A stretch of DNA of 64,000 nt from a virus (taxonomy: Duplodnaviria > Caudoviricetes): the IMG/VR virus record IMGVR_UViG_3300023170_004399, positions 128,001 to 192,000 of that record; one strand, given 5' to 3'. The position numbers and the translations under genes are program-made. Shown here one piece after another: positions 1-64,000 of the stretch; positions within the stretch are counted from its first letter, which is position 1, and each line of letters opens with the position of its first letter. The notes beneath the pieces were generated by a model. That model had not been told where the DNA came from and did no database searches. It saw only the letters and a list, made by a program, of their open reading frames with translations.

Positions 1-8
1 TATATAAC

Positions 9-1805
9 TTGATGACTAATATCCCCGGGTATGATTTTAAAATAAAAAATATAACGAATGTTTCAGAACTTAACTTGTCGGGTATTAGTAACTTAGATTC
101 ATCAAATGAAGGAAAATCAAGTGGACCAATACCACAATTTAAAGAGATAACCAGACCCTATAAAAATGCTTATTTTGACACACAAATGCGGTTACTGTTT
201 CACAAAACAGCTCGAGCTAATGGGTTTAATAATTACTTATTTAATCAAATTTTAAAATTTAATCATGATTACATTGTGTCAAAGGTCCCGGGCACCCCTG
301 TTTCTTTGATTGATCTTGCTAATATAGTATTTCCGATAGGTAGTGAAATAATTAATGTCGAAAGCGCTGAACCGGCAGTACTTAGAAGATTAGCGGATCT
401 TCTTCAATACGCCCAGGTAACCGGTAACAGAATGCGTATTGCTGATGCATCATTTCAATATGAAATGTTTTCTAAATTTAAAAATTACAATTCCGATAAT
501 TTAGATTTTAAGAATTATATCGATAAAAATATAGAAAGCGACCTAGGTTCATTTGAAAAAATTAAAAAAGAAACATATTTAGAAATTAATTTTGAAGACA
601 CAGATTTAAAAATTCCTGCGCCGGTATATGAAACAATACAAGCTATAGTCACAGACACTGACACTATACCGCCCACAATAATTTTGCAAGATATTCAAAA
701 CAAAACATCTCCGACTAGTCTAGATAGAAACAATTATTTTTACGCTGGCGTGTTAGACGACTATTCTAGATCAGCATATTACAACTCTCAAGAAAATCTG
801 AAACCAGTTATATATTGTAACTATTTTACAGAAAAAGCAGAGTTTCAATATAACATTGTATCATTAAAAGCACTATGCAGAAGAAACAAAATCAATAGTA
901 CAAGATTCAAAGTCTTATACGATTTAATAAACACAGTTAAGAGTTTTAGAGATGCTTTAGATTCTATTGTAAAATCAGATTTAATAGAAGAGATAAGAGG
1001 GTCTGGAGAAAAAACTGGTATAGTTGACATTGCAAATTTTGATTATATAAGTGCTGAACAGATTAGATTGAATATTCTGAACAAGTTTTACAATAGACCA
1101 TTACCGCAACTAAATTATTTTCTACAAGGGGACTTTCCTGATTTTCCTTATATTCAGAATTTAGATAAAAAGGAAAAATTGAAAGATTATTTTAGTGACG
1201 CATTAATATGTGTTGTAGGTATACCATATTCAATAGCTCGGGAAAAAGAAGTTATAACCTTAAATTTTGTCATCACAGATTTTAACAAAAATGAAGTTTA
1301 TTCGAATAAGTTCAAATTTGATTTGACGCAATTTTCTATCTCTCCCAACACGACTATTTCTTTTAATGGTTTAGAAGCTTCGGTGTTAGTTGGGGATAGA
1401 AACCCAAAAAATATTGAATCTAGATTAATTAAAGAGTTTTTACTAAGCAGTACTGGTATCGATTTTAATGAGCGTAATTATGTCAACAAAAATCTGAAAA
1501 AAGGTGTTAAATGTGTCAAAGATTACACACCAAATGATGTTGACATTAAAATTTACAAAGATCAAAGGTATATTCCAAATTACACAGTGGATGGAGAAAT
1601 AGATTTGAATAATTTTGTTTTATCAAACAATCAACTAATAAACCCATCTAAGTTTATTGATAACACAACTTCAGGCTTTGTTTTTGACAGAATATTTGCA
1701 TGCAAGCTAGATATTAGTGACAAAGATATCAAATACAACAATATAGCCATATCAGTTTTACTAGAAGATTATGTAGAAAGTGATTATGTTAAAATAAAAA
1801 ATTAG
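9..1805 (+). CDS. Uncharacterised large protein, probably virion-associated; may be 5'-truncated
   Basis: 598-codon ORF; the frame is open back to position 3 (TAT AAC TTG ATG), so the true start may lie before the window. Asn/Ile-rich; no motif recognised. Confidence 0.5.
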   Translation: MMTNIPGYDFKIKNITNVSELNLSGISNLDSSNEGKSSGPIPQFKEITRPYKNAYFDTQMRLLFHKTARANGFNNYLFNQILKFNHDYIVSKVPGTPVSLIDLANIVFPIGSEIINVESAEPAVLRRLADLLQYAQVTGNRMRIADASFQYEMFSKFKNYNSDNLDFKNYIDKNIESDLGSFEKIKKETYLEINFEDTDLKIPAPVYETIQAIVTDTDTIPPTIILQDIQNKTSPTSLDRNNYFYAGVLDDYSRSAYYNSQENLKPVIYCNYFTEKAEFQYNIVSLKALCRRNKINSTRFKVLYDLINTVKSFRDALDSIVKSDLIEEIRGSGEKTGIVDIANFDYISAEQIRLNILNKFYNRPLPQLNYFLQGDFPDFPYIQNLDKKEKLKDYFSDALICVVGIPYSIAREKEVITLNFVITDFNKNEVYSNKFKFDLTQFSISPNTTISFNGLEASVLVGDRNPKNIESRLIKEFLLSSTGIDFNERNYVNKNLKKGVKCVKDYTPNDVDIKIYKDQRYIPNYTVDGEIDLNNFVLSNNQLINPSKFIDNTTSGFVFDRIFACKLDISDKDIKYNNIAISVLLEDYVESDYVKIKN

Positions 1806-1812
1806 GTAAAAA

Positions 1813-3546
1813 ATGAGTATAAAGAAAGTAAATGTAGGAGAGCCAATAAGTGGTGCTATTACTGAAATATCTAACAATGTATTAAGCATCGATCTAGATC
1901 AGTCAGATGTAACAGTTCGTGATCACGAAGTAAAATTTGTCTATGTTACTTATGATAAAAATGAATATGTAGACTATGCTGAAAATATGCAAAAAAAATA
2001 TCGTTACACAAATCTAGTACTAGATAGACCGGTAGTTATAAGTCGTGGAACATCGGCATACGAAGTTTTTACTGACAATTTTTTAAATAACAATGCGAAT
2101 AAACAATTTTTTGAATATATTCTAGATCATATTGATCAAAAAAGTATTTTTAGAAACACAGACACAAATTCAAACAGATATAGTTTAGTTGATTTTGCTA
2201 ATAACGTTATACCACCAATACAAAATATAAATCAGGTTACCGGTGAAATTATAAATATAGAGTCACAAAACATCGATGAATTTTCTGTCGTAAATAATGT
2301 AGCTGCTGACTTTATAGGCCAAATGACACAAAACGCTGCAAACAATATATTTTCCAATTTTAATGAAAGCTCTTCTGTTGGCGTACAAGAAGCCTTCGAA
2401 ATACAGGCACAAGCTAATGCGACTGCTAATTCAAATGTAAATCAAAACAATACTATAAGTTTAAGATTTACTACGTTACCGGTGGGTAATGTATCTGTGG
2501 CAAGGTTAAAAAATCTAGCTGCAAATCCATTAGTAATTGGCTACAATATATATAAATATGAAACAAAAACCGGGAAAAACGATAGTTTAATTGATGTAAC
2601 CTTTGTTAGTAATTTATACAGATTAAACGATGTAAAAACTAAAAAGGGGAATGTTTCATTTTCTGAGGTGTATAGTCTTTTTCAAAGAAGAAAATATACG
2701 TATAAAGACTATGATATATTAATGGGTAAAAAATATACGTATGAAATATTTCCAGTTTTTGTATATAGTATATTTAACGAAAATGCTGAAACGCTTAAGT
2801 TTACTGTTATAGAATCACGTTACTTTAAAAGATTTTCTGTGACTACAGATGATGTAATTAAACCTAACCCTCCTCACGTAAAAGTGCAAAGAACGGTAGG
2901 GCAAAATTTAAAAATAAGCTGGGTACCAAACCAGCAATCAAATGTTACAATAAACAACGTTAGACAAAGTGTTAATGATACGAAAGGGTACTTAATATTT
3001 AAAAGAAATACAATAAATGATGCCTTTGAATTAATAAAAGCTTTTGACTTTAGTGATAGCGTTGGATACAAAAACCCTATAAACAATATTTTAAAAGACG
3101 TGCCACAAAACTTGAAAAGTTTTGGCACTAGACATGTAACTAGTTTTAATTACAACATAAATGATGATGAAGATTATATATTTACAGTTTGTTCATATGA
3201 TGCTCGAGGCAACATATCTAATTTATCCAATCAAATCTTTTCTAGAATAAATAGCGCAACTAACATATTTGTTAAGGAAACTGTTTGCCAGTCAGGTGCA
3301 CAATTGCAACAACCAAATTTGTATATAAACAACGTGCCCAATCGATTAGACAATAAAATATTTTTATCAGATTCATTAAATGCTAGCAAATATAAAAATA
3401 TAAAGATATATCACTGTCCAGAAAACAACACAATAACAAAAAAAGTTAATAAAGACAGTGCTAACCCAAATTATAAAGTACAATTAATTGATATATTTAC
3501 CCAACAACAAAAAATAGTAGATTTGTATTTAGAAGAAGAAGTTTAA
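1813..3546 (+). CDS. Probable virion structural protein with fibronectin-III/Ig-like domains
   Basis: FN3-like segments IKPNPPHVKVQRTVGQNLKISW and DYIFTVCSYDARGNISNLSN; lies next to baseplate-type genes. Confidence 0.55.
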   Translation: MSIKKVNVGEPISGAITEISNNVLSIDLDQSDVTVRDHEVKFVYVTYDKNEYVDYAENMQKKYRYTNLVLDRPVVISRGTSAYEVFTDNFLNNNANKQFFEYILDHIDQKSIFRNTDTNSNRYSLVDFANNVIPPIQNINQVTGEIINIESQNIDEFSVVNNVAADFIGQMTQNAANNIFSNFNESSSVGVQEAFEIQAQANATANSNVNQNNTISLRFTTLPVGNVSVARLKNLAANPLVIGYNIYKYETKTGKNDSLIDVTFVSNLYRLNDVKTKKGNVSFSEVYSLFQRRKYTYKDYDILMGKKYTYEIFPVFVYSIFNENAETLKFTVIESRYFKRFSVTTDDVIKPNPPHVKVQRTVGQNLKISWVPNQQSNVTINNVRQSVNDTKGYLIFKRNTINDAFELIKAFDFSDSVGYKNPINNILKDVPQNLKSFGTRHVTSFNYNINDDEDYIFTVCSYDARGNISNLSNQIFSRINSATNIFVKETVCQSGAQLQQPNLYINNVPNRLDNKIFLSDSLNASKYKNIKIYHCPENNTITKKVNKDSANPNYKVQLIDIFTQQQKIVDLYLEEEV

Positions 3547-3586
3547 ACAATAATGCTTTGTCGACGATTATTATTTTTACTTTTGC

Positions 3587-3593
3587 ATATTTA
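3587..3593 (+). promoter_or_regulatory. Candidate late promoter, ATAWTTA class (ATATTTA)
   Basis: Heptamer 34 nt upstream of ATG 3628; the motif recurs in intergenic gaps before structural genes. Confidence 0.5.
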
Positions 3594-3627
3594 TAGATAA
3601 ATTAAGTTAATTTAGGAGTGTATACGT

Positions 3628-4341
3628 ATGGGATTGTTAGATCATAGTACAAACAACATTTTAATTGATGCTGTATTAACAGATGCCGGCCGAAAGGCAA
3701 TAGCAGATGGTAATTTTAGCATTCAACAGTATGCTTTTTTTGATGATGAAATTGATTATACTATCATTAAAAAATACGGAAAAACAATAGGTCGTGAAAA
3801 AATAGAAAAAAATACGCCTATTTTTGAAGCTAGCACTAGTGCAAACACTGGCTTAAAACATCAATTACTAACATTAGAAAGTAGTGAGTTTAATCAAAAT
3901 ACTCAAATAGCTCAAACGCCTCAGGATTTTTTCTTTTTAGAGGCATCATTTGCAAATCAGAACAATAAAATCAGTGTAATAGGTGTAGCACCTCAAGCAA
4001 TATCACTTACTATTGACTTGAAAAAGAAGGCTGGCACAATATTGGAAAACATTGATGGAAAATTTAGACTAGAGTATGATGGCAGATTTTTACGGGCTGA
4101 GGGAAGCAGCGAAGAAACTATTAACAACAGTTTTAAAAAAGCGGCTGAATATGATGGTGATCAAAGCTTTTCGCCAACAGTAAATACGGCTGATACAGTA
4201 ACGGTACAATTAAACAGATCAGAAATATATGCTCAATATAGTGCTGCATATTCTGCTAATAGTGAAATAAGTGTACCAGTAAAAATAATAGAAACAAACA
4301 CAAATATTAGCATAACAAAAGTAGTTAAAGTAGAAGTTTAG
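3628..4341 (+). CDS. Probable baseplate/tail structural protein
   Basis: AGGAG SD; N-terminus IDAVLTDAGRKAIADGNFSIQQYAFFDDEIDY resembles, from memory, a baseplate-region family of large myoviruses. Confidence 0.5.
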   Translation: MGLLDHSTNNILIDAVLTDAGRKAIADGNFSIQQYAFFDDEIDYTIIKKYGKTIGREKIEKNTPIFEASTSANTGLKHQLLTLESSEFNQNTQIAQTPQDFFFLEASFANQNNKISVIGVAPQAISLTIDLKKKAGTILENIDGKFRLEYDGRFLRAEGSSEETINNSFKKAAEYDGDQSFSPTVNTADTVTVQLNRSEIYAQYSAAYSANSEISVPVKIIETNTNISITKVVKVEV

Positions 4342-4351
4342 GGAGTAAACA

Positions 4352-5689
4352 ATGGCAATTAAATTTGGTAATTTTGAAGATGGTGGATTGGGAAACCAAA
4401 CTTCTACTAGAACAAAGCTTAATCAACTTATTGATGTAATTCAAGAAGATATTAGCGGCAGTGTTACAAGAAAAAAATATCAGGTATTTGTAACTGGTGG
4501 CATTGGCCCCGGAGTTACTTCATCGTTATTTCAAACCGTGTTTGATCAAGATTTTAGTTTGCAAACAGCAAATCCTATTATGGATATGACAATGGGAATG
4601 TTTTTCAATAAAACAGCCTTTGATGCCGGTGAAGCCAGTGGGGGAAATGCACCAGCAATGGATATTTGCACTAGTGTAAATAGTAACAACCGGCCCTTGT
4701 ATCCGAGTTCAAGCTTGATGATGCGTGAAAAAATTGACATTTATAGACAACACGCAAAAGTGCTCTTGGGTGACTCCGAAGCAGGGTTTTATTTAGGTGA
4801 TAACTTCCCGGCTAATAATCTAAATACTACCTTTGCAGCTTCATCCATTAATGCAAATTCCAACTTAATAGGAACAGCTTTGTTTTTAGATATTAAAAGA
4901 TTGTTTGCGCGGGATGCAATTAGAAAAGAAACATTTGCAATGCGTATATACAGAAGTGCTAGTCTTAGTTCTAATGATAGTGGTGCTGTACCAAATGTTG
5001 GCATCAAAGGCGAATGCACTTCTTCTATTTTAGGAAATAGAATTGTTGCTGATATATCTGCTACATCTAATTTACGATTAAGCAATGCCGGAGATTGCGC
5101 ACAACTTAAGTTTGCTGACAATACAACAGAAAATGCTGGATTAATATTTTATGATGCTGGTGTGGCTGTTTTAGATATGAAGAAAATTTTTGACCCTGAT
5201 CAACACATTCTTGGGGTTATAGATGGCATGAATAATACTTCCTATACTGGTGCTAGCGCTGGAGCAGTAACTGCCGGGGAAATTTCTATAGGTGAAGCTG
5301 ATGGCGGTGGAAATGCCAGTGCAACATTTATACCTGATTTTGTTTGCTCAGCTTCTATCGACAATGTCATTGATCATATTTCAACTGGACGTTTTCAATC
5401 TGGGTCCTTAACAGCGACTGCTTTTCAAAATCAGACAAATATTGAAAGTACAATATATTTTTGTAATGCACAGGCAGACCAATTTAATTTTAGTAGTAAC
5501 CCTACTTTTATTACATCTGATGGGTCTATTAATACAATCGAAGAAACTGGTGATTCAGCATTTGTTTATATTACTGGGGTTGGGTTGTATAATGACTCGG
5601 AAGAATTATTAGCTGTTGCGAAAATGTCTAGACCTTTAGAGAAGGATAATCAAACACAGCTTACAATTAAAGTACGTTTAGATTTTTAG
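4352..5689 (+). CDS. Probable baseplate/tail-fibre attachment protein
   Basis: C-terminus VYITGVGLYNDSEELLAVAKMSRPLEK...IKVRLDF resembles tail-collar/fibre attachment domains; paralogous to the next gene. Confidence 0.55.
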   Translation: MAIKFGNFEDGGLGNQTSTRTKLNQLIDVIQEDISGSVTRKKYQVFVTGGIGPGVTSSLFQTVFDQDFSLQTANPIMDMTMGMFFNKTAFDAGEASGGNAPAMDICTSVNSNNRPLYPSSSLMMREKIDIYRQHAKVLLGDSEAGFYLGDNFPANNLNTTFAASSINANSNLIGTALFLDIKRLFARDAIRKETFAMRIYRSASLSSNDSGAVPNVGIKGECTSSILGNRIVADISATSNLRLSNAGDCAQLKFADNTTENAGLIFYDAGVAVLDMKKIFDPDQHILGVIDGMNNTSYTGASAGAVTAGEISIGEADGGGNASATFIPDFVCSASIDNVIDHISTGRFQSGSLTATAFQNQTNIESTIYFCNAQADQFNFSSNPTFITSDGSINTIEETGDSAFVYITGVGLYNDSEELLAVAKMSRPLEKDNQTQLTIKVRLDF

Positions 5690-5691
5690 AA

Positions 5692-8118
5692 ATGGCATTT
5701 ATAAAGTTTAGCAAATCTTATGAAACAACTTATAACACAGTACTGAACGGATTTAGAAGTTTTACTTCATCTAGTGTAAGTGGTGTTACTGGTTCTGTAT
5801 TTGTATTTGTTAATAGAAGTGATACACAGAAAGATTCAATAGATTTGCGTGAAGGACTTGGCGGAGTTGGACCTAATGGTGAAGCATTGGTGCAACCTTT
5901 TCACGTTAATACTTTTGAGCGTCGTAGACAGGAAATATACCAAGGCAATGTTGGCATAGGAAAAACTGGTGCAACTAATCATGAAACAGCTCTTGCTTTG
6001 TTGTTAGATGGTGCTAGTGCATATGAAAGTCAAGCAAACTGGCCACCAGAAATTTCCCCTAATAGTCAGCTGAATTTAAACTTTGCGCATAAAGGATATT
6101 CAGATTTTGGTATGCATCCTAGAAATGCAACTAAAAAAGATATTCGAATACTGTCACCTGGCAACTCTCTTTTCTCTTCTGCCAGTATGATTTACAAAAA
6201 CATGTACGATAGTGGCAATAATATATCAGCTTTAAATTATTTAAATGAATATATTGATAACGCTCATGTATTAAATTTAAAGCAAAAAACAACTGAAAAG
6301 CATGGCATATTTTATTATAATTCAAATAATGCTTATAACTTAGATTCTGATGGTATTACTATATCATTTTGGATAAAGCCATCTAAGTTTTGTACGGGGT
6401 CTGAAGGTATATTGCACCATTTGGATCAATATGCTGTCTCAATACACCCAGTTACATATGACGAAAATGGATACAGTGATAAGCTTGAAATAGTTACTCA
6501 GTTAGGAAACAGTATTAGCAATCCAGAAAATGTGTCTTTGGGAACTCATGGATATAGAAGCAGCGGGTACTTAACAGCTGGGGAATGGACAAATTATTTG
6601 TTTAAATGGTCACCTAATTATAATAGTGGGGAGCCGGTAATTCAATTAGACTATAACAAACAAGCAAATAATTTTACGCCTTTAGCAAGTGTTACGACCA
6701 GTACAAGTAATGCAATATTATTAGGTGGTTTTTTTACTGGTAGTACAGCTGATCAAGATAAAATATTTGGTGCAAATGGCGTTACACAGGGTGTTGAATT
6801 TACTAGTGAAACAGTCGATGGATTTGACATATCACCGCTTATTTCGCATTGTTTAAATGCTGAAATGCATGAAATAAAGATTGAAACTGGTGCAAAAACA
6901 AATGAATATATTGCTGACAGATACACATCATATACTGGGTCAATGGACAATTTTAAGTTTTATTTGCCGCTTTTGTTTAATTCTAATGGCCCACAAGTTT
7001 ATTCTAATGTGTTAAAAAACAACCAAAGTAATATTGCTGCTTCTAATAATTTGACTGATTTTTGGAATATTGACACAACTTGGGAAGTTAGATCAGGTTC
7101 GTATATTAACAATATAAATCATGCGCACATTGGTGGTTTTGCTAATGTTAATATTGCTAATTTTCTAAAAGAATATAAAACAAAAAATTATCCTTTCTTG
7201 CATTTGCTTTCCGAATCTGAAGCTCGCACATTATATAAAAATTGTCACAGTTTTACCGGTAGTTACTTTCAAGATAATCTGTTACGTAATAAAAGAAATC
7301 TAACAATATTACCCAGTGATAATTATGATTTTACATTTAATGCGACTCCGTTTTTAAACGGCAACGTTCAATCAGGTTCATATTATAATAATGATGTTAA
7401 TAAAATAAAAACACTAGATGTAGCTGTTGTTGATGATAAAAATTCTTTGTACATGATTGCTGATGAAGTGTATGCTGATGTTGTCAAGTTATTTTCAGCT
7501 GAAAACAGTGGTGCTACGAAAGCACAAGAAGTTATAGCTAGACCAGAATTTTTTAGCGGCTGGTTTAACGTTGCAAATAAGTTTGATAAATCAAATAATA
7601 CGTACATCATGATTACCATACCACAAATATTTTATGGTGAAAGAATTAAGCCAGGCAGTGTTATTATAAGAGGCAAACCTTATGATGATGAATATAGTAT
7701 CACTTTAGTGGATGATACAAGTGGAGCTTTTTACAGATCAGATTCTACTACTCCTGCAAAAAGACATCAAATTGGCAAAATAGATTATTCTACAGGAATA
7801 ATTGTAATTACTAATCCTACTCTGTATAATATATTTGATTATGAGTTTTATATTGAGTTTAGAGGTGAAAACCAAGTATTTGTAAAAGAATATAACCTAC
7901 CCGTGCAAAGAGGCTTGTTCACTAGCTCATCTAACCCTAATTACCAATCTTTAAAGCCAAGTGATTATGTACATGAAGAAGATAATAGTTTTGTATACAT
8001 AACTCGAGTTAATTTGCATGACAGCAATCTAAACGTAATAGCTAAAGCAACTTTAGCACAACCAATAATAAAACAGCCGAATGACAAATATTTAATAAGA
8101 TTAAGATTGGATTTTTAA
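5692..8118 (+). CDS. Probable baseplate/tail protein with a LamG/ConA-like domain
   Basis: Internal DGITISFWIKPS (LamG-like start); C-terminus VYITRVNLHDSNLNVIAKATLAQPIIK...IRLRLDF matches the previous gene. Confidence 0.55.
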   Translation: MAFIKFSKSYETTYNTVLNGFRSFTSSSVSGVTGSVFVFVNRSDTQKDSIDLREGLGGVGPNGEALVQPFHVNTFERRRQEIYQGNVGIGKTGATNHETALALLLDGASAYESQANWPPEISPNSQLNLNFAHKGYSDFGMHPRNATKKDIRILSPGNSLFSSASMIYKNMYDSGNNISALNYLNEYIDNAHVLNLKQKTTEKHGIFYYNSNNAYNLDSDGITISFWIKPSKFCTGSEGILHHLDQYAVSIHPVTYDENGYSDKLEIVTQLGNSISNPENVSLGTHGYRSSGYLTAGEWTNYLFKWSPNYNSGEPVIQLDYNKQANNFTPLASVTTSTSNAILLGGFFTGSTADQDKIFGANGVTQGVEFTSETVDGFDISPLISHCLNAEMHEIKIETGAKTNEYIADRYTSYTGSMDNFKFYLPLLFNSNGPQVYSNVLKNNQSNIAASNNLTDFWNIDTTWEVRSGSYINNINHAHIGGFANVNIANFLKEYKTKNYPFLHLLSESEARTLYKNCHSFTGSYFQDNLLRNKRNLTILPSDNYDFTFNATPFLNGNVQSGSYYNNDVNKIKTLDVAVVDDKNSLYMIADEVYADVVKLFSAENSGATKAQEVIARPEFFSGWFNVANKFDKSNNTYIMITIPQIFYGERIKPGSVIIRGKPYDDEYSITLVDDTSGAFYRSDSTTPAKRHQIGKIDYSTGIIVITNPTLYNIFDYEFYIEFRGENQVFVKEYNLPVQRGLFTSSSNPNYQSLKPSDYVHEEDNSFVYITRVNLHDSNLNVIAKATLAQPIIKQPNDKYLIRLRLDF

Positions 8119-8663
8119 TGATTTTAGGTTTAGATGTAAGTACTTCTTGTATAGGCTATTGTCTTAAAGAAGGCGAAGATATAAAAGCAATGCATTATAT
8201 CAAATTCTCTTCAAAAAAAACTTTAATGGAAAAAGCAAAGATTTTTGAAGAGTGGTTAACAATACTGTTAAGTAAAAACGACGTTGAAGAAATATATGTC
8301 GAAGAACCTTTTTTAGGTTTTGGGAAAGGTATGTCTTCAGCAAAAACCATAACAACCCTTTATAGCTTTAATGGAATAATACAGTTTATATGTTACAAAG
8401 CTACCCAAAAAGAGGTGCATTTAATTAACGTCAATAGAGCTAGAAAGTCCTTGGGAATAAAAACTGTTACCGTAAAAAAATGTGGCATTCCTATCAAAGA
8501 ACAAGTTTTTAACTGGGTGAATAATAAACTACTGTATCCTTGGCCTAAAAAAGTTTTGAAAAGTGGGCCTAGAAAAGGCACAGAAATTATAGTGGCGGAA
8601 GCAAGAGACATGTCGGATGCTTGGGTAATTGCTAGTGCTGGCCAAATACTTATACAAAATTAA
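8118..8663 (+). CDS. RuvC-like Holliday junction resolvase
   Basis: ILGLDVSTSCIGY (catalytic Asp), IYVEEP (Glu), C-terminal DMSDAWVI (Asp pair); TAATG overlap with the upstream gene. Confidence 0.8.
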   Translation: MILGLDVSTSCIGYCLKEGEDIKAMHYIKFSSKKTLMEKAKIFEEWLTILLSKNDVEEIYVEEPFLGFGKGMSSAKTITTLYSFNGIIQFICYKATQKEVHLINVNRARKSLGIKTVTVKKCGIPIKEQVFNWVNNKLLYPWPKKVLKSGPRKGTEIIVAEARDMSDAWVIASAGQILIQN

Positions 8664-8677
8664 TTTTTTGTTATAGT
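8650..8677 (+). promoter_or_regulatory. Candidate promoter TTATAC-N16-TATAGT with extended -10 TG
   Basis: Immediately upstream of the primase ATG; same upstream hexamer as promoters before SSB, RecA and ClpP. Confidence 0.45.
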
Positions 8678-8683
8678 ATATTC

Positions 8684-9610
8684 ATGCATGATAAACTAAA
8701 ATACCTACAGAAGATATTCGGCCCAATAAAAAAGCATGGTGGTAATGAGATCTCCGTGCGTTGTCCTTTTTGTTCTAAACCTGGTAGCACAAAGAAAAAG
8801 TTGGCTATAAGAACTGACACTGATTATTTTCATTGTTGGGTCTGCGATATAAAAGGTAGAAACTTAAGCTTTCTTATTAAAAAAGTTAATTCTGGTTTGC
8901 TATCAGATTATATTAACAAATTTGGTAATTCAAAATACTCTATAGAAAAAGAAGTTGTAGTTACTAAAACAGAATTACCTGAAGGTTTTAGATTAGTAAT
9001 GGAGTCTTTGTGGGACCCTGATGCTAAAGCAATAAAGAAATATTGTGAAGAGCGTGGAATAACAGAAGATCTTATGTGGAGATATAGATTAGGTTATACA
9101 AACAAAGATTTTAAGTTGAGAAACCGCTTAATAATACCTAGCTTTGATGTAGATGGTGATATTAATTACTGGGCAGCTCGCACAATACAAAAAGACAATA
9201 ATTATAAGTACTTAAACGCACAAATTAAAAAAACGAATATCGTTTTTAATGAAATAGATGTTGATTGGTCTAAACCATTGTTTGTAGTAGAAGGGCCCTT
9301 AGATTTGGTAAAATGTAAACATTTAAATGCAACATGCATATTAGGTTCAAGTCTTAAAGAGAATGATATGTTGTTTTACAATATTGTTAAAAATAACACA
9401 CATGTGATACTTTGTTTAGACATTGATGCGGAAAAAAAGAAAAATAAAATTGCTAAAAACTTAGTAGAATATAATGTAAACGTTTCACATGTCACTGTTG
9501 AAAATGGTGATATTGGTGATTTAAACCCAGATCAAGTTCTAGATGTTTATAAAAAATCAACACCATGGTCTGAAAAAAGCGCACTGTTGCAAAGGATAAA
9601 AATGTTATGA
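8684..9610 (+). CDS. DNA primase (zinc finger + TOPRIM; gp61/DnaG-like)
   Basis: CPFC...HCWVC zinc-binding domain, KYLN motif, TOPRIM motifs VVEGPLD and LCLDIDA. Confidence 0.85.
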   Translation: MHDKLKYLQKIFGPIKKHGGNEISVRCPFCSKPGSTKKKLAIRTDTDYFHCWVCDIKGRNLSFLIKKVNSGLLSDYINKFGNSKYSIEKEVVVTKTELPEGFRLVMESLWDPDAKAIKKYCEERGITEDLMWRYRLGYTNKDFKLRNRLIIPSFDVDGDINYWAARTIQKDNNYKYLNAQIKKTNIVFNEIDVDWSKPLFVVEGPLDLVKCKHLNATCILGSSLKENDMLFYNIVKNNTHVILCLDIDAEKKKNKIAKNLVEYNVNVSHVTVENGDIGDLNPDQVLDVYKKSTPWSEKSALLQRIKML

Positions 9611-12600
9611 AGATTGTTCATATTGCTGATGTTCATTGGCGTGGTCTGACGCGTCATAAAGAATATAAAGATAGTTTCACAGACATGTTTAATCAATGTA
9701 AAATGATTAAGCCGGATGCAATCGTTGTAGCTGGTGACATTGTACATAATAAAACACAAGGTATTTCACCTGAGCTTATTGATTGCTTAAGATGGTGGTT
9801 TACTGAGATGAATAATATATGTGATACGTATGTAATGCTAGGTAACCATGATGGACTTGTACTTAACACTGATAGACAAGATGCCATCAGTCCTATTTTA
9901 AGAGCCTTAAATCTTCCAAATGTGCATTTGTATAGGGACTCCGGTGTTTTTCCTTGTGATAAGCTTGGAGTTAACTGGTGCGTATTCAGTCCTTTTGATG
10001 AATTGAATTACAGTAACGTTGTGCCAAAGAATAATGGCAATATAAATATTGCATTATATCACGGTGCTGTTTGGGGTTCACATACTGACACAAATTACAT
10101 GTTAGATGGTGAAACAGGAATGTCACTATTTAAACCATTTGACTTTACAATGCTAGGTGATATTCATAAAACACAACAACTTGATAAAGAAGGTCGTGTA
10201 TGGTATTGCGGATCTACAATTCAGCAAAATTATGGCGAATCCATGGACAAGGGTTTTCTTCTGTGGGACATTGTGGATAAAGATAATTTCACTGTTGAGT
10301 TTAAAAAAGTTAAACATAATGTTCCGTTTGTAACTGTAGATTGGGCTGGTGATATAGACAGTACTTCATTTAATTGTATGACTAACTGGCCAAAAAAATC
10401 TAGATTTAGAATAAGGGCATATGAAAATTTAGACCCTAAAACACAAAGAAAACTAAGTAACAAACTAAGAAGGGAACACAATGCAGAAGAAGTAGTATAT
10501 AAAATAGATTTAAGAAACGATAAAACAGGTTTAACAGTAGACCAAACAAATAAAGTAAAATTAGAAGACTTGTCAAATCCGGATACTCATAAGAGATTGT
10601 TAAGAGAATATTCTGCTGACGAATCTCACAAAGATGAGGTTTTTTGGAACAAGGTTGATAAAATAGTTGATGAGCTAGTGCCTAATTTAAAATCTATATC
10701 TGATTTTAGATCAGCAAAGTGGTCAGTAAAAAAGATGAATTTTGATAATACATTTGGTTATGGTAAAGATAACACTATAAATTTTAGCAAATTAAATGGC
10801 ATTGTAGGTTTGTTTGGCAAAAACCGGTGTGGAAAATCATCTATACCAGGAACATTAATGTATTCCTTGTTTAATTCCAACGATAGAGGTTTGACTTCTA
10901 TAATGCATGTAATAAACAATAGATCTCAGGAATGTAATGCTGATGTTGTTTTTACTGTTAATGGAAAACCATATAGGTTGGAAAGACAATCGGTTAGATA
11001 TAGAAATCCTCGAGGCGAAGGTGCTATGTCGTATCTAAACTTATTTGAAATAGACAATGATGAAAACATTGTTAGAGATTTATCAGGCGAACAAAGAAAG
11101 GACACCGAAAAATCTTTACGTGAATTGATAGGTTCCCCAGATGAATTTATGATGACTTCTTTTGCTGCGCAAGGTAATATGAATAATTTTATTAACAAAG
11201 GCGCAACTGATAGGAAGAAGACTTTGAGCTCATTTTTAGGTTTAGATGTTTACGATAACTTATCTTCTGTTATTAGAGAGGAATCCGCTGGCATTAAATC
11301 TTTGATGAAAAGATATGAGCAAAAAGATTGGGAAAAAGAAATTTTAGCATGTAAAGAAAATTTAAAAAATTTGGAAATTAATAAAGAAAAACTCAAGTTT
11401 GATATTGGTGAATTAACAGCGGAATATGATAAAATAAAATCAGAGGCCAAGAGTGAAAATAAAGATTTTGTTGATCCAAATTCTCTGATCAATTTGCAAA
11501 AACTTATAAAAAAAGAAAATAAGAAATTAGATAGTGTAAATGAAGAAATAAAAGATAAATCAGAACAAATATCAAAACAGCTAAAGTATATTATTGATAC
11601 TAAAAAAATATTAAATAATGTTGATATTGACTTTTGTCACAAAACGCTAGATTTAATCAATAGTGTTAATGCAAGTATTTCTAAAATAAAGATAAAATAT
11701 AGTAAAGAACACTCGTTATTAGATAATCAAAAAAAATCTGTTAAACTGTTAAACCAGGTACCCTGTGGTAATCAGTTTCCTACATGTAAATTTATAGCGG
11801 AAAGTCATAAGAATAAACTGCTCTTGTCAGAACAAAAAACACTGGTTAAAAGTTTAAAAGGTGATATAGATAACTTAAAAGAAAAAATATCGGAATATGA
11901 CGAAACTGAATTAAAAGATAAAATTAAGAAATATGATGCACTTAAAAACAAACTATCTCAGGTAAATAATAATATTGCATTACTGAAGGAGCAAATAATT
12001 TCATTAAAATATGCAAAAAAAGAAATAGAGAAATCTATTGCAATGAAAACAAAAGATGCACAGAACATTGAGTTGTTGTTAGAGAATAGCGATAATGCTA
12101 TAATATCAGCTATTAATAAAAAACTTGCAGATGTAACTACACAGAAGAAGCAAAAGAAGAATAAGTTGCATGTTGTTTTACAAAATATGGGCAGCGAGCA
12201 AAGACAAATTGAAAAACTGATCCAAGATCAAAAAGAGTTTGATGATTTGCAAGTTGAGTGGACAGTTTATGATTTTCTTTTGCGCGCAACTAGCTGGCGC
12301 GGTATACCTACCTTTATAATGGAAAAACAAATGCCTGTTATCAACCTAGAATTAAGCAGGATTTTAGAAGATGTAACTGGTTTTACTGTTGAATTAGAAG
12401 TAGATGAAAGGAACACTAATATATTTATCAATTATGGTGACAGCAGAAGACCAATAGAGTGTGGTTCTGGTATGGAAAAAATGGTTTCGTCAATGGCTCT
12501 TAGAGTTGCTTTGTCAAATGTGTCATCACTTAATAAATCAGATATGTTTATTGTCGATGAAGGTTTTGGTGCACTTGACCCACAAAATATTGAAGCTGTT

Positions 12601-12738
12601 AGTGGTTTACTAAAAAGATTTAAGAAATATTATAGGTTAATATTGATTATATCTCATGTCGATGTAATAAAAGATTCAGTAGATGACATGTTGGAGATTA
12701 CTAAAAATGGCAGAGACGCTAAAATATCATACGAATGA
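9607..12738 (+). CDS. Fused SbcD/Mre11 nuclease-SbcC/Rad50 ATPase (gp47-gp46 equivalent)
   Basis: Metallophosphoesterase motifs IADVH, AGDIVH, GNHD, GDIH, YCGS; then Walker A GKNRCGKSS, long coiled coil, signature GSGME, Walker B FIVDEGFGALD and ISH, all in one ORF. Confidence 0.92.
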   Translation: MKIVHIADVHWRGLTRHKEYKDSFTDMFNQCKMIKPDAIVVAGDIVHNKTQGISPELIDCLRWWFTEMNNICDTYVMLGNHDGLVLNTDRQDAISPILRALNLPNVHLYRDSGVFPCDKLGVNWCVFSPFDELNYSNVVPKNNGNINIALYHGAVWGSHTDTNYMLDGETGMSLFKPFDFTMLGDIHKTQQLDKEGRVWYCGSTIQQNYGESMDKGFLLWDIVDKDNFTVEFKKVKHNVPFVTVDWAGDIDSTSFNCMTNWPKKSRFRIRAYENLDPKTQRKLSNKLRREHNAEEVVYKIDLRNDKTGLTVDQTNKVKLEDLSNPDTHKRLLREYSADESHKDEVFWNKVDKIVDELVPNLKSISDFRSAKWSVKKMNFDNTFGYGKDNTINFSKLNGIVGLFGKNRCGKSSIPGTLMYSLFNSNDRGLTSIMHVINNRSQECNADVVFTVNGKPYRLERQSVRYRNPRGEGAMSYLNLFEIDNDENIVRDLSGEQRKDTEKSLRELIGSPDEFMMTSFAAQGNMNNFINKGATDRKKTLSSFLGLDVYDNLSSVIREESAGIKSLMKRYEQKDWEKEILACKENLKNLEINKEKLKFDIGELTAEYDKIKSEAKSENKDFVDPNSLINLQKLIKKENKKLDSVNEEIKDKSEQISKQLKYIIDTKKILNNVDIDFCHKTLDLINSVNASISKIKIKYSKEHSLLDNQKKSVKLLNQVPCGNQFPTCKFIAESHKNKLLLSEQKTLVKSLKGDIDNLKEKISEYDETELKDKIKKYDALKNKLSQVNNNIALLKEQIISLKYAKKEIEKSIAMKTKDAQNIELLLENSDNAIISAINKKLADVTTQKKQKKNKLHVVLQNMGSEQRQIEKLIQDQKEFDDLQVEWTVYDFLLRATSWRGIPTFIMEKQMPVINLELSRILEDVTGFTVELEVDERNTNIFINYGDSRRPIECGSGMEKMVSSMALRVALSNVSSLNKSDMFIVDEGFGALDPQNIEAVSGLLKRFKKYYRLILIISHVDVIKDSVDDMLEITKNGRDAKISYE

Positions 12739-12976
12739 AAAAGTGTGGACTAAAAAAGATAATGTTATAATTATAAAACCTAAAGGCTGGGCAGCTGAAA
12801 TCGATTGCCCAGTTTGCAATTTAGCATTACAGTCAGAGAAAGACTGTGTTTTTTTAAAAAAAGAAGGATGCTGTTATCTATGTTGTCTCCATTTTAAATT
12901 TCCTCAAAGGGAAAAATGGGAAAATGGCTGGAGACCTACAATTAATGAGGCAAGAAATAAAATAAACAATAATTAG
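12707..12976 (+). CDS. Small Cys-rich, putative zinc-binding protein
   Basis: CPVC and CCYLCC; start moved from 12683 to ATG 12707, which follows GGAG at 12693-12696. Confidence 0.6.
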   Translation: MAETLKYHTNEKVWTKKDNVIIIKPKGWAAEIDCPVCNLALQSEKDCVFLKKEGCCYLCCLHFKFPQREKWENGWRPTINEARNKINNN

Positions 12977-13000
12977 TAGTGTTACTATGGAGAATAAGTC

Positions 13001-13402
13001 ATGAAACTTGAACACGTACGCGCTTTAAATCAAATTCTAGATGCAACTTTTGGCACTCAGTCTATGTCTAATGCAGGTCATGCTGTCAGACATAAATTAC
13101 TTACTGGTGTTAAAGGTGAAACTAAGTTAGAAATTAGATTTGAATCTATTTGTAATTGGAACCCACGTATTGGTATGGATATGCAGAAAAAAGAATTAGA
13201 TGCACAATCTATTAAAGCAATCAATGAAAAAATTAAAGATTGCAAAAAAGAATTTAGAGAGATAACTGGTGTAACTTTAAAAATTACAGCTGATCCTATT
13301 CAAGATGCTATTGTCGAACATATTTCACATAATCCATCTTTAATTAGGGCCAAGTATTATCGTTGTAACACTTATGTTATAAATTTATCACAATTTGATT
13401 AA
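13001..13402 (+). CDS. Hypothetical protein upstream of terminase
   Basis: GGAG SD; ATAATTA at 12969-12975; no motif recognised. Confidence 0.65.
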   Translation: MKLEHVRALNQILDATFGTQSMSNAGHAVRHKLLTGVKGETKLEIRFESICNWNPRIGMDMQKKELDAQSIKAINEKIKDCKKEFREITGVTLKITADPIQDAIVEHISHNPSLIRAKYYRCNTYVINLSQFD

Positions 13403-13405
13403 AAT

Positions 13406-15001
13406 ATGAGTACACATAAACAGAAGCAAATAGCAGAAATTATAAAATGTGGAAAGAATCCAGATTATTTTTTTAACAAATATGTTAAAATTCAACATCC
13501 GGAAAGAGGATCTATACCATTTAAAACCTATGATTTTCAAAATGATTGTGTTGATGCATTTAGGGAGCATAGGTTTAATATAGTTTTAAAAAGCCGGCAG
13601 TTAGGTTTATCTACTATAGCTGCGGGTTATGTTGCATGGTTAGCTGTTTTTCACAAAGATAAAAATATATTGATTATTGCTACTAAACTTAGTGTAGCAC
13701 AAAACTTTATAAAAAAAGTCAAATTTATAATAAAGTCAATGCCTAATTGGCTTTTGCTGCCTGAGATATCTGGAAACAATAAACAAACAATAGAGTTTTC
13801 TAATGGATCAGTTATCAAAGCTGTGCCAACTTCTGATGATGCTGGTCGTTCGGAAGCTTTGTCTTTGCTAATAGTAGATGAAGCTGCGTTTGTAAGAAAC
13901 TTTGATACTATATGGACTGGTTTATATCCAACGCTGTCAACTGGTGGTAGTGCAATTATACTTTCAACTCCAAACGGTGTTGGTGGTCAATATTATGATT
14001 TATGGATTGGTGCAACAAATAAAACAAATGTTTTTAATCCAATAAAATTAATGTGGGACGTGCATCCTGATCGGGATGATGAATGGTTTGAAAATGAAAC
14101 CAGGAACATGACGCAGAAACAAATTGCGCAAGAGCTATTATGCGATTTTCAATCTTCTGGTGAAACTTTTATAAGGCCAGAAGATATAGAATATATGTTA
14201 AGCTGGATAAAACCGCCTATTGAAAAATGGGGTCCAGATAACAATGTTTGGGTATGGAAATATTCTTTATCGGAAAAAAAATATATCATTAGTGCGGATG
14301 TAAGTAGAGGTGATTCTAAAGATTTTTCTACTTTTCATGTAATTGACACAGAAAACAGTGAAATAGTTTGCGAATACAGGGGTTTAGCACCACCCGATCA
14401 ATTTGCGCAAATTTTAGCAGAAGCCGGGAAAAGATACAATAATGCTTTAATATGCCCTGAAAACAATTCTTATGGTTATGCTTTGATTATGAAGATGGTT
14501 GAATTAGATTACAAGAATATGTATTACGCATCTGAAAAAGATAGATATGCAGCATTATATGGGTCAGTGGATATAGGAAAAATAGGTTTTCAAACTAACT
14601 CAAAAACTAGGCCGCAAATCTTAACAAAACTAGAAGAAGTACTGCGTACAAAACAAATTAAAGTATATTCAGAAAGGTTGTATGAAGAATTAAAAACTTT
14701 TGTATGGGTTGGTAAAAAAGCGCAAGCAAGAAAAGGTTGTCATGATGACTTAGTCATGGCACTAGCTATTGGTGTGTGGTTGTATGATACATCACCACAG
14801 TTATCGAAACAAGGGTTTGATGTAAATAAAGCAATGTTAGGTGCTTTTTCTGTTAACTCTGTGAAGTTTAATGATACAATATTAGACCAGGAAAATAAAA
14901 ACACTACTGATGTCAAAGATTCTAATGGCAGACATGTAAGAATTGTAAAAGATCCAAGGTTATCTAATAAAGATGATGATGAATTTAACTGGTTGCTATA
15001 A
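13406..15001 (+). CDS. terL: Terminase large subunit (T4 gp17-like)
   Basis: KSRQLGLST (Walker A region), LIVDEAAF (Walker B), LSTPNG coupling motif, nuclease ISADVSRG and HDDLVMA. Confidence 0.96.
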   Translation: MSTHKQKQIAEIIKCGKNPDYFFNKYVKIQHPERGSIPFKTYDFQNDCVDAFREHRFNIVLKSRQLGLSTIAAGYVAWLAVFHKDKNILIIATKLSVAQNFIKKVKFIIKSMPNWLLLPEISGNNKQTIEFSNGSVIKAVPTSDDAGRSEALSLLIVDEAAFVRNFDTIWTGLYPTLSTGGSAIILSTPNGVGGQYYDLWIGATNKTNVFNPIKLMWDVHPDRDDEWFENETRNMTQKQIAQELLCDFQSSGETFIRPEDIEYMLSWIKPPIEKWGPDNNVWVWKYSLSEKKYIISADVSRGDSKDFSTFHVIDTENSEIVCEYRGLAPPDQFAQILAEAGKRYNNALICPENNSYGYALIMKMVELDYKNMYYASEKDRYAALYGSVDIGKIGFQTNSKTRPQILTKLEEVLRTKQIKVYSERLYEELKTFVWVGKKAQARKGCHDDLVMALAIGVWLYDTSPQLSKQGFDVNKAMLGAFSVNSVKFNDTILDQENKNTTDVKDSNGRHVRIVKDPRLSNKDDDEFNWLL

Positions 15002-15039
15002 AAAATAATAGTGTAGTATAATTATATGTGAGGGTTATT

Positions 15040-17031
15040 ATGGCGGAAGAAACACTATTCAACAGATTAACGAAGCTTTTCAGATCTGGGCCTACAATTA
15101 AAAGAAAGGTTAGGACATATACTAAAGCAGATAAAAATGCTAGCTCGGCTGTTGAGTTATTTAAAAAACATCACTCTGATGTTTATAACACTACATTAAG
15201 TGCTTATGGCACATTCGATAGAATGGCTAGATATAGTGATTTTTCAGAAATGGAAAGTACGCCAGAACTAGCCTCAGCTCTTGACATATATGCAGAAGAG
15301 ACTGTTTCACAAGATGCTGAAGGAAGAGTTTTGCACATATATTCTGACAATAGAATAGTGAAAGAATTATTAGAAACACTTTTTTACGATACTCTTAACA
15401 TTGATTTTAACCTGGTTATGTGGGTTAGAAACTTGTGTAAGTATGGTGACTTCTTTCTTTTTAATGATGTGCATCCGGAATACGGCGTTATTAATGCATA
15501 TCCTATACCTATAACTGAAATCGAGCGTGAAGAAGGTTATGATGCAGATGATCCTTCAGCTGTTAGGTTTAGATGGATAACACAAGGCAATCAGACTTTA
15601 GAAAACTGGCAGATTACACATTTTAGGCTTTTGGGAAATGATGCATTTTTACCATATGGGTCATCTGTGCTGGAATCAGCTCGTAGAATATGGCGACAGC
15701 TTATATTAATAGAAGACGCTATGTTAGTATATCGTGTAATCAGGGCGCCTGAAAGACGTGTTTTTTATATTGATGTTGGTAATGTGCCGCCAGAAGATAT
15801 AGCAACATACGTAGAGCAAGCAAAAACTAGTTTAAAAAGAGACTCTGTTGTTAACAAAACAACTGGCCAAGTAGATTTAAGATATAATCCAATGGCTGTC
15901 GATGAAGATTACTTTATCCCAGTAAGAGGTGGTGATTCTGGTACTAGGATTGATAATTTGGCTGGTGGGCAAAATGCTTCTGCCATTGAAGATGTACAAT
16001 ACGTGCAGAAAAAACTGTTTGCTGCGCTTAAGATACCAAAAGCTTATTTAGGGTATGATGAAGACACAGGTGCTAAAGCGACATTGGCACAAGAAGATGT
16101 TAGATTTAGTAGAACAATTCAGCGTATTCAGAAAACTGTTATTGCTGAGTTAAATAAGCTAGCCATGATACACTTGTATTCGCATGGGTTTGAAGGTGAA
16201 GAGTTGTTAAACTTTTCATTAAGTTTGTCTAATCCATCTTCTTTAGCACAACAACAAAAGCTTGAATTAATTAAGACTAAGTTTGATATTGCTGGAAGTG
16301 CACCTGAAGGAATGGTGTCAAAAACATGGTTATATAAAAATGTTTTTTCATTTACTAAAAACCAAATTGAATTAATTCAAAAGCAAAAAATGAAAGAGAA
16401 ATTAGATGATGCTGCATTAGAAGCTGCTGGGAGTGCTGGTGGAGAGGAAGGTGGTGATGCTGGTGGAGACGCTGGTGGAATGGGTGGTTTGTTTAGCGGA
16501 GACAAACCTGAGGGACCATTGCTTAATAATTTAGCTGCAGACAATTTTAGAGAGTCGGAAGCTGTTGTTGGTGATCTAATAGATGAAGATGAAGACGAAG
16601 ATATCGATTTTGTATATGATAAAATAGACAACTATAAAATACAGCCGGAAAAATCTGTTAAGAAAAATGTTTTTGGTGAACCATTAAAAACTAGTCGCAA
16701 AAGAGAAAAGAAAGAAACTTTGTCACCGGGTAAACTATCCGGGATGAACATGGTTAGTGTAACTAGTAACAGAAACACAACAAAAGAGTTTTTAAAAAAT
16801 CCTTTTGGTAACATATATGGAGAAAATTTGCGTTTAGCAGATTCAATTTTAGGTTTTGATCAAGAAGAAGAGGAAGAAGATACATATATAGGTTATAGAC
16901 CAGTTATGGATTATTCTATACAAAGAATGTTTGAGAAAATGAATTCTAAGTTTGGTGTTAAGAAGTTAATAAAAGAAAATAAAGATGAAGAGTTTGAAAT
17001 AGATATTGATTTGGAGGATCAGGATGACTAA
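15040..17031 (+). CDS. gp20: Portal protein (T4 gp20-like) with acidic C-terminal extension
   Basis: ELASALDIYAEE, EDAMLVYRVIRAPERRVFYIDVGN, EDYFIPVRG; start set at ATG 15040 after GAGGG. Confidence 0.95.
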   Translation: MAEETLFNRLTKLFRSGPTIKRKVRTYTKADKNASSAVELFKKHHSDVYNTTLSAYGTFDRMARYSDFSEMESTPELASALDIYAEETVSQDAEGRVLHIYSDNRIVKELLETLFYDTLNIDFNLVMWVRNLCKYGDFFLFNDVHPEYGVINAYPIPITEIEREEGYDADDPSAVRFRWITQGNQTLENWQITHFRLLGNDAFLPYGSSVLESARRIWRQLILIEDAMLVYRVIRAPERRVFYIDVGNVPPEDIATYVEQAKTSLKRDSVVNKTTGQVDLRYNPMAVDEDYFIPVRGGDSGTRIDNLAGGQNASAIEDVQYVQKKLFAALKIPKAYLGYDEDTGAKATLAQEDVRFSRTIQRIQKTVIAELNKLAMIHLYSHGFEGEELLNFSLSLSNPSSLAQQQKLELIKTKFDIAGSAPEGMVSKTWLYKNVFSFTKNQIELIQKQKMKEKLDDAALEAAGSAGGEEGGDAGGDAGGMGGLFSGDKPEGPLLNNLAADNFRESEAVVGDLIDEDEDEDIDFVYDKIDNYKIQPEKSVKKNVFGEPLKTSRKREKKETLSPGKLSGMNMVSVTSNRNTTKEFLKNPFGNIYGENLRLADSILGFDQEEEEEDTYIGYRPVMDYSIQRMFEKMNSKFGVKKLIKENKDEEFEIDIDLEDQDD

Positions 17032-17866
17032 AAAATCCCACAACAAAAAACGAAATGTCGGGATTGTCTACGAACAACTAGTGTATACACTTAGCAAAGC
17101 ATTAGTCGAAGATAATTTTATAACGGCAAATAACACAAAAAAAATTATTAAAAAATTTTTTAAACCAGGTACTGAACTTTATAAAGAACATAAATTATTT
17201 AAAGCTTTGGTCAATGTTGAAATAAAAGATGGCAGTTTAGCAACAAAGATCTTAGAAGAAGCAAAATATGCCAGTAAGAATTTTAATGCTAGTTTACTTA
17301 ATAAAGAAAAATCAAGATTGATAAAAGAAATTAATTACACTTTGGGTAAAGAAGTATATAGCAGTAAGTTGTCTCAATACAAAAAGTTTGCCACAGTCCA
17401 ATCAACTTTAGATATGTGGAGAACAAAAAACCCTGATATATCTAAATTAGCATTGTACGAGTCCAAATGCCATGATATTCTCATGGAAGCTAAGGTTGAA
17501 ACTGATTTAGAAACTTTGAAAACACCGGAAGCGGAAACGTTAGTTGTTAAAATTATGACAGAAAAGTTTAACCAAAAATACAAAAATTTAGATGATACTC
17601 AAAAAATGTTGATTAAAGAATATGTATTTTTCCAATCAGGTCAAAAAAATAGTTTTTTACATGCTATTAAAAATATTAAGCAGAAAACGCTTAACGAAAT
17701 ATCTAGATACAATGTTTCTAGTACTAATAAGTTTGTTAATACTAAGTTAAATGAAGTTAAAAATGATATAGAAAAAATCGATGTAGCTAACGTTAAAGAT
17801 GATACAATTGCTAAGTTTATGCAGATGTGTCAGTTAGTACAGGAACTGGAGACAAATGATGAGTAA
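17024..17866 (+). CDS. Hypothetical head-module protein
   Basis: Between portal and protease; GGAGG before ATG 17024; N-terminal HNKKRNVG motif. Confidence 0.65.
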   Translation: MTKKSHNKKRNVGIVYEQLVYTLSKALVEDNFITANNTKKIIKKFFKPGTELYKEHKLFKALVNVEIKDGSLATKILEEAKYASKNFNASLLNKEKSRLIKEINYTLGKEVYSSKLSQYKKFATVQSTLDMWRTKNPDISKLALYESKCHDILMEAKVETDLETLKTPEAETLVVKIMTEKFNQKYKNLDDTQKMLIKEYVFFQSGQKNSFLHAIKNIKQKTLNEISRYNVSSTNKFVNTKLNEVKNDIEKIDVANVKDDTIAKFMQMCQLVQELETNDE

Positions 17867-18467
17867 TCTAAAAGTACTTACAGAGTGGGCACCATGGGAT
17901 TTTGATAAAGATAAAATGCTGCAAGAGAGAGCAAAGGGTGATGGAAAATACATCATGAGAGGAATTCTTCAAAAAGCTAATACGTTAAATCAAAACGGCA
18001 GAATATACCCATTAGAAATTTTAGAAAGAGAAGTTAGAAATTATCAAAAATTTATTGCTGAAAACAGAGCCTTAGGCGAGTTAGACCACCCTGATTCTAG
18101 TGTTGTTGAGCTGAAAAACGCATCACACATTGTCAGAGAAGCATATATGGAAGGTGATATATGTTATGGCACAGTGGAAATTTTAGACACGCCATCTGGG
18201 AAAATATTGCAATCGCTTATTGACACTGGAGTTACATTAGGGATATCTTCACGTGGTGTTGGATCAACTAGAAGAGAAGGTGATAATCAAGTTGTGCAGG
18301 ATGATTTTCAATTAATTTGTTGGGACTTCGTTTCTGAACCATCTACACCGGGCGCATTTATGATGAAAGAAGGTAAAGAAGTTAGTAAAAAAGATTTAAA
18401 TAAAAGATTTAATAAATCAGATAGAATAGATAGAATCTGTAATGATATCTTAAGTTGGAGAAAATAA
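17856..18467 (+). CDS. gp21: Prohead maturation protease (T4 gp21-like)
   Basis: NQNGRIYP, ALGELDHP (His), LGISSRGVGS (Ser), WDFVSEPSTPGA. Confidence 0.95.
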   Translation: MMSNLKVLTEWAPWDFDKDKMLQERAKGDGKYIMRGILQKANTLNQNGRIYPLEILEREVRNYQKFIAENRALGELDHPDSSVVELKNASHIVREAYMEGDICYGTVEILDTPSGKILQSLIDTGVTLGISSRGVGSTRREGDNQVVQDDFQLICWDFVSEPSTPGAFMMKEGKEVSKKDLNKRFNKSDRIDRICNDILSWRK

Positions 18468-18469
18468 TA

Positions 18470-18883
18470 ATGGCTTATTTTGATATAGATAAAAGATTAG
18501 ATGGCACCTTGCCTGCTTTTACGGGTTCACAACAAAGCATGAGTTCAGGCTTGTTTAATGTACCATCGTATCAAGTATCTGGTATACCTTTAGTAAAAGC
18601 TTACACTGGCGCACAGTCAAACGTAAACCTAAGTTTTGAAACTATAAGTAGATGGATAATTGTAAGTGCTACTGGAGGAAATGTACAGTTAGCTTTTACT
18701 GAAGGTGGCATCGGTAGTGGTAATTTTATTACTGTGCCTAGTGGTGAAATGTCACCTAGAATTGAAGTAATGACAAATGGTATTTGGTTTACTTCTGTTG
18801 GTGACTGTCAAATCATGGCAGGTTTGACTTCAAATATCCTGTCTGGCAGTGCTCTTAATCTAACAAACTTCTCGGATGTTTAA
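18470..18883 (+). CDS. Hypothetical beta-rich protein, possibly capsid decoration
   Basis: GGAG before ATG 18470; Gly/Ser-rich with beta-like alternation; head-module position. Confidence 0.5.
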   Translation: MAYFDIDKRLDGTLPAFTGSQQSMSSGLFNVPSYQVSGIPLVKAYTGAQSNVNLSFETISRWIIVSATGGNVQLAFTEGGIGSGNFITVPSGEMSPRIEVMTNGIWFTSVGDCQIMAGLTSNILSGSALNLTNFSDV

Positions 18884-18903
18884 TAAAATATTATGGAGGC
18901 CAC

Positions 18904-19371
18904 GTGGCTAAATTAAATAAAAAAGCTTTAAAGCAACTAATCAAAGAATGCTTAGTAGAAATATTAGTAGAAGGAATTGGCGACGAAGGAGATATTCTGG
19001 AAGAGTCGTTTTATAGATCTGATATTGAACCTAAACGTACGAAGAAAAAAACTAGCAATGCTTATAAACAAAAAATGCAGCAAATACAAAAACAAAGAGA
19101 TGAATTAGATAAAGTTCGTGTTAATTCACAGCCTCAAGTAAAACAAGATTTTTCTGATATAACATCTGATAGTGTAATGCAAAGTATTTTTGCGGATACA
19201 GCTAAGACTACTTTGGTGGAACAAGTTGAAGGAAAGCGCGGTAGTATTTCTGGCCCTGTAGGTGGAAATGACACATATGCTAGAATTGCAAATGAGAATG
19301 ACCCTATGGACTTGTTTGAAAATTCAAGTCGTTGGGCTAATTTAGCATTTATGGATAAAAAACCGAGTTAA
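18904..19371 (+). CDS. Hypothetical protein, possible internal head/core protein
   Basis: GGAGG + GTG start; N-terminal ALKQLIKECLVEILVEG motif. Confidence 0.55.
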   Translation: MAKLNKKALKQLIKECLVEILVEGIGDEGDILEESFYRSDIEPKRTKKKTSNAYKQKMQQIQKQRDELDKVRVNSQPQVKQDFSDITSDSVMQSIFADTAKTTLVEQVEGKRGSISGPVGGNDTYARIANENDPMDLFENSSRWANLAFMDKKPS

Positions 19372-19409
19372 TATATAATTAGGTAAGTACACTTTTCTGG
19401 AGATATGTT

Positions 19410-19721
19410 ATGAGAAAAAGACGCACAAAAAAAGTAAAAAAGATGTCGGCCGCAGAGCTTAAGAGATTAATCTTAAGTGAAGTGAAAAAATTGCAAATGG
19501 AAGCATTAACTGGCAAAGTTGAAGATATTTCAAAAGTCAAAGCTGAAGAAGTAGATGCATCTGAGTATGCTGATAGTATTGAGCAAGATATAGATTTTAT
19601 GAAAGCTTTAAAAATTCATGAAGCAAAACTAAATCGCAGACATAAAATTATGCGTAGAAAAATGTTAAAGTTGCAGGAAGCAAAGAATAAGTTACGTCGA
19701 AGAATAACAAAAAAATTATAG
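19410..19721 (+). CDS. Hypothetical protein, possible internal head/core protein
   Basis: GGAG SD; ATAATTA at 19375-19381; ELKRLILSE motif. Confidence 0.55.
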   Translation: MRKRRTKKVKKMSAAELKRLILSEVKKLQMEALTGKVEDISKVKAEEVDASEYADSIEQDIDFMKALKIHEAKLNRRHKIMRRKMLKLQEAKNKLRRRITKKL

Positions 19722-19733
19722 GAGTAACATAAT

Positions 19734-20249
19734 ATGGCTAAAAGAAAAGGCTTCACATTAGTTGAATCAAATAAAAACGGTCAAGATGGACAAAAAGGTA
19801 GATCTAATCATGCCAGATTAGCTGCAGCCTACCCAGGTAGCCCGGCTTATAGTGGTGATTATGGTGATCAGACTGTTCATGATTTACAGAAAAAAGAATT
19901 GCTAACTGGTAAAGTTATTAATGGGCACATGTTTGCTAGTTATGATAGAGATTTTACCGGTGATGGAACAATCTCACCACCCGGTTATGCGGAAGTTGAT
20001 GTTGATGGTGCAAACTTATCTAATCCTTTTATGGCAAATCTAGGATCCCCCGGTGAAGGTTCTTTTGATGATGATTCTAAACCAGCACCTAGTGAGCATT
20101 TGCAAGATGCAGAAGCTATTGTAAAAGATAATTTTGGAACAGGCGATAATATTGTACTGCGTAATCCAAAATCAACTAGTGAAAAAGCTGCTTTAGGCGA
20201 TCCTTCTACTCTTCAAAAAGGTGTTAGCCCTGCTAGTGCGAAAAGTTAA
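19734..20249 (+). CDS. Hypothetical head-module protein
   Basis: AGGAG SD; Gly/Asp/Pro-rich; no motif recognised. Confidence 0.6.
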   Translation: MAKRKGFTLVESNKNGQDGQKGRSNHARLAAAYPGSPAYSGDYGDQTVHDLQKKELLTGKVINGHMFASYDRDFTGDGTISPPGYAEVDVDGANLSNPFMANLGSPGEGSFDDDSKPAPSEHLQDAEAIVKDNFGTGDNIVLRNPKSTSEKAALGDPSTLQKGVSPASAKS

Positions 20250-20252
20250 TAA

Positions 20253-20831
20253 ATGACACATTCAAAAGTATCAATCGGAGGCGGAAATTTTCCGGCCAGT
20301 CATGGTGACAGTAGAGACGGGCTAGGTTATGGTCGTCTCCGACCTACTTATGGAATGAAAAGTATGGGTAACAACTACCCGTATACGTGGGAAGAAGATA
20401 GCGATTTTGACTGGGAAGACGCTGATGTCGATGAAGAAGATATAGCAGCTGTTTCTGATAAACAACAGGGTCCGAGAGACTATGATCATGGTGGTGGGCA
20501 TTATGATCCTTTTTCTTTTGCTGGTGGGAATACTAAACTAGGTGAAGCGACGTCTATAAGTCCTATACCACACAGTAAATTGTATGGTAAAAACTTTAAA
20601 AGAAGTGCTGTTGGTGGCACTAAAACTGGAAAGGTTATCCCTGCAGTCAAGCACAGTACTGTGCCAGACACTTATGGTAGCAATGATGGTTTTTCTACAA
20701 TTTTAAGCTATGATGGCAACCATTATGATGAAAATGAAAATGAGGAAGATATATATAATTTAGAGGACGTTGCTAATGTCCAACAAGAAAATCTTTTAAG
20801 AAAATATATAAGAAATTTAATTGAGGTGTAA
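20253..20831 (+). CDS. Hypothetical acidic/Gly-rich head-module protein
   Basis: Packed between neighbours; C-terminal LLRKYIRNLIEV motif. Confidence 0.6.
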   Translation: MTHSKVSIGGGNFPASHGDSRDGLGYGRLRPTYGMKSMGNNYPYTWEEDSDFDWEDADVDEEDIAAVSDKQQGPRDYDHGGGHYDPFSFAGGNTKLGEATSISPIPHSKLYGKNFKRSAVGGTKTGKVIPAVKHSTVPDTYGSNDGFSTILSYDGNHYDENENEEDIYNLEDVANVQQENLLRKYIRNLIEV

Positions 20832-21083
20832 ATGTCAAAAAAAGGTCACTCTAAGGGTAATTTTACTGTTAGGCACAAATTTAACAAGAAAAAAGCAAAG
20901 TTTCAAGACATGAGTTTAGAAGATCAAAACATGTTGTTAGTTAAAAAGTTTCAGAAAAAATTTAAACAAAGCGGCATTATAAAGGAATTAAGAGATAAGG
21001 TTGCTCCTATAACTCGCGGTCAAAAAAGACGGGCTAAAATTAAGGCGGGCATTAGAAGGGCTAAAAAATCACAAAAAAAATAG
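20832..21083 (+). CDS. rpsU: Divergent ribosomal protein bS21-like protein
   Basis: LVKKFQKKFKQSGIIKELRDK...QKRRAKIKAGIRR aligns without gaps to the bS21 core (E. coli [21 protein letters not shown]...ERKRAKASAVKR, recalled); 83 aa, very basic; GAGGTG SD. Confidence 0.7.
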   Translation: MSKKGHSKGNFTVRHKFNKKKAKFQDMSLEDQNMLLVKKFQKKFKQSGIIKELRDKVAPITRGQKRRAKIKAGIRRAKKSQKK

Positions 21084-21134
21084 TTTATCTTATTTTAGGT
21101 AATAATTAATGAATAGTTTTTACGGAGAAATGTT

Positions 21135-22949
21135 GTGAAAAGTATATATGAGCAAGCTATTGCTGATGCTAAGAAACTCAAAGAAATTGCAGAAGCAAAC
21201 GCTACTAATAAAATTATAGAAGCAGTAACACCAAAAATAAGAAGACTTATTGAGCAAGAATTAGAGGGTGATGAGCTTGTTGATGATGATATGGAAGATT
21301 TAATTGATGATCAAGATGATTTAGATGATCTAGATGACGATGATTTAGATGATGACATCGATGATGAAATGGATGATTTAGATGACGAATTAGACATGGA
21401 AGATGAAGCTTATGATCCGGGTGGAGACTATGGTTCTGATGTAGAATTCAATCTAGATGGTATGTCAGATGATTTAGGTATGGAAGATGCAGGAAGTGAC
21501 TATGATATGGATGTTGATTTTTCTGCAAATGATGAACCAATATCTGTCGACACTGATATGTCAATGCCTGATAGTGATAGTGGTAAAAATGTTACTTTTA
21601 ATATCACTGTTGAGCAAGCAGCAAATAAAAATTTAAAACATTTGTCTGGTAGAAAGAGATATAAGCTTATGAAAGATAGAGCTGGTTTCCTTATTGCAAA
21701 ATTAGCAGAGTCAAAAAATAGACGCCAGCAAAAGAAAATTTTATCTGAATTAGCGAAAATTAAAAAACAGTTAATACTTATAAACAATGGAACAAAAACA
21801 GTCCTCACTGAGGGTATTTCTAAGTTACTAAAGGAGAGTAATATGAATAGAAGAAATCGTCGACGTAGTCGACTTAATGAAAACGCCTGGTGGTTGTTTG
21901 AAGCTGAGGGCGATGAAAAAGAAGCAGAAGAAGCAGAAGCTGGATTCGATGATGAAGAAGAAGGCGGAGACGAAGAAGACTTTGACATGGATGATGAAGA
22001 CATGGGTGAAGACGAAGAAATAGACGTCGATGTTGATGCGATTAAATCTGCTGTCGAAGATCTTGCTGCGGCCGTTGGTTTAGAAGTAGATGAAGGTGGA
22101 GCAGATGATGAAGACATGGACTTCGGAGATGATGAAGACATGGACTTCGATGATGAAGATTTTGGAGACGATGATGCTGATGCCGATGATGCTGATGATG
22201 CTGATGCCGATGAAGGTTACATGGCTGAAGAAGATGAGAAAGAAGTTGTTGAAATTTCTGAATCTATGCTTCGAAGAGAACTTAGAAAAATGAATGAGTC
22301 GAAAAGACGTCGTAGAAGAACACCTAGAAGAAGACGTAGATTAAGAGAAAGCGAAGCTAAAGATGCAGCATCTTCTTTTGGTGGTGGAAAAGCTGAGAAA
22401 GATATGTTCGTAGATGTTTCTGAAGAATCATTGCTTAATGCATTGGCTGAAGAGCTAGGTGATGCTCATGATATGACTATCAACTCTGAGCATGCAGAAG
22501 GCGGCGCAGATAAAATGGTTGGTCACTTTGGTGGTGGATCAATTCAAAAAGGTGTTGTACCTGAAGCTCGATTGCGTAGAGAAAGACGCAGAGCTCGAAT
22601 TGCAGAAAGAAAAGCAATAGCTGCTAAAAAAGAATTGCGTGAGTCGAATCTTTTTAACGCAAAGTTGCTTTATGTTAATAAACTTTTACAAAACCATAAC
22701 TTGTCAAAGAAACAACAACGTGCTATTGTTGAGGCTCTCGATAATGCTAAAACAGTACGTGAAGCAAAATTGTTATTTACTTCTTTGACAGAATCACTTC
22801 AGAGACGTAACACTAAGGGCAGTGCACGTCGATTGTCTGAAGGGCGTATAATAGGATCTGGATCAAGCAAATCAGTCCGTAGTGGGTCTCCTGCTAAAAT
22901 TGGAACTGAGTTAGATCGATGGCAGGTACTCGCTGGTATTAAAAAATAA
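21135..22949 (+). CDS. Prohead core/scaffolding protein with long acidic low-complexity tracts
   Basis: Directly upstream of the capsid gene; GGAG + GTG; Asp/Glu-rich middle; coiled-coil C-terminus SNLFNAKLLYVNKLL...RWQVLAGI. Confidence 0.8.
   Translation: MKSIYEQAIADAKKLKEIAEANATNKIIEAVTPKIRRLIEQELEGDELVDDDMEDLIDDQDDLDDLDDDDLDDDIDDEMDDLDDELDMEDEAYDPGGDYGSDVEFNLDGMSDDLGMEDAGSDYDMDVDFSANDEPISVDTDMSMPDSDSGKNVTFNITVEQAANKNLKHLSGRKRYKLMKDRAGFLIAKLAESKNRRQQKKILSELAKIKKQLILINNGTKTVLTEGISKLLKESNMNRRNRRRSRLNENAWWLFEAEGDEKEAEEAEAGFDDEEEGGDEEDFDMDDEDMGEDEEIDVDVDAIKSAVEDLAAAVGLEVDEGGADDEDMDFGDDEDMDFDDEDFGDDDADADDADDADADEGYMAEEDEKEVVEISESMLRRELRKMNESKRRRRRTPRRRRRLRESEAKDAASSFGGGKAEKDMFVDVSEESLLNALAEELGDAHDMTINSEHAEGGADKMVGHFGGGSIQKGVVPEARLRRERRRARIAERKAIAAKKELRESNLFNAKLLYVNKLLQNHNLSKKQQRAIVEALDNAKTVREAKLLFTSLTESLQRRNTKGSARRLSEGRIIGSGSSKSVRSGSPAKIGTELDRWQVLAGIKK
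22104..22213 (+). repeat. Two pairs of 24-bp-period coding tandem repeats
   Basis: gatgatgaagacatggacttcg at 22104 and 22128; gatgatgctgatgccgatga at 22170 and 22194. Confidence 0.85.
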
Positions 22950-23001
22950 GCCCGTTCAATTATACCTTAATTTATAAAACAAAATTTATTGGAGATTTTT
23001 T

Positions 23002-24975
23002 ATGTCTTTTAATGTAAAAATGTTGACTGAAGGTATCCGTGAACGACACATGGGCGCTCAACACAAACGCCTAGTCGAGAAATGGAACCGCACCGGTCTA
23101 CTTAGAGGTCTTAATGGCCAAAACAAAGAAAATATGTCTGTATTGCTTGAAAACCAAGCTGCTCAAGTATTGCGTGAAGCTAACACACTTGGAAATGGTG
23201 GATCTGCTTCCGGTGATATTCGTGGTTTCCAAAACGTAGCATTTCCTATCGTTCGTCGTGTATTCGGTGGATTGGTTGCTAACGAATTGGTTTCTATTCA
23301 ACCAATGTCACTTCCTTCCGGACTTCTTTTCTATCTAGATTACACATACGGATCAAATGTTGGTGGATCAGATCAATCTGGAACAGATAACGACAGCTCA
23401 GTGTACACTTCTGGACAATCTATTTATAACAATCCTACTGGTAAGGGAATTCAAAGCGGTTCTCAAGCAACTGGTGGTCAATACGACTTGCTTGGTTCTG
23501 GTTTTTCCAGACGTCATGTAACACAAAAGTTTGACAACTCTGATAGTGAATTAATTTTAGGTGCATTTACAGATTTTAATACTTGGTCTACTACAACAAA
23601 TCTTATTCAAGAAGGTACAGCTAGTGCCGATGCTCAGGACTTGTTCTCTGCAGGTAACGGTCGTTTTTCTGGATATGATACAGCACTTGCTAATCGTATT
23701 GACAATGGTGATTATGATGCAATTTGGGCTTTGGTAAAGCTTTCTCAACTAACTAGTTCTTTGGGCAAAGTTGATGAAACCATGGTTAAAGACATCGGTC
23801 TTTTTACAACTGGTACAGTTAACGTCAGTACTAACATAGGTGCTTTTGACACAACTGATCAGCCTGGTAACAACCTTCTTAACCTTCGAAGATTGAATCA
23901 AATTGTACAATACAATAGTAGTACAAACAAAGTAACTCCTGCACCACTAGCGACATCTGATGTAGCTGATGCATATCTTTTGACACTTCTTCGAATGGAT
24001 GGAGCTTTAACTATAGTTCCTGCATCTGGTGACATTGGTGACGAAGATATTTCTGTTTCTTATCCTATTAAGGCACAGCTTGATGTTGGTTCTACAACTG
24101 GTGATGCATTGACTATTCCAACATTCGAATCAAACCTTGATAGCCAAAACGGTAGTTCTTATTCACAAGTTTCCCCTGTTATTCCAGAAATTGATATCAA
24201 AATTGAATCTCTTTCAGTAACAGCTGTAACTCGTAAGTTGCGTGCTCGTTGGTCTCCAGAATTGGCACAAGATCTTAATGCTTATCACTCATTGGATGCT
24301 GAAGTTGAATTGACACAAATCCTTTCCGAGCAAATTGCTCTTGAATTGGACCGTGAAATTCTTAATGACTTGTTGACAGCTGCTAATGGTGCTAACTTCT
24401 TCTGGTCACGTGCTCCTGGAAAATTTGTTAACAAAGAGCGTGGAACAACTATAAAACGTGCAGAAGGTACATCAACAGCTGATCCTGGACCTAACTTTAC
24501 TGGTACAGTTCGTGAATGGTATGAAACTCTTGTTGAGACCATTATTGATGTAGCTAACACAATTCAACGTAAGACATTGCGTGGATCAGCTAACTTTATC
24601 GTAGTTGGACCTGATGTTGCTACTATTCTTGAAGCTTCAGTAATGTACAAGCCTTCATATACACTTGATGGTGATGGACAAGCACAAGCTGGTCTTACAA
24701 TCGGTGCAGAACGTGTTGGTAACTTGACAAACCGTTTCACAGTTTATAAAGATCCTTACTTCCCACGTAACAAGATTCTTGTCGGTTACAAAGGTGGATC
24801 TTACCTTGAAACAGGTTATGTATATGCTCCTTACGTACCTCTTATCGTAACACCTACAATCTTTGCTCCTGAAGACTTCACACCACGTAAGGGTGTAATG
24901 ACTCGATACGGAAAGAAGATGGTTCGATCAGACTTCTACGGAACTGTAACATGTTTGGATATGAACATCATCTAA
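23002..24975 (+). CDS. gp23: Major capsid protein (T4 gp23-like)
   Basis: FPIVRRVFGGLVANELVSIQPM, TRKLRARWSPELAQDLNAYHSLDAEVEL, GYVYAPYVPL, PRKGVMTRYGK. Confidence 0.97.
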   Translation: MSFNVKMLTEGIRERHMGAQHKRLVEKWNRTGLLRGLNGQNKENMSVLLENQAAQVLREANTLGNGGSASGDIRGFQNVAFPIVRRVFGGLVANELVSIQPMSLPSGLLFYLDYTYGSNVGGSDQSGTDNDSSVYTSGQSIYNNPTGKGIQSGSQATGGQYDLLGSGFSRRHVTQKFDNSDSELILGAFTDFNTWSTTTNLIQEGTASADAQDLFSAGNGRFSGYDTALANRIDNGDYDAIWALVKLSQLTSSLGKVDETMVKDIGLFTTGTVNVSTNIGAFDTTDQPGNNLLNLRRLNQIVQYNSSTNKVTPAPLATSDVADAYLLTLLRMDGALTIVPASGDIGDEDISVSYPIKAQLDVGSTTGDALTIPTFESNLDSQNGSSYSQVSPVIPEIDIKIESLSVTAVTRKLRARWSPELAQDLNAYHSLDAEVELTQILSEQIALELDREILNDLLTAANGANFFWSRAPGKFVNKERGTTIKRAEGTSTADPGPNFTGTVREWYETLVETIIDVANTIQRKTLRGSANFIVVGPDVATILEASVMYKPSYTLDGDGQAQAGLTIGAERVGNLTNRFTVYKDPYFPRNKILVGYKGGSYLETGYVYAPYVPLIVTPTIFAPEDFTPRKGVMTRYGKKMVRSDFYGTVTCLDMNII

Positions 24976-25009
24976 TCTAGTTATTAGATATATTGTTCAA
25001 CAATGTAAG

Positions 25010-25035
25010 AAAGGTGGCTTCGGTCACCTTTTTTT
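25010..25035 (+). terminator. Intrinsic terminator with a C(UUCG)G tetraloop after the capsid gene
   Basis: aaaggtggc-ttcg-gtcaccttt followed by a T7 run. Confidence 0.9.
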
Positions 25036-25062
25036 ATACAATGTTATATAAACTAGTATATT
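25034..25062 (+). promoter_or_regulatory. Candidate promoter TTATAC-N17-TATATT
   Basis: Overlaps the terminator T-run; upstream of ATG 25113. Confidence 0.5.
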
Positions 25063-25112
25063 ATATTGTCTCATTCAGAGACATTATTTACACGTTACAC
25101 GGAGAGTTTTTT

Positions 25113-25325
25113 ATGAGTAAAAACCCATATACGACAAGAGCAGATCTGTTAAGCCAAGCAGAACATATATTACATCGCAAATACGAAGATGCTAAAGGTA
25201 GGCTTTTTTTATTAATCGACAAAACTGGAAAAAGTCCTTCTGAAGTCAAATGGCCTGATCCACCCACGACAGAGGAAATTATTGCAGAGGCAGAAAAATT
25301 ATATCAATTTGTAAATAAAAAGTAG
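25113..25325 (+). CDS. Small hypothetical phage protein (70 aa)
   Basis: GGAG at 25101-25104; start moved from 24993; MSKNPYTTRADLL...PTTEEIIAEAEKLYQFV resembles, from memory, a small T4-like phage family. Confidence 0.7.
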   Translation: MSKNPYTTRADLLSQAEHILHRKYEDAKGRLFLLIDKTGKSPSEVKWPDPPTTEEIIAEAEKLYQFVNKK

Positions 25326-25352
25326 TATTTTAAAACTTTTGTATAATTAAAA

Positions 25353-25385
25353 GAGGAAGCAGTTTACATACAGCTTCCTCGTTTT
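25353..25385 (+). terminator. Hairpin, weak terminator or 5' stabilising stem
   Basis: gaggaagc-N12-gcttcctc then gtttt; directly follows ATAATTA at 25343-25349. Confidence 0.5.
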
Positions 25386-25429
25386 ATAATGTTTATTATC
25401 TTTATATTATTAAGTTATGGGAGTTAGTT

Positions 25430-25735
25430 ATGGCTATTACAAAGAAAACAACAAAAACTGTTACGACAGATAAGCAAACTGTAGAGAAAGAAGAGTGTTG
25501 CCAAGCTTGTGAAAAAAATGTTAAGGAGTTAGAGGCAAAGATTGGTAGTTTAGAAAAAAGTCTATCAGAAGCTTTGTCGCTTGTTAAAGAATTGCAAGAA
25601 AAAGTTAGTTCTACCCCTAAGCCTGTGGCTGCAACTGCTGGAACAGTTGACGGTGAGGCAAGATCTGCAATTAGAGATGTCATTAAAATATTAAGGTCAA
25701 ACAGAAGACCAAATATGGAATGGCCAAAAATCTAG
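25430..25735 (+). CDS. Hypothetical coiled-coil protein
   Basis: GGGAG SD; heptad-like VKELEAKIGSLEKSLSEALSLVKELQEKV. Confidence 0.65.
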   Translation: MAITKKTTKTVTTDKQTVEKEECCQACEKNVKELEAKIGSLEKSLSEALSLVKELQEKVSSTPKPVAATAGTVDGEARSAIRDVIKILRSNRRPNMEWPKI

Positions 25736-25773
25736 ATTTTATAGGTTTTTTAAAATATATTTGCAGATATTTT

Positions 25774-25802
25774 AAAGAGGGTAGGTAAACCCTCTTTTTT
25801 TT
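25774..25802 (+). terminator. Intrinsic terminator
   Basis: aaagagggt-aggtaa-accctcttt followed by a T8 run. Confidence 0.85.
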
Positions 25803-25843
25803 GTTTTTATTATATAATTAGAATAAGAAACCGGAGAAATATA

Positions 25844-27025
25844 TTGGCCACTTTTGAAAATACTGTAAATCCAACACCCTTTGGTGTTTTTGATAGTGAT
25901 GCTGCATTTATAGCACATGCAGATTCTATGTTTACTTTTGTACGTAGAAAACTAGGTGATGATATACTCTCTGTGGAATTAACAAAGAAGCAAGTATGGG
26001 CTAGTTTTGAGGAAGCTGTATTTGAATATTCTAAAATGATTAACGAATACCAAGCAAAGTCACAAATAGGTAATTTGTTAGGCGAAAGTACTGGTAGTTT
26101 AGATGGCAATTATGGCCCTACTGGTTTACAAGGCAAATTTCCTAGAGAAACATTTGAATTTTTAATGCGTAAATCTGAACCTTATATTGCTCATGCAGGT
26201 TTAGGTGGATCATGGAATAATGTAAGCGGCAGTATTGCCTTAACTGCTGGACAACAAGATTACGATTTAGCAACAGACTTAAAAGATGGTGATGGAAACT
26301 TATTAATTGATCAAGCTAATGGAAAACTTAGAATATGGGAGATATTTCATTTTAGCCCACAAGCAGCATATAGATTTTTTGATACAACTTCAGCTATTAA
26401 CTATTTGAATAACGAATTTGCTTTTGAAAGTTTTACTCCAGAAACTGTCTTCTATGTACTGCCAGTATATGAAGATTTATTGCGTGCACAACAAATGGAC
26501 GTTTCTAATCGTGTGCGACGAAGTAATTATAGTTACACAATAACTGGTACTAAATTACGCATATTTCCAAAACCTTCTGCAGATCAAGCGACACAAAAAC
26601 TATGGCTAAATGTTGGTTTTCCAATGACTGGTACTTCTATATCAACTTATACAGATCCTTCGATTGATGGTGTTTCGGGTTTGCACAATGTCCCTTTTGG
26701 CACATTAGAATATAAGGCAATTAATTCAACGGGGCATCAATGGATAAGACAATATACATTAGCTTTATCAAAAGAAATTTTAGGCTTGGTAAGAAGCAAG
26801 TTTGGTAGCGTACCTATACCTAATGGTGACTTACAGCTTAATGGATCTGATTTATTAAGTCAAGCTCAAACAGAAAAAACAGAATTAAAAACGAGTCTTA
26901 AAGAAATGCTTGAGAGTATGACGTATGATAAAATATTAGAAACTGCGGCAGCGGAAGCAGAATCTAAAAACAGATTGTTAAAGTTAGTGCCAGTTCCTTT
27001 AGGCAAATGTATAACTATAGGATAA
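25844..27025 (+). CDS. Neck/head-completion protein (gp13-like)
   Basis: GGAG + TTG start; RRKLGDDILSVELT and WIRQYTLALSKEILGLVRSKF...LNG segments; position after the capsid gene. Confidence 0.75.
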   Translation: MATFENTVNPTPFGVFDSDAAFIAHADSMFTFVRRKLGDDILSVELTKKQVWASFEEAVFEYSKMINEYQAKSQIGNLLGESTGSLDGNYGPTGLQGKFPRETFEFLMRKSEPYIAHAGLGGSWNNVSGSIALTAGQQDYDLATDLKDGDGNLLIDQANGKLRIWEIFHFSPQAAYRFFDTTSAINYLNNEFAFESFTPETVFYVLPVYEDLLRAQQMDVSNRVRRSNYSYTITGTKLRIFPKPSADQATQKLWLNVGFPMTGTSISTYTDPSIDGVSGLHNVPFGTLEYKAINSTGHQWIRQYTLALSKEILGLVRSKFGSVPIPNGDLQLNGSDLLSQAQTEKTELKTSLKEMLESMTYDKILETAAAEAESKNRLLKLVPVPLGKCITIG

Positions 27026-27035
27026 AGGATAAATA

Positions 27036-27680
27036 ATGGCTAGATTATTCATAACACCAAAAGAAATAGATTTTATTTCAGACTTGACAAAAGAAATAAC
27101 AAAAGATGTTATAGGTCAAGTTATTTACTATTATAGAGTTCGTCAAGATGTTTCGAATGTACATGATATTTACAATGAAAGTATTGATAAAATATTTGAT
27201 CCTCCGATTGAAATAGATTGTAGATTTGAATGGGACCAAGGAACAGTAAATATTGATAAGTTTAGTTATGATAGAACATATAATGTCTCTGTATATATTC
27301 ATTTTAGAGACATGATAGATAGAAATATAGATTTAATGCCGGGTGACTATTTTAGTTTTGGAGAAAACTTTTTTGAAGTTACAACTATAGTCTATGACAA
27401 AATGATTTTTGGTCAAATAGAACATTTAACTGGTTATATACTTAAGGCAAAAACAGCTAGAAAAGGTCTTATCAATAAAACTCCGATTGGCCCGACGTCA
27501 GAAATTTATACTGAAGATGATGCTGTGCAAACTGAATTTACGCAGCAACGTGGAAACAGTGAAAAAAGTGATAAAAGAGAATTGGTATCTGATGGCACTT
27601 TGGAAGAATCTATTACTGGTGCAAAAACAGTTAAAAAAGAAGATGGCGCTATTAAATCTTCATTTTATGGTGACCAATAA
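27036..27680 (+). CDS. Neck protein (gp14-like)
   Basis: GQVIYYY...HDIYNES...FDPPIEI...PGDYF pattern; follows the gp13-like gene. Confidence 0.65.
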   Translation: MARLFITPKEIDFISDLTKEITKDVIGQVIYYYRVRQDVSNVHDIYNESIDKIFDPPIEIDCRFEWDQGTVNIDKFSYDRTYNVSVYIHFRDMIDRNIDLMPGDYFSFGENFFEVTTIVYDKMIFGQIEHLTGYILKAKTARKGLINKTPIGPTSEIYTEDDAVQTEFTQQRGNSEKSDKRELVSDGTLEESITGAKTVKKEDGAIKSSFYGDQ

Positions 27681-28816
27681 TGTCGACTAGGTTTAAAATC
27701 AACAAGGTCCCAAGTATAGGGACGCAAAGATTCTACAAGTATGACAAAATAGAGGAAACAGTAGATGATTTTTACTTACCTTCTTGTGGTATCGAAGATG
27801 TTGACAGAGCACTTTTTAACCTTTTTGATAAAGATTTAAATTTTATTAACACAGAAGGTGGACAGACAAAAAAAGTGCCTGTTATTTTTGCTACTGGTGA
27901 AAGAGCTTTTTTACTAAGGAAGAAAATACCACTGCATGATGTTAATGAAACTTTGATATTACCTATTATATCCATAGTCAGATCATCAATTGAACAAGGT
28001 AGTGAAGCTGGTGTTGGACCTGGAAATGGTGAAATGATCATTTCTAAAAAAATAAGTGAAAAAAATGCAGACTACAAAGTTTTAACGGATAAAGATTTAA
28101 GAAACAAAGCAGAAAAAGCATCTGTAAATGGTTACAGAAACACAAGATCAAAAATAGCTGTTCAAAATACTTCCAGTGATAACATATATGAAATTATTAC
28201 TATGCCGTCACCTAGGTATTTTAAAGTTACGTATGAAATAACTTTTTGGACGCATTATCAAACGCAAATGAATAACATGTTAGAAATATTAATGCAATCA
28301 TACAACATTAATCCAGCAAGAAGTTTTCGAATTGAAACTGATAAAGGTTATTGGTTTGTAGCTACTGTTGATCAAAGTTTTAGTCAACAAAGTAACACAG
28401 ACAGTTATTCTGAAGATGAAAGAATGGTAAGACAAAGTTTTAATGTTAGTGTAAATGGTTACTTAATAAACCCATCGGGTGATGGTCATTTACCAGTTTT
28501 GAAAAAATACACTTCAGCTCCAATGTTAAATTTTACTTTACAGACTGATGATTTTGACAAAAAACCAACAAATAATGTTGCTAGTTCAAATCCAGATGAT
28601 TATATATATAAAGACTTTGAAAATGAAGCAGATCCTTTGCCTACTAGAGTTGTTGCAAAAAAAGGTGAGTTAAATGATGGTATTATGCGTGAGACTAATA
28701 TAATTAAAAATAACAGAGTAGTTTCGAAAGTAAATGACCCTTTTTCTAGTAAAAATGTTCGTGCAAATATACAAAAAGGTTCAAAAGGTGAATTGATTAT
28801 TAAAGTTTTGGAATAA
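27680..28816 (+). CDS. Tail terminator/sheath stabiliser (gp15-like)
   Basis: VPVIFATGER, LILPIISIVR, PRYFKVTYEITFWT; lies between neck and sheath. Confidence 0.65.
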   Translation: MSTRFKINKVPSIGTQRFYKYDKIEETVDDFYLPSCGIEDVDRALFNLFDKDLNFINTEGGQTKKVPVIFATGERAFLLRKKIPLHDVNETLILPIISIVRSSIEQGSEAGVGPGNGEMIISKKISEKNADYKVLTDKDLRNKAEKASVNGYRNTRSKIAVQNTSSDNIYEIITMPSPRYFKVTYEITFWTHYQTQMNNMLEILMQSYNINPARSFRIETDKGYWFVATVDQSFSQQSNTDSYSEDERMVRQSFNVSVNGYLINPSGDGHLPVLKKYTSAPMLNFTLQTDDFDKKPTNNVASSNPDDYIYKDFENEADPLPTRVVAKKGELNDGIMRETNIIKNNRVVSKVNDPFSSKNVRANIQKGSKGELIIKVLE

Positions 28817-28861
28817 TGAAAAAAATCAACATATTTAATGTATGATGAAAGGAGATTATTA

Positions 28862-31800
28862 ATGGCAGAAAATACATTTAAAAGCCCCGGGTTTTTTGAT
28901 AGAGAAATTGAACTTACAGCACAAGTTGAATCTCCGTCAGTAACTCCAGCTGGTATTATTGGTACTAGTAAAAAAGGGCCCGCGTTTGTTCCCGTAACAA
29001 TAGGAAGCAAAGAACAATTTGATAATATTTTTGGAACAAATGATGTTGAAAGATTCGGACCCTATGCAGTTGAGAAATTTTTAGAAAACAAAGCTGGCGT
29101 GACTTTCTTAAGAGTGTTAGGTGCTGGTGCAAATACTTCCACGACGGATATCGCTAACACAGAAGAGAAAGGTATAGTAAAAAATGCTGGTTTTAGAATA
29201 GACAATGGTGATGCTGATGCAACAGCGAATGGACAAAGATTGGGTGTTGTACAGTTTTTAACTGCTAGACATACTGTCAGTGCAAACAGTGATGTAGGCT
29301 TCCCATGTTTTACTGATAATAATAGTTTCCCAAACTTAAGAGAAGCTAGCGCAGCTGATGATACAGTTAATTTGGTAAGAGCAGTACTTTTTACCACAAC
29401 TGGATCAGTTTTCTTTGTACAAGATCATAACGCTTCTACGCCGGCTGATAGTGATAGTGTTTCAGCAGACATTGCAACTACAAATACAAATACGAAAAAA
29501 TTTAGATTGCTACTATATTCTGAGAAGGGTTCAGATTTTGCAACAACAGACGGTGTTGAAGGCTTTAAAGTTTTTAACGTAAGTTTAGATCCAGACGACA
29601 AAGATTATATTGGTAAAGTGTTAAATACGGACCCAACAAAATTCGATCGAGAACAACATCTGCTATATTTAGATTATGCTGTTGAAGACGAGTTAGCTTC
29701 TGTAGTTGGAGGTGCCAACGCAGTAGCTATTTTATCTGGTTCAAATTCTGATTCAACTGTTGCTAATGTTACAGACAAGTCTTACCGATCTCTTTATGGT
29801 CGCTATGATACAAGATATACAACGCCAAAGACTACTAAGTTTATATCACAACCGTTTGGAAAGACAGAATATAACTTGTTTCATTTCGAAACACTGTCAG
29901 ATGGTGCAATGCAACAAGATCAAATAAAAGTTTCTATTAGCAATATTAAAGCTTCCGTAGAAGACAATTACAAGTATGGTACCTTTAATGTACAAGTAAG
30001 AAGATTAAAGGATACAGACCCTAAACCAGAAATATTAGAAGAATTTATTAATTGTTCCTTAGACCCTACAAACGAAAGATTTGTTGGTCGACTTATTGGT
30101 GATAGAAAAGTAAAATTTAATTTTGACGCTGATTTAGATGAAGAAAAGAGATTAGTCGTATCTGGACGATACCCTAATGTCTCAAGTCATATTAGAATTG
30201 TTATTGACGATGCTGTATATAAAAAAGACGTGCCTGAAACAGCTTTACCTTTCGGTTTTAAGGGAATACCAGTTTTAAAAACTAACCCAATGTTAATTGA
30301 TGACAGCAGTGCTGTTTTTACTGATAATCAAAGATTAGCTGGTAAAGGAATTAGTAACAGTATTACTGGTTCTATAGTGCCACCTTTGCCATTACGATTT
30401 AAAGTTACTCGCGGCAGTGTTTCTACCTCTCCTTCTTTTGTAGGTCACCCTGGTTCAAAAGAAAAAACAAGAGAACAATTCTACTGGGGCGTTAAAACAG
30501 ACAGAATAGTAGATTCTGCTCGAGTTGCAGATGGTGTTTTAAATTCAAATGTTTCATCTCAATATAATAAAGTTATTGATGCTTACTCAAAATTTCAAGG
30601 GATAAGCAAGTTAGACACGCTGGTCACTGGATCATCTGCAGATACATTCAATAATAATAAATTTACTTTAGGTCGAGTTGCATTGGTGCAAACACTAAGT
30701 GCTAATGGCTCATTACCATCATTTACAGCTTCAATACCTACACATATGAAAGACGCAGCTTATATTAGAAATGGTGTTATAGATCAGAAAACTTATCAAA
30801 TCGCTGATCCAATCGACACAAGTTTAAACAGAGTTACCTTTGCTACTATTCTAAATAGTTCTGCTACAACATTTAATAAGTTTTCTGGCTTTGCTAAGTT
30901 TACTAACATATTCCATGGTGGGTTTGATGGTGCAAATATTCTAAATAAAGATTTGTATTACATGAATGATAAAGCTAGTTCTCAAGTTGGATATGCTGGT
31001 GATACTATTACTGGTGGATTAGGTTTCTACGGTTCAGCAGATCAAACTGGCTCAGAAGTTGCACTTGGTACTGGTAAAAATAATAGCATAGTGGCTTCTT
31101 ATAGAACAGCTATTGATATTATGACAGATCCTATGGCTTCTAACATCAATATATTAGCTATTCCTGGTATTCGTGATTCTTATATAACAGATTATGCTGT
31201 AGAAAAGAATAAAGATTACTCTATGGGACTTTATGTCATGGATATTCCAACATTCGATGAAGATGGCAACAGATTGTTTGATGACAGTACTGCTAAACCA
31301 GATGTTGATAAAACAGTTGATGACTTAGCTGCTAGAACATTAGATGACAATGCAGCAGCTGCATACTTCCCAGATGTTCAGATGGAAGACATTCAAAATA
31401 ATAACAGAAGAGTTAATGTACCTGCTTCAGTAGCGGCATTAGGTGCTTTGGCATTTAACGATGCTGTAAGTTATCCATGGTATGCACCTGCAGGTTTTAA
31501 TAGAGGCGCTTTAGGTTTCGTAACAAATACTAAAACAAAATTAAGCGTTGCTGACAGAGATTCTTTATACGAAAATAGAATTAACCCGATTGCAAATTTT
31601 CCTGATGGCAGCTTTGTAATATTTGGTCAAAAAACTTTGCAAAAAGCACAAAGTGCTTTGGACAGAGTTAACGTAAGAAGATTACTATTAGAAGTTAAGA
31701 GACAGGTTTCAGCTGTTGCAAATAGATTTGTTTTTGAACAAAATGATAGTGCAACTCGAGAAAGATTTGTTTCACAAGTATCTCCTTTGCTTGCAGTTGT

Positions 31801-31975
31801 ACAGGCTCAGGCGGGTGTAGAAGAATTTAGAGTAATATGTGATAATTCAAACAATAGTGCTAATGATGTTGATGAAAACAGATTAAATGGTACCATTGTG
31901 GTTGTACCTACTAGAGCAATTGAATTTATTGCAATTGATTTTATTATTACTAACTCGGGTGTTAGCTTTGAATAA
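28862..31975 (+). CDS. gp18: Tail sheath protein, copy 1 (gp18-like)
   Basis: SPGFFDREI, GTSKKGPAFVP, WYAPAGFNRG, INPIA, FGQKTL, DRVNVRRL, FVFEQND; start at 28862 after AAAGGAG. Confidence 0.93.
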   Translation: MAENTFKSPGFFDREIELTAQVESPSVTPAGIIGTSKKGPAFVPVTIGSKEQFDNIFGTNDVERFGPYAVEKFLENKAGVTFLRVLGAGANTSTTDIANTEEKGIVKNAGFRIDNGDADATANGQRLGVVQFLTARHTVSANSDVGFPCFTDNNSFPNLREASAADDTVNLVRAVLFTTTGSVFFVQDHNASTPADSDSVSADIATTNTNTKKFRLLLYSEKGSDFATTDGVEGFKVFNVSLDPDDKDYIGKVLNTDPTKFDREQHLLYLDYAVEDELASVVGGANAVAILSGSNSDSTVANVTDKSYRSLYGRYDTRYTTPKTTKFISQPFGKTEYNLFHFETLSDGAMQQDQIKVSISNIKASVEDNYKYGTFNVQVRRLKDTDPKPEILEEFINCSLDPTNERFVGRLIGDRKVKFNFDADLDEEKRLVVSGRYPNVSSHIRIVIDDAVYKKDVPETALPFGFKGIPVLKTNPMLIDDSSAVFTDNQRLAGKGISNSITGSIVPPLPLRFKVTRGSVSTSPSFVGHPGSKEKTREQFYWGVKTDRIVDSARVADGVLNSNVSSQYNKVIDAYSKFQGISKLDTLVTGSSADTFNNNKFTLGRVALVQTLSANGSLPSFTASIPTHMKDAAYIRNGVIDQKTYQIADPIDTSLNRVTFATILNSSATTFNKFSGFAKFTNIFHGGFDGANILNKDLYYMNDKASSQVGYAGDTITGGLGFYGSADQTGSEVALGTGKNNSIVASYRTAIDIMTDPMASNINILAIPGIRDSYITDYAVEKNKDYSMGLYVMDIPTFDEDGNRLFDDSTAKPDVDKTVDDLAARTLDDNAAAAYFPDVQMEDIQNNNRRVNVPASVAALGALAFNDAVSYPWYAPAGFNRGALGFVTNTKTKLSVADRDSLYENRINPIANFPDGSFVIFGQKTLQKAQSALDRVNVRRLLLEVKRQVSAVANRFVFEQNDSATRERFVSQVSPLLAVVQAQAGVEEFRVICDNSNNSANDVDENRLNGTIVVVPTRAIEFIAIDFIITNSGVSFE

Positions 31976-32014
31976 TATATATAGAATAGAAGATAAAATA
32001 AAAGGAGCACATTA

Positions 32015-35005
32015 ATGGCAGAAAGAGTATTAAAAAGCCCAGGTGTAACAACTAGGGAAATAGATTTATCGCAACCAACACTAACAGGACCTTCCGGGGT
32101 ACCTGCTGCTATTGTTGGCACGGCGGATAAAGGACCTGCTTTTGTACCAATAACATTTGCATCTTATGCTGATTTTGCAGAAATATTTGGTGCTACTGAT
32201 GGGGAAAAATTTGGACCATTAGCCGTGTCAGAATGGATGCGTAATGCTACAGCTGGTACATATGTTCGTGTTTTAGGTGCTGGTGATTGTAAAAAAAGAA
32301 ATACATCAACAAACTCAGTTACTAACGCTGGTTTTGTAGTTGGTCAAAAGAATATACAGTCAAACGGTAACTATGGAAATAACACTTATGCTGGTGACAC
32401 CACTTTAGGTCGTACATATTTCTTAGGTGCTTGGATGAGTGAATCAAATGGCTCATCTTATTTTACTGACGCTGGAATTACTAATGCAGCAACTGCTTCA
32501 ATATTAAGAGCGGTTTTGATGGCTCCTCAAGGTATTATACCTGCACTTTCCGGATGGGATGGTGGTGAATTAGAAACTGTTCCAACTACCGCAGCTGGTG
32601 TTTTTGGTGCTTCACAGGATGCTGGTTGGAATGTTGGTGCTATCAATATGAATTCTGATGGTGATCAAAACTTTGTACTATTTTTAAATGGTTTTGACAA
32701 TAGAGATTTATATCCACATATTATCACAGCTTCAATGAACCCATTAAGTAAAAATTACTTTGCAAACGTTTTAAATACTGATCCACAAAAAATCGAAGAT
32801 GCTGGACATTATTTGTATGCACATTATGATGTAGACCCTGCTTTAGCTACAATAAATCCTGGGTACCATTCATCAAATTACGAACATCGTTTGTTTATGG
32901 TTACTGGTTCTGCTGGCAGAAATAGCAGAGGGTCAGGTTCAGATTATGAACCAAACTTTGAAGGATTTGAAGACAGATATTCAGCTGCTTTTTCACCATT
33001 TGTTATTTCACAAACGTTAGGTGATGGACCTAAAAATCTTTTTAAAATACATGCATTAGATGACGGTACAGCTGGTAATAGAAATTTCAAGATCTCTATT
33101 GCTAATATTGCTAACTCTCGTGAAGAAGCATACAAGTACGGTTCTTTTGATTTGTTAGTCAGAAGGTATGACGATGATGATGTAAACCCCATTGTTTTAG
33201 AAAAATATGTTGGATTATCACTTGATCCAAATTCAGATCGATACATAGCTAGAATTATTGGTGATCAACACTTGTATTTTGATTTTGATAAAAATGAAGG
33301 AAATCAAAAAATAGTACTTGATGGCTCATATCCAAATAGATCAAACTACATTAGAGTTGAAATGGCTACTGATGTTGCAGACGGAACAATAGCAGACACA
33401 GCATTGCCGATGGGTTATCGTGGTATACATCATTTAGTAACTTCAGGTTCTGCATTAATATCTGCTCCTTCTAGTAACTTGGGTGATTATGAAAGTTTAC
33501 AATCAGCAATGGTTCAACCACCAATTCCTTACAGACAATCAGTTGCTGTTGGTGTTGGTAATCAAAAAAGAGTTGATAATCGCTTGTATTGGGGTATGCA
33601 ACAAGAAAAAGTTACTCTTATAACAGATCCAAATAATCAAAAAGAAAAGTCAAAGTTGATTGATAATTTAACGTTGTACACACCTAGATATGAAGGCACA
33701 TATCCTGCTACAGTTGGTGCAAACGAAGGCGTAGCGAATGGTAATGCTGGTGAAGTATTAGATGCAGATTTGTTTAACAACAACATCTTTTCTTTAGAAA
33801 GAGTACAGATAAAAGTAAAAGGTACAGTTGATGGTAGTAACGATGTTGTAGATCCTAGTGAGTGGGCAAATGCAATATATAGACGACAAGGCACTGTAGC
33901 TAGTGGATATAGTTCTAGTGCATATAGATTGCTTGATGTCTCTAAAGATTTTGGGCAACAGGCTTCTAAAAGATATATGAAATTTACATTGCCAGTTGGT
34001 GGTGCTTTTGACGGATTGAATATATTTGATAAAGAAAAAACTAACATGTCTGATATTGCGGCTTCTCGTGAAGTTAACTTTGCGACAGATCAGGGTGGAA
34101 CAAATGGCCCTACAGTATCAGCTTACATAAAAGCTGTTGATATATTAGCAGAAAAGTCTGATGTTGATATCCAGTTGTTAGCTATCCCAGGTATGCGTGA
34201 GCAAGCTATTACAGATAACGCTATAACTCAAACAGAAGAAAGATTTGATGCGCTCTATATTATGGATATGGAAGTTTGTGATATGGTAGGTACTAGTTTT
34301 TCTAACTTGGTAACGGGTTCTTTGCAAGAAGTATCAGTAACTAATACAATTAGTCGTTTCCAAAACAGAAATCTAGATACTAGTTTTGCAGCAACTTACT
34401 TCCCAGACATTTTTGTTAATGATCCAACAACTAATACTTTGGTACAAGCTCCACCTTCTGTTGGTGTATTAGGTGCGCTTTCTTTTAATGATGCTGTTGC
34501 TCATCCTTGGTTTGCTCCAGCTGGTTTTTCACGTGGTGCATTGCCAACTACAGCAGAAGCACAAGTAAAGTTAAACAGAGACAATATGGACGCTCTTTAT
34601 GATGCTGACATTAATCCTTTAACAAGCTTTGCAGGAAATAGTGGCGTTGTTGTCTTTGGCCAGAAAACATTGCTTCAAGCGCAGAGTGCATTAGACAGAG
34701 TTAACGTAAGAAGATTGTTGATTGATATAAGAAGAAAAGTTAGAAATGTTGCTAACACTATTCTTTTCGAACCAAATAGAGAAACAACATTGCAAAGATT
34801 TAGTACAGCTGTTGAACCTATATTGGCACGTGTTAAACAACAACAAGGTGTAACAAGATATAAAGTTGTAATTGATACAACAACGACTACTCAACAAGAT
34901 GTGGAAAATAACACTATTCGTGGAAAAATCTTTTTGCAACCAACTAAATCTATCGAATTTATATCATTAGACTTTGTTGTTACAAATAGTGGCGCAGAAA
35001 TTTAA
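32015..35005 (+). CDS. gp18: Tail sheath protein, copy 2 (gp18-like)
   Basis: SPGVTTREID, GTADKGPAFVP, WFAPAGFSRG, INPL, FGQKTL, DRVNVRRL, ILFEPN. Confidence 0.93.
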   Translation: MAERVLKSPGVTTREIDLSQPTLTGPSGVPAAIVGTADKGPAFVPITFASYADFAEIFGATDGEKFGPLAVSEWMRNATAGTYVRVLGAGDCKKRNTSTNSVTNAGFVVGQKNIQSNGNYGNNTYAGDTTLGRTYFLGAWMSESNGSSYFTDAGITNAATASILRAVLMAPQGIIPALSGWDGGELETVPTTAAGVFGASQDAGWNVGAINMNSDGDQNFVLFLNGFDNRDLYPHIITASMNPLSKNYFANVLNTDPQKIEDAGHYLYAHYDVDPALATINPGYHSSNYEHRLFMVTGSAGRNSRGSGSDYEPNFEGFEDRYSAAFSPFVISQTLGDGPKNLFKIHALDDGTAGNRNFKISIANIANSREEAYKYGSFDLLVRRYDDDDVNPIVLEKYVGLSLDPNSDRYIARIIGDQHLYFDFDKNEGNQKIVLDGSYPNRSNYIRVEMATDVADGTIADTALPMGYRGIHHLVTSGSALISAPSSNLGDYESLQSAMVQPPIPYRQSVAVGVGNQKRVDNRLYWGMQQEKVTLITDPNNQKEKSKLIDNLTLYTPRYEGTYPATVGANEGVANGNAGEVLDADLFNNNIFSLERVQIKVKGTVDGSNDVVDPSEWANAIYRRQGTVASGYSSSAYRLLDVSKDFGQQASKRYMKFTLPVGGAFDGLNIFDKEKTNMSDIAASREVNFATDQGGTNGPTVSAYIKAVDILAEKSDVDIQLLAIPGMREQAITDNAITQTEERFDALYIMDMEVCDMVGTSFSNLVTGSLQEVSVTNTISRFQNRNLDTSFAATYFPDIFVNDPTTNTLVQAPPSVGVLGALSFNDAVAHPWFAPAGFSRGALPTTAEAQVKLNRDNMDALYDADINPLTSFAGNSGVVVFGQKTLLQAQSALDRVNVRRLLIDIRRKVRNVANTILFEPNRETTLQRFSTAVEPILARVKQQQGVTRYKVVIDTTTTTQQDVENNTIRGKIFLQPTKSIEFISLDFVVTNSGAEI

Positions 35006-35051
35006 AATACATAATATTTATTAATATACAAAAATTATTGGAGAAAAATAA

Positions 35052-35543
35052 ATGGCTACAGATACATTATCCGTTACAGATATGCTACCGAACAAGTTTG
35101 AAGTAAAACTAAAAAACCGGTGGATATTTTCGCTAGAAGGAATTGACTCATTTTTGATTAAAACAGTCAATAGACCTACTATTTCTATTGAAGAACAGAC
35201 TATATCTTTTATGAACAGCAAAAGATATGTTGCTGGACTTGCTACATTCGACGCCTTAAATCTTACATTGCATGATCCTATTTCGCCATCAGGTGCTCAG
35301 CAAGTAATGGAATGGGTACGTACACACTTTGAATCAGTGTCTGGTCGTGCAGGTTATGCAGACTTTTATAAGCGTGATGCGCAACTTAAATTAGTTGATC
35401 CTGTTGGGACAGTTATAGAATTATGGGACATTAAAGGGATATTTATTACAAGTGCTGGATTTGGTGATCTTAGTTATGAAGATGGAACTCCTTCAGAAAT
35501 TAGTTTAACATGTAGATATGATAATTGTGTATTACAATTCTAG
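35052..35543 (+). CDS. gp19: Tail tube protein (gp19-like)
   Basis: 163 aa after the sheaths; NRWIF, LKLVDPVGTVIELWDIKG, FGDLSYE, ISLTCRYD. Confidence 0.9.
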   Translation: MATDTLSVTDMLPNKFEVKLKNRWIFSLEGIDSFLIKTVNRPTISIEEQTISFMNSKRYVAGLATFDALNLTLHDPISPSGAQQVMEWVRTHFESVSGRAGYADFYKRDAQLKLVDPVGTVIELWDIKGIFITSAGFGDLSYEDGTPSEISLTCRYDNCVLQF

Positions 35544-35598
35544 TAATTAATTTATATAATAGAATAATTTTTGTATAAATAATTCTTAAAATAAAATT

Positions 35599-35621
35599 GG
35601 CGCATTTATGCGCCTTTTTTT
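35599..35621 (+). terminator. Intrinsic terminator after the tube gene
   Basis: ggcgca-ttta-tgcgcc followed by T7. Confidence 0.88.
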
Positions 35622-35686
35622 ATATACAAATTATATTGTATTGATATTATAAGATATGCAAATATATTTTATTCGGAGATACATGT

Positions 35687-36559
35687 ATGAGTAAGAGAAA
35701 AAATAATAAGGTTTTTGCTGGTGATGGACAAGGTTCACCAACAGAACAATGGCAAGGACAAAGATCTGATATTATGGCAGAATTTGGCTTAGATATTGCA
35801 CATGAATTAGTGCCTTTGCCATCACAGGGTCGGCCATATCCAAGTGATCACCCATTACATATGAAAGAAGTAGTAGAAATTAGACCAATGACTGCACGTG
35901 AAGAAGATATCTTGACTAGTAGAGCATTAATTAAAAAAGGTGTTGTATTAACTGAGTTATTAAAAAGTTGTTTGGTTGATAAAAGAATTAATCCTGACAG
36001 TCTTTTAATTGGTGATAGAAATGCTATTATGACTAGTTTAAGAATTACAGGATATGGAAGTGATTACAAAGTAGAAGTAACATGTCCAAGTTGTAGTGCT
36101 AAATCAAAACAAACCTTTGATTTAACTCAGCTGCCTTTGAAAAGATTGGAAAATGATCCAGTTGCTGAAGGTGCTAATGTGTTTGAAACTACTTTGCCAA
36201 AAAGAAAAGAAACTGATCCTGAATTAGTTGTAAGATATAAGTATCTGACTGGGAAAGATGAAACTGACATTAATATATTGCAAGAGAGAAAGAAAAAACA
36301 AGGTTTCTCTGCAGATAATTTAATTACAACTAGATACAAATATCAGGTTGTTAGCATTAATGGCGTGTCAGATAGGTCAAAGTTAAGTATGTTTATTGAT
36401 AGAATGCCGGCTTTTCAGTCTAGACATTTGAGAAAGGCTATTGATGCTAATGAACCAGGTGTTGAAATGAAAAGTCATATGAATTGCCCAAGTTGTTTTG
36501 AAGAGTCGGAGGTTAGCTTGCCCTTAGGGGCATCGTTTTTTTGGCCTGACGCCGAATGA
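35687..36559 (+). CDS. Tail assembly chaperone/baseplate hub assembly protein (gp26/gp51-like)
   Basis: LPSQGRPYP, IRPMTAREEDIL, LLIGDRNAI...LRITGYG, two CPSC motifs; between tube and tape measure. Confidence 0.75.
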   Translation: MSKRKNNKVFAGDGQGSPTEQWQGQRSDIMAEFGLDIAHELVPLPSQGRPYPSDHPLHMKEVVEIRPMTAREEDILTSRALIKKGVVLTELLKSCLVDKRINPDSLLIGDRNAIMTSLRITGYGSDYKVEVTCPSCSAKSKQTFDLTQLPLKRLENDPVAEGANVFETTLPKRKETDPELVVRYKYLTGKDETDINILQERKKKQGFSADNLITTRYKYQVVSINGVSDRSKLSMFIDRMPAFQSRHLRKAIDANEPGVEMKSHMNCPSCFEESEVSLPLGASFFWPDAE

Positions 36560-36806
36560 TAAGCAAATATATCTAGAGTATATTTTTAATTTAATGTACT
36601 ATATGGGATTTACTTATAAAGAAGCGTATAACATACCATTGTGGCAAAGACAGTGGTTTATGAATAGACTAAATGAAGAGATAAAAAAATCTAATGAACA
36701 ACAAAGTTCCGCAAGTAGAGCAGCGCATGCAAACTCACCTGAAATGAGACAAATGCAAGGTAATCATAGATCTATGGTTCCAGCAAAACTTCGAAGATTT
36801 ACATAA
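36543..36806 (+). CDS. Candidate frameshift extension of the tail chaperone (ORF track start 36594 has no SD)
   Basis: This frame is open from 36528 across the T7 run and reads FFGLTPNDKQIYLEYIFNLMYYMGFTYKEAYNIPLWQRQWF... Confidence 0.65.
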   Translation, partial: GLTPNDKQIYLEYIFNLMYYMGFTYKEAYNIPLWQRQWFMNRLNEEIKKSNEQQSSASRAAHANSPEMRQMQGNHRSMVPAKLRRFT

Positions 36807-36821
36807 TCTGTTATACAAAAT

Positions 36822-36889
36822 AAAATGCCCTCTATAATTAAGTAGAGGGTTTTTTAAAATGCCCTCTATAATTAAGTAGAGGGTTTTTT
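36822..36889 (+). repeat. Exact 2 x 34-bp tandem repeat; each unit is a hairpin plus T6
   Basis: aaaatgccctctataattaagtagagggtttttt at 36822-36855 and 36856-36889. Confidence 0.95.
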
Positions 36890-38092
36890 ATGAGAGATAT
36901 AGCAAAAGCAGATATAGTATATGAAGAATTGAATAGAGTTGAAGAGTTTATTGAATCTTTAACAGAGAACAAGTATTATGAGAAAACATATAAAAGAGAA
37001 ATAAGTTTTTTACACAATTATAGATTTGCTCTAACACAAGGACAAGATTATTATGATGAGCTAAATTTTAAACTTGATATGTTAGCTATTAACGCAGAAG
37101 AAATGGAAAATATTAGACAAACAGTTAATCAGAAAAAACCTGTACCCAAAAATAGTATTGCTGATGAAATTGAAGACTATGCTTCTATAGCTGCTTTTTT
37201 AGGCCATACTAAATTAACTCATTTTTTAGAAGAATCAGCTTATCACACCAGGTCAGGAAAATGGAAAACACTTTTACGTGAAGAACAAGAAGTGTTAGAT
37301 GACTTTAAAACGTTTTTATCAAATTGCAAACAATACAATCAGATTGAATTTACAAAAGAAATTATAGAAGAAATAAAGTATTTATGCGCAGCTCATTACT
37401 TAAAATCTAAAATTAATAAGTCTTACCTAGGAAATGACATACGGCAAAAATACGAATCACTTTATACTTTTATTGATGGTTTAGAAAAACATTTAGATTG
37501 CAAACGTGAAAAATGTTATTTAGGAAAAAAGTGTAATCTATTGAATAGCTATGATGATATAGTAAATTATTTAAATAAAGATTTTAACATATGTAAAGTA
37601 GAACAAAATATCGTCAGAGTTTTAGATTTATTAGATGATTTTGATATTTCACCACCAAAAAATACCGACCGTAATTTAGCTAAATTAATTAAAGGGATTA
37701 AAGGTGCAAACAACAAATTAAATAAATCTGAAGACATGTATTACGTTGCGGAAATAAATTATTTAAAAAATGAGGTTAAGGAAATAACCAGCATTGTCGA
37801 CAAATATAAAAAAATGGATTATTTGCAAATTGGTGAAATAGTAGTCATGACTAAAGACTTTGAAATGAGTAATGGAGTTTTAGAAAATCTAGGTATGAAA
37901 GACAAAACTGTAACTGGTATCATAACTGGTGAAGTGACTATAAATTTTGGTTGCAACAATTATATTAGATTAATGAATAGAACAAAAAATGTCATGGATT
38001 ACTCGAGTAGATTTATTGGAGTTAGTGTTTTAATAAATGATGATGAATATTTTATGCCTGTTAAATATATTTCAGGAGGTATTGATGACTAG
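36890..38092 (+). CDS. Hypothetical protein (400 aa)
   Basis: AGAGGG SD 6 nt before the ATG; helical N-terminal part; possible SH3-like C-terminus. Confidence 0.7.
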   Translation: MRDIAKADIVYEELNRVEEFIESLTENKYYEKTYKREISFLHNYRFALTQGQDYYDELNFKLDMLAINAEEMENIRQTVNQKKPVPKNSIADEIEDYASIAAFLGHTKLTHFLEESAYHTRSGKWKTLLREEQEVLDDFKTFLSNCKQYNQIEFTKEIIEEIKYLCAAHYLKSKINKSYLGNDIRQKYESLYTFIDGLEKHLDCKREKCYLGKKCNLLNSYDDIVNYLNKDFNICKVEQNIVRVLDLLDDFDISPPKNTDRNLAKLIKGIKGANNKLNKSEDMYYVAEINYLKNEVKEITSIVDKYKKMDYLQIGEIVVMTKDFEMSNGVLENLGMKDKTVTGIITGEVTINFGCNNYIRLMNRTKNVMDYSSRFIGVSVLINDDEYFMPVKYISGGIDD

Positions 38093-38396
38093 AAAAAAGT
38101 ACGTTAGTGAAGGTACAAAGAAAAAAGAAGAATTAAGAAAGATTATTGATGAAATTAAGTTTGAAGCTGATTTAGCAAGTATGAAAAATAGTTTTTTGCA
38201 AAAAAATGGCAAAACAAATGATAAGCAATACTTGTTAAACTGCATTCTTATGCGCAAAAACATATATGATTTACTAGAAAGATTAAATGGCGTAATAGGT
38301 ATGGGCGGATTAAAAGTAACTGTTACAGAGATAACACAGGAGCTTACGCCTGAAGAGCAACGATATTATTTAGAAGAAGATAAAAAAAATAATTAA
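38085..38396 (+). CDS. Hypothetical protein
   Basis: CAGGAGG before ATG 38085 (start moved from 38037); EELRKIIDE motif. Confidence 0.7.
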   Translation: MTRKKYVSEGTKKKEELRKIIDEIKFEADLASMKNSFLQKNGKTNDKQYLLNCILMRKNIYDLLERLNGVIGMGGLKVTVTEITQELTPEEQRYYLEEDKKNN

Positions 38397-38413
38397 ATTA
38401 TTTTCTGTGTTTT

Positions 38414-38442
38414 TTGCAAATATTCTTTAAGCTTGTTATATT
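38414..38442 (+). promoter_or_regulatory. Sigma70-type (probable early) promoter TTGCAA-N17-TATATT with extended TG
   Basis: -35 at 38414-38419, TG at 38434-38435, -10 at 38437-38442; A/T tract upstream. Confidence 0.7.
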
Positions 38443-38469
38443 ATATATGTAACTAACAAAGGAGCTTAC

Positions 38470-38634
38470 ATGTATTATCAAGTATATAATATTCACACTG
38501 GTCATGTTTTAATTACTTGTCCTGATATCGACTCTGCTTTTGCTTTTTTAGAAGAAATGCAAGATAACAATTTGGATATTAAACCTATAGAAAAGAAAGA
38601 CCACCCTCTTGCTTCACACCATTCATTTAGATAG
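38470..38634 (+). CDS. Small 54-aa protein missing from the ORF track
   Basis: AAAGGAG SD, ATG 38470, TAG 38632-38634; MYYQVYNIHTGHVLITCPDIDSAFAFLEEMQDNNLDIKPIEKKDHPLASHHSFR. Confidence 0.7.
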   Translation: MYYQVYNIHTGHVLITCPDIDSAFAFLEEMQDNNLDIKPIEKKDHPLASHHSFR

Positions 38635-38642
38635 GAGAAATT

Positions 38643-38864
38643 ATGCGTAACACTAAAATAAACCAACTAATCGGCTATTTTTGGACCGACTGTTATTTTA
38701 AAATTTCAGATTTAAAAAATCCAACAAAACAAGAAATAAATAAAATGTTTTGGTGTGTAACTGCAATATTAGGCCTAAGTAAAAATATAGATAATGATGC
38801 AGACACAATCCATAATGTATTAAAAGTTTCACGTGCATGGTCAGATATATGTGAAAAAATTTAG
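38643..38864 (+). CDS. Small hypothetical protein (73 aa)
   Basis: AGGAG SD overlapping the upstream stop. Confidence 0.7.
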   Translation: MRNTKINQLIGYFWTDCYFKISDLKNPTKQEINKMFWCVTAILGLSKNIDNDADTIHNVLKVSRAWSDICEKI

Positions 38865-38890
38865 ATAAATAATATTTTTTTTAGCAAATA

Positions 38891-38919
38891 TTGTAAATAA
38901 CTCAACAATCAATTATATT
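38891..38919 (+). promoter_or_regulatory. Sigma70-type (probable early) promoter TTGTAA-N17-TATATT
   Basis: -35 at 38891-38896, -10 at 38914-38919; flanks resemble the 38414 promoter. Confidence 0.7.
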
Positions 38920-38954
38920 ACTATTACTAACTTACTAAACAACTCGAGGTGCTT

Positions 38955-39998
38955 ATGACTATAAGAATGACAAATCAAGAACGTATTAATCACGCTGAAG
39001 AGCTTTTGGCTTATTACACTGCTGATAAATACATGGAACGCAAACATTGGAAAGTTATTAACTTTTTAAGAACAATCAAAAATTTGGCTCGAAAAAAACG
39101 TACGCCTACTCCAGGTCAACGTAAGTTTCTTGAGGATTTAATTGCACGTGGTACACCAGAAGTGGCTACTAATCCTGAGGCTGAAAAATACGAAGCATTT
39201 TTGCCATATATCAACAACGCTTTTCAGTTGAATGCTGCTAAGGATTTAATTTCTGCTGTGAAAAACAATGTCAACTTAAGTGAAAAACAGCGTGCATTCT
39301 TAGATAAAATTATTGGTAATGCAAAAGCTAATATGGAAAGCAAGCCATTAGTTTTAACTATAGAAAAACTTCCACAATTAGAATTGCTTAGCGAAGCCAT
39401 GGCATATGATGGAAACACTAATAATCATAGAAAAGCATTTTTGAAAAGAGAGCTTTCTATACGAGCATTAATGTGTAAATCATTAAAGCAATACTGTAAC
39501 TATACTGACGAACAAATAGTAGATGCTGTAAATATAGTTGTTAACAATTCAGTTAGTGTCAGTGATATTGTTCCGGAAGCTGAAGAGAATACAGACCTTT
39601 CTTTTATTGTTAATCATGTAGATGATTATCGCAGTAAAGGAAATATTGTACAGTTGTATGATAGAGATTGGGACGATGCATTTGAATTGTATAGCAAAAC
39701 AATAGCAGACATCAAAAAAGTAAAGGAAAACACGAGATTTGCTGTCGGGAACATGATACAATTTAAATCAAAGCACCTTGAAGGAAGACGTTCTTTTGTT
39801 AAAGGTTTATTAAGCAATTCAGATATTGAAATACAAGAAGGTGAAAACCCTATGTGTTTAATTGTAAATAGTCCTTATATCAAGTATGGTAATATACACT
39901 ATTACCAAAATGGTTTAGTTATTGATGTAATGATTGGCACAAAAGTTTACACATGTGGTTATCAGTATTTCAGTAGAGCAAAAATAAAGGGGTTTTAA
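38955..39998 (+). CDS. Hypothetical protein with a duplicated helical motif
   Basis: GAGGTG SD before ATG 38955; similar segments TPTPGQRKFLEDLI and NLSEKQRAFLDKII. Confidence 0.75.
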   Translation: MTIRMTNQERINHAEELLAYYTADKYMERKHWKVINFLRTIKNLARKKRTPTPGQRKFLEDLIARGTPEVATNPEAEKYEAFLPYINNAFQLNAAKDLISAVKNNVNLSEKQRAFLDKIIGNAKANMESKPLVLTIEKLPQLELLSEAMAYDGNTNNHRKAFLKRELSIRALMCKSLKQYCNYTDEQIVDAVNIVVNNSVSVSDIVPEAEENTDLSFIVNHVDDYRSKGNIVQLYDRDWDDAFELYSKTIADIKKVKENTRFAVGNMIQFKSKHLEGRRSFVKGLLSNSDIEIQEGENPMCLIVNSPYIKYGNIHYYQNGLVIDVMIGTKVYTCGYQYFSRAKIKGF

Positions 39999-40471
39999 TG
40001 ATAGATGCTAGTGAAGCAAATAAGGGCGACTTTTGTTGGTTTATAGAAAAAACAGGGAAAAAAAGTTGTGGCGAGATAATTAAGGTATATGAAATTGAGT
40101 ATGCCGTGCAAGTACTAACCTCTGAAGGCAAGCATCGTGTCATTTCAGAGGTTAATGCTTTTTGGGGCGAAAAAATTCCTAAGAAAAGTAAATTTCAAGA
40201 TCCATTACAATATATTTATAATAAGAGACTAGAGGAGGGAATTGATGAAGCCGAACTTAATAAAAGAATCAGTGAAATTCATAGCCGGAAAGAAGAACAA
40301 TCTAAAAATAACAGGAAAAAAAGAACTCGTAGAAGTAACAACAAAGTGTCTACTAGCGAGCAGAAGACTGTACGAAGCACTACATCAAGAAAACGTAACA
40401 CTAGCACAAGTAGAAAAACTAGTACAAGAAAAAAGAAAGGTGGCAGAAGAGTATCGAAAGATAACAAATAA
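39998..40471 (+). CDS. Hypothetical protein; N-terminal half SH3/Tudor-like, basic tail overlapping the next gene
   Basis: TAATG coupling; beta-rich first half; the last 75 codons are K/R/S/T-rich and overlap 40245-40487 in another frame. Confidence 0.6.
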   Translation: MIDASEANKGDFCWFIEKTGKKSCGEIIKVYEIEYAVQVLTSEGKHRVISEVNAFWGEKIPKKSKFQDPLQYIYNKRLEEGIDEAELNKRISEIHSRKEEQSKNNRKKRTRRSNNKVSTSEQKTVRSTTSRKRNTSTSRKTSTRKKKGGRRVSKDNK

Positions 40472-40487
40472 ATCTTGGCCTTTTTAA
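40245..40487 (+). CDS. Small hypothetical protein nested in the previous ORF
   Basis: Own SD GAGGAGG at 40232-40238 and ATATTTA at 40212-40218; protein-like composition. Confidence 0.7.
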   Translation: MKPNLIKESVKFIAGKKNNLKITGKKELVEVTTKCLLASRRLYEALHQENVTLAQVEKLVQEKRKVAEEYRKITNKSWPF

Positions 40488-40539
40488 CTAATTTTTTAAT
40501 TTGGTATAATTATAGGTAATATTAATCGGAGACCTATAT

Positions 40540-43500
40540 ATGCCGCCGCCACCGTCTGGAAATAATGATCAGGCACAATTAGATATACAGAATGCCATAT
40601 TAGCAGCTCTTCAAGCTCAAAACGAAGAGTTAAGGAAGATTGGTTCCGCTTTAGGACAAAATGCACAAACTTCTCAAAATATGGCAAATGCTGCTAATGC
40701 CGCCGCCAATGCAATGAATAATGCTGCTGGCGGTACATCTAATTTAACGCAAGCAGCAAATGATGCAGCCGATGCTGCTAATGGTGCAAAAATAAATTTC
40801 AATGATTTATCGCTTGAATTACAGGAAGCTGCCGATGAAGTTGAAAACTTAGAAAGCAAAACAAATAAATATTTGAAAACAGCTGCTGGCATGAATATGA
40901 TATACTCAATATTTAAAACTGCTGGCGGCATGATCGACGCAACTATATATGGTATTACTGCTAGTATAACCGGTTTTTTCGAGATTTTAAAAACTGGAAT
41001 GGGTGTAATAGATGGTGTAACACAGACATTTATTAACGCGGCAGCAGAATTAGATCAACTAGGTCAACAAATATTTGAGGCAAATGAAAACATCAGAGAA
41101 AGCTTTGGAGATCTTTCAAAGAACGAAGGTCTTGAAGTAAAAGAAATGTTTCATGAATTGAGAGAAAGTCAAGAAGTTTTAGGCAAATCTGGCAGATCTT
41201 TAATAAATACTATTGGTGAAATGCCAGCCCAGCTTGAATATGTAAATTCCTTAGCACAAGGATTAGGATCTTCTTTTCATAGTTTAACAGATTCTTTTAA
41301 AGGCAATGTTACTAGTATGATGGTGCTAGATAAAGGTGCCGGTTTAACTGCAGAGAATTTTAAATTTATGGCTCTATCAGCTGCAAAATCTGGCAAAGAC
41401 ATGTCAGAGTCTTTACAAGATGTAACTATATCATTAGCTGCTATGCAAAAAGATATGGGGATAAGTGCTAAGGTTGTTAAGGAAGCTTTAAGCGGGATGA
41501 TGAATGACACTAAAAACTTTGGTGATTTATCTGAGAAAGAATTAGTAGCAGTAGCTGGTTATACAACAAAGCTAGGTGCTGAAATGTCTGATCTGCAAGG
41601 TATAATGGCTCAGTTTGATACATTTGACTCTGCAGCAGAATCTGCGGGTAAATTATCTGAAGCATTTGGTATGAATGTTGATGTTATGAAAATGATGATG
41701 ACAGACAACCCTGCAGAAAGAATAGATGAATTACGTAGATCATTTGAAGCGGCGGGAAATTCTGTTGCAGACCTGGATAGACGTCAGTTAGATTATCTGG
41801 CAAATTCTACTGGTCAGAATATCGACAACATAAAGAAAATATTTAGTACTCCTTTAGATGAAATGAGTTTTGATGACTTCCAAAATAAATTAGAAGAAGC
41901 TACAAAGCCTATGACTATGGAAGAAGCCACAAATGAAATGGCTAAAAACATTAAAAAATTAACAAATGTATTTTTAACATTACAGAAAGGTTTAGGTGCA
42001 ATTGGTCAGTTTTTTCATGGTTTTACAACTATGATGGGATACATGCCGGAAGTAAGAAAAGTTATAAATTCTGTAAGAATGTTTTACAGAGTTTTCTTGA
42101 AGTCAGGTGCGAAATTTGCCGGATTAATAAATAAGGTTATTGCTCCGGGTGGTGCTTTATTTACAATGAGAAATTTGTTTGAAAGTATATTTGATGTCGG
42201 CCGTGCGCAAAAGTTTATGGATACTTTTCATGATTTATTTGAAGGCTTTTTCAATAATGTCATGATCGATCCTAGTTTAGCAATGAAAAGATTATTTCTT
42301 GGAATAATAGATGCTTTTAAAGAATTTACAGATGGTCAATTAAGTGCTAGCGGCGAGTTATTTAGCTATATGGAAAATATGCTTATAGGATTATTCCAGA
42401 TGATTGCTGATAATGCTGACAGTGTAATTGAAGAAGCTGCTACTAGTTTAAGTGGTATTCTAGAAGAAATATTTGACGGACTTAGTAATTCAGCAGCTAC
42501 TCATAATTCACTATTAGGTTCTATAGGTGCTGCTTTAACTAATGTTATTATGGCTTTGTATGAACACGTGTTCCCTGTAATGTTAGATTTATTTACTAGG
42601 ATATTTGATGCATTGTGGCCAATTTTACAACCATATCTTATGACAATGTTTGGAATATTTGTATTAAAGGTAATTGGAATAGTTTTAACAACAGCAATAA
42701 TGACTGGCGCTCTAAGCACAATGGTAAGTTTCTTTAAAGATTTAACTGGGGGCTTGTTTAAAAAATTAGGTCTTGGCGGCGGTGGTGATGGCGATGCCCC
42801 AGCAGAATCTAAAGGAATTTTAGAAAGTATTAAAGATGCCTTTACTAGTGTGCCTGATCTTTTAGAAACCCTGGTAGACGTAGGTGTATATATAAGGTCA
42901 ATGACTGCGAGAGATTGGATGAATTTAGGCGTAGGTATTATTGCATTAGCTGGATTATTTACTATAATAGGAACTGTGTTTTTAGCTGCTTTGGGTGTTG
43001 TAACTTTCATGGCTAAAAAAATGGTTGATTTTGGTGCAGCAATGAAAACAATGGCTTTACTTACAGCTGTTATGTTATTTAGCATACCAATGATTTTAGC
43101 ATCAGCTGCCCTAGGTGGTGTTATAATGGCAGCCGCAAATGCTACTGGTGGTATAGGAGCAGGAGTTATATTAGCCGCAATTGCTATTGGTGTACTAGTA
43201 ATAGCTGGTTTTTTAACCGGTTCTGCGTTAGCATTATTAGGCGCAATGGCAACTGTAGTAGCAGCTGCTGGTACTATAGACAAAGAAAAGGCAAAAGGTA
43301 TTTTTGATTTATTAAGCAGTTTTTTAAAGGGTATTGTTAGTCCATTTGCTACTATTATAGAAGCTTCTTCCGGAATTACTGGGTTACTTGCTGGATTGTT
43401 TGGTGTAAGCCCGATACAACAAGCAACCGGTTTTATACAAGATATTGTACAATTAATTATTGATAAAATTATTCCACAAATATTTACGCCATTGGCAAAA

Positions 43501-44514
43501 TTAACAATACCGGGAGGTGTTGATTTATTAAAAGCAAAAATAAGCGTAATTGCATCCGTAGCTGATCTGATAGCATCTTTAGGAAAAACATCTGCTTCTA
43601 TGGGGAAAGTTGCTGTGAGTGCTGGTCAAGGATATATATTTGACAACCCTAAAATAATGAAAGACATGATGGATAAAATGACAAAAGTTTTAAAAGTCAT
43701 AATACCGGGTGTCAAAAGTATAATATTTGAATTAAAAGATATGCTTAGTATAAAATTAGATGAAAATCAAACTAAGGCGATGCCCGCAATTGCACAAATC
43801 ATTGGAGCTGTTGCTAGTGTTACAGGCGCAGTAAGCAAACCACTGGGGATGCTGGGCAATTTAGACCCTTCAGTTTTCGAAAATCCTCAAAAAATTAAAC
43901 AGCTGTTTTCTGGAATAAGTGGTGTTTTAAAAAGTATGTTTGATGGTATGTCAAAAGAGTTACCAGGCTTAATAACAAAAATGGCAAACATGGTTGCTGG
44001 ATTAAAATTTCCAAAAGATGCTGACAAAAGCATGGCTGCTTTATCAAATATGATGGAAGCTGTGCACAAAATGATGATTGTTGCTAATGGTTTAAATCAA
44101 GAAGAAAAACTTCAAAATTTAAAAGATTTAGGTGGCAATTTAGATACAATAAGAACTAGCATAACTGATGTAACAAAATTTGCGCAAAAGGTAAAAGCTT
44201 CAGGTGATATAAAAACTATTCAAAGTGTAATAAAAGAAGTTGAATCTATAGAAACGTTACTAGAAAAATTGCCTGGGATAGATGCTGGTGCTGCTAAATT
44301 AAAACAAGTCGGAAATGCGTTGGCCTTTAATGGTGTAAAAACTGTGAAATTAGAAACAGCACCGCTACAGTTAAACTTAAAACTTAATGTTACAATGGAT
44401 GCTAAAGATGTTGCTGTTGGATTAATGGGTCCTGAACCTGATGGTTCGAAACCTTATTTTAAACCAAATGATGCATGGCGTGATTCACGTGGGCAACTAG
44501 AATTTATGGAGTAA
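40540..44514 (+). CDS. Tape measure protein
   Basis: 1324 aa, Ala/Gly/Met-rich and helical with hydrophobic mid-segments; downstream of tube and chaperone; GGAG SD; ATAATTA at 40506-40512. Confidence 0.8.
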   Translation: MPPPPSGNNDQAQLDIQNAILAALQAQNEELRKIGSALGQNAQTSQNMANAANAAANAMNNAAGGTSNLTQAANDAADAANGAKINFNDLSLELQEAADEVENLESKTNKYLKTAAGMNMIYSIFKTAGGMIDATIYGITASITGFFEILKTGMGVIDGVTQTFINAAAELDQLGQQIFEANENIRESFGDLSKNEGLEVKEMFHELRESQEVLGKSGRSLINTIGEMPAQLEYVNSLAQGLGSSFHSLTDSFKGNVTSMMVLDKGAGLTAENFKFMALSAAKSGKDMSESLQDVTISLAAMQKDMGISAKVVKEALSGMMNDTKNFGDLSEKELVAVAGYTTKLGAEMSDLQGIMAQFDTFDSAAESAGKLSEAFGMNVDVMKMMMTDNPAERIDELRRSFEAAGNSVADLDRRQLDYLANSTGQNIDNIKKIFSTPLDEMSFDDFQNKLEEATKPMTMEEATNEMAKNIKKLTNVFLTLQKGLGAIGQFFHGFTTMMGYMPEVRKVINSVRMFYRVFLKSGAKFAGLINKVIAPGGALFTMRNLFESIFDVGRAQKFMDTFHDLFEGFFNNVMIDPSLAMKRLFLGIIDAFKEFTDGQLSASGELFSYMENMLIGLFQMIADNADSVIEEAATSLSGILEEIFDGLSNSAATHNSLLGSIGAALTNVIMALYEHVFPVMLDLFTRIFDALWPILQPYLMTMFGIFVLKVIGIVLTTAIMTGALSTMVSFFKDLTGGLFKKLGLGGGGDGDAPAESKGILESIKDAFTSVPDLLETLVDVGVYIRSMTARDWMNLGVGIIALAGLFTIIGTVFLAALGVVTFMAKKMVDFGAAMKTMALLTAVMLFSIPMILASAALGGVIMAAANATGGIGAGVILAAIAIGVLVIAGFLTGSALALLGAMATVVAAAGTIDKEKAKGIFDLLSSFLKGIVSPFATIIEASSGITGLLAGLFGVSPIQQATGFIQDIVQLIIDKIIPQIFTPLAKLTIPGGVDLLKAKISVIASVADLIASLGKTSASMGKVAVSAGQGYIFDNPKIMKDMMDKMTKVLKVIIPGVKSIIFELKDMLSIKLDENQTKAMPAIAQIIGAVASVTGAVSKPLGMLGNLDPSVFENPQKIKQLFSGISGVLKSMFDGMSKELPGLITKMANMVAGLKFPKDADKSMAALSNMMEAVHKMMIVANGLNQEEKLQNLKDLGGNLDTIRTSITDVTKFAQKVKASGDIKTIQSVIKEVESIETLLEKLPGIDAGAAKLKQVGNALAFNGVKTVKLETAPLQLNLKLNVTMDAKDVAVGLMGPEPDGSKPYFKPNDAWRDSRGQLEFME

Positions 44515-44517
44515 AAT

Positions 44518-44763
44518 GTGAGTAATAAAATTAAAGACATGTTAATGGAAATAAAAATATTAAAAGATTTAATAGCAAAATTGCCAGAAGAAGAGAAAAA
44601 CTCAGTGCAAAGCGCAATTAATTCAATGACAGAACAGGCAATGCAGGAAGTAGAAGGTGTTTTAGCTAACATTGATGAAAATAGCTTGAACGAGTTTATC
44701 AATGAAGTTGGTAAAGTTAAATTTCAAGAAATAGTAAAAGGGAAAGAAGATGACGGGAAATAA
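44518..44763 (+). CDS. Small acidic helical hypothetical protein
   Basis: GGAG + GTG; fills the gap between two large tail genes. Confidence 0.6.
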   Translation: MSNKIKDMLMEIKILKDLIAKLPEEEKNSVQSAINSMTEQAMQEVEGVLANIDENSLNEFINEVGKVKFQEIVKGKEDDGK

Positions 44764-47700
44764 ACATGTCGGACACTTTATGCATCCCGATCAAACAGCA
44801 GAAGAAAAAGCAAAGTTTGACGACACGGATGTTAAACCTATACACAAGGCAACTATAGGTCAGTATTTAAAAGAGTTGTCAGAAAAAAATACGTATAAAG
44901 CATCTAGTCAAGATTTAGATGTTGAAAATGGTTATCCTGAAGCTTCGGAAAATAAATTTGAGGCACCTTCTCCGGATACTGTTAATGATACTTTTCTTGC
45001 TGAAATGAAAAGATTAGAATCAGATGCTGTAAGTTATTTTGAAAATTTATCAAATACTGCTACGTATGGAAAACATCCTGAAAACCGGTTTAACAGTTTG
45101 CAAAAAGGGGTGTATTCAAATGTTTCTGAAACAACAGGCAATGCTTATGATAATGTCAATAAAGGTGATTTAAGTAAAAACAATAATGCGTTATTAAGTC
45201 AAATTAGTAACAACCGTAGTGGGCAAACTAATTTAAATAATTTAAGCGGGTATGCACCCGGGCAGTTTAAAAACCGGTTTTCTGATTTAGACAATCTTGA
45301 TGACAAAGAAAGTTTAGTTAATATGACTGGTGGTTTAAATATAGCAGCTAGTTTAATGCTGGGCGCAACTGGAGATCGTGTAATAAAAAATGAACTGGAT
45401 CCAAACAGTGAAATAATTGCAGACTTTGAAGATGAAGCAATAAAAAATAATTTTAAGTTACCAATTAAAAATCTTTTTTTAGGTACTAGTGCTGATGCGC
45501 CTAACATACCCGCAGCGACTGCAAAAGTTGATTTGTCTAATTTAAAGCCAAAAGATGCAGCATCGTATTTTGAAAAAGAAAATATTAACTTTGTCAGTTA
45601 CACAAAAGACTCTTTTGGAAATTTAAATTCTTATTTTGAACCATTTGAAAATGATTTTAATCAGTCACTAGTTGGTCCTATGTTAAGAATTTCAATTATA
45701 TCTTTAATAGGTTGTGTTGTACAATCATTGAAAATTGCTTTGATATGTGAAGGTATATTAATAGCTAAAAATTTAACGTTAAAATTAGGTGGTATAAACC
45801 CAGATGATTTATACGTATCAAACTATTATGAACCTGGTATTAATTCATATGACAAAGGTGCAAGTAAATTAACTGGCGGAAAAATTGATTTATCATTAGA
45901 TAACTTAGAAGGTAACGGGTTTGGTGGAAAAATAGCCGATTTATTAAAAAAGATAGTTGCCAGTTTACCTGCTTTTATGTTAGATTATTTAAATATAAAA
46001 ATACCATACTATGTTATCAAAAATGCAAAATTGCAAAATAATAGAATTAAAGGTGCTGCTTTAACCTTAACAGCTTTTACACAGTCTGTAATTGTAGGCT
46101 TTATAAAATTTCTTATAGCTACAGTTAGAGATCTTGGAGGGAGCTCTGGTTTTTTTGCTGCAGTTTATAGAGGTGTTTTAAGATCAAACTTAGAGACGGC
46201 CAGAGATACTGGCTTCAATTTAAAACTATTGCCATATTTTAAAAAATTGAGAGATAGTAAGATTTTAGGTTTTTTAAGAATTATAAGTAGCATGGGCGAT
46301 ATTGCAGTGGCTGGTGGTTTTTATGGTAAAAATTTATTTTCTGAAAATTATGTAAAAGGCAACAATTTTTTACCATCTATTAGAGTTTCTCATATTAGAG
46401 ACAATTCTGGGAAAAATGTTTTGTCTAATTCATTATTGCCATCGATGTTACTATATAACCCTAGAGCTGATATGTTTCAAAGGGACAATATGGCAATGAT
46501 CGGTTTAACGACCAGGAAAGGTCAAACAGTTTCCGGCGAATTGCCAGTTTATATGGGAAACAATAAAAATAAACAAGGCACAGGTTATAGTGGGGTTACT
46601 GTCGAACATTATATTGACATCGAAGAAGTTAAGAATATTGAAAAAGCACTTGAAGCAGAATATATGCCTTTTTATTTTCATGATACAAGAACAAATGAAA
46701 TAGTAAGTTTTCATGCATTTTTAAACAGCTTGAGTGATAGCTACTCCGCAAATTATAATAGTCAAAAAGGTTTTGGTCGAATAGAAGGTACGCAAGTATA
46801 TAGCGACACAACAAGGTCTTTGTCATTTGATTTTACGGTTGTTGCATATTCTTCTTCTGACATGGATGAAATGTATGCTAAAATAAATAAGCTAACAACT
46901 TTAGTATATCCGCAATGGTCAAAAGGGACCACAGTTTTAACAGAAAATTTAGATGGTAAAGAAGGTGGAACAATATTTACACAGCCTTTTAGTCAAATAC
47001 CAACAGCTACTCCATTAGTCCGAGTGAGATTAGGAGACTTGATTAAAAATAATTATAGTAGAAAAGCTTTGGCTAAAATACATGGTGTAGAAGATGCAGC
47101 AAAACTTGAAATTACCCGCGGTGAAGAAAAACAAACAAAAATTCATCAAGAAAAACTAGTAAAATATTCTGAGTTTGTATCAGACAATGAATTATACGAT
47201 TTTATACAAAATGTCGGCAGCATAAATATTAATGAAGGCAGTGAAGAAGTAACTATGGAAGACTTCGAAGCAGTTGGGTATAAAACAAATTTAGATTCTT
47301 TACCAAAAGCCAATATAGTAATTAATAGTTTAGGTTTTGACCCAGTGCCAGATGTTGATACCTTTATCTGGTCTAAACCTGCAGTTTTTAATACATTTAC
47401 AACAGAATATGGAAATCAACCAGTAGTGCCTTTTGGATCTTGGAAACCAGATATAAATACACTGCGTTCACAATATCTGGCAGATCACTTTGGTAAACAC
47501 CTTAGAAAAAGTACGCGGATGAAATTGGTAGCAGCAAAAGTAGTTGATTGGGATACATGGTCTTTTGCGAATAAAAGTACAAAGGAAAACCCCACTTTCA
47601 GCATTGGTTTAATGTATACATTTGAGATATTAGGAGATGAAGATTACGCTCATCAATGGCATTACCCACAGGCCGGTTTAGGTGTCGCTGGTGTTGTCCC

Positions 47701-48319
47701 GCCTAAATATATTAGCATGTTATGTACTGGTTATGACAAGCTTTCAAAAAAACTGAGAGATAAACCTATAGGCTATTACATATCAAAGACAAAGAAAGAA
47801 CAAGAATTAATAGCAGTTAATACCACGCAGGAAGTTAATACAACAATTTCTTCTGCAGAGTTAGATGGTTTCAAAAAAATATTTAATGATCAAAACCCTA
47901 TTGTACGCTCTTTCGAAAGCACTATGTCAGAAGGTTTAGCTGGAGTAATTACATCGTTAACATTTGACTGGGGTATTAATACTGTGCCCTGGGATCTAGA
48001 AGCAGGGCAACGTGCTCCAACAATCTGTAAAGTAAGTTTATCGCTTAATCCTATTCACGACATTACGCCTGGTATTGATTACAATGGTGTTAACAGAGCG
48101 CCGATATATAAAGTTGGGGCTTCTTCAAATAGTTTGCATGGCGAATTTACAGAAACAAGTGATTATGGCAAAAGTTTAATTGACTCTGCAGAACGCGTAA
48201 GGAATTCTGCGTTGGATACTTTTGACGATACAAACGATTCTGATCAGCTTTTAGATGAATTAAATAAAAGTGACACTGAAACTATTTCATCAACCATTAG
48301 TAAAACTTCACCGATATAA
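44750..48319 (+). CDS. Baseplate/tube-initiator-type protein (gp48/gp54-like domain) with large extensions
   Basis: PFYFHDTRTNEIVSFHAFLNSLSDSYSANY...GFGR...YSDTTRSLSFDF...KINKLTTLVYPQW; PLVRVRLGDLI; late GVITSLTFDW...RAP. Confidence 0.6.
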   Translation: MTGNKHVGHFMHPDQTAEEKAKFDDTDVKPIHKATIGQYLKELSEKNTYKASSQDLDVENGYPEASENKFEAPSPDTVNDTFLAEMKRLESDAVSYFENLSNTATYGKHPENRFNSLQKGVYSNVSETTGNAYDNVNKGDLSKNNNALLSQISNNRSGQTNLNNLSGYAPGQFKNRFSDLDNLDDKESLVNMTGGLNIAASLMLGATGDRVIKNELDPNSEIIADFEDEAIKNNFKLPIKNLFLGTSADAPNIPAATAKVDLSNLKPKDAASYFEKENINFVSYTKDSFGNLNSYFEPFENDFNQSLVGPMLRISIISLIGCVVQSLKIALICEGILIAKNLTLKLGGINPDDLYVSNYYEPGINSYDKGASKLTGGKIDLSLDNLEGNGFGGKIADLLKKIVASLPAFMLDYLNIKIPYYVIKNAKLQNNRIKGAALTLTAFTQSVIVGFIKFLIATVRDLGGSSGFFAAVYRGVLRSNLETARDTGFNLKLLPYFKKLRDSKILGFLRIISSMGDIAVAGGFYGKNLFSENYVKGNNFLPSIRVSHIRDNSGKNVLSNSLLPSMLLYNPRADMFQRDNMAMIGLTTRKGQTVSGELPVYMGNNKNKQGTGYSGVTVEHYIDIEEVKNIEKALEAEYMPFYFHDTRTNEIVSFHAFLNSLSDSYSANYNSQKGFGRIEGTQVYSDTTRSLSFDFTVVAYSSSDMDEMYAKINKLTTLVYPQWSKGTTVLTENLDGKEGGTIFTQPFSQIPTATPLVRVRLGDLIKNNYSRKALAKIHGVEDAAKLEITRGEEKQTKIHQEKLVKYSEFVSDNELYDFIQNVGSININEGSEEVTMEDFEAVGYKTNLDSLPKANIVINSLGFDPVPDVDTFIWSKPAVFNTFTTEYGNQPVVPFGSWKPDINTLRSQYLADHFGKHLRKSTRMKLVAAKVVDWDTWSFANKSTKENPTFSIGLMYTFEILGDEDYAHQWHYPQAGLGVAGVVPPKYISMLCTGYDKLSKKLRDKPIGYYISKTKKEQELIAVNTTQEVNTTISSAELDGFKKIFNDQNPIVRSFESTMSEGLAGVITSLTFDWGINTVPWDLEAGQRAPTICKVSLSLNPIHDITPGIDYNGVNRAPIYKVGASSNSLHGEFTETSDYGKSLIDSAERVRNSALDTFDDTNDSDQLLDELNKSDTETISSTISKTSPI

Positions 48320-48329
48320 GGAATTATAA

Positions 48330-48614
48330 ATGAGATATAGAAACAGTAGCTTAATTAAAGGCGGAAAAGCTTTGTCAACCAATCAAACAATACGCGTTGT
48401 TAGAGATTTAGTAAAAAAAGGCACAATACAAACAACTAGGTATATTTCTAAAGAAGGCGATAGGTTAGATGTAATTGCTGGCAGGGTATATGGAGATTCT
48501 AGCTATTGGTGGCTAATTGCAATATGTTCAAATATTGGGTGGTCTTTACAGATACCACCTAATACTATTATAGAATACCCATCAAACTTGCAAGATGTAT
48601 TGGTGTATGTATGA
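48330..48614 (+). CDS. LysM-like baseplate protein (gp53/tail X-like)
   Basis: YISKEGDRLDVIAGRVYGDSSYWWLIAICSNI...IPPNTIIEYP. Confidence 0.8.
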   Translation: MRYRNSSLIKGGKALSTNQTIRVVRDLVKKGTIQTTRYISKEGDRLDVIAGRVYGDSSYWWLIAICSNIGWSLQIPPNTIIEYPSNLQDVLVYV

Positions 48615-51505
48615 TAAATTATTTTCATGAAAAAAGAAACATGATAAAAGAGGCTTTAACAGAGTTAAGTCAAATTTTAAATGTAAAAACAGAAAATGAT
48701 TTGATAGCAAAATTAATAGGTGCTGAAGTCAATGGAAATATAGACTTAAACAATATTAATTTTTTACTAAATGACATCAAATTAGATGATTTAGTAAAAT
48801 ATATTTTAGACATGCAAAATGGCGGCACTTTTTTAAATGAATTTGAAGCAAATATTAAAAGTTTTATTTCAGGTGATGAAGGCGAATCTGATTTAACAAA
48901 AAAGATTAATGATAAAGAACAGAGGCTTTTTACAATAACACATGAATCTGAGCAAGAGAATTACAATTTTTTAAGTACTAGTAAAATATCTAAAATTATT
49001 GGCGATGGATCAAAATACAACCAACAAACCTCCAGTCCCACGAAACAAAATCCTTCTTTCGGTGTCGTACAGTTTCATAGTACAACTTTAAATTATGCAA
49101 ACCGCGGTGCAGGGTTTGCATCTGTTTTTTTATCTGCTGTACCTAGTACAGAAATATCAAAATGTGTGCCATTTTTTGATTTGCAAATCATATCATCTGC
49201 AAATACTATTTTAAAATCTGATCGCGGGCAATCAACACCAAATGGCTTAAGTTTAATAAAATATTTATCTAAAGACGTAAGAAATGATAGCGCATTAGAC
49301 ATGCAAAGAGCAAAAAGATTTACTACTTCAGCTGACTTAGGTGGCAAATTGAAAAGTGAAGAAGTAATTAATGTTGCCTACGCTGGTATGGAATTGTTCA
49401 CTGCTCCTCAAACTATGAATTATGTTGGCGAAAAATTTAGAGACACAAGTTTCCTAGATAAAAGTAGTGAAAGACGAAATATTTTAGATCCTAAAAGACC
49501 TTTTATGACAGTTAAAAGTTTTGACGTAAATGTAGTGCCTGCTAGTGGTATGTTAAGCAGCACATCTGCAACATTATCACTTACATTACACGATAGATCT
49601 AGATTGTCGGATATATCTGAGTTAGTTGTCCCAGGTACTTTAAACCAAGTTGAAATACTAATTGAATATGGGTGGTCTCACCCTAGGAAAGACACACCGT
49701 ACGGTAAGTTATTAAATGCGTGTCGAGTTGTTAATAAATTCAGGGTTTCTAGCACTTCCTATAATTTTACCCCAGCTGGAGAGATGGATATAACATTAAC
49801 CATGTTTTCTAAAGGTATTGATGATATTGCTTTTGGGTTAATTACTGATGACGGTGTTAAACATACAATGGATGAGCTAACAGTGTTGCTTAAAGAAATA
49901 AAAGCAATTAAAAAGAAATTAGTAAAAGTACCAAGCTACTCTCAAATTGCAGATTCACAGATATTGGGGAAGTTAAATAGCACAAATAATATTTTAACAT
50001 TAGATAACAAAGAAATAGAGGAAGTTAAAAAAATTATTGTAAAGCTTTCTAATGATTTAAAAGATCTTCAAAACACTGATGTGAAAAGTACTTTAAAAAA
50101 CATGACCACAAAATTAAATAAAGCATTAGATAATACTAGCGTGTTAAAAAAAGATTTAACAACAACAGTGAACAAACTACTGGCTGATATTAGAAAAGGC
50201 GATGATCCTTTTTTAAAAGATAAAACGTACAAAGGTGCACCTAAAAAGAAAACACACGTAAGTTTTGCAAAATTAGCTACTATATTTATGGCAAAAAATA
50301 TTGCAGCTAATAAAAACTTTGATGAAGTACAACTAGTTTTTTATCCTATGAATGAATATTCTGGTTATTGCAGAGATGATGATGTAGGTAGTTTCCCTAT
50401 CAACATAAGCAAATTCAAAAAATATTTCAGTGAAAGAATAAAAGAAAATTATACAATGTCTATAATCCAGTTTATAGGTTTTATGAACAGTATATTTTTT
50501 TCAAATTTAGCATCAGATGCATATGGTTTTGGCAGTATATATCAGCGTGATGAAAATGGGCAATCAAAAGTTAAATCAAATGCAAAGAAAAAAAATATTC
50601 TTGCTGAAAAAGAAAACGTATTAGTAGAAGCTTATGGTGGAAAAGGTTCCGCATTGAAATTTAAAAAACCAAGTATACAGCTGGTTATAGAAACTGTGCC
50701 TCATATTAATGACCCTAATAAATCCATATGCAGAATGCATTTTTTTGATGCATCTACAACTAGTTATTCTAGTTATTATGATGTTTATCAAGCTGCATTA
50801 GATTCTAATTACAGCACCTTTAATCGGGAAGCAATTGATAAAGAGCACACCCATATTAAAAAAGGAGGTAATAGTCAAGCAAGTGCAAGAGGTGACCATG
50901 GGAAAGTTTACGCTCAGTCTGCCAATGATATTTTTCAAAATCCTTTATTTAATAATTTTTTTAAAAGTAAACAAATAAAAGTAATAGAAAAAAATGAAGC
51001 TGGCCAGAATGTTGAAAAAAATCAAGAAGTTGTTTATATAAATGGTGGTCCTAACAAAATTAGATCTTTTTTTACATATACAATGCCTACTTTAAAATAT
51101 GGAACCGAAGCTTCAGGTATTATTAATGCAAATCTTTCAACTAGTACTGACCCAACATTGCAGGCAATACACATGAAAAAACAATTTCAAAAGAATGCGC
51201 ATTCTCCAGATGCAGATTCTGATGATGGTATGCCTTTAAAAACGCTAAGAACTAGTTTAGAATTAGAATGTTATGGTTGTCCATTTATCATATTTGGGCA
51301 ACAGTTTTTTGTTGATTTTCAAACAAATACGACTGCAGATGACGTATACGCAGTTAAAGGTTTTTCACATAAAATAGCTCCCGGGTCTTTTTCTACTAAT
51401 GTTCAACTAGTTCCTTTGCAACGTGAAGGTCAATTTGAAAGCATATTAAAATCAACACAGAAATTAATTAATGAAATAGATATAACTAATGAGTCTCTAG
51501 AATAA
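48611..51505 (+). CDS. Baseplate hub protein (gp27/VgrG-like)
   Basis: ILIEYGWS; C-terminal LELECYGCPFIIFGQQFFVDF...YAVKGFSHKIAPGSFSTNVQL typical of hub proteins; follows the LysM gene. Confidence 0.65.
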   Translation: MINYFHEKRNMIKEALTELSQILNVKTENDLIAKLIGAEVNGNIDLNNINFLLNDIKLDDLVKYILDMQNGGTFLNEFEANIKSFISGDEGESDLTKKINDKEQRLFTITHESEQENYNFLSTSKISKIIGDGSKYNQQTSSPTKQNPSFGVVQFHSTTLNYANRGAGFASVFLSAVPSTEISKCVPFFDLQIISSANTILKSDRGQSTPNGLSLIKYLSKDVRNDSALDMQRAKRFTTSADLGGKLKSEEVINVAYAGMELFTAPQTMNYVGEKFRDTSFLDKSSERRNILDPKRPFMTVKSFDVNVVPASGMLSSTSATLSLTLHDRSRLSDISELVVPGTLNQVEILIEYGWSHPRKDTPYGKLLNACRVVNKFRVSSTSYNFTPAGEMDITLTMFSKGIDDIAFGLITDDGVKHTMDELTVLLKEIKAIKKKLVKVPSYSQIADSQILGKLNSTNNILTLDNKEIEEVKKIIVKLSNDLKDLQNTDVKSTLKNMTTKLNKALDNTSVLKKDLTTTVNKLLADIRKGDDPFLKDKTYKGAPKKKTHVSFAKLATIFMAKNIAANKNFDEVQLVFYPMNEYSGYCRDDDVGSFPINISKFKKYFSERIKENYTMSIIQFIGFMNSIFFSNLASDAYGFGSIYQRDENGQSKVKSNAKKKNILAEKENVLVEAYGGKGSALKFKKPSIQLVIETVPHINDPNKSICRMHFFDASTTSYSSYYDVYQAALDSNYSTFNREAIDKEHTHIKKGGNSQASARGDHGKVYAQSANDIFQNPLFNNFFKSKQIKVIEKNEAGQNVEKNQEVVYINGGPNKIRSFFTYTMPTLKYGTEASGIINANLSTSTDPTLQAIHMKKQFQKNAHSPDADSDDGMPLKTLRTSLELECYGCPFIIFGQQFFVDFQTNTTADDVYAVKGFSHKIAPGSFSTNVQLVPLQREGQFESILKSTQKLINEIDITNESLE

Positions 51506-51556
51506 AAAGATTATTTGTAAATTGTTTTTTTACGTATATAATTTGCTGAGGTGATT

Positions 51557-52594
51557 ATGTTATATTTTGATAGATCTATATTTGGCACTGAAAAACATCT
51601 TACTTATAATAAGAAAAAGTTTGTTTGGAAAAATGATATAGAAAGTGAGTACACAAGTTCTGTAGAGTTTAAAAACATAGCGCAAACATTTGATTTTAAC
51701 ATACCTTCTTTATTCCCAGATAGTTACATGAAAATGTGTAAAAACATAAGTACAACTAACTTGGCTAGATGTATTCCCGCACCAATTATAAAAGAATCAT
51801 GTCAAAGATATTGTGATACGTATGACAAGTTTTTAGAAAAATATAATGATCACAAGTATTTACCTGTTTTAGAAACTACAGAGAAGTTTATAAATCGGCT
51901 AAAAAGACCAAAGGTGGATAGAATTAGATACGCAGCAATAAATGCATCAAACGTTAATCTTCCGGGTTTCGTTATGACTAATAAGCATTTAAACACGCCT
52001 GTTTATTCTAGGTTAAATACGAAGACTGGAAGGTTGACTGTTGTTGATGGACCAAATGTTTTAACATTGAAAAAGAGTTATAGAAACATGTTAGCTAATT
52101 GCATGCAGGTAGATTTTAACAGTATGGAGCCTAGGCTTTTGTTAGCAATATTAGGTATAAAAATAGATGGTGATTTATACAGCTGGGTCGGCGAAAAGAC
52201 AGGTATAAAAGAAGAAAGATCAAAGTTAAAGATAAAAATTATTACTAGCTTGTATGGCGGTACAAAAGTAAAAGAAATCAATGATTTATTTGCTGTTGAT
52301 GAATGGAATGATCAACTTCACAAAAGTATAAAGAGTAACAAAATAGAAAATTATTTTGGTCGTGTAGTTGATGTAAGTGACACAGATAAAAATAACTTAT
52401 TAGCTATATACATACAATCATCAGCAGTTGACGCATCTTTATTAGGTTTTAACTGGTTAGTAGATAATTATAAGTTAGATCCATACTGGATAATACATGA
52501 TGCGTTAATATTTAAATGTACTGATGTAGATTTACCTAAAAGTCTAAAAATTACGGATGATATATTTTTACCAGTCGAATATACGGAGATATAA
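51557..52594 (+). CDS. Minimal family-A DNA polymerase catalytic domain
   Basis: TKTGRL, motif A DFNSMEPR, motif B RSKLK-x7-YG, ENYFGR, IQSSAVD, motif C IHDA; GAGGTG SD before ATG 51557. Confidence 0.8.
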   Translation: MLYFDRSIFGTEKHLTYNKKKFVWKNDIESEYTSSVEFKNIAQTFDFNIPSLFPDSYMKMCKNISTTNLARCIPAPIIKESCQRYCDTYDKFLEKYNDHKYLPVLETTEKFINRLKRPKVDRIRYAAINASNVNLPGFVMTNKHLNTPVYSRLNTKTGRLTVVDGPNVLTLKKSYRNMLANCMQVDFNSMEPRLLLAILGIKIDGDLYSWVGEKTGIKEERSKLKIKIITSLYGGTKVKEINDLFAVDEWNDQLHKSIKSNKIENYFGRVVDVSDTDKNNLLAIYIQSSAVDASLLGFNWLVDNYKLDPYWIIHDALIFKCTDVDLPKSLKITDDIFLPVEYTEI

Positions 52595-53197
52595 ATGAGT
52601 AGTTTATATGATTACATAATAGCAGAAACAACCGGGGGAAGTGGCTCGGGTAGTAAAACAACAACGCCTAAACCAAAGCCAAAACCAAAGCCTAAAAATA
52701 ATTCAACCCCAATTAAAAAATTAGCTGCTTCAACGGAAAGTGCACTAGTTGGTAAGAAGTATGATGAAATAGCTAAGAAATATAGATTGGCTTCTGAAAC
52801 AAATCCGGCTAAATTAATGCGTGAATTTAATATCGATTATACATATAATGGAAATAATTTTGGTGATTTACTTTCACATGTTTTTGTTGAAGGTTTTGCA
52901 AAACATCAAGACATTCAACAAGTTATTGATAAAGCTACATTAGTTGAAAGTAACACTGGACAAAAGGGTGTGCTTTTTGAGGTTAATACATTCGCTTTTG
53001 GTTATTCTCCTAGCAACGTTGCTTTTTGGATTAAAGATACTATCAAAGCAAAGCACAGAATAAATCAAATAAAAGGTCAAAAGACTTTTCTTGATAGACA
53101 CTTGAGAATAGAAGCAATTCCCGGTCAAACACATTTAATTATTTATTTTGCAAACAGAGCAAAAAACTGGGGCATTGCGCAACCGGTAAGATTTTGA
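52595..53197 (+). CDS. Hypothetical protein with Gly/Ser and (PK)5 linker
   Basis: GGAG SD; MSSLYDYIIAE-TTGGSGSGS-KTTT-PKPKPKPKPK, then a globular-looking domain. Confidence 0.7.
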   Translation: MSSLYDYIIAETTGGSGSGSKTTTPKPKPKPKPKNNSTPIKKLAASTESALVGKKYDEIAKKYRLASETNPAKLMREFNIDYTYNGNNFGDLLSHVFVEGFAKHQDIQQVIDKATLVESNTGQKGVLFEVNTFAFGYSPSNVAFWIKDTIKAKHRINQIKGQKTFLDRHLRIEAIPGQTHLIIYFANRAKNWGIAQPVRF

Positions 53198-53212
53198 TAG
53201 TTGGAGAAAACC

Positions 53213-53458
53213 ATGATTGAAAAAATACGTGAGTATATTAGAAAAATTATAATTGAAGCTTATGATCCGGATGATGTGCATGAGATGGGTGATGAAGATG
53301 ATTTGTTAATAGAGCCAGACGTTAAAGAAGACCGGGAAAATGAAAAAGATCCGTATGATGATGTTTATGACGAGGATGTTGATGAAGCAAGTGTTGTTGG
53401 CGGAATAGCTGGTGTAGTTGGCCCAGCATTTAATCCAGACCCGGAAAGAAAATATTAA
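53213..53458 (+). CDS. Small acidic hypothetical protein
   Basis: GGAG at 53203-53206 places the start at ATG 53213; IREYIRKIIIEA motif. Confidence 0.65.
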   Translation: MIEKIREYIRKIIIEAYDPDDVHEMGDEDDLLIEPDVKEDRENEKDPYDDVYDEDVDEASVVGGIAGVVGPAFNPDPERKY

Positions 53459-53465
53459 ATATATT

Positions 53466-53494
53466 TTATACAACTCCAATGGTGTAAATATAAT
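53466..53494 (+). promoter_or_regulatory. Candidate promoter TTATAC-N17-TATAAT
   Basis: In the gap upstream of the SSB gene. Confidence 0.55.
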
Positions 53495-53559
53495 AATAAA
53501 GTTATCGTGTTGATAACGTTACAAAACATTTAAAAATTTACACATTTGGAGGTGTATTT

Positions 53560-54333
53560 ATGTCGATAGATATGGACGCTATTCGCAAAAAATTAAATCA
53601 ACTATCTGGAAACTCTAGCAAAAGAAACGTAATGTGGCGACCTGAAGAAGGTGAAGAACACGTTGTGCGTATTATTGCATTTACTGACAATGATGGCACT
53701 CCTTTTAAGGAACGTTGGTTTTACTATAATATTGGTAACAACCCTGGTCTTTTAGCACCTTATCAATTTGGAAAACCTGATCCAATTAATGAGCTTATTC
53801 AAAAGTTGAAATCAGATGGAACAAAAGAATCATATGAAATGGCTAAAAAACTTTACCCTAAAATGAGAAGTTTTGCTGCTGTTATTGTAAGAGGACAAGA
53901 AGATGAAGGTGTAAAACTTTGGTCATTTGGAAAAATGGTTTATCAGTCTCTTTTGAATATTATGCTTGATCCTGATTACGGTGATATCACTGATATTTCA
54001 GATGGTCATGATATTAAAGTTTATTGTTCTAAAAACCCTGGGCAGCAATGGGCTACTACTGAAGTCAGAGCGAGACCTAAAAATACTCCTTTGGGTACAA
54101 AAGCACAAGTAAAAGAGTGGTCTGATTCTATACCTGAGTTAGATGATATTTATTCATTAAAATCTTATGATGAGTTAAGTAACATTATTAATGCTTGGTT
54201 GAATGGTGATGATGATGAAACTGAAACAACAAAATTCGAAAGTTCTAGTACTTCTACAAGCACCAGTAGTTCAAGCAGTGATACTGAATCTGATTTAGAT
54301 AAAGCGTTTAAGGATATTGATTTAGGTTTTTAA
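53560..54333 (+). CDS. gp32: Single-stranded DNA-binding protein (T4 gp32-like)
   Basis: WFYYNIG, LYPKMRSFAAVIVRG, VKLWSFGKMVYQ, DYGDITD...GHDI; acidic/Ser C-tail ending in Phe. Confidence 0.88.
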   Translation: MSIDMDAIRKKLNQLSGNSSKRNVMWRPEEGEEHVVRIIAFTDNDGTPFKERWFYYNIGNNPGLLAPYQFGKPDPINELIQKLKSDGTKESYEMAKKLYPKMRSFAAVIVRGQEDEGVKLWSFGKMVYQSLLNIMLDPDYGDITDISDGHDIKVYCSKNPGQQWATTEVRARPKNTPLGTKAQVKEWSDSIPELDDIYSLKSYDELSNIINAWLNGDDDETETTKFESSSTSTSTSSSSSDTESDLDKAFKDIDLGF

Positions 54334-54363
54334 TCTATAGCATATATTTCTGGTAAATGCACT

Positions 54364-54391
54364 AAGAGGGAATTTATATTCCCTCTTTTTT
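54364..54391 (+). terminator. Intrinsic terminator after SSB
   Basis: aagagggaat-ttat-attccctctt followed by a T-run. Confidence 0.88.
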
Positions 54392-54401
54392 ATTAAATCT
54401 T

Positions 54402-54430
54402 TTAGACAATTGTGTTTTAGACAATACAAT
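54402..54430 (+). promoter_or_regulatory. Candidate promoter TTAGAC-N17-TACAAT overlapping an 11-bp direct repeat
   Basis: Upstream of recA; ttttagacaat at 54400 and 54415. Confidence 0.5.
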
Positions 54431-54453
54431 ATATTATTAAAAAAGGAGTATTT

Positions 54454-55629
54454 ATGGGTAAGACTAACGATTTTACATCTGACTTAATTAAGTCGTTGAA
54501 CAAAGAACATGGCACGCGTGTAGCATACAATTTATCTGTTGACCAATCTCCAACACACGTAAGTGATTGGATATCTACGGGTTCAAAACAGTTAGATTAT
54601 ATGATATCTGGAAAACCCAATGGTGGTCTTCCCGTAGGTAGAATAGTAGAAATATTTGGCCCACCTAGTATTGGTAAAAGTCATATTGCTATACAGATAG
54701 CAAGAAGCACACAAGAGAAAGGTGGAGTCGTTGTATATATCGATACTGAAAATGCAACATCTGTTGAAAATCTAGGTCTACTTGGCGTAGACATAAAGAC
54801 GAGATTTGTTTATGTAGACACGCATTGTACAGAAGAAGTACTATCCATTGCAGAGTCGACTATTTTAAAAGCAAAAGCAATGAATAAAGACGTGCCAGTT
54901 ACTATTATTTGGGACTCCGTTGCAGCTACTTCACCAAAAGCAGAATTATTAGGTGATTATGATAAAGAAAGCATCGGTTTGAATGCTCGTGCCATATCTA
55001 AAGGGATGAGAAAGATTACTGGCGTAATCGCAAATCAAAAAGTACTATTTTTATGTTTAAATCAAATTAGAGAAAAAATTGGAGTTATGTATGGCGATCC
55101 TACTACTACACCCGGAGGTAAGGCAATCCCTTTTCACTCATCTGTACGAATCAAATTGGGAGCGGGACAACAAATCAAAGACAAAGCCGGGAATGTTATG
55201 GGCATTAATGTCTCGGCTAAAACAATTAAAAACAAAATAGCACCACCATTTAGAAGTTGCAACTTTCAAATACATTTTGGAAAAGGTATATTTGAGCATG
55301 AAGAGCTGTTTGATGTTTTAAGAATACACTGTAAAGATGGTGATGTTGATTATGATGATAAATTATTGTCATTATCAGGTACTGGTGCATGGAAATCTTT
55401 AACTGTAGTTGACAAATCAACCGGTGAAGTTTTAACAGAAAAGAAATTTTATAAAGCTGATTTTATCAATGTTATAAATGATGAAGAGTACAAAGATTAT
55501 ATTGATGCTATTGTTAACAGTGCAATGAAAGCTAAGTTAGGCCTTGTTGACAATATGGACATCGATGCTGAAAGTTATGAAGAAATGAAACAACTTAGTC
55601 AAACCCTAACCGATGATTTGGAGATTTAA
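54454..55629 (+). CDS. recA: RecA/UvsX recombinase
   Basis: ISTGSKQLD, GGLPVGRIVEIFGPPSIGKS, YIDTENA, IIWDSVAA, NQIREKIGVMYGDPTTTPGGKAIPFHSSVRI. Confidence 0.96.
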   Translation: MGKTNDFTSDLIKSLNKEHGTRVAYNLSVDQSPTHVSDWISTGSKQLDYMISGKPNGGLPVGRIVEIFGPPSIGKSHIAIQIARSTQEKGGVVVYIDTENATSVENLGLLGVDIKTRFVYVDTHCTEEVLSIAESTILKAKAMNKDVPVTIIWDSVAATSPKAELLGDYDKESIGLNARAISKGMRKITGVIANQKVLFLCLNQIREKIGVMYGDPTTTPGGKAIPFHSSVRIKLGAGQQIKDKAGNVMGINVSAKTIKNKIAPPFRSCNFQIHFGKGIFEHEELFDVLRIHCKDGDVDYDDKLLSLSGTGAWKSLTVVDKSTGEVLTEKKFYKADFINVINDEEYKDYIDAIVNSAMKAKLGLVDNMDIDAESYEEMKQLSQTLTDDLEI

Positions 55630-56594
55630 TGAAAAAAATATTATTAGTTGATGCATATAACATATTTGCACGTTCTTACGCAGTTAACCCATCTATGAGT
55701 GAAAATGGCCAACATATTGGCGGTACTTTGGGATTTTTAAAATCTCTTGGTGTGTTAGCTAGTAAATTTAGTCCTAATGAAATAGTAATATGCTGGGAAG
55801 GTGGTGGATCTGCCAGAAGAAGAAAAATATTGCCCGAATATAAAACTGGTAGAAAACCAATAAAATTAAATAGAAGCGATATATATGAAGACATTCCTGA
55901 CACTAGAGAAAATTTTAATTACCAAGTAGCATTATGCACTAGATTGTTAAAACATATGCCAGTAAAACAAATGTATGTATCAGAATGCGAAGCAGATGAT
56001 ATAATAGGTTATTTAGCTAGATATGCATACGATAAAGATGATCAAATTGTTATTGCATCATCTGACCAAGATATGTATCAGCTTTTAGGTAAAAATGTCA
56101 CACAATATAGTCCGGCCGGTAAAAAAATGGTTACGCACTATGATGTAGAAAGTAAGTTTGACATATATTTTGAGAATTTTATTACAGCTCGGGCATTTAT
56201 TGGCGATAAGTCTGATGCGATACCAGGCATAAAAGGTTGCGGTTTCAAAACGCTGGTAAAGAGAATACCTGAATTGAAAGAAAATCGGTTCTTAAGTGTT
56301 GATGATATAATTAAATTGTGTGAAGTTAAAGCAGAGCAATTCCCAAAAATTAAGTTATATCGAGATATACTTGAAAACAGGGATGTGCCGAAGAGGAATT
56401 GGAAAATTATGTATTTAGACGTCAGTAATTTAAGTGCCACACACATAGATCAGTTAAAGTATTCATACGAGAATGCTGAACACAAAAATGATAAAATCTC
56501 AATGATGAGAGATTTAATTACTGAAGGCGTAACTTTTCCTAATAAAATTAACATAGACCGTATATATTATAATCTCAACGCATCTATAAAATAA
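55629..56594 (+). CDS. 5'-3' exonuclease/flap endonuclease (T4 RNase H, PolI N-terminal type)
   Basis: LLVDAYN, EYKTGR, EADDIIG, SSDQDMYQL, H3TH motif IGDKSDAIPGIKGCGFKT. Confidence 0.92.
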   Translation: MKKILLVDAYNIFARSYAVNPSMSENGQHIGGTLGFLKSLGVLASKFSPNEIVICWEGGGSARRRKILPEYKTGRKPIKLNRSDIYEDIPDTRENFNYQVALCTRLLKHMPVKQMYVSECEADDIIGYLARYAYDKDDQIVIASSDQDMYQLLGKNVTQYSPAGKKMVTHYDVESKFDIYFENFITARAFIGDKSDAIPGIKGCGFKTLVKRIPELKENRFLSVDDIIKLCEVKAEQFPKIKLYRDILENRDVPKRNWKIMYLDVSNLSATHIDQLKYSYENAEHKNDKISMMRDLITEGVTFPNKINIDRIYYNLNASIK

Positions 56595-56620
56595 CTAACA
56601 AACGATTATAAGGAGCTTTT

Positions 56621-58039
56621 ATGAGCAAATCAGCAGCGCTGCAACAAGCAGCTGTATTAAAACCCATTATTGGTGACGAAAACACTTCATTTAAACATTA
56701 TGGAAAGAGTTTTCAAGAAAAGATTTTTCAAGGTTTGGCTATTGATAAAAATTGGGCACAGCAAATGCATGAAGTAATGAAGCCAGATTTTTTTGACTTG
56801 AAATATTTGCAATATTTGTGTGAAAAGTACTTTTCTTATTTTGACAAGTATAGATGTTTTCCTACAATGCAAATATTGTTAGATATGGTAAGAGAAGATT
56901 TAACAACTGATAACAGTGACACATTGTTAAGAGATCAAATCATTCAATTTATAAAAAGAATGCGATTAAATCCTAATCCTGAAGATTTGCCATACGTAAA
57001 AGACAAAAGTTTAGATTTTTGCAAAAGACAAGCATTTAAAGCTGCTTTGACTAGTGCTGTTGAATTAGTGCAAGGCGAAAAGTTTGAATCTGTTGTTGAC
57101 CTTATGAGAAAAGCTGTTTCAGTTGGTATGCCATCGACAATTGGTCACGATTTTTTCGAAGATATGGAATCAAGGTTTCAAGAAATACAGCGTATAACTT
57201 CACCGACAGGACTAGAACAACTCGATAAACCTGAAGTTTTAGATGGTGGTTTAGGCAGAGGTGAGTTAGGCGTAATTGTAGCACCGACTGGTGTTGGTAA
57301 ATCACATTGGTTAGTAGCAATGGGCGCCGAAGCAGTAAAAAGAGGCAAACACGTTGTACATTATAGTTTTGAATTAAGTGAACATTTAACTGGTAAAAGA
57401 TATGATGCAAACCTTTGTAATATTAGTGTATCAGACTTAAAGTTAAAAGAAAATCAAGACAAAGTTAGAGAATTATATAAGGACAATGAAGATTTTGGTA
57501 GTTTGACAATAAAATATTATCCAACCAGGACAGCGAGTGTTAATACTTTACGCAATCACCTGGACAAACTAAAATTAAGAGGAAAAATACCATCATTGGT
57601 TATTGTTGATTATGCAGACGTAATGCGTTCTACTAAAGAATACGACGCATTAAGACATGAATTAATGTTAATTTATGAAGAGCTAAGACAACTAGCAGCT
57701 GATTTTAATGTACCTGTTTGGACTGCAAGTCAATCCAACAAGAATGGTGCTAATGCTGATTTAGTTGGCTTAGAAAACATGGGGGAATCTTATGGAAAAG
57801 CGCAAGTATCTGATGTCGTTTTAGGTCTAAGTAGAAAACCTGAAGAAAAGGCACTGGGGACTGCTAGACTTTTCGTTGCAAAAAATAGAGCGGGTATGGA
57901 TGGTATACAAATGCATATCAATATTGATACATCTAAATCTAAGTTCCGAACACTTAGTGAAGATGAAATACTAGCCTTAAACCCTAAAAAACAGTTAAAG
58001 GAAGTGTGGAAAGAAATTCAAAAAGAGAAGGAGTTTTAG
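56621..58039 (+). CDS. dnaB: Replicative helicase (DnaB/gp41 family)
   Basis: Walker A APTGVGKS, HYSFELS, IKYYPT, Walker B IVDYAD, WTASQ, KNRAG. Confidence 0.93.
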   Translation: MSKSAALQQAAVLKPIIGDENTSFKHYGKSFQEKIFQGLAIDKNWAQQMHEVMKPDFFDLKYLQYLCEKYFSYFDKYRCFPTMQILLDMVREDLTTDNSDTLLRDQIIQFIKRMRLNPNPEDLPYVKDKSLDFCKRQAFKAALTSAVELVQGEKFESVVDLMRKAVSVGMPSTIGHDFFEDMESRFQEIQRITSPTGLEQLDKPEVLDGGLGRGELGVIVAPTGVGKSHWLVAMGAEAVKRGKHVVHYSFELSEHLTGKRYDANLCNISVSDLKLKENQDKVRELYKDNEDFGSLTIKYYPTRTASVNTLRNHLDKLKLRGKIPSLVIVDYADVMRSTKEYDALRHELMLIYEELRQLAADFNVPVWTASQSNKNGANADLVGLENMGESYGKAQVSDVVLGLSRKPEEKALGTARLFVAKNRAGMDGIQMHINIDTSKSKFRTLSEDEILALNPKKQLKEVWKEIQKEKEF

Positions 58040-58040
58040 T

Positions 58041-60542
58041 ATGTACAATAAAGAACAAGTTTTAGAAAAAACACTGGAGTATTTCAAAGGAGATGATCTT
58101 GCAGCTAATGTGTTTGTAACAAAATATGCTCTTCGAGATTTAGAAGACAATTATTTTGAATTAACACCCGATGATATGCATAAGCGTTTAGCTAAGGAAT
58201 TTGCGCGGGTAGAAGAAAAATACCCTAATGCAATGAGTGAAGATGAAATATATGGTTATCTAAAAGATTTTAAATACATTGTGCCACAAGGGTCACCAAT
58301 GAGTGGTATTGGCAATCAGTTTCAAATACAATCAATATCTAATTGTTTTGTTGTTGAGTCGCCACATGATTCATATGCTGGTATTTTAAAATCAGATCAA
58401 GAACAAGTCCAGATTATGAAAAGACGTGGTGGTGTTGGTTTTGACATATCGAATATAAGACCACGTGGATTGTCGTGTGAAAATGCTGCAAGAAGTACAG
58501 ATGGTATAGAGTTATTTATGGAAAGATTTTCTAATTCTTGCCGTGAAGTTGCACAAGGCGGAAGAAGAGGCGCACTAATGTTATCTATTTCAGTTCACCA
58601 TCCACAAGTTTTAGATTTTATTAAAATAAAGCAAGATTTAAAAAAGGTAACTGGTGCAAACATCTCTGTCAGGGTTACAGACGAATTTATGGAAGCAGTT
58701 AAACTTGGTCAGCGATATGAACAGAGGTGGCCGATAGATGCTATTGAACCAGAAATTGTGAATACTGATGTCTACGCGATGGAAGTTTGGAATGAGTTGA
58801 TAACTTGTGCACATGCTTCTGCAGAGCCCGGAGTATTGTTTTGGGATACTGCTACAAGAATGACGCCTTCAGACATATACTCTACAGATGGTTTTGCTTC
58901 AACTAGTACTAATCCATGCGGTGAAATTATTTTGTCTCCATACGATAGCTGTAGACTTATGCTTGTTAATCTTACTAATTTTGTCGATAATGCTTGGTCA
59001 ACGGAGGCCACTTTTGATTTTGAAAAATATGGCACTGTTGTTAGAAAGGCACAGAGATTAATGGACAATATGATTGACTTAGAAATAGAACAAATTGATA
59101 AAATTCTTGCCAAAATAGACAGAGATGAAGAGCCAGATGAAGTGAAATATTATGAAAGATCACTGTGGCACAATATAAGACAAGCTGCCATTAATGGTAG
59201 ACGCACAGGTTTAGGTATTACTGGTTTAGGTGACGCCATAGCTATGGTAGGTCTTCAATATGGTGAAAAGTCAGTTGATTTTGTTGAGAACATTTATAAA
59301 AATTTAGCAATATATTCTTACAAGGAATCTATAAAGTTAGCTAAAGAACGTGGTGCATTCCCTATATTTGACATTGAAAAGGAAATAAGTCATCCATTTT
59401 TAGATAGAATTTTCGAACATTTAGAAGATGAAGACATTGAGACTTATAATGAATATGGTCGTAGAAATATTGCAAATACAACTACAGCCCCAGCTGGATC
59501 AGTATCTTGTTTAACACAAACTTCTTCTGGTATTGAGCCTGCATTCATGTTGTATTATAAAAGAAGAAGAAAGATTAATCCACAAGACAAAGATGCTAAA
59601 GTAGATTTTGTTGATGACTTAGGTGATAAGTGGCAAGAGTATTATGTATACCATCACAAGTTCAAAGATTGGATGGATTCTACTGATCCTGAGTGTGATT
59701 GGCACGCAGATGATTTATCTATAGCAGTTTCTCACAGTCCTTATGCAGGTGCAACAGCAAACGAAATTGATTGGCGAGCAAAAGTTAAATTGCAAGCTGC
59801 AGCTCAAAAGTGGATTTGCCATGCAATATCAAATACAACAAATTTACCGGCAGATATTGATGTTAAAACTGTTAAAGATATCTACATGATGGGTTGGGAA
59901 TTAGGATGTAAAGGAATAACAGTTTATAGAGACGGTTCTAGAAGTGGTGTTCTTGTTTCTGCTGATGATAAAAAAGAAGATAGAACAACTAGTATCGTTG
60001 AAAGACATGCACCTAAGAGACCTGAGACTTTGGAATGCAATATTGTGCATACTAGTGTTAAAGGTGAAAAGTGGGTTGTTTTAGTAGGACTAATGGATAA
60101 CAAGCCTTACGAAGTAATAGGCGGGAAAGCTGATTTAATAGAAATACCTAGAAAACATAAAAAAGCAACGCTAGTAAAGAGATCTTTCAAAACTCAAAAT
60201 AGTAAATATGATTTGCTAATTGGTGAAGGTGATGAAGAGTTGGTAATAAAAGATGTTGTTTCAGTATTTGATAATCCTAATCATGCCGGTTATACACGTG
60301 TAATTTCTACTTCATTGCGCCATGGTGTCCCTGTACAGTTTTTAGTAGAACAAATGCAAAAAGATAAAGAAGCTGACTTATTTTCTTTTTCAAAAGTTAT
60401 TGCTCGTGTACTTAAAAATTATATAGTTGATGGTACTAAGGCAAGTGTTTCTATTTGCGAAAACTGTGGAGCAGAAGGCACTTTAGTTTATCAAGAAGGC
60501 TGTCAAACTTGTACTTCTTGTGGATTTGGCGCATGCGGATAA
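58041..60542 (+). CDS. nrdJ: Ribonucleotide reductase, class II (B12-dependent)
   Basis: SNCFV, TNPCGEI, TTAPAGSVS, SSGIEP, KGITVYRDGSR, C-terminal CxxC...CxxC; no small-subunit gene adjacent. Confidence 0.88.
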   Translation: MYNKEQVLEKTLEYFKGDDLAANVFVTKYALRDLEDNYFELTPDDMHKRLAKEFARVEEKYPNAMSEDEIYGYLKDFKYIVPQGSPMSGIGNQFQIQSISNCFVVESPHDSYAGILKSDQEQVQIMKRRGGVGFDISNIRPRGLSCENAARSTDGIELFMERFSNSCREVAQGGRRGALMLSISVHHPQVLDFIKIKQDLKKVTGANISVRVTDEFMEAVKLGQRYEQRWPIDAIEPEIVNTDVYAMEVWNELITCAHASAEPGVLFWDTATRMTPSDIYSTDGFASTSTNPCGEIILSPYDSCRLMLVNLTNFVDNAWSTEATFDFEKYGTVVRKAQRLMDNMIDLEIEQIDKILAKIDRDEEPDEVKYYERSLWHNIRQAAINGRRTGLGITGLGDAIAMVGLQYGEKSVDFVENIYKNLAIYSYKESIKLAKERGAFPIFDIEKEISHPFLDRIFEHLEDEDIETYNEYGRRNIANTTTAPAGSVSCLTQTSSGIEPAFMLYYKRRRKINPQDKDAKVDFVDDLGDKWQEYYVYHHKFKDWMDSTDPECDWHADDLSIAVSHSPYAGATANEIDWRAKVKLQAAAQKWICHAISNTTNLPADIDVKTVKDIYMMGWELGCKGITVYRDGSRSGVLVSADDKKEDRTTSIVERHAPKRPETLECNIVHTSVKGEKWVVLVGLMDNKPYEVIGGKADLIEIPRKHKKATLVKRSFKTQNSKYDLLIGEGDEELVIKDVVSVFDNPNHAGYTRVISTSLRHGVPVQFLVEQMQKDKEADLFSFSKVIARVLKNYIVDGTKASVSICENCGAEGTLVYQEGCQTCTSCGFGACG

Positions 60543-60555
60543 TTTAATATATTAT

Positions 60556-60583
60556 TTAGACATTTTACTTATTTGGGTACAAT
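60556..60583 (+). promoter_or_regulatory. Candidate promoter TTAGAC-N16-TACAAT with the -10 inside a terminator stem
   Basis: -10 at 60578-60583 lies in the left arm of the 60574-60596 hairpin. Confidence 0.5.
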
Positions 60584-60601
60584 TAATTTGTACCCATTTT
60601 T
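60574..60601 (+). terminator. Intrinsic terminator after RNR
   Basis: tgggtacaa-ttaat-ttgtaccca followed by T5. Confidence 0.8.
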
Positions 60602-60622
60602 AATTTAACAAAAGGACAAAAT

Positions 60623-61228
60623 ATGCATTGGACAACAGAACATGGTTCGAATATTCTCGAATTACAACTAAGACACAACCCTGTTATTATTCGCGTTAAT
60701 GAATTTAATGAACAATCAGCATCTGATTTTTCTAAGCAAATTGGGTTAGCACACAACACTGGGCAAGACGTTATTCCTATTGTTATTGACAGTTACGGCG
60801 GTCAAGTTTATAGTTTGATGTCAATGATTGCTTCAATAAAAGCTTCAACTTTGCCAATAGCTACTATAGTTGAAGGAAAAGCAATGAGCTGTGGTGTGTT
60901 ATTAGCTTCTTGCGGCACAAAAGGTTATAGATATGTAACTGAAGATGCAACATTAATGATACATGATGTTTCTTCTATGCAGTATGGTAAAAATGCAGAG
61001 TTACAAGCAAGTGCTGATGAAACAAAAAGATTAAACGAAAAGATTTACAAAATTTTAGATACAAATTGCGGAAAAGATCCCGGTTATTTCAACAAAGAAG
61101 TATTTAATAGAGGACGGGCAGATTGGTTTGTCACCCCGGAAGAAGCAATTGCAATAGGTTTGACAGATCACATAAAAATGCCGAAGTTCCACATAATTAG
61201 TAAGTGTGAAATTAATTTTGTTGGTTAG
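60623..61228 (+). CDS. clpP: ClpP-like protease subunit
   Basis: IDSYGG, KAMSCG (Ser), MIHD (His), DWFVTPEEAIAIGLTD. Confidence 0.88.
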   Translation: MHWTTEHGSNILELQLRHNPVIIRVNEFNEQSASDFSKQIGLAHNTGQDVIPIVIDSYGGQVYSLMSMIASIKASTLPIATIVEGKAMSCGVLLASCGTKGYRYVTEDATLMIHDVSSMQYGKNAELQASADETKRLNEKIYKILDTNCGKDPGYFNKEVFNRGRADWFVTPEEAIAIGLTDHIKMPKFHIISKCEINFVG

Positions 61229-61237
61229 GAGACATTT

Positions 61238-61705
61238 ATGAAAGAGATGCTAATGGATTGGATTGGAATGCACAAATGTGTACAGATGTGGTTTCAATCA
61301 GCTCACCATTGTACTAAAGGCACAGGGTTTGCTGGAGATCATGATTTATTATATGGAGACATATATCAAAAGTTTTTTGCTGACTTTGACGTCATTGTAG
61401 AAAAATCTATTGGCATATGTGATGATGAATCTGTATCATGTCCATTGCATCTCTGTAAATGTTGTATGAAACACGTAAATAACTATCCATCACCTTGTAA
61501 TAAAGATGCTACTTATATAGCTGCACATGCACTTGCGATTATGAAAGATTATATAAAATATTTAACTGCAACTTATAATACGCTTAAGGCAAGTGGTGAT
61601 TTAACTCTTGGCACTGACGATTTAATTATGTCTTTAGCCAATGAGTATGAATCATATGTATACAAGTTACAGCAAAGAGTTAAATCTACTGTTGGAGTAA
61701 AATGA
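61238..61705 (+). CDS. Dps/ferritin-like protein, Cys-rich
   Basis: AHHCTKGTGFAGDHDLLYGDIY...DVIVEK follows the Dps H..HW...G..F...H....Y......D...E pattern. Confidence 0.7.
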   Translation: MKEMLMDWIGMHKCVQMWFQSAHHCTKGTGFAGDHDLLYGDIYQKFFADFDVIVEKSIGICDDESVSCPLHLCKCCMKHVNNYPSPCNKDATYIAAHALAIMKDYIKYLTATYNTLKASGDLTLGTDDLIMSLANEYESYVYKLQQRVKSTVGVK

Positions 61706-62589
61706 TGGATAAAGTTTTTTACAATGAGGCGTCCGCTTCAAAATTAGGGTGGAAACCACAATGGTTTATACCGGGTCATGACCAGTTTGATAACAAATTA
61801 ATTAATGCTATTAGAGCATATCAAAGAGCTCATGGCATGACGGCCGATGGAATGTGTGGCCCCGGGACTTATAGAAGAATACAAGCAGATCAAGACATGT
61901 TGCGTGATCATGTTTTTCAAAAAGTAAAAAGTGGTTCAAAGTTTATATATTATATGGGACAACCGTTTCCTATAGAATGGGATAAAGTTAGCACATATAA
62001 TGATGATAATTGTTTAAAATTAACTGGTGCTATGAGAAGGCAGTCTAAGAAAAGAAATATTAAATATTTTGTAAATCATTGGGATGTTTGTTTAAATAGT
62101 GAAAGTTGTGTAAGAGTTTTAAACAAGCGCAATATATCAGTACATTTCTGTATTGACAATGATGGTTGTATTCATCAGTTAGCAGATTGTAATGATATAT
62201 GTTTTCATGCTGGTTCAAGTACTTCAAATGCAGCATCTATTGGTGTTGAAATAAGCAACGCATATTATCCTAAATATCAAGGATGGTATGAGAAAAATGG
62301 TTTTGGAAAAAGACCTATAATTGACAATGCTACAGTACATGGGAAAGGCATGAAGCCCTTTACAGGTTTTTATGATGTGCAACTGGAAGCTGCAAAAGCA
62401 CTGTGGTCAGCTATACATAATGCTGTGGGCATACCTTTAGTTGCACCAAATAGCAAAGACACTGTCGACAAAGATTTACAAAAAGGTAAGTTTAAAGGCT
62501 TTTGTTCTCACTATCACATAACTTCGCGAAAGATTGACTGTGCCGGTCTCGATATTTGGTCAATGATAGAAGATATTAAAAATAAATAA
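61702..62589 (+). CDS. N-acetylmuramoyl-L-alanine amidase with peptidoglycan-binding domain (endolysin-like)
   Basis: AIRAYQRAHGMTADGMCGPGT (PG-binding); VNHWD, SVHFCID, FHAG, SIGVEI, SHYHI...KIDC (Amidase_2). Confidence 0.88.
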   Translation: MMDKVFYNEASASKLGWKPQWFIPGHDQFDNKLINAIRAYQRAHGMTADGMCGPGTYRRIQADQDMLRDHVFQKVKSGSKFIYYMGQPFPIEWDKVSTYNDDNCLKLTGAMRRQSKKRNIKYFVNHWDVCLNSESCVRVLNKRNISVHFCIDNDGCIHQLADCNDICFHAGSSTSNAASIGVEISNAYYPKYQGWYEKNGFGKRPIIDNATVHGKGMKPFTGFYDVQLEAAKALWSAIHNAVGIPLVAPNSKDTVDKDLQKGKFKGFCSHYHITSRKIDCAGLDIWSMIEDIKNK

Positions 62590-62596
62590 CGTACAT

Positions 62597-62648
62597 TGTT
62601 TCTAAATTGGTATAATCTTATTACTATAAGATTACTAATTTGGAGATA
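62597..62648 (+). promoter_or_regulatory. Extended -10 promoter (TGGTATAAT) inside a long hairpin that covers the SD of the glutamine synthetase gene
   Basis: TG 62608-62609 and TATAAT 62611-62616 in the left arm; GGAG 62642-62645 in the right arm. Confidence 0.6.
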
Positions 62649-62650
62649 TA

Positions 62651-63721
62651 ATGAAAACTATTTTAGAATATGTTTGGCTAGATGGATATAAAACACAGAA
62701 TCTAAGATCAAAAATAAAGGTTGTCAATACTGCTGATATAGATTTTAGTTTTGGTGATAACATGCCTGAAATATCAAAAATACCTGATTGGAATTTTGAT
62801 GGCTCTTCTACAAAACAAGCAGAGGGGGATAACTCTGAATGTTTGTTGAAACCTGTAAGAGTTTATAGGTGGCCATATTCAATAAAAAACCACTTTGTTG
62901 TACTTTGCGAAGTTTACAATGCAAATGGTATACCACACGTTACTAATAAAAGACATTTGTTAGAAAAATTACATAAAAAATATTTGCATGATCATTTCTG
63001 GTTAGGTTTTGAGCAAGAATATTTTATTACAAAGAATAGAAGACCGCTTGGCTTTCCGGAAATGGGAACTCCTGGACCTCAAGGCCAATATTATTGTGGT
63101 GTAGGAACAAATCAAGCTGTTGGTCGTAAATTAACTCTCCAACACATGTCAGCTTGTATTGACATGGGGATGGATATTACTGGCACAAATGCGGAAGTTG
63201 CTATTGGTCAATGGGAATATCAAATATTTGGTAAGTCACCTTTGAAAGCGGCTGATGATGTAATAATTTCTAGGTATGTTTTAAAACTATTAGCAGAAGA
63301 TTATGGATATGATATTAACTTTGATCCAAAGCCAATCGACGGTGACTGGAATGGGAGTGGTATGCATACTAATTTTTCAAACGAGTACATGCGAGAAACT
63401 GGCGGAGAAACTTATCTTAAAGATTTAATGAGTATTTTTAAAGAAAAGCATCATGCTAATATTAAAGATTATGGCGAAGGCAACAGTATGAGATTGACTG
63501 GTAGGCATGAAACACAGCATATTGATGTTTTCACTTACGGTATTGCTGATAGAGGCGCATCAATTAGGGTTTCGAATGATTTTGTGCGCAATGGTTATAA
63601 AGGTTACTTAGAAGACAGAAGACCCGCCAGTAATGCCAATCCTTATGTTGTATCTATTGCTATAATAGAAAACAGCTGTAGTGGTACAATTGAATGCTCG
63701 GGAAGAAACAATGAAAAATAA
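62651..63721 (+). CDS. glnII: Glutamine synthetase type II
   Basis: LEYVWLDG, WNFDGSST, FEQEY, GQYYCGVG, NAEV...QWEYQ, DWNGSGMHTNFS, RLTGRHET, RGASIR, YLEDRRP. Confidence 0.93.
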   Translation: MKTILEYVWLDGYKTQNLRSKIKVVNTADIDFSFGDNMPEISKIPDWNFDGSSTKQAEGDNSECLLKPVRVYRWPYSIKNHFVVLCEVYNANGIPHVTNKRHLLEKLHKKYLHDHFWLGFEQEYFITKNRRPLGFPEMGTPGPQGQYYCGVGTNQAVGRKLTLQHMSACIDMGMDITGTNAEVAIGQWEYQIFGKSPLKAADDVIISRYVLKLLAEDYGYDINFDPKPIDGDWNGSGMHTNFSNEYMRETGGETYLKDLMSIFKEKHHANIKDYGEGNSMRLTGRHETQHIDVFTYGIADRGASIRVSNDFVRNGYKGYLEDRRPASNANPYVVSIAIIENSCSGTIECSGRNNEK

Positions 63722-64000
63722 TTTTAAACCACCATTTAAGTGGGCAGGTGCAAAAAACAGAATGTATGAAAAGTATGTAAGTGCTGGTTTTTTTCCGGCT
63801 AGCACTTCACATGATTTATTTGTAGATGTTTTTGGTGGCACTGGTTGTGTTTCTATGTGGGTTCGTGACCGGTATCCAAATTTACCTATAGTCTTAAATG
63901 ATAATAATAGATATATAGTCGAAATGTATAAAACAATGATCAGTGATACAGAAGACTTTGTAAAAGAATATAATAAAATAATCGCACAATATTCTGTTTT
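63711..64000 (+). CDS. Dam-family DNA adenine methyltransferase, N-terminal part (cut by window end)
   Basis: Translated by hand: MKNNFKPPFKWAGAK...FVDVFGGTG...VLNDNN, matching Dam motif X (KWAGGK), motif I and the NDIN element. Confidence 0.8.
   Translation, partial: MKNNFKPPFKWAGAKNRMYEKYVSAGFFPASTSHDLFVDVFGGTGCVSMWVRDRYPNLPIVLNDNNRYIVEMYKTMISDTEDFVKEYNKIIAQYSV

What the first reader, a model, noticed from the sequence alone, without database searches (positions are those of the whole stretch)
20832..21083. Phage bS21-like protein with a rewritten FYEKP motif and an N-terminal insertion
Seen: 83-aa basic ORF just upstream of scaffold and capsid. By my alignment 41 residues match the bS21 core without gaps (F, G, E, R, R, R retained), but FYEKP is replaced by APITR and about 14 extra residues separate the first strand from helix 1. 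Established: bS21 sits beside the anti-SD helix, and some large phages encode bS21 among virion genes and express it late. Inference: a modified bS21 that retunes initiation toward late phage mRNAs or displaces host bS21.
Basis: partly seen in the sequence, partly recalled or inferred. Interest (0 to 1): 0.7.

Follow-up and report, generated by a model that had tools for sequence, protein, structure and literature searches.

The report
Divergent phage bS21 in head operon
The 83-codon gene is a real, strongly conserved but unusually divergent copy of bacterial ribosomal protein bS21, fixed inside the head-assembly operon of a group of uncultured marine and salt-marsh T4-like jumbo phages; phage bS21 genes next to capsid genes are already documented, so this is a hidden variant of a known kind.

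Summary
ORF 20832-21083 (+) encodes an 83-aa protein of pI 11.5. It follows gene o192 with no gap and lies 51 nt upstream of the acidic scaffold gene and the gp23-type capsid gene.

On its own it scores below threshold against Ribosomal_S21 (16.2 bits; cut-off 27). Its family of at least 241 metagenomic proteins aligns to a bS21 alignment with HHalign probability 95.9%, P 5.5e-9, over 51 gapless columns. Column shuffles give P of 0.016 or worse. Three family members pass Pfam's cut-off, and a near-threshold member (26.6 bits) lies in the same gene order.

FYEKP is replaced by a family-wide (Y/F/A)PxT(R/K)G turn. Annotated phage bS21s of Vibrio phage 2.275.O and Methylophilales phage Melnitz carry similar SKG turns. 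About 14 extra residues separate the N-terminal NFxV segment from helix 1.

The gene order from portal to capsid is identical in 15 related loci. dN/dS is about 0.04.

Ribosome binding, late expression and host are not shown. Shine-Dalgarno sites are common across a relative's genome, and the C-terminal tail is very basic with no Tyr54 equivalent, which points to an SD-reading host. The protein lacks the capsid-targeting leader found elsewhere in this genome.

This scan has noted phage bS21 before on other DNA.

The parts
20832..21083 (+). Gene for the 83-aa divergent bS21 homolog (S21L), stop codon included
   Evidence: ORF. PF01165 E 0.0085 and TIGR00030 E 0.023. Family against bS21 profile: HHalign probability 95.9%, P 5.5e-9. 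dN/dS 0.043 against an 86%-identical relative.
20823..20828 (+). GAGGTG Shine-Dalgarno-like site. The TAA of the upstream gene (20829-20831) abuts the ATG, so the two genes are tightly coupled.
   Evidence: Sequence. SD scan. The relative L002 has AGAGGA 5 nt upstream and a 4-nt gene overlap.
20859..20870 (+). N10-F-T-V13, the conserved NFxV segment taken as the counterpart of the bS21 N-terminal strand
   Evidence: N10 is invariant and F11 and V13 are nearly invariant in 123 family members. VIA-align pairs model residues 10/11 with residues 1/2 of the bS21 chains. The global HHalign alignment here has low confidence. The equivalence is inferred, not shown.
20871..20930 (+). Lys-rich linker holding the extra residues (about 14 here, about 10 in most relatives) before helix 1
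   Evidence: Alignments. The V-to-F spacing is 27 residues against 13 in E. coli. In the AlphaFold model this stretch is mostly coil with pLDDT 58-75.
20931..21080 (+). bS21 core: residues 34-83, three helices (29-47, 49-55, 62-82 in the model)
   Evidence: 51 gapless HHalign columns against E. coli bS21 13-63. AlphaFold model with mean pLDDT 83. 10-12 solved bS21 chains are hit in one register.
21003..21020 (+). A58-P-I-T-R-G63 turn in place of FYEKP(S/T)
   Evidence: Family-wide motif (Y/F/A)PxT(R/K)G: 116 of 123 members have Y, F or A before the Pro. T61 and G63 are invariant and P59 is nearly so. Similar SKG turns occur in Melnitz and Vibrio 2.275.O bS21.
13406..20831 (+). Upstream part of the head operon: TerL (13406-15001), gp20 portal (15028-17031), 286-aa ORF (17006-17866), gp21-type prohead protease (17856-18467), and five small conserved ORFs (18455-18883, 18904-19371, 19410-19721, 19734-20249, 20253-20831)
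   Evidence: Pfam and PHROGs hits. The same order is found in 15 related loci.
21135..24975 (+). Downstream part of the operon: acidic/basic scaffold-like gene (21135-22949) and gp23-type major capsid gene (23002-24975)
   Evidence: phrog_138 E 5.7e-74 for the capsid gene. Synteny. No terminator-like site before 25774 apart from weak in-gene hits.

Best explanation
The gene encodes a true but strongly diverged homolog of bacterial small-subunit ribosomal protein bS21. It is a fixed gene of the head-morphogenesis operon in a clade of uncultured T4-like jumbo phages with genomes of about 270-305 kb, found in marine and salt-marsh samples. It lies on the same strand as the protease, scaffold and capsid genes and is tightly coupled to its upstream neighbour.

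The most likely function is as follows. The protein is made together with the head proteins late in infection. Its very basic three-helix core binds the platform of the host 30S subunit next to the 3' end of 16S rRNA, in place of the loosely bound and exchangeable host bS21. The ribosomes that translate the large burst of strongly SD-led structural mRNAs would then carry a phage-specified bS21.

Shown here: the ORF is real, it is homologous to bS21, the family and its gene order are conserved, it is under purifying selection, and SD sites are abundant in the phage. Inferred: late co-expression, 30S binding, displacement of host bS21 and any effect on mRNA choice. I put homology at about 0.95. 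The confidence given is for the whole statement including function.
For: Homology to bS21:
- PF01165 is the top Pfam hit, and the match is in register.
- 27 of 123 family members hit PF01165 at E 0.01 or better.
- P0011, P0109 and P0123 pass the 27-bit cut-off with 27.5-28.4 bits.
- P0125, just under the cut-off at 26.6 bits, sits in the same portal-protease-five ORFs-S21L-scaffold order.
- Family profiles hit 10-12 different solved bS21 chains among the 11-14 PDB sequences with E of 10 or better, all in one register.
- HHalign of 123 family sequences against 11 reference bS21 gives probability 95.9% and P 5.5e-9. Shuffled columns give P of 0.016 or worse.
- The ESM Atlas feature neighbours at ranks 2 and 3 are viral clusters in which 95-97% of members carry PF01165 (189 and 181 shared features). 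The structural neighbour is a bacterial bS21 cluster with TM 0.52/0.59.
- The AlphaFold model has the bS21 helix pattern.

A real, constrained gene:
- dN/dS is 0.043.
- The family has 241 members at E 0.001 or better.
- Synteny is identical in 15 loci.

Function:
- bS21 of pelagiphage HTVC008M is incorporated into E. coli 70S ribosomes (PMC6375957).
- Phage bS21 genes commonly lie 2-4 genes from the prohead protease and capsid genes and are transcribed with them (PMC9723584).
- No canonical bS21 exists elsewhere in the 96%-complete relative G001.
- Ribosome-bound chloroplast bS21 also lacks KP(S/T), so the changed turn does not exclude binding.
- SD-like sites precede 33 of 54 window genes against a 6.5% background, and 17 of 19 genes in relative L002.
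Against: - The protein itself is well below the curated thresholds: 16.2 against 27 bits for Pfam, 14.6 against 28.95 for TIGR00030.
- Many family members give no Pfam hit at all.
- The hallmark FYEKP(S/T) turn is replaced.
- An insertion of about 14 residues precedes helix 1, next to the helix that lies over the anti-SD. The interface could therefore have changed or been lost.
- No structural match stands out from noise: Foldseek finds nothing, and bS21 chains rank 1 and 7 in VIA-align but only at Z 3.6-3.8, tied with unrelated helical proteins.
- The position among prohead-core genes of a phage that loads many proteins into its capsid also fits a virion role.
- The host is unknown.
Confidence: 0.6

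Rival explanations
1. A bS21-derived protein has been exapted as a head component: a basic protein of the prohead core or packaged with the DNA. It would either help condense DNA or be delivered into the next host with the genome to act on ribosomes from the start of infection.
For: - It sits between the gp21-type protease and the scaffold gene, after five small ORFs. Three of these have N-terminal LxE-ended leaders.
- That position is invariant in 15 loci.
- pI is 11.5.
- The same genome tags many proteins for capsid loading (earlier notes e1-5389268 and e1-5389328; such leaders were seen).
- Chen et al. raise encapsidation of phage bS21 as a possibility (PMC9723584).
Against: - It lacks the MKxLRxYIRxxLLE-type or any LxE-ended N-terminal leader.
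- Its only I-x-E site (I50-K-E52) lies in the ancestral bS21 G-h-h-x-E motif, and the P3 position varies (I, L, Q, V, A, T, S) across the family.
- The columns conserved across the family are the bS21 core columns.
- Proximity to head genes is usual for phage bS21 genes that are thought to act on ribosomes (PMC9723584).
Confidence: 0.15
2. The host is a Bacteroidota bacterium whose ribosomes hide the anti-SD under bS21, bS18 and bS6. The phage bS21 has no Tyr54 equivalent and a very basic tail. It replaces host bS21, frees the anti-SD and switches ribosomes to SD-dependent translation of phage mRNAs.
For: - The capsid protein's closest cultured relative is Flavobacterium phage immuto (47.5% identity). 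Rhodothermus phage RM378 is also among the hits.
- For the close-relative profile, the best solved match was F. johnsoniae bS21.
- The phage genes are SD-rich.
- F. johnsoniae ribosomes lacking bS21 regain SD recognition (PMC9976891 abstract).
- This protein's tail has no aromatic residue.
- The idea was raised in note e1-5389304.
Against: - SD-like sites are enriched at gene starts in every 20-kb bin of the relative's 289-kb genome (50-100% against 0-19% for the mid-gene control), not only in the structural block. Whichever genes are read before phage bS21 is made would therefore also rely on SD.
- A genuine Flavobacterium phage has SD sites at 1 of 19 genes.
- The tail has pI 12.0, like SD-using phyla and unlike Bacteroidota (PMC7797042).
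- The family profile scores highest against the bS21 of a Vibrio jumbo phage (35.7 bits).
- The only cellular bin holding the family is labelled Gammaproteobacteria.
Confidence: 0.08
3. It is an extraribosomal RNA-binding regulator derived from bS21. It would bind phage head-operon mRNA or another RNA and tune translation of the neighbouring scaffold and capsid genes, without entering the ribosome.
For: - bS21 homologs with regulatory or extraribosomal roles are reported: a paralog governing gene expression in a bacterial pathogen (PMC9578407) and an OLE RNP component (PMC12054373), both from titles and abstracts.
- The turn and N-terminus are altered.
- The position immediately upstream of the scaffold gene is fixed.
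Against: - No conserved RNA element was sought or seen in the 51-nt gap.
- The conserved basic core is the part that contacts 16S rRNA in bS21 (PMC9723584 discussion).
- Nothing in the data specifically calls for this explanation.
Confidence: 0.07
4. It is not a bS21 homolog. It is a small Lys/Arg-rich helical phage protein whose likeness to bS21 is compositional.
For: - The single-sequence scores are weak: E 0.0085 and 0.023.
- PF01165 at loose thresholds also 'rings' in archaeal control genomes that have no bS21.
- Histone H4, DUF1967 and PBS_linker_poly appear as weak side hits.
- The structural Z-scores are not above noise.
Against: - Reversing or shuffling the columns abolishes the profile-profile match: P 5.5e-9 against 0.016 or worse.
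- All bS21 hits share one register.
- Family members pass Pfam's curated cut-off, and a near-threshold one is syntenic.
- Independent embedding neighbours are viral bS21 clusters.
Confidence: 0.04

Closest known systems
Phage-encoded bS21 in the structural-gene region of large aquatic phages (Chen et al. 2022, PMC9723584; Mizuno et al. 2019, PMC6375957)
   Same: A phage copy of bS21 a few genes from the prohead protease and capsid genes, conserved across a clade of large phages from aquatic samples, and presumed to be expressed late and to replace host bS21.
   Different: [quoted passage not shown] They resemble Flavobacteriia bS21, keep the aromatic Tyr54 position and pass standard S21 models.
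- This one is co-directional and coupled to its upstream neighbour.
- It has a replaced FYEKP turn, an N-terminal insertion and a very basic tail with no aromatic residue.
- It is mostly invisible to Pfam.
- It sits in an SD-rich phage.
RpsU3 of Vibrio phage 2.275.O._10N.286.54.E11 (AUS02626.1) and bS21 of Methylophilales phage Melnitz (QZI95013.1)
   Same: Among the 11 references tried, these are annotated phage bS21s that the family profile scores highly (35.7 and 21.5 bits; LR756504 scores 21.9). Both have an x-S-K-G turn (HYTSKG, FYESKG) that aligns with the family's P-x-T-(R/K)-G, and both have N-terminal extensions.
   Different: - They keep the aromatic pair before the turn and have no Pro there.
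- They have no insertion between the strand and helix 1.
- They lie among translation genes (IF-3, an L7/L12-like gene) or small early-type genes beside a tRNA, not in the head operon.
Cellular bS21 (RpsU; Pfam PF01165, TIGR00030), e.g. E. coli bS21 and F. johnsoniae bS21 (PDB 7JIL)
   Same: Similar size and strong basic charge, the three-helix core, and conserved F, G, E and R positions of helices 1-3. The alignment over about 50 residues is gapless.
   Different: - The KP(S/T) turn is replaced.
- There are about 14 extra residues after the N-terminal segment.
- There is no Tyr54-type residue.
- It is encoded by a phage and is absent from 185,579 species genomes, apart from one 306-kb contig that is probably a binned phage.
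T4 internal proteins and prohead-core proteins (IPI-III, gp67, gp68, Alt) with a capsid targeting sequence
   Same: A small protein, here basic, encoded among the head-morphogenesis genes next to the gp21-type protease and scaffold genes, in a phage that uses CTS-like leaders widely.
   Different: It has no N-terminal leader ending in (L/I)xE, and its sequence family is bS21 rather than any known core protein.

Membership tests
Ribosomal protein bS21 (PF01165 / TIGR00030) | Statistically supported sequence homology to the bS21 core (helices 1-3) | tested here: met
   HHalign of the family against a bS21 alignment: probability 95.9%, P 5.5e-9, 51 gapless columns, with shuffles at P 0.016 or worse. 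10-12 solved bS21 chains are hit in register. Viral PF01165 clusters are the nearest Atlas neighbours.
Ribosomal protein bS21 (PF01165 / TIGR00030) | Score over the curated family cut-off | tested here: inconclusive
   This protein scores 16.2 bits against 27 (Pfam) and 14.6 against 28.95 (TIGR00030). Family members P0011, P0109 and P0123 score 27.5-28.4 bits and pass. P0119 and P0125 score 26.8 and 26.6. P0018 and P0120 give no hit. The cut-off is operational, so membership rests on the profile-profile and transitive evidence.
Ribosomal protein bS21 (PF01165 / TIGR00030) | Small, very basic protein with an N-terminal strand followed by three helices | tested here: inconclusive
   It has 83 aa and pI 11.5. 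The AlphaFold model has helices 29-47, 49-55 and 62-82 with mean pLDDT 83, but no strand in the free monomer. bS21 chains rank 1 and 7 of 48,161 in VIA-align, but at Z 3.6-3.8, tied with unrelated helical proteins.
Ribosomal protein bS21 (PF01165 / TIGR00030) | Conserved (F/Y)(Y/F)EKP(S/T) turn between helices 2 and 3 | tested here: not met
   The sequence here is A-P-I-T-R-G, and the family motif is (Y/F/A)PxT(R/K)G. The motif is typical but not universal. Ribosome-bound chloroplast bS21 (5x8p, 6eri: YFENKQ) and the annotated phage bS21s of Melnitz and Vibrio 2.275.O lack KP(S/T). I therefore treat it as a variant feature, not as grounds for exclusion.
Ribosomal protein bS21 (PF01165 / TIGR00030) | Physical component of the 30S subunit | not testable with these tools
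   This needs ribosome fractionation, proteomics or cryo-EM. The host is unknown.
Phage-encoded bS21 of the late/structural region (Chen et al. 2022) | Encoded by a phage, within a few genes of the prohead protease and major capsid genes, conserved across related phages | tested here: met
   It is six genes after the protease, one before the scaffold gene and two before the capsid gene. The order is identical in 15 loci.
Phage-encoded bS21 of the late/structural region (Chen et al. 2022) | Transcribed together with structural genes late in infection | tested here: inconclusive
   It is on the same strand as the head genes, abuts the upstream gene, and no convincing terminator occurs before 25774. 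Contigs from four salt-marsh RNA libraries match the capsid, scaffold and o171 genes exactly. None of those shown covers this 252-nt gene, and contigs cannot show absence.
Bacteroidota-type bS21 (anti-SD sequestering) | Aromatic residue at the Tyr54 position and a weakly basic C-terminal domain | tested here: not met
   The tail GQKRRAKIKAGIRRAKKSQKK has 11 K+R, no acidic residue, no aromatic residue and pI 12.0. In the gapless alignment R75 stands at the Tyr54 position. The criteria come from PMC7797042.
T4-type capsid-targeted internal proteins | N-terminal targeting leader ending in the (L/I)xE site of the prohead protease | tested here: not met
   The N-terminus MSKKGHSKGNFTVRHKF has no such leader. 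Leaders of the MKxLRxYIRxxLLE type are obvious in the relative's cargo genes, and LxE-ended leaders occur in three neighbouring ORFs.

The most novel reading that the evidence does not exclude
The head-operon position is functional. The diverged bS21 would be loaded into the capsid by a route that needs no leader and injected with the DNA. Alternatively, it would be made late in order to switch ribosomes to a phage-specified mode of Shine-Dalgarno reading. Either way, this phage clade would carry a ribosome-reprogramming subunit as part of its virion programme. Chen et al. have already floated encapsidation as an idea, but it has never been shown for any phage.
Probability: 0.1. Interest if true: 0.8.

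Novelty: new variant of a known kind. Interest (0 to 1): 0.35.

Why it matters
Phage bS21 is the commonest virus-encoded ribosomal protein, yet nobody knows what it does during infection. This clade shows three things.

- Surveys based on Pfam cut-offs undercount it. Only 27 of 123 members hit PF01165 at E 0.01 or better, and few pass the cut-off.
- A phage lineage can rewrite the turn that is most conserved in bacterial bS21, and add an insertion beside the helix that lies over the anti-SD, while keeping the rest under strong purifying selection.
- The gene can become a fixed, co-directional member of the head operon.

The family therefore provides natural variants for testing which parts of bS21 set mRNA selectivity. 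It is also a candidate for testing whether phage bS21 is packaged. Apart from that, the finding is an expected member of a documented phenomenon.

Tried and rejected
- PHROGs gave no family for this protein or for its five upstream neighbours, except one weak phrog_1717 hit (E 0.0098) on ORF 18904-19371.
- tblastn of the protein against 50,697 phage records found no match even at E 10.
- An IMG/VR scan with the single protein found no relative. It worked only with a subfamily alignment. The first genome contigs attempt failed because no stretch was conserved enough.
- Foldseek against the PDB gave nothing at E 0.001 or better. VIA-align wide put bS21 chains at ranks 1 and 7, but at Z 3.6-3.8, tied with many unrelated helical proteins, so it is not evidence by itself.
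- HHalign against E. coli bS21 as a single sequence was weak (probability 6%). An 11-sequence reference alignment was needed.
- Weak side hits were judged compositional or local: DUF1967 (Obg C-terminal domain), PBS_linker_poly in 17 of 123 members, histone H4, and a 3,053-aa repeat protein P0008 matching only the N-terminal 28 residues eight times.
- The T4 late-promoter consensus TATAAATA occurs 8 times against 12 expected, and is not near this gene. Sigma-70-like and terminator-like sites are not enriched.
- RNA evidence: contigs of four metatranscriptome runs cover capsid, scaffold and o171, but none of those shown covers 20451-21414. This says nothing about absence.
- I tried to compare SD use in early and late genes. 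No T4-type replication genes could be recognised in the relative's genome (PF00136; tblastn with HTVC008M gp43/44/45/62/RegA; two Pfam batches). Only a position-wise SD profile was possible.
- Flavobacterium phage immuto has no S21 and no homolog of this gene between its protease and scaffold genes.
- The MAG holding the only 'cellular' copy gave no bS21 of its own for comparison.
- Complex prediction was not used. The main partner is rRNA and the host is unknown.
Full report
**1. The observation**

- It has 29 Lys+Arg against 5 Asp+Glu, and pI 11.5.
- Its ATG directly follows the TAA of the upstream 192-aa ORF, and GAGGTG lies at 20823-20828.
- Downstream, after 51 nt, comes a 604-aa acidic/basic scaffold-like gene (21135-22949). 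The major capsid gene follows (23002-24975; phrog_138 E 5.7e-74).
- Upstream lie TerL, a gp20-type portal, a 286-aa ORF, a gp21-type prohead protease (phrog_207 E 2.3e-51) and five small ORFs without known family.

The window is therefore the head module of a T4-like phage. Earlier notes of this scan describe the genome as a roughly 270-kb marine T4-like jumbo phage.

**2. Is it bS21-like?**

*The protein on its own.* It is marginal. PF01165 Ribosomal_S21 gives E 0.0085 and 16.2 bits against a cut-off of 27, with residues 38-77 on profile positions 15-54 of 55. TIGR00030 gives E 0.023.

*The family.* The protein belongs to a sizeable family.
- There are 5 close relatives.
- An exhaustive profile search found 11 representatives at 50% clustering.
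- A search with a 13-sequence profile found 241 proteins at E 0.001 or better, all from metagenomes. A few are already named 'ribosomal protein S21' by JGI or carry a precomputed PF01165 hit.

*Family against Pfam.* Scanning 123 members one by one, 27 hit PF01165 at E 0.01 or better.
- P0011, P0109 and P0123 pass the curated cut-off with 27.5-28.4 bits.
- P0119 and P0125 miss it by 0.2-0.4 bits.
- Typical members such as P0018 and P0120 give no hit.
- P0125 lies in the same portal-X-protease-five ORFs-S21L-scaffold order.

The family therefore grades continuously from 'Pfam-visible S21' to 'invisible'.

*Family against solved structures.* Family profiles searched against all PDB sequences return almost only bS21: 12 of 14 hits for A2 and 10 of 11 for A3. 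The chains come from bacteria of several phyla and from chloroplasts, and all align in the same register.

*Profile-profile test.* I built an 11-sequence reference alignment from records fetched here: E. coli, an Acinetobacter sequence, three Firmicute-type sequences, and the phage bS21s of HTVC008M, Mosig, Melnitz, PA5oct, Vibrio 2.275.O and LR756504.
- HHalign of the 123-sequence family against it gives probability 95.9% and P 5.5e-9 over 51 gapless columns, with query 34-83 on E. coli 13-63.
- The reversed family alignment gives P 0.64, and 30 column shuffles give P 0.016-0.91. The match is not compositional.

*Independent support.*
- The ESM Atlas places viral PF01165 clusters at feature ranks 2 and 3 (scores 0.88 and 0.86; 189 and 181 shared features). 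A bacterial bS21 cluster is the structural neighbour, with TM 0.52/0.59.
- An AlphaFold model built on the family alignment has mean pLDDT 83 and helices 29-47, 49-55 and 62-82, which is the bS21 pattern.
- Structure searches add little. Foldseek finds nothing. In VIA-align the bS21 chains of Borrelia and E. coli rank 1 and 7 of 48,161 and are covered end to end, but at Z 3.6-3.8, level with unrelated helical proteins.

I take homology to bS21 as established, at about 0.95.

**3. The two peculiarities**

*The turn.* In the gapless alignment A58-P-I-T-R62 replaces F37-Y-E-K-P41.
- Across the family the turn is itself a strongly conserved motif, (Y/F/A)-P-x-T-(R/K)-G. T61 and G63 are invariant and P59 is nearly so.
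- 102 of 123 members keep an aromatic residue (Y or F) at the position of F37. The window's subgroup has Ala.
- So this is a constrained replacement, not decay.
- It has precedents. Melnitz bS21 reads FYESKG and Vibrio phage 2.275.O RpsU3 reads HYTSKG.
- The family HMM scores the Vibrio jumbo-phage protein highest of the 11 references (35.7 bits). LR756504, Melnitz and PA5oct follow at 20-22 bits, and the other references score 14 bits or less.
- Chloroplast bS21, solved on the ribosome, reads YFENKQ. KP(S/T) is therefore not required for ribosome binding.

*The insertion.* The conserved N-F-x-V segment (N10 invariant) is followed by a Lys-rich linker.
- The V-to-F distance is 27 residues here and 23 in most relatives, against 13 in E. 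coli.
- That NFxV corresponds to the bS21 N-terminal strand is inferred only. The structural alignment starts at model residue 10 or 11 against chain residue 1 or 2, and the global HHalign alignment there has low confidence.

**4. Conservation and context**

- tblastn with the window's eleven head-module proteins shows the identical order in every related locus: portal, X286, protease, o142, o155, o103, o171, o192, S21L, scaffold, capsid. This covers L002, twelve IMG/VR loci, L043 and L046, as far as each contig reaches.
- S21L identity is 47-61% in the distant loci. That is higher than for the five small ORFs and lower than for the protease.
- Against the 86%-identical relative, dN/dS is 0.043 with dS saturated.
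- The family is essentially phage-only. Among 185,579 species genomes the only hit is a 305.8-kb contig in a MAG labelled Methylococcaceae TMED69. That size matches related phage contigs of 288.7 kb, so it is probably a binned phage.
- The 96%-complete relative G001 has no other, canonical bS21.

**5. How it probably works**

bS21 is a loosely bound, exchangeable platform protein next to the anti-SD.
- HTVC008M bS21 enters E. coli ribosomes (PMC6375957).
- Of 900 bS21-encoding phages, 310 have a prohead protease within ten genes, usually 2-4 genes away.
- In lake phages bS21 is transcribed with the structural genes (PMC9723584).

Here the gene is co-directional with the head genes and abuts its upstream neighbour. 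No convincing terminator occurs before 25774. I therefore expect co-expression with the head proteins and replacement of host bS21 on 30S subunits at the time of bulk structural-protein synthesis. None of these steps is shown. The tail GQKRRAKIKAGIRRAKKSQKK has pI 12.0 and no aromatic residue. It is unlike the weakly basic, Tyr54-bearing Bacteroidota type (PMC7797042).

**6. Host type and the 'SD-unlock' idea**

A note of this scan (e1-5389304) proposes that the phage bS21 frees the anti-SD in a Bacteroidota host.

In favour:
- The capsid protein's nearest cultured relative is a Flavobacterium phage.
- The phage is SD-rich: 33 of 54 window genes against a 6.5% background, and 17 of 19 in L002.

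Against:
- That Flavobacterium phage has SD-like sites at only 1 of 19 genes.
- In the relative's whole genome, SD-like sites are enriched at gene starts in every 20-kb bin (50-100% against 0-19% mid-gene). This includes the PhoH/PrkA/SpoVR region.
- The family's best-scoring annotated relative belongs to a Vibrio phage.

The simpler reading is an SD-reading host, so I give the unlock model about 0.08. I could not class genes as early or late, because no T4-type replication genes were recognisable.

**7. The virion rival**

This genome tags many proteins with a leader ending in the protease site (e1-5389268 and e1-5389328).
- I saw such leaders (MKxLRxYIRxxLLE) in the relative.
- Shorter LxE-ended leaders occur on three of the five ORFs just upstream of S21L.
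- S21L has no leader. Its single I-x-E lies in the ancestral bS21 G-h-h-x-E motif, with a variable P3 position.

A packaged or head-internal role remains possible at about 0.15, and Chen et al. already suggested encapsidation. The sequence gives no positive sign of it.

**8. Habitat and expression**

- DNA contigs of salt-marsh metagenomes from 2018 hold 81-99% of the sampled words of the head operon. Marine metagenomes from 2025 hold 26-51%.
- Contigs from four salt-marsh RNA libraries match the capsid, scaffold and o171 genes without a mismatch. None of those shown covers the 252-nt gene, which says nothing either way.

**9. Verdict**

The phenomenon is documented, including phage bS21 beside head genes, presumed late expression, and even the packaging idea. 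Some family members already carry the S21 name. What is new:
- a large phage lineage whose bS21 has a rewritten, conserved turn and an N-terminal insertion;
- most of its members escape standard models;
- the gene is a fixed, co-directional member of the head operon of SD-rich jumbo phages.

I class it as a new variant of a known kind, with interest 0.35.

Noticed in passing
G001 (IMGVR_UViG_3300020473_000010), 3-355 on the minus strand, and 68693-77933; held as L028 and L031: ARAGORN calls a tmRNA-like gene at the very end of the relative's 288.7-kb contig, with tag peptide ANNNYFYDSERLAA. It also calls three tRNAs: Thr-tgt, Leu-taa and Arg-tct. Together with bS21 these would form a small translation toolkit. 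The tag might hint at the host.
   Followed up: no
window 18455-20831: Five small ORFs (142, 155, 103, 171 and 192 aa) between the prohead protease and the bS21-like gene have no Pfam or PHROG family, apart from two sub-threshold Pfam hits and one weak PHROG hit on the 155-aa ORF, but are conserved in order in 15 related loci. Three begin with leaders ending in LxE (..LIKECLVEILVE|G..LKRLILSE|V, MAKRKGFTLVE|S), so they look like prohead-core or cargo proteins cut by the protease.
   Followed up: partly
G001, whole 288.7-kb relative genome (L028-L042): No family-B DNA polymerase (PF00136) was found. There was also no tblastn match to the HTVC008M sliding clamp, clamp loader, gp62, RegA or polymerase N-terminus. 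The T4-type replication module is missing or unrecognisably diverged in this 'T4-like' jumbo phage.
   Followed up: partly
window, whole; L002; L001 (Flavobacterium phage immuto); G001: GGAG-type Shine-Dalgarno sites precede 33 of 54 window genes and 17 of 19 genes in the relative L002. They precede only 1 of 19 genes of the Flavobacterium phage that is the nearest cultured relative by capsid protein. This argues that the host reads SD sequences.
   Followed up: yes
G001 31900-40300 (L029-L030): A run of adjacent genes begins with the same leader, MK(x)LRxYIRxxLLE. This is the capsid-address tag described in earlier notes of this scan. Their SD sites look weaker than those of the core structural genes.
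   Followed up: no
proteins P0005 and P0017 (metagenomic relatives): One 70-aa relative lacks exactly residues 10-22, the NFTVR segment and the start of the linker. One 123-aa relative has the N-terminal half fused to a Gly/Lys-rich tail. Both come from very short contigs, so they may be real variants or assembly artefacts.
   Followed up: no
G001 95133-96755 (L032:15133-16752, minus strand): The relative's genome encodes a full-length Cpn60/GroEL-type chaperonin (PF00118, E 1.6e-62).
   Followed up: no
window 17800-25000: Contigs from four salt-marsh metatranscriptome libraries match the capsid, scaffold and o171 genes with no mismatch. DNA contigs from salt-marsh metagenomes (2018) hold 81-99% of the stretch's sampled words, and marine metagenomes (2025) hold 26-51%. 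This gives the phage's habitat and suggests it was active there.
   Followed up: partly
L048: NHDW01000006.1, a 305,838-bp contig of MAG 'Methylococcaceae bacterium TMED69': This is the only hit of the family in 185,579 species genomes. The contig has the size of a whole phage genome of this clade, so a phage genome has probably been binned into a bacterial MAG.
   Followed up: no

Follow-up and report, generated by a model that had tools for sequence, protein, structure and literature searches.

A hairpin pairing the Shine-Dalgarno sequence of a phage glutamine synthetase gene, with a promoter-like site in its 5' arm

How is a metabolic gene translated when it appears to lie inside a longer phage transcription unit and its Shine-Dalgarno sequence (SD) is entirely paired in the RNA? 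This question is raised by the glutamine synthetase (GS) gene at the end of the window, by which the whole 64,000-nucleotide stretch of phage DNA analysed here is meant. The window is an A+T-rich phage contig (about 33% G+C) with all of its genes on the + strand, and no close relative of this phage was found among the INPHARED phages. Around GS the gene order is DnaB-like helicase, class I/II ribonucleotide reductase (RNR), a terminator at 60574-60596, ClpP, a 155-aa protein, an Amidase_2/PG_binding_1 protein, a spacer of 61 nt, GS, and a Dam-type methyltransferase (Table 1). The GS protein has the features of type II enzymes: both Pfam domains are present, and the nearest solved structures are plant and other GSII decamers (PDB 7v4h, 2d3a and 4is4, with E values of ~1e-92 to 1e-90 over residues 2-341). 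The gene is under purifying selection, with a protein identity of 96% against a nucleotide identity of 92.5%, and with 17% of third codon positions changed.

Transcription of the clpP unit may read through into GS. The promoter-like site in front of clpP (60555-60583) is of the two-box type, as is the site proposed below for GS, and a search of the + strand from 60597 to 62650, that is, from the clpP unit up to GS, found no terminator-like site.

Table 1. Positions of the features discussed, in window coordinates
Feature	Positions	Strand	Basis and remarks
Promoter-like site TTTAGA-N17-TACAAT of the clpP unit, likely read-through source	60555-60596	+	Promoter scan; -10 within the RNR terminator hairpin
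Amidase_2 + PG_binding_1 gene	61702-62589	+	Pfam matches, ORF, gene order shared with relatives; final gene of the clpP-hypothetical-amidase unit
-35-like box aCGTAC	62589-62594	+	Within conserved CGTACATT (62590-62597); 16 nt before the -10 (17 nt in variant C)
Hairpin 5' arm	62597-62621	+	RNAfold; anti-SD UUUCU at 62599-62603; covers promoter spacer and -10
Extended -10-like element TGGTATAAT	62608-62616	+	Hexamer TATAAT at 62611-62616; TG in variant A only
Hairpin loop UACU	62622-62625	+	Contains predicted transcription start, A62623 +/- 2
Hairpin 3' arm	62626-62648	+	RNAfold; includes SD GGAG at 62642-62645
Glutamine synthetase (GS), type II, 356 aa	62651-63721	+	Pfam Gln-synt_N and Gln-synt_C

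The hairpin over the GS ribosome-binding site

RNAfold of 62597-62648 yields a single hairpin of 23 bp with a minimum free energy (MFE) of -20.7 kcal/mol, in which 62597-62612 pairs with 62633-62648 and 62615-62621 with 62626-62632, leaving a 2-nt bulge and a 4-nt loop. Dinucleotide shuffles of the same sequence fold to -5.5 +/- 2.0 kcal/mol (z = -7.7), none of 200 reaching the native MFE, and the hairpin ranks fifth in stability among about 12,800 sliding 60-nt windows of the 64 kb, despite being composed almost purely of A and U. The GGAG of the SD is paired throughout, as it is in hairpins of the T4 type, and the GS start codon follows two nucleotides beyond the 3' arm. The structure described in a first-pass annotation of this DNA, made from the sequence by a model, is thus confirmed in its extent and in the pairing of the whole GGAG; the register of 9 and 14 pairs given there amounts to the same fold with the UAUA bulge slipped. 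Because the outer stem contains four G.U pairs, the opposite strand folds to just -9.2 kcal/mol, and this asymmetry points to a role at the RNA level, on the coding strand, and not to a DNA palindrome.

The possibility that this hairpin is an intrinsic terminator was rejected, as it contains only 2-3 G-C pairs, its tail is UAUAAUGAAAAC, and the terminator scan reports nothing at this position. The phage's own intrinsic terminators (for example, at 25007, 35600, 36826, 54366 and 60574) are likewise intergenic hairpins of the + strand, but they have short, G+C-rich stems followed by a T-run, whereas the GS hairpin is long, A+U-rich, furnished with G.U pairs, and followed by UAUAAUG. Repeats of either arm were sought across the window and none was found elsewhere. 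An Rfam search of the GS leader, including the glutamine riboswitch, matched no family, the best scores being 10-22 bits against gathering scores of 45-100.

Translational coupling to the amidase gene was also rejected as a way of opening the hairpin. The amidase stop codon (TAA) occupies 62587-62589, the hairpin begins 8 nt downstream, and the 5' arm lies wholly in the untranslated spacer, so that ribosomes translating the amidase gene cannot melt it.

The energetic consequences of including or omitting the 5' arm were computed for RNAs of both kinds. Unpairing the region from the SD to the AUG costs 11.6 kcal/mol in RNA that contains the upstream sequence versus 4.3 kcal/mol in RNA that starts at 62621-62625 for the spacer found in the window (variant A, see below), and 15.5 versus 4.8 kcal/mol for variant B. 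The overall range is 9-16 kcal/mol in read-through RNA, depending on the sequence context, versus 4-5 kcal/mol in promoter-started RNA. Shuffles confined to the 45 nt that the short RNA lacks reached the observed masking in 0/100 cases, with z = 3.8 (A) and 7.2 (B). The difference between long and short leaders that the first-pass annotation anticipated is, therefore, present in the computed energies of variants A and B, but masking is not significant in variant C (z = 0.1 and 1.4).

Promoter-like boxes and the spacers of relatives

The DNA of the 5' arm resembles a promoter. An extended -10 element had been placed in this arm by the first-pass annotation, with a predicted start in the loop, and both are recovered: TGGTATAAT is present, and a start at the usual -10 to +1 distance, 7 nt after the hexamer, would fall on A62623, inside the loop. 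The -35-like box matches TTGTAC at 4/6 positions. Promoter activity of the nested TATAAT site is a prediction, as is its start position, and the former gains from a comparison of variants.

The amidase-GS junction was retrieved from twelve further contigs, found via the GS protein cluster, and three spacer types were distinguished. Type A is identical to the window (eight loci), type B (L085) accompanies a GS that is 96% identical, and type C (L086, L087, L088 and L090) accompanies a GS that is 87% identical. Invariant across all three are CGTACATT, right after the amidase stop, and T(A/G)GTATAATCT, while the 13-14 nt between these boxes diverge, as does the sequence downstream, indels included. 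Boxes that remain fixed while the intervening nucleotides vary are the pattern expected of a real two-box promoter. The arrangement is aCGTAC-N16-TATAAT in the GS spacer of the window and gCGTAC-N17 in type C. Of the promoter as initially annotated, the boxes are, therefore, conserved in A, B and C, but the TG of the extended -10 is missing from B and C.

These boxes can be compared with promoter-like sequences at other genes. TTG(A/T)AC-N17-TAnnnT stands upstream of the single-stranded DNA-binding protein (SSB) gene in 47/68 distinct leaders of related phages, and the boxes of the GS spacer appear to be a weak version of this sigma70-like class. TATAAT is enriched about 6-fold in the non-coding 3.7% of the window, which holds 13 of its 53 copies. 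The core TATAATTA is likewise mostly non-coding (7/10 copies), mainly before structural genes, and the GS -10 differs from this core at its last two bases, positions 7-8 after the -10 (CT). The nested site, consisting of TATAATCT and a -35-like box, thus matches neither the T4 late element TATAAATA nor the TATAATTA core, and it does not have the features of a later promoter class. A recurrent GTACATT box was sought elsewhere in the window and none was found. An NtcA-type site was rejected by eye, the spacing being GTA-N9-TAC and not N8.

The hairpin is less widely conserved than the boxes. Its strong form is restricted to variants with a GS of at least 96% identity. Type B, the one close variant that shares the long hairpin, is separated from type A by four transitions (62600 U>C, 62609 G>A, 62635 C>U and 62632 U>C), three of which retain pairing, and the MFE is unchanged. 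These substitutions were rejected as covariation support: no pair is altered on both sides, 15-19% of random four-transition sets keep the MFE, and the retention of pairing equals the chance expectation for transitions at those positions, so that covariation between A and B is not significant. Type C forms a different, shorter hairpin of 13 interrupted base pairs (-8.7 and -9.1 kcal/mol, z = -1.5 and -2.3, not significant), which still links the -10 region to the SD/AUG region. RNAalifold found no structure common to A, B and C, and the covariation in relatives for which the first-pass annotation had hoped did not materialize.

In relatives whose GS is 57-59% identical, the gene directly adjoins its upstream neighbor or overlaps with it, its SD is open, and these phages translate GS through direct coupling. 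Because they possess GS without the spacer, the promoter or the hairpin, the hairpin device appears to be young and dispensable, a recent addition in one narrow lineage. Related marine phages (L114 and L117-L119, GS 57-59% identical) keep a block of ClpP-amidase-(SNase)-(4HBT thioesterase)-GS-Dam-MT-A70-ThyX-Fpg, and GSII seems to be a stable member of the nucleotide/DNA-modification region in these phages. A further 80 viral loci with a GS of 48-56% identity (L001-L080) were considered as a comparison set and set aside, as they belong to other viruses and are uninformative on the hairpin. Their GSII leaders are A-rich and devoid of an SD, consistent with a virus group whose host or translation style is unlike that of the window phage.

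Searches of viral and metagenome contigs with the amidase recovered only relatives of 48-58% identity, all of them without GS. In eleven of these (L082, L083 and L097-L105, amidase 55-58% identical), the amidase gene is followed, at the position that the GS spacer takes in the window, by an invariant AATATAATTAT and then by a stem-loop of 3-5 bp, two pairs of which are changed on both sides. Downstream of the stem-loop is a leader without an SD, and then a protein of ~800 aa that begins with MSAVRVVESSGSLG. The AATATAATTAT pattern supports the notion that such motifs are real transcription starts in this phage group.

Insulation from read-through and its alternatives

The arrangement at GS has well-characterized counterparts. 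In the T4 genes e, soc, 49 and I-TevI, and also in I-TevII, I-TevIII, segB and Aeh1 mobE, long transcripts have their SD or AUG locked in a structure, the 5' strand of which carries a late promoter, and for gene e, translation differs ~100-fold between long and short transcripts (PMC3014915, PMC2988022). Like e, soc, 49 and I-TevI, GS has its SD paired in a local hairpin with a promoter-like site, here a predicted one, in the DNA of the 5' strand, and to judge from the sequence, it may be part of a longer transcription unit from which no terminator cuts it off. The nested promoter of T4 is a late one (TATAAATA, recognized with gp55) and its effect is temporal, whereas the GS site consists of a -35-like box and TATAAT and is akin to the phage's sigma70-type promoters, including that of clpP. 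Since the GS promoter is sigma70-like and of the same class as the clpP promoter, early/late timing in the style of T4 is not supported, and insulation from read-through, as opposed to a change of temporal class, is the function that the sequence suggests. The T4-like architecture claimed by the first-pass annotation accordingly stands as regards the masked SD, the promoter-like 5' arm and the lack of an intervening terminator, but departs from T4 in that the nested promoter is not of a late class. The targets also differ: in T4 they are lysis, capsid and homing-endonuclease genes, and here the target is a metabolic enzyme, recognized as such from its sequence.

Under the favored reading, the 61-nt spacer would carry a sigma70-like promoter, aCGTAC-N16-TGGTATAAT, of which the inter-box spacer and the -10 double as the 5' arm of the 23-bp RNA hairpin, while the 3' arm holds the GS SD. 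RNA from the clpP-amidase unit would contain both arms, fold on synthesis and block the 30S subunit from the GS start. The nested promoter would start its RNA in the loop, near A62623; without the 5' arm, such RNA would have an open ribosome site. How much GS is made would then be set by the gene's own promoter and shielded from transcription arriving from upstream. The probability that a promoter nested in a hairpin masking the ribosome-binding site insulates GS translation from read-through is put at about one half. What the sequence itself shows is a strand-specific hairpin that pairs the SD, two conserved promoter-like boxes and no intervening terminator, whereas promoter activity, the start position, read-through and the effect on GS translation are inferred.

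If the switch works as proposed, one short promoter would set GS output independently of a strong upstream unit, providing a compact case of the insulation of a metabolic gene inside a polycistronic phage block, and the comparison of A, B and C would show the device emerging within ~10% sequence divergence. A mechanism known so far from late, lysis and homing-endonuclease genes of T4 would, in addition, be extended to a metabolic gene and to a promoter outside the late class. For T4 this mechanism is already textbook, and the gain from the GS case is incremental.

The other explanations accept the hairpin and dispute the promoter, the level of action, or function altogether. The hairpin could be a plain translational damper, with TATAAT inactive or transcription starting upstream of the 5' arm, such that all GS mRNA carries the hairpin and GS is kept low relative to the amidase unit. 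This is an unlikely explanation, but one with several points in its favor, as the hairpin and the paired SD are certain but the promoter is a prediction, with a weak -35-like box and a non-conserved TG, and GS ranks only fifth among the 52 genes of the window for occlusion of the ribosome-binding site, occluded starts thus not being unique in this genome. Nevertheless, a damper leaves open why both boxes are conserved although the sequence between them varies, and with the whole SD buried in a structure of about -20 kcal/mol, there would be hardly any translation of a gene that is under clear purifying selection and that relatives express from an open SD. RNase III sites, such as those between the T7 early genes and in the lambda N leader, offer a second precedent: cut within the stem, the transcript would yield distinct amidase and GS messages, the former ending in a protective 3' stem, and the GS ribosome site would be freed. 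The GS hairpin resembles these sites in that it forms a long RNA helix with imperfections between two genes of a polycistronic phage message, and cleavage there could unmask a ribosome site. It is specific to the RNA strand, lacks terminator features, and with 23 pairs and a 2-nt bulge exceeds the approximately two turns of double-stranded RNA (20 bp or more) typical of RNase III substrates. Unlike the T7 and lambda N sites, however, the GS helix is not kept in the next variant, where the 13 interrupted base pairs of type C are too short as a substrate, and it has promoter boxes embedded in it, the conservation of which processing would not explain. No sequence mark of cleavage is seen. Processing by RNase III is accordingly rated somewhat below the damper.

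Action at the DNA level is the least probable of the alternatives. A perfect 9-bp inverted repeat, TAATCTTAT-N4-ATAAGATTA, spans the -10 and +1 and could bind a dimeric repressor, for which I-TevI, which represses its own promoter in T4, provides a precedent (PMC2988022). The 14 outer pairs, however, need G.U and hence exist in the + strand RNA only, the symmetry of the DNA is broken in type B, and the palindrome of type C is another and shorter one, so that no operator sequence is conserved. It is also improbable, though slightly less so, that the hairpin has no function and that the inverted repeat is the recent by-product of an indel of ~10 nt that moved the SD. The restriction of the strong hairpin to variants with at least 96% GS identity, the indel around TTACTAAT and the SD by which A and C differ, and the non-significant covariation are all consistent with such an origin. 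Against it, chance is very unlikely to produce, within a 61-nt spacer, a helix of z = -7.7 in which precisely the SD is paired, and type B has retained full stability through four substitutions.

Nested promoters and hairpins elsewhere in the window

Insulation by a nested promoter would be more plausible if hairpin-nested promoters recurred in this genome, and they seem, from their sequences, to be a habit of it. The clearest parallel is the gp32-like SSB gene (53560; PHROG 1192), in the leader of which a 20-nt stretch situated exactly between the TTATAC and TATAAT of the gene's own promoter (TTATAC-N17-TATAAT) pairs with the GGAGG. This leader (53466-53559) forms a long-range stem of 20 bp at -25.6 kcal/mol, equal on both strands, with a masking z of 9.0. 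The long stem is not conserved in SSB relatives and is specific to the lineage of the window phage. The tape-measure gene (40540) presents a weaker case. It has a TTGGTATAAT identical to that at GS, and a 13-bp hairpin (40495-40545) joins its -10 and AUG regions, with -11.8 kcal/mol (z = -2.3) and a masking z of 2.0. In addition, three terminators of the window have a -10-like TA(T/C)AATTA in their stem or loop.

A broader proposal is conceivable, though doubtful: that this phage group may use the variable spacer of ordinary sigma70-type (early/middle) promoters as an evolvable arm against the ribosome site, making GS and the gp32-like SSB deaf to read-through. If true, the T4 late-gene paradigm would extend to a general self-insulating promoter that arises de novo within a few percent of divergence.

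Several further elements were observed alongside these cases. The SSB relatives share a 5' hairpin with the appearance of covariation, followed by repeated AACATTT up to the SD, a layout that resembles a gp32-type autoregulatory operator. In the RNR terminator (60555-60596), stem and loop contain TACAATTA, and TTTAGA precedes it by 17 nt; this resembles a promoter embedded in a terminator, and transcripts from such a promoter would lack the 5' arm and so escape termination. At 36826-36885 there is a tandem duplicate of a 34-nt unit, in which a terminator hairpin (GCCCTC...GAGGGC and a T-run) has the TATAATTA core in its loop, and the second copy ends just before the ATG at 36890. At 25342-25395, TATAATTA is directly followed by a terminator-like hairpin (GAGGAAGC...GCTTCCTC and a T-run) and then by a second TATAAT, an element that may specify a very short transcript or an attenuator.
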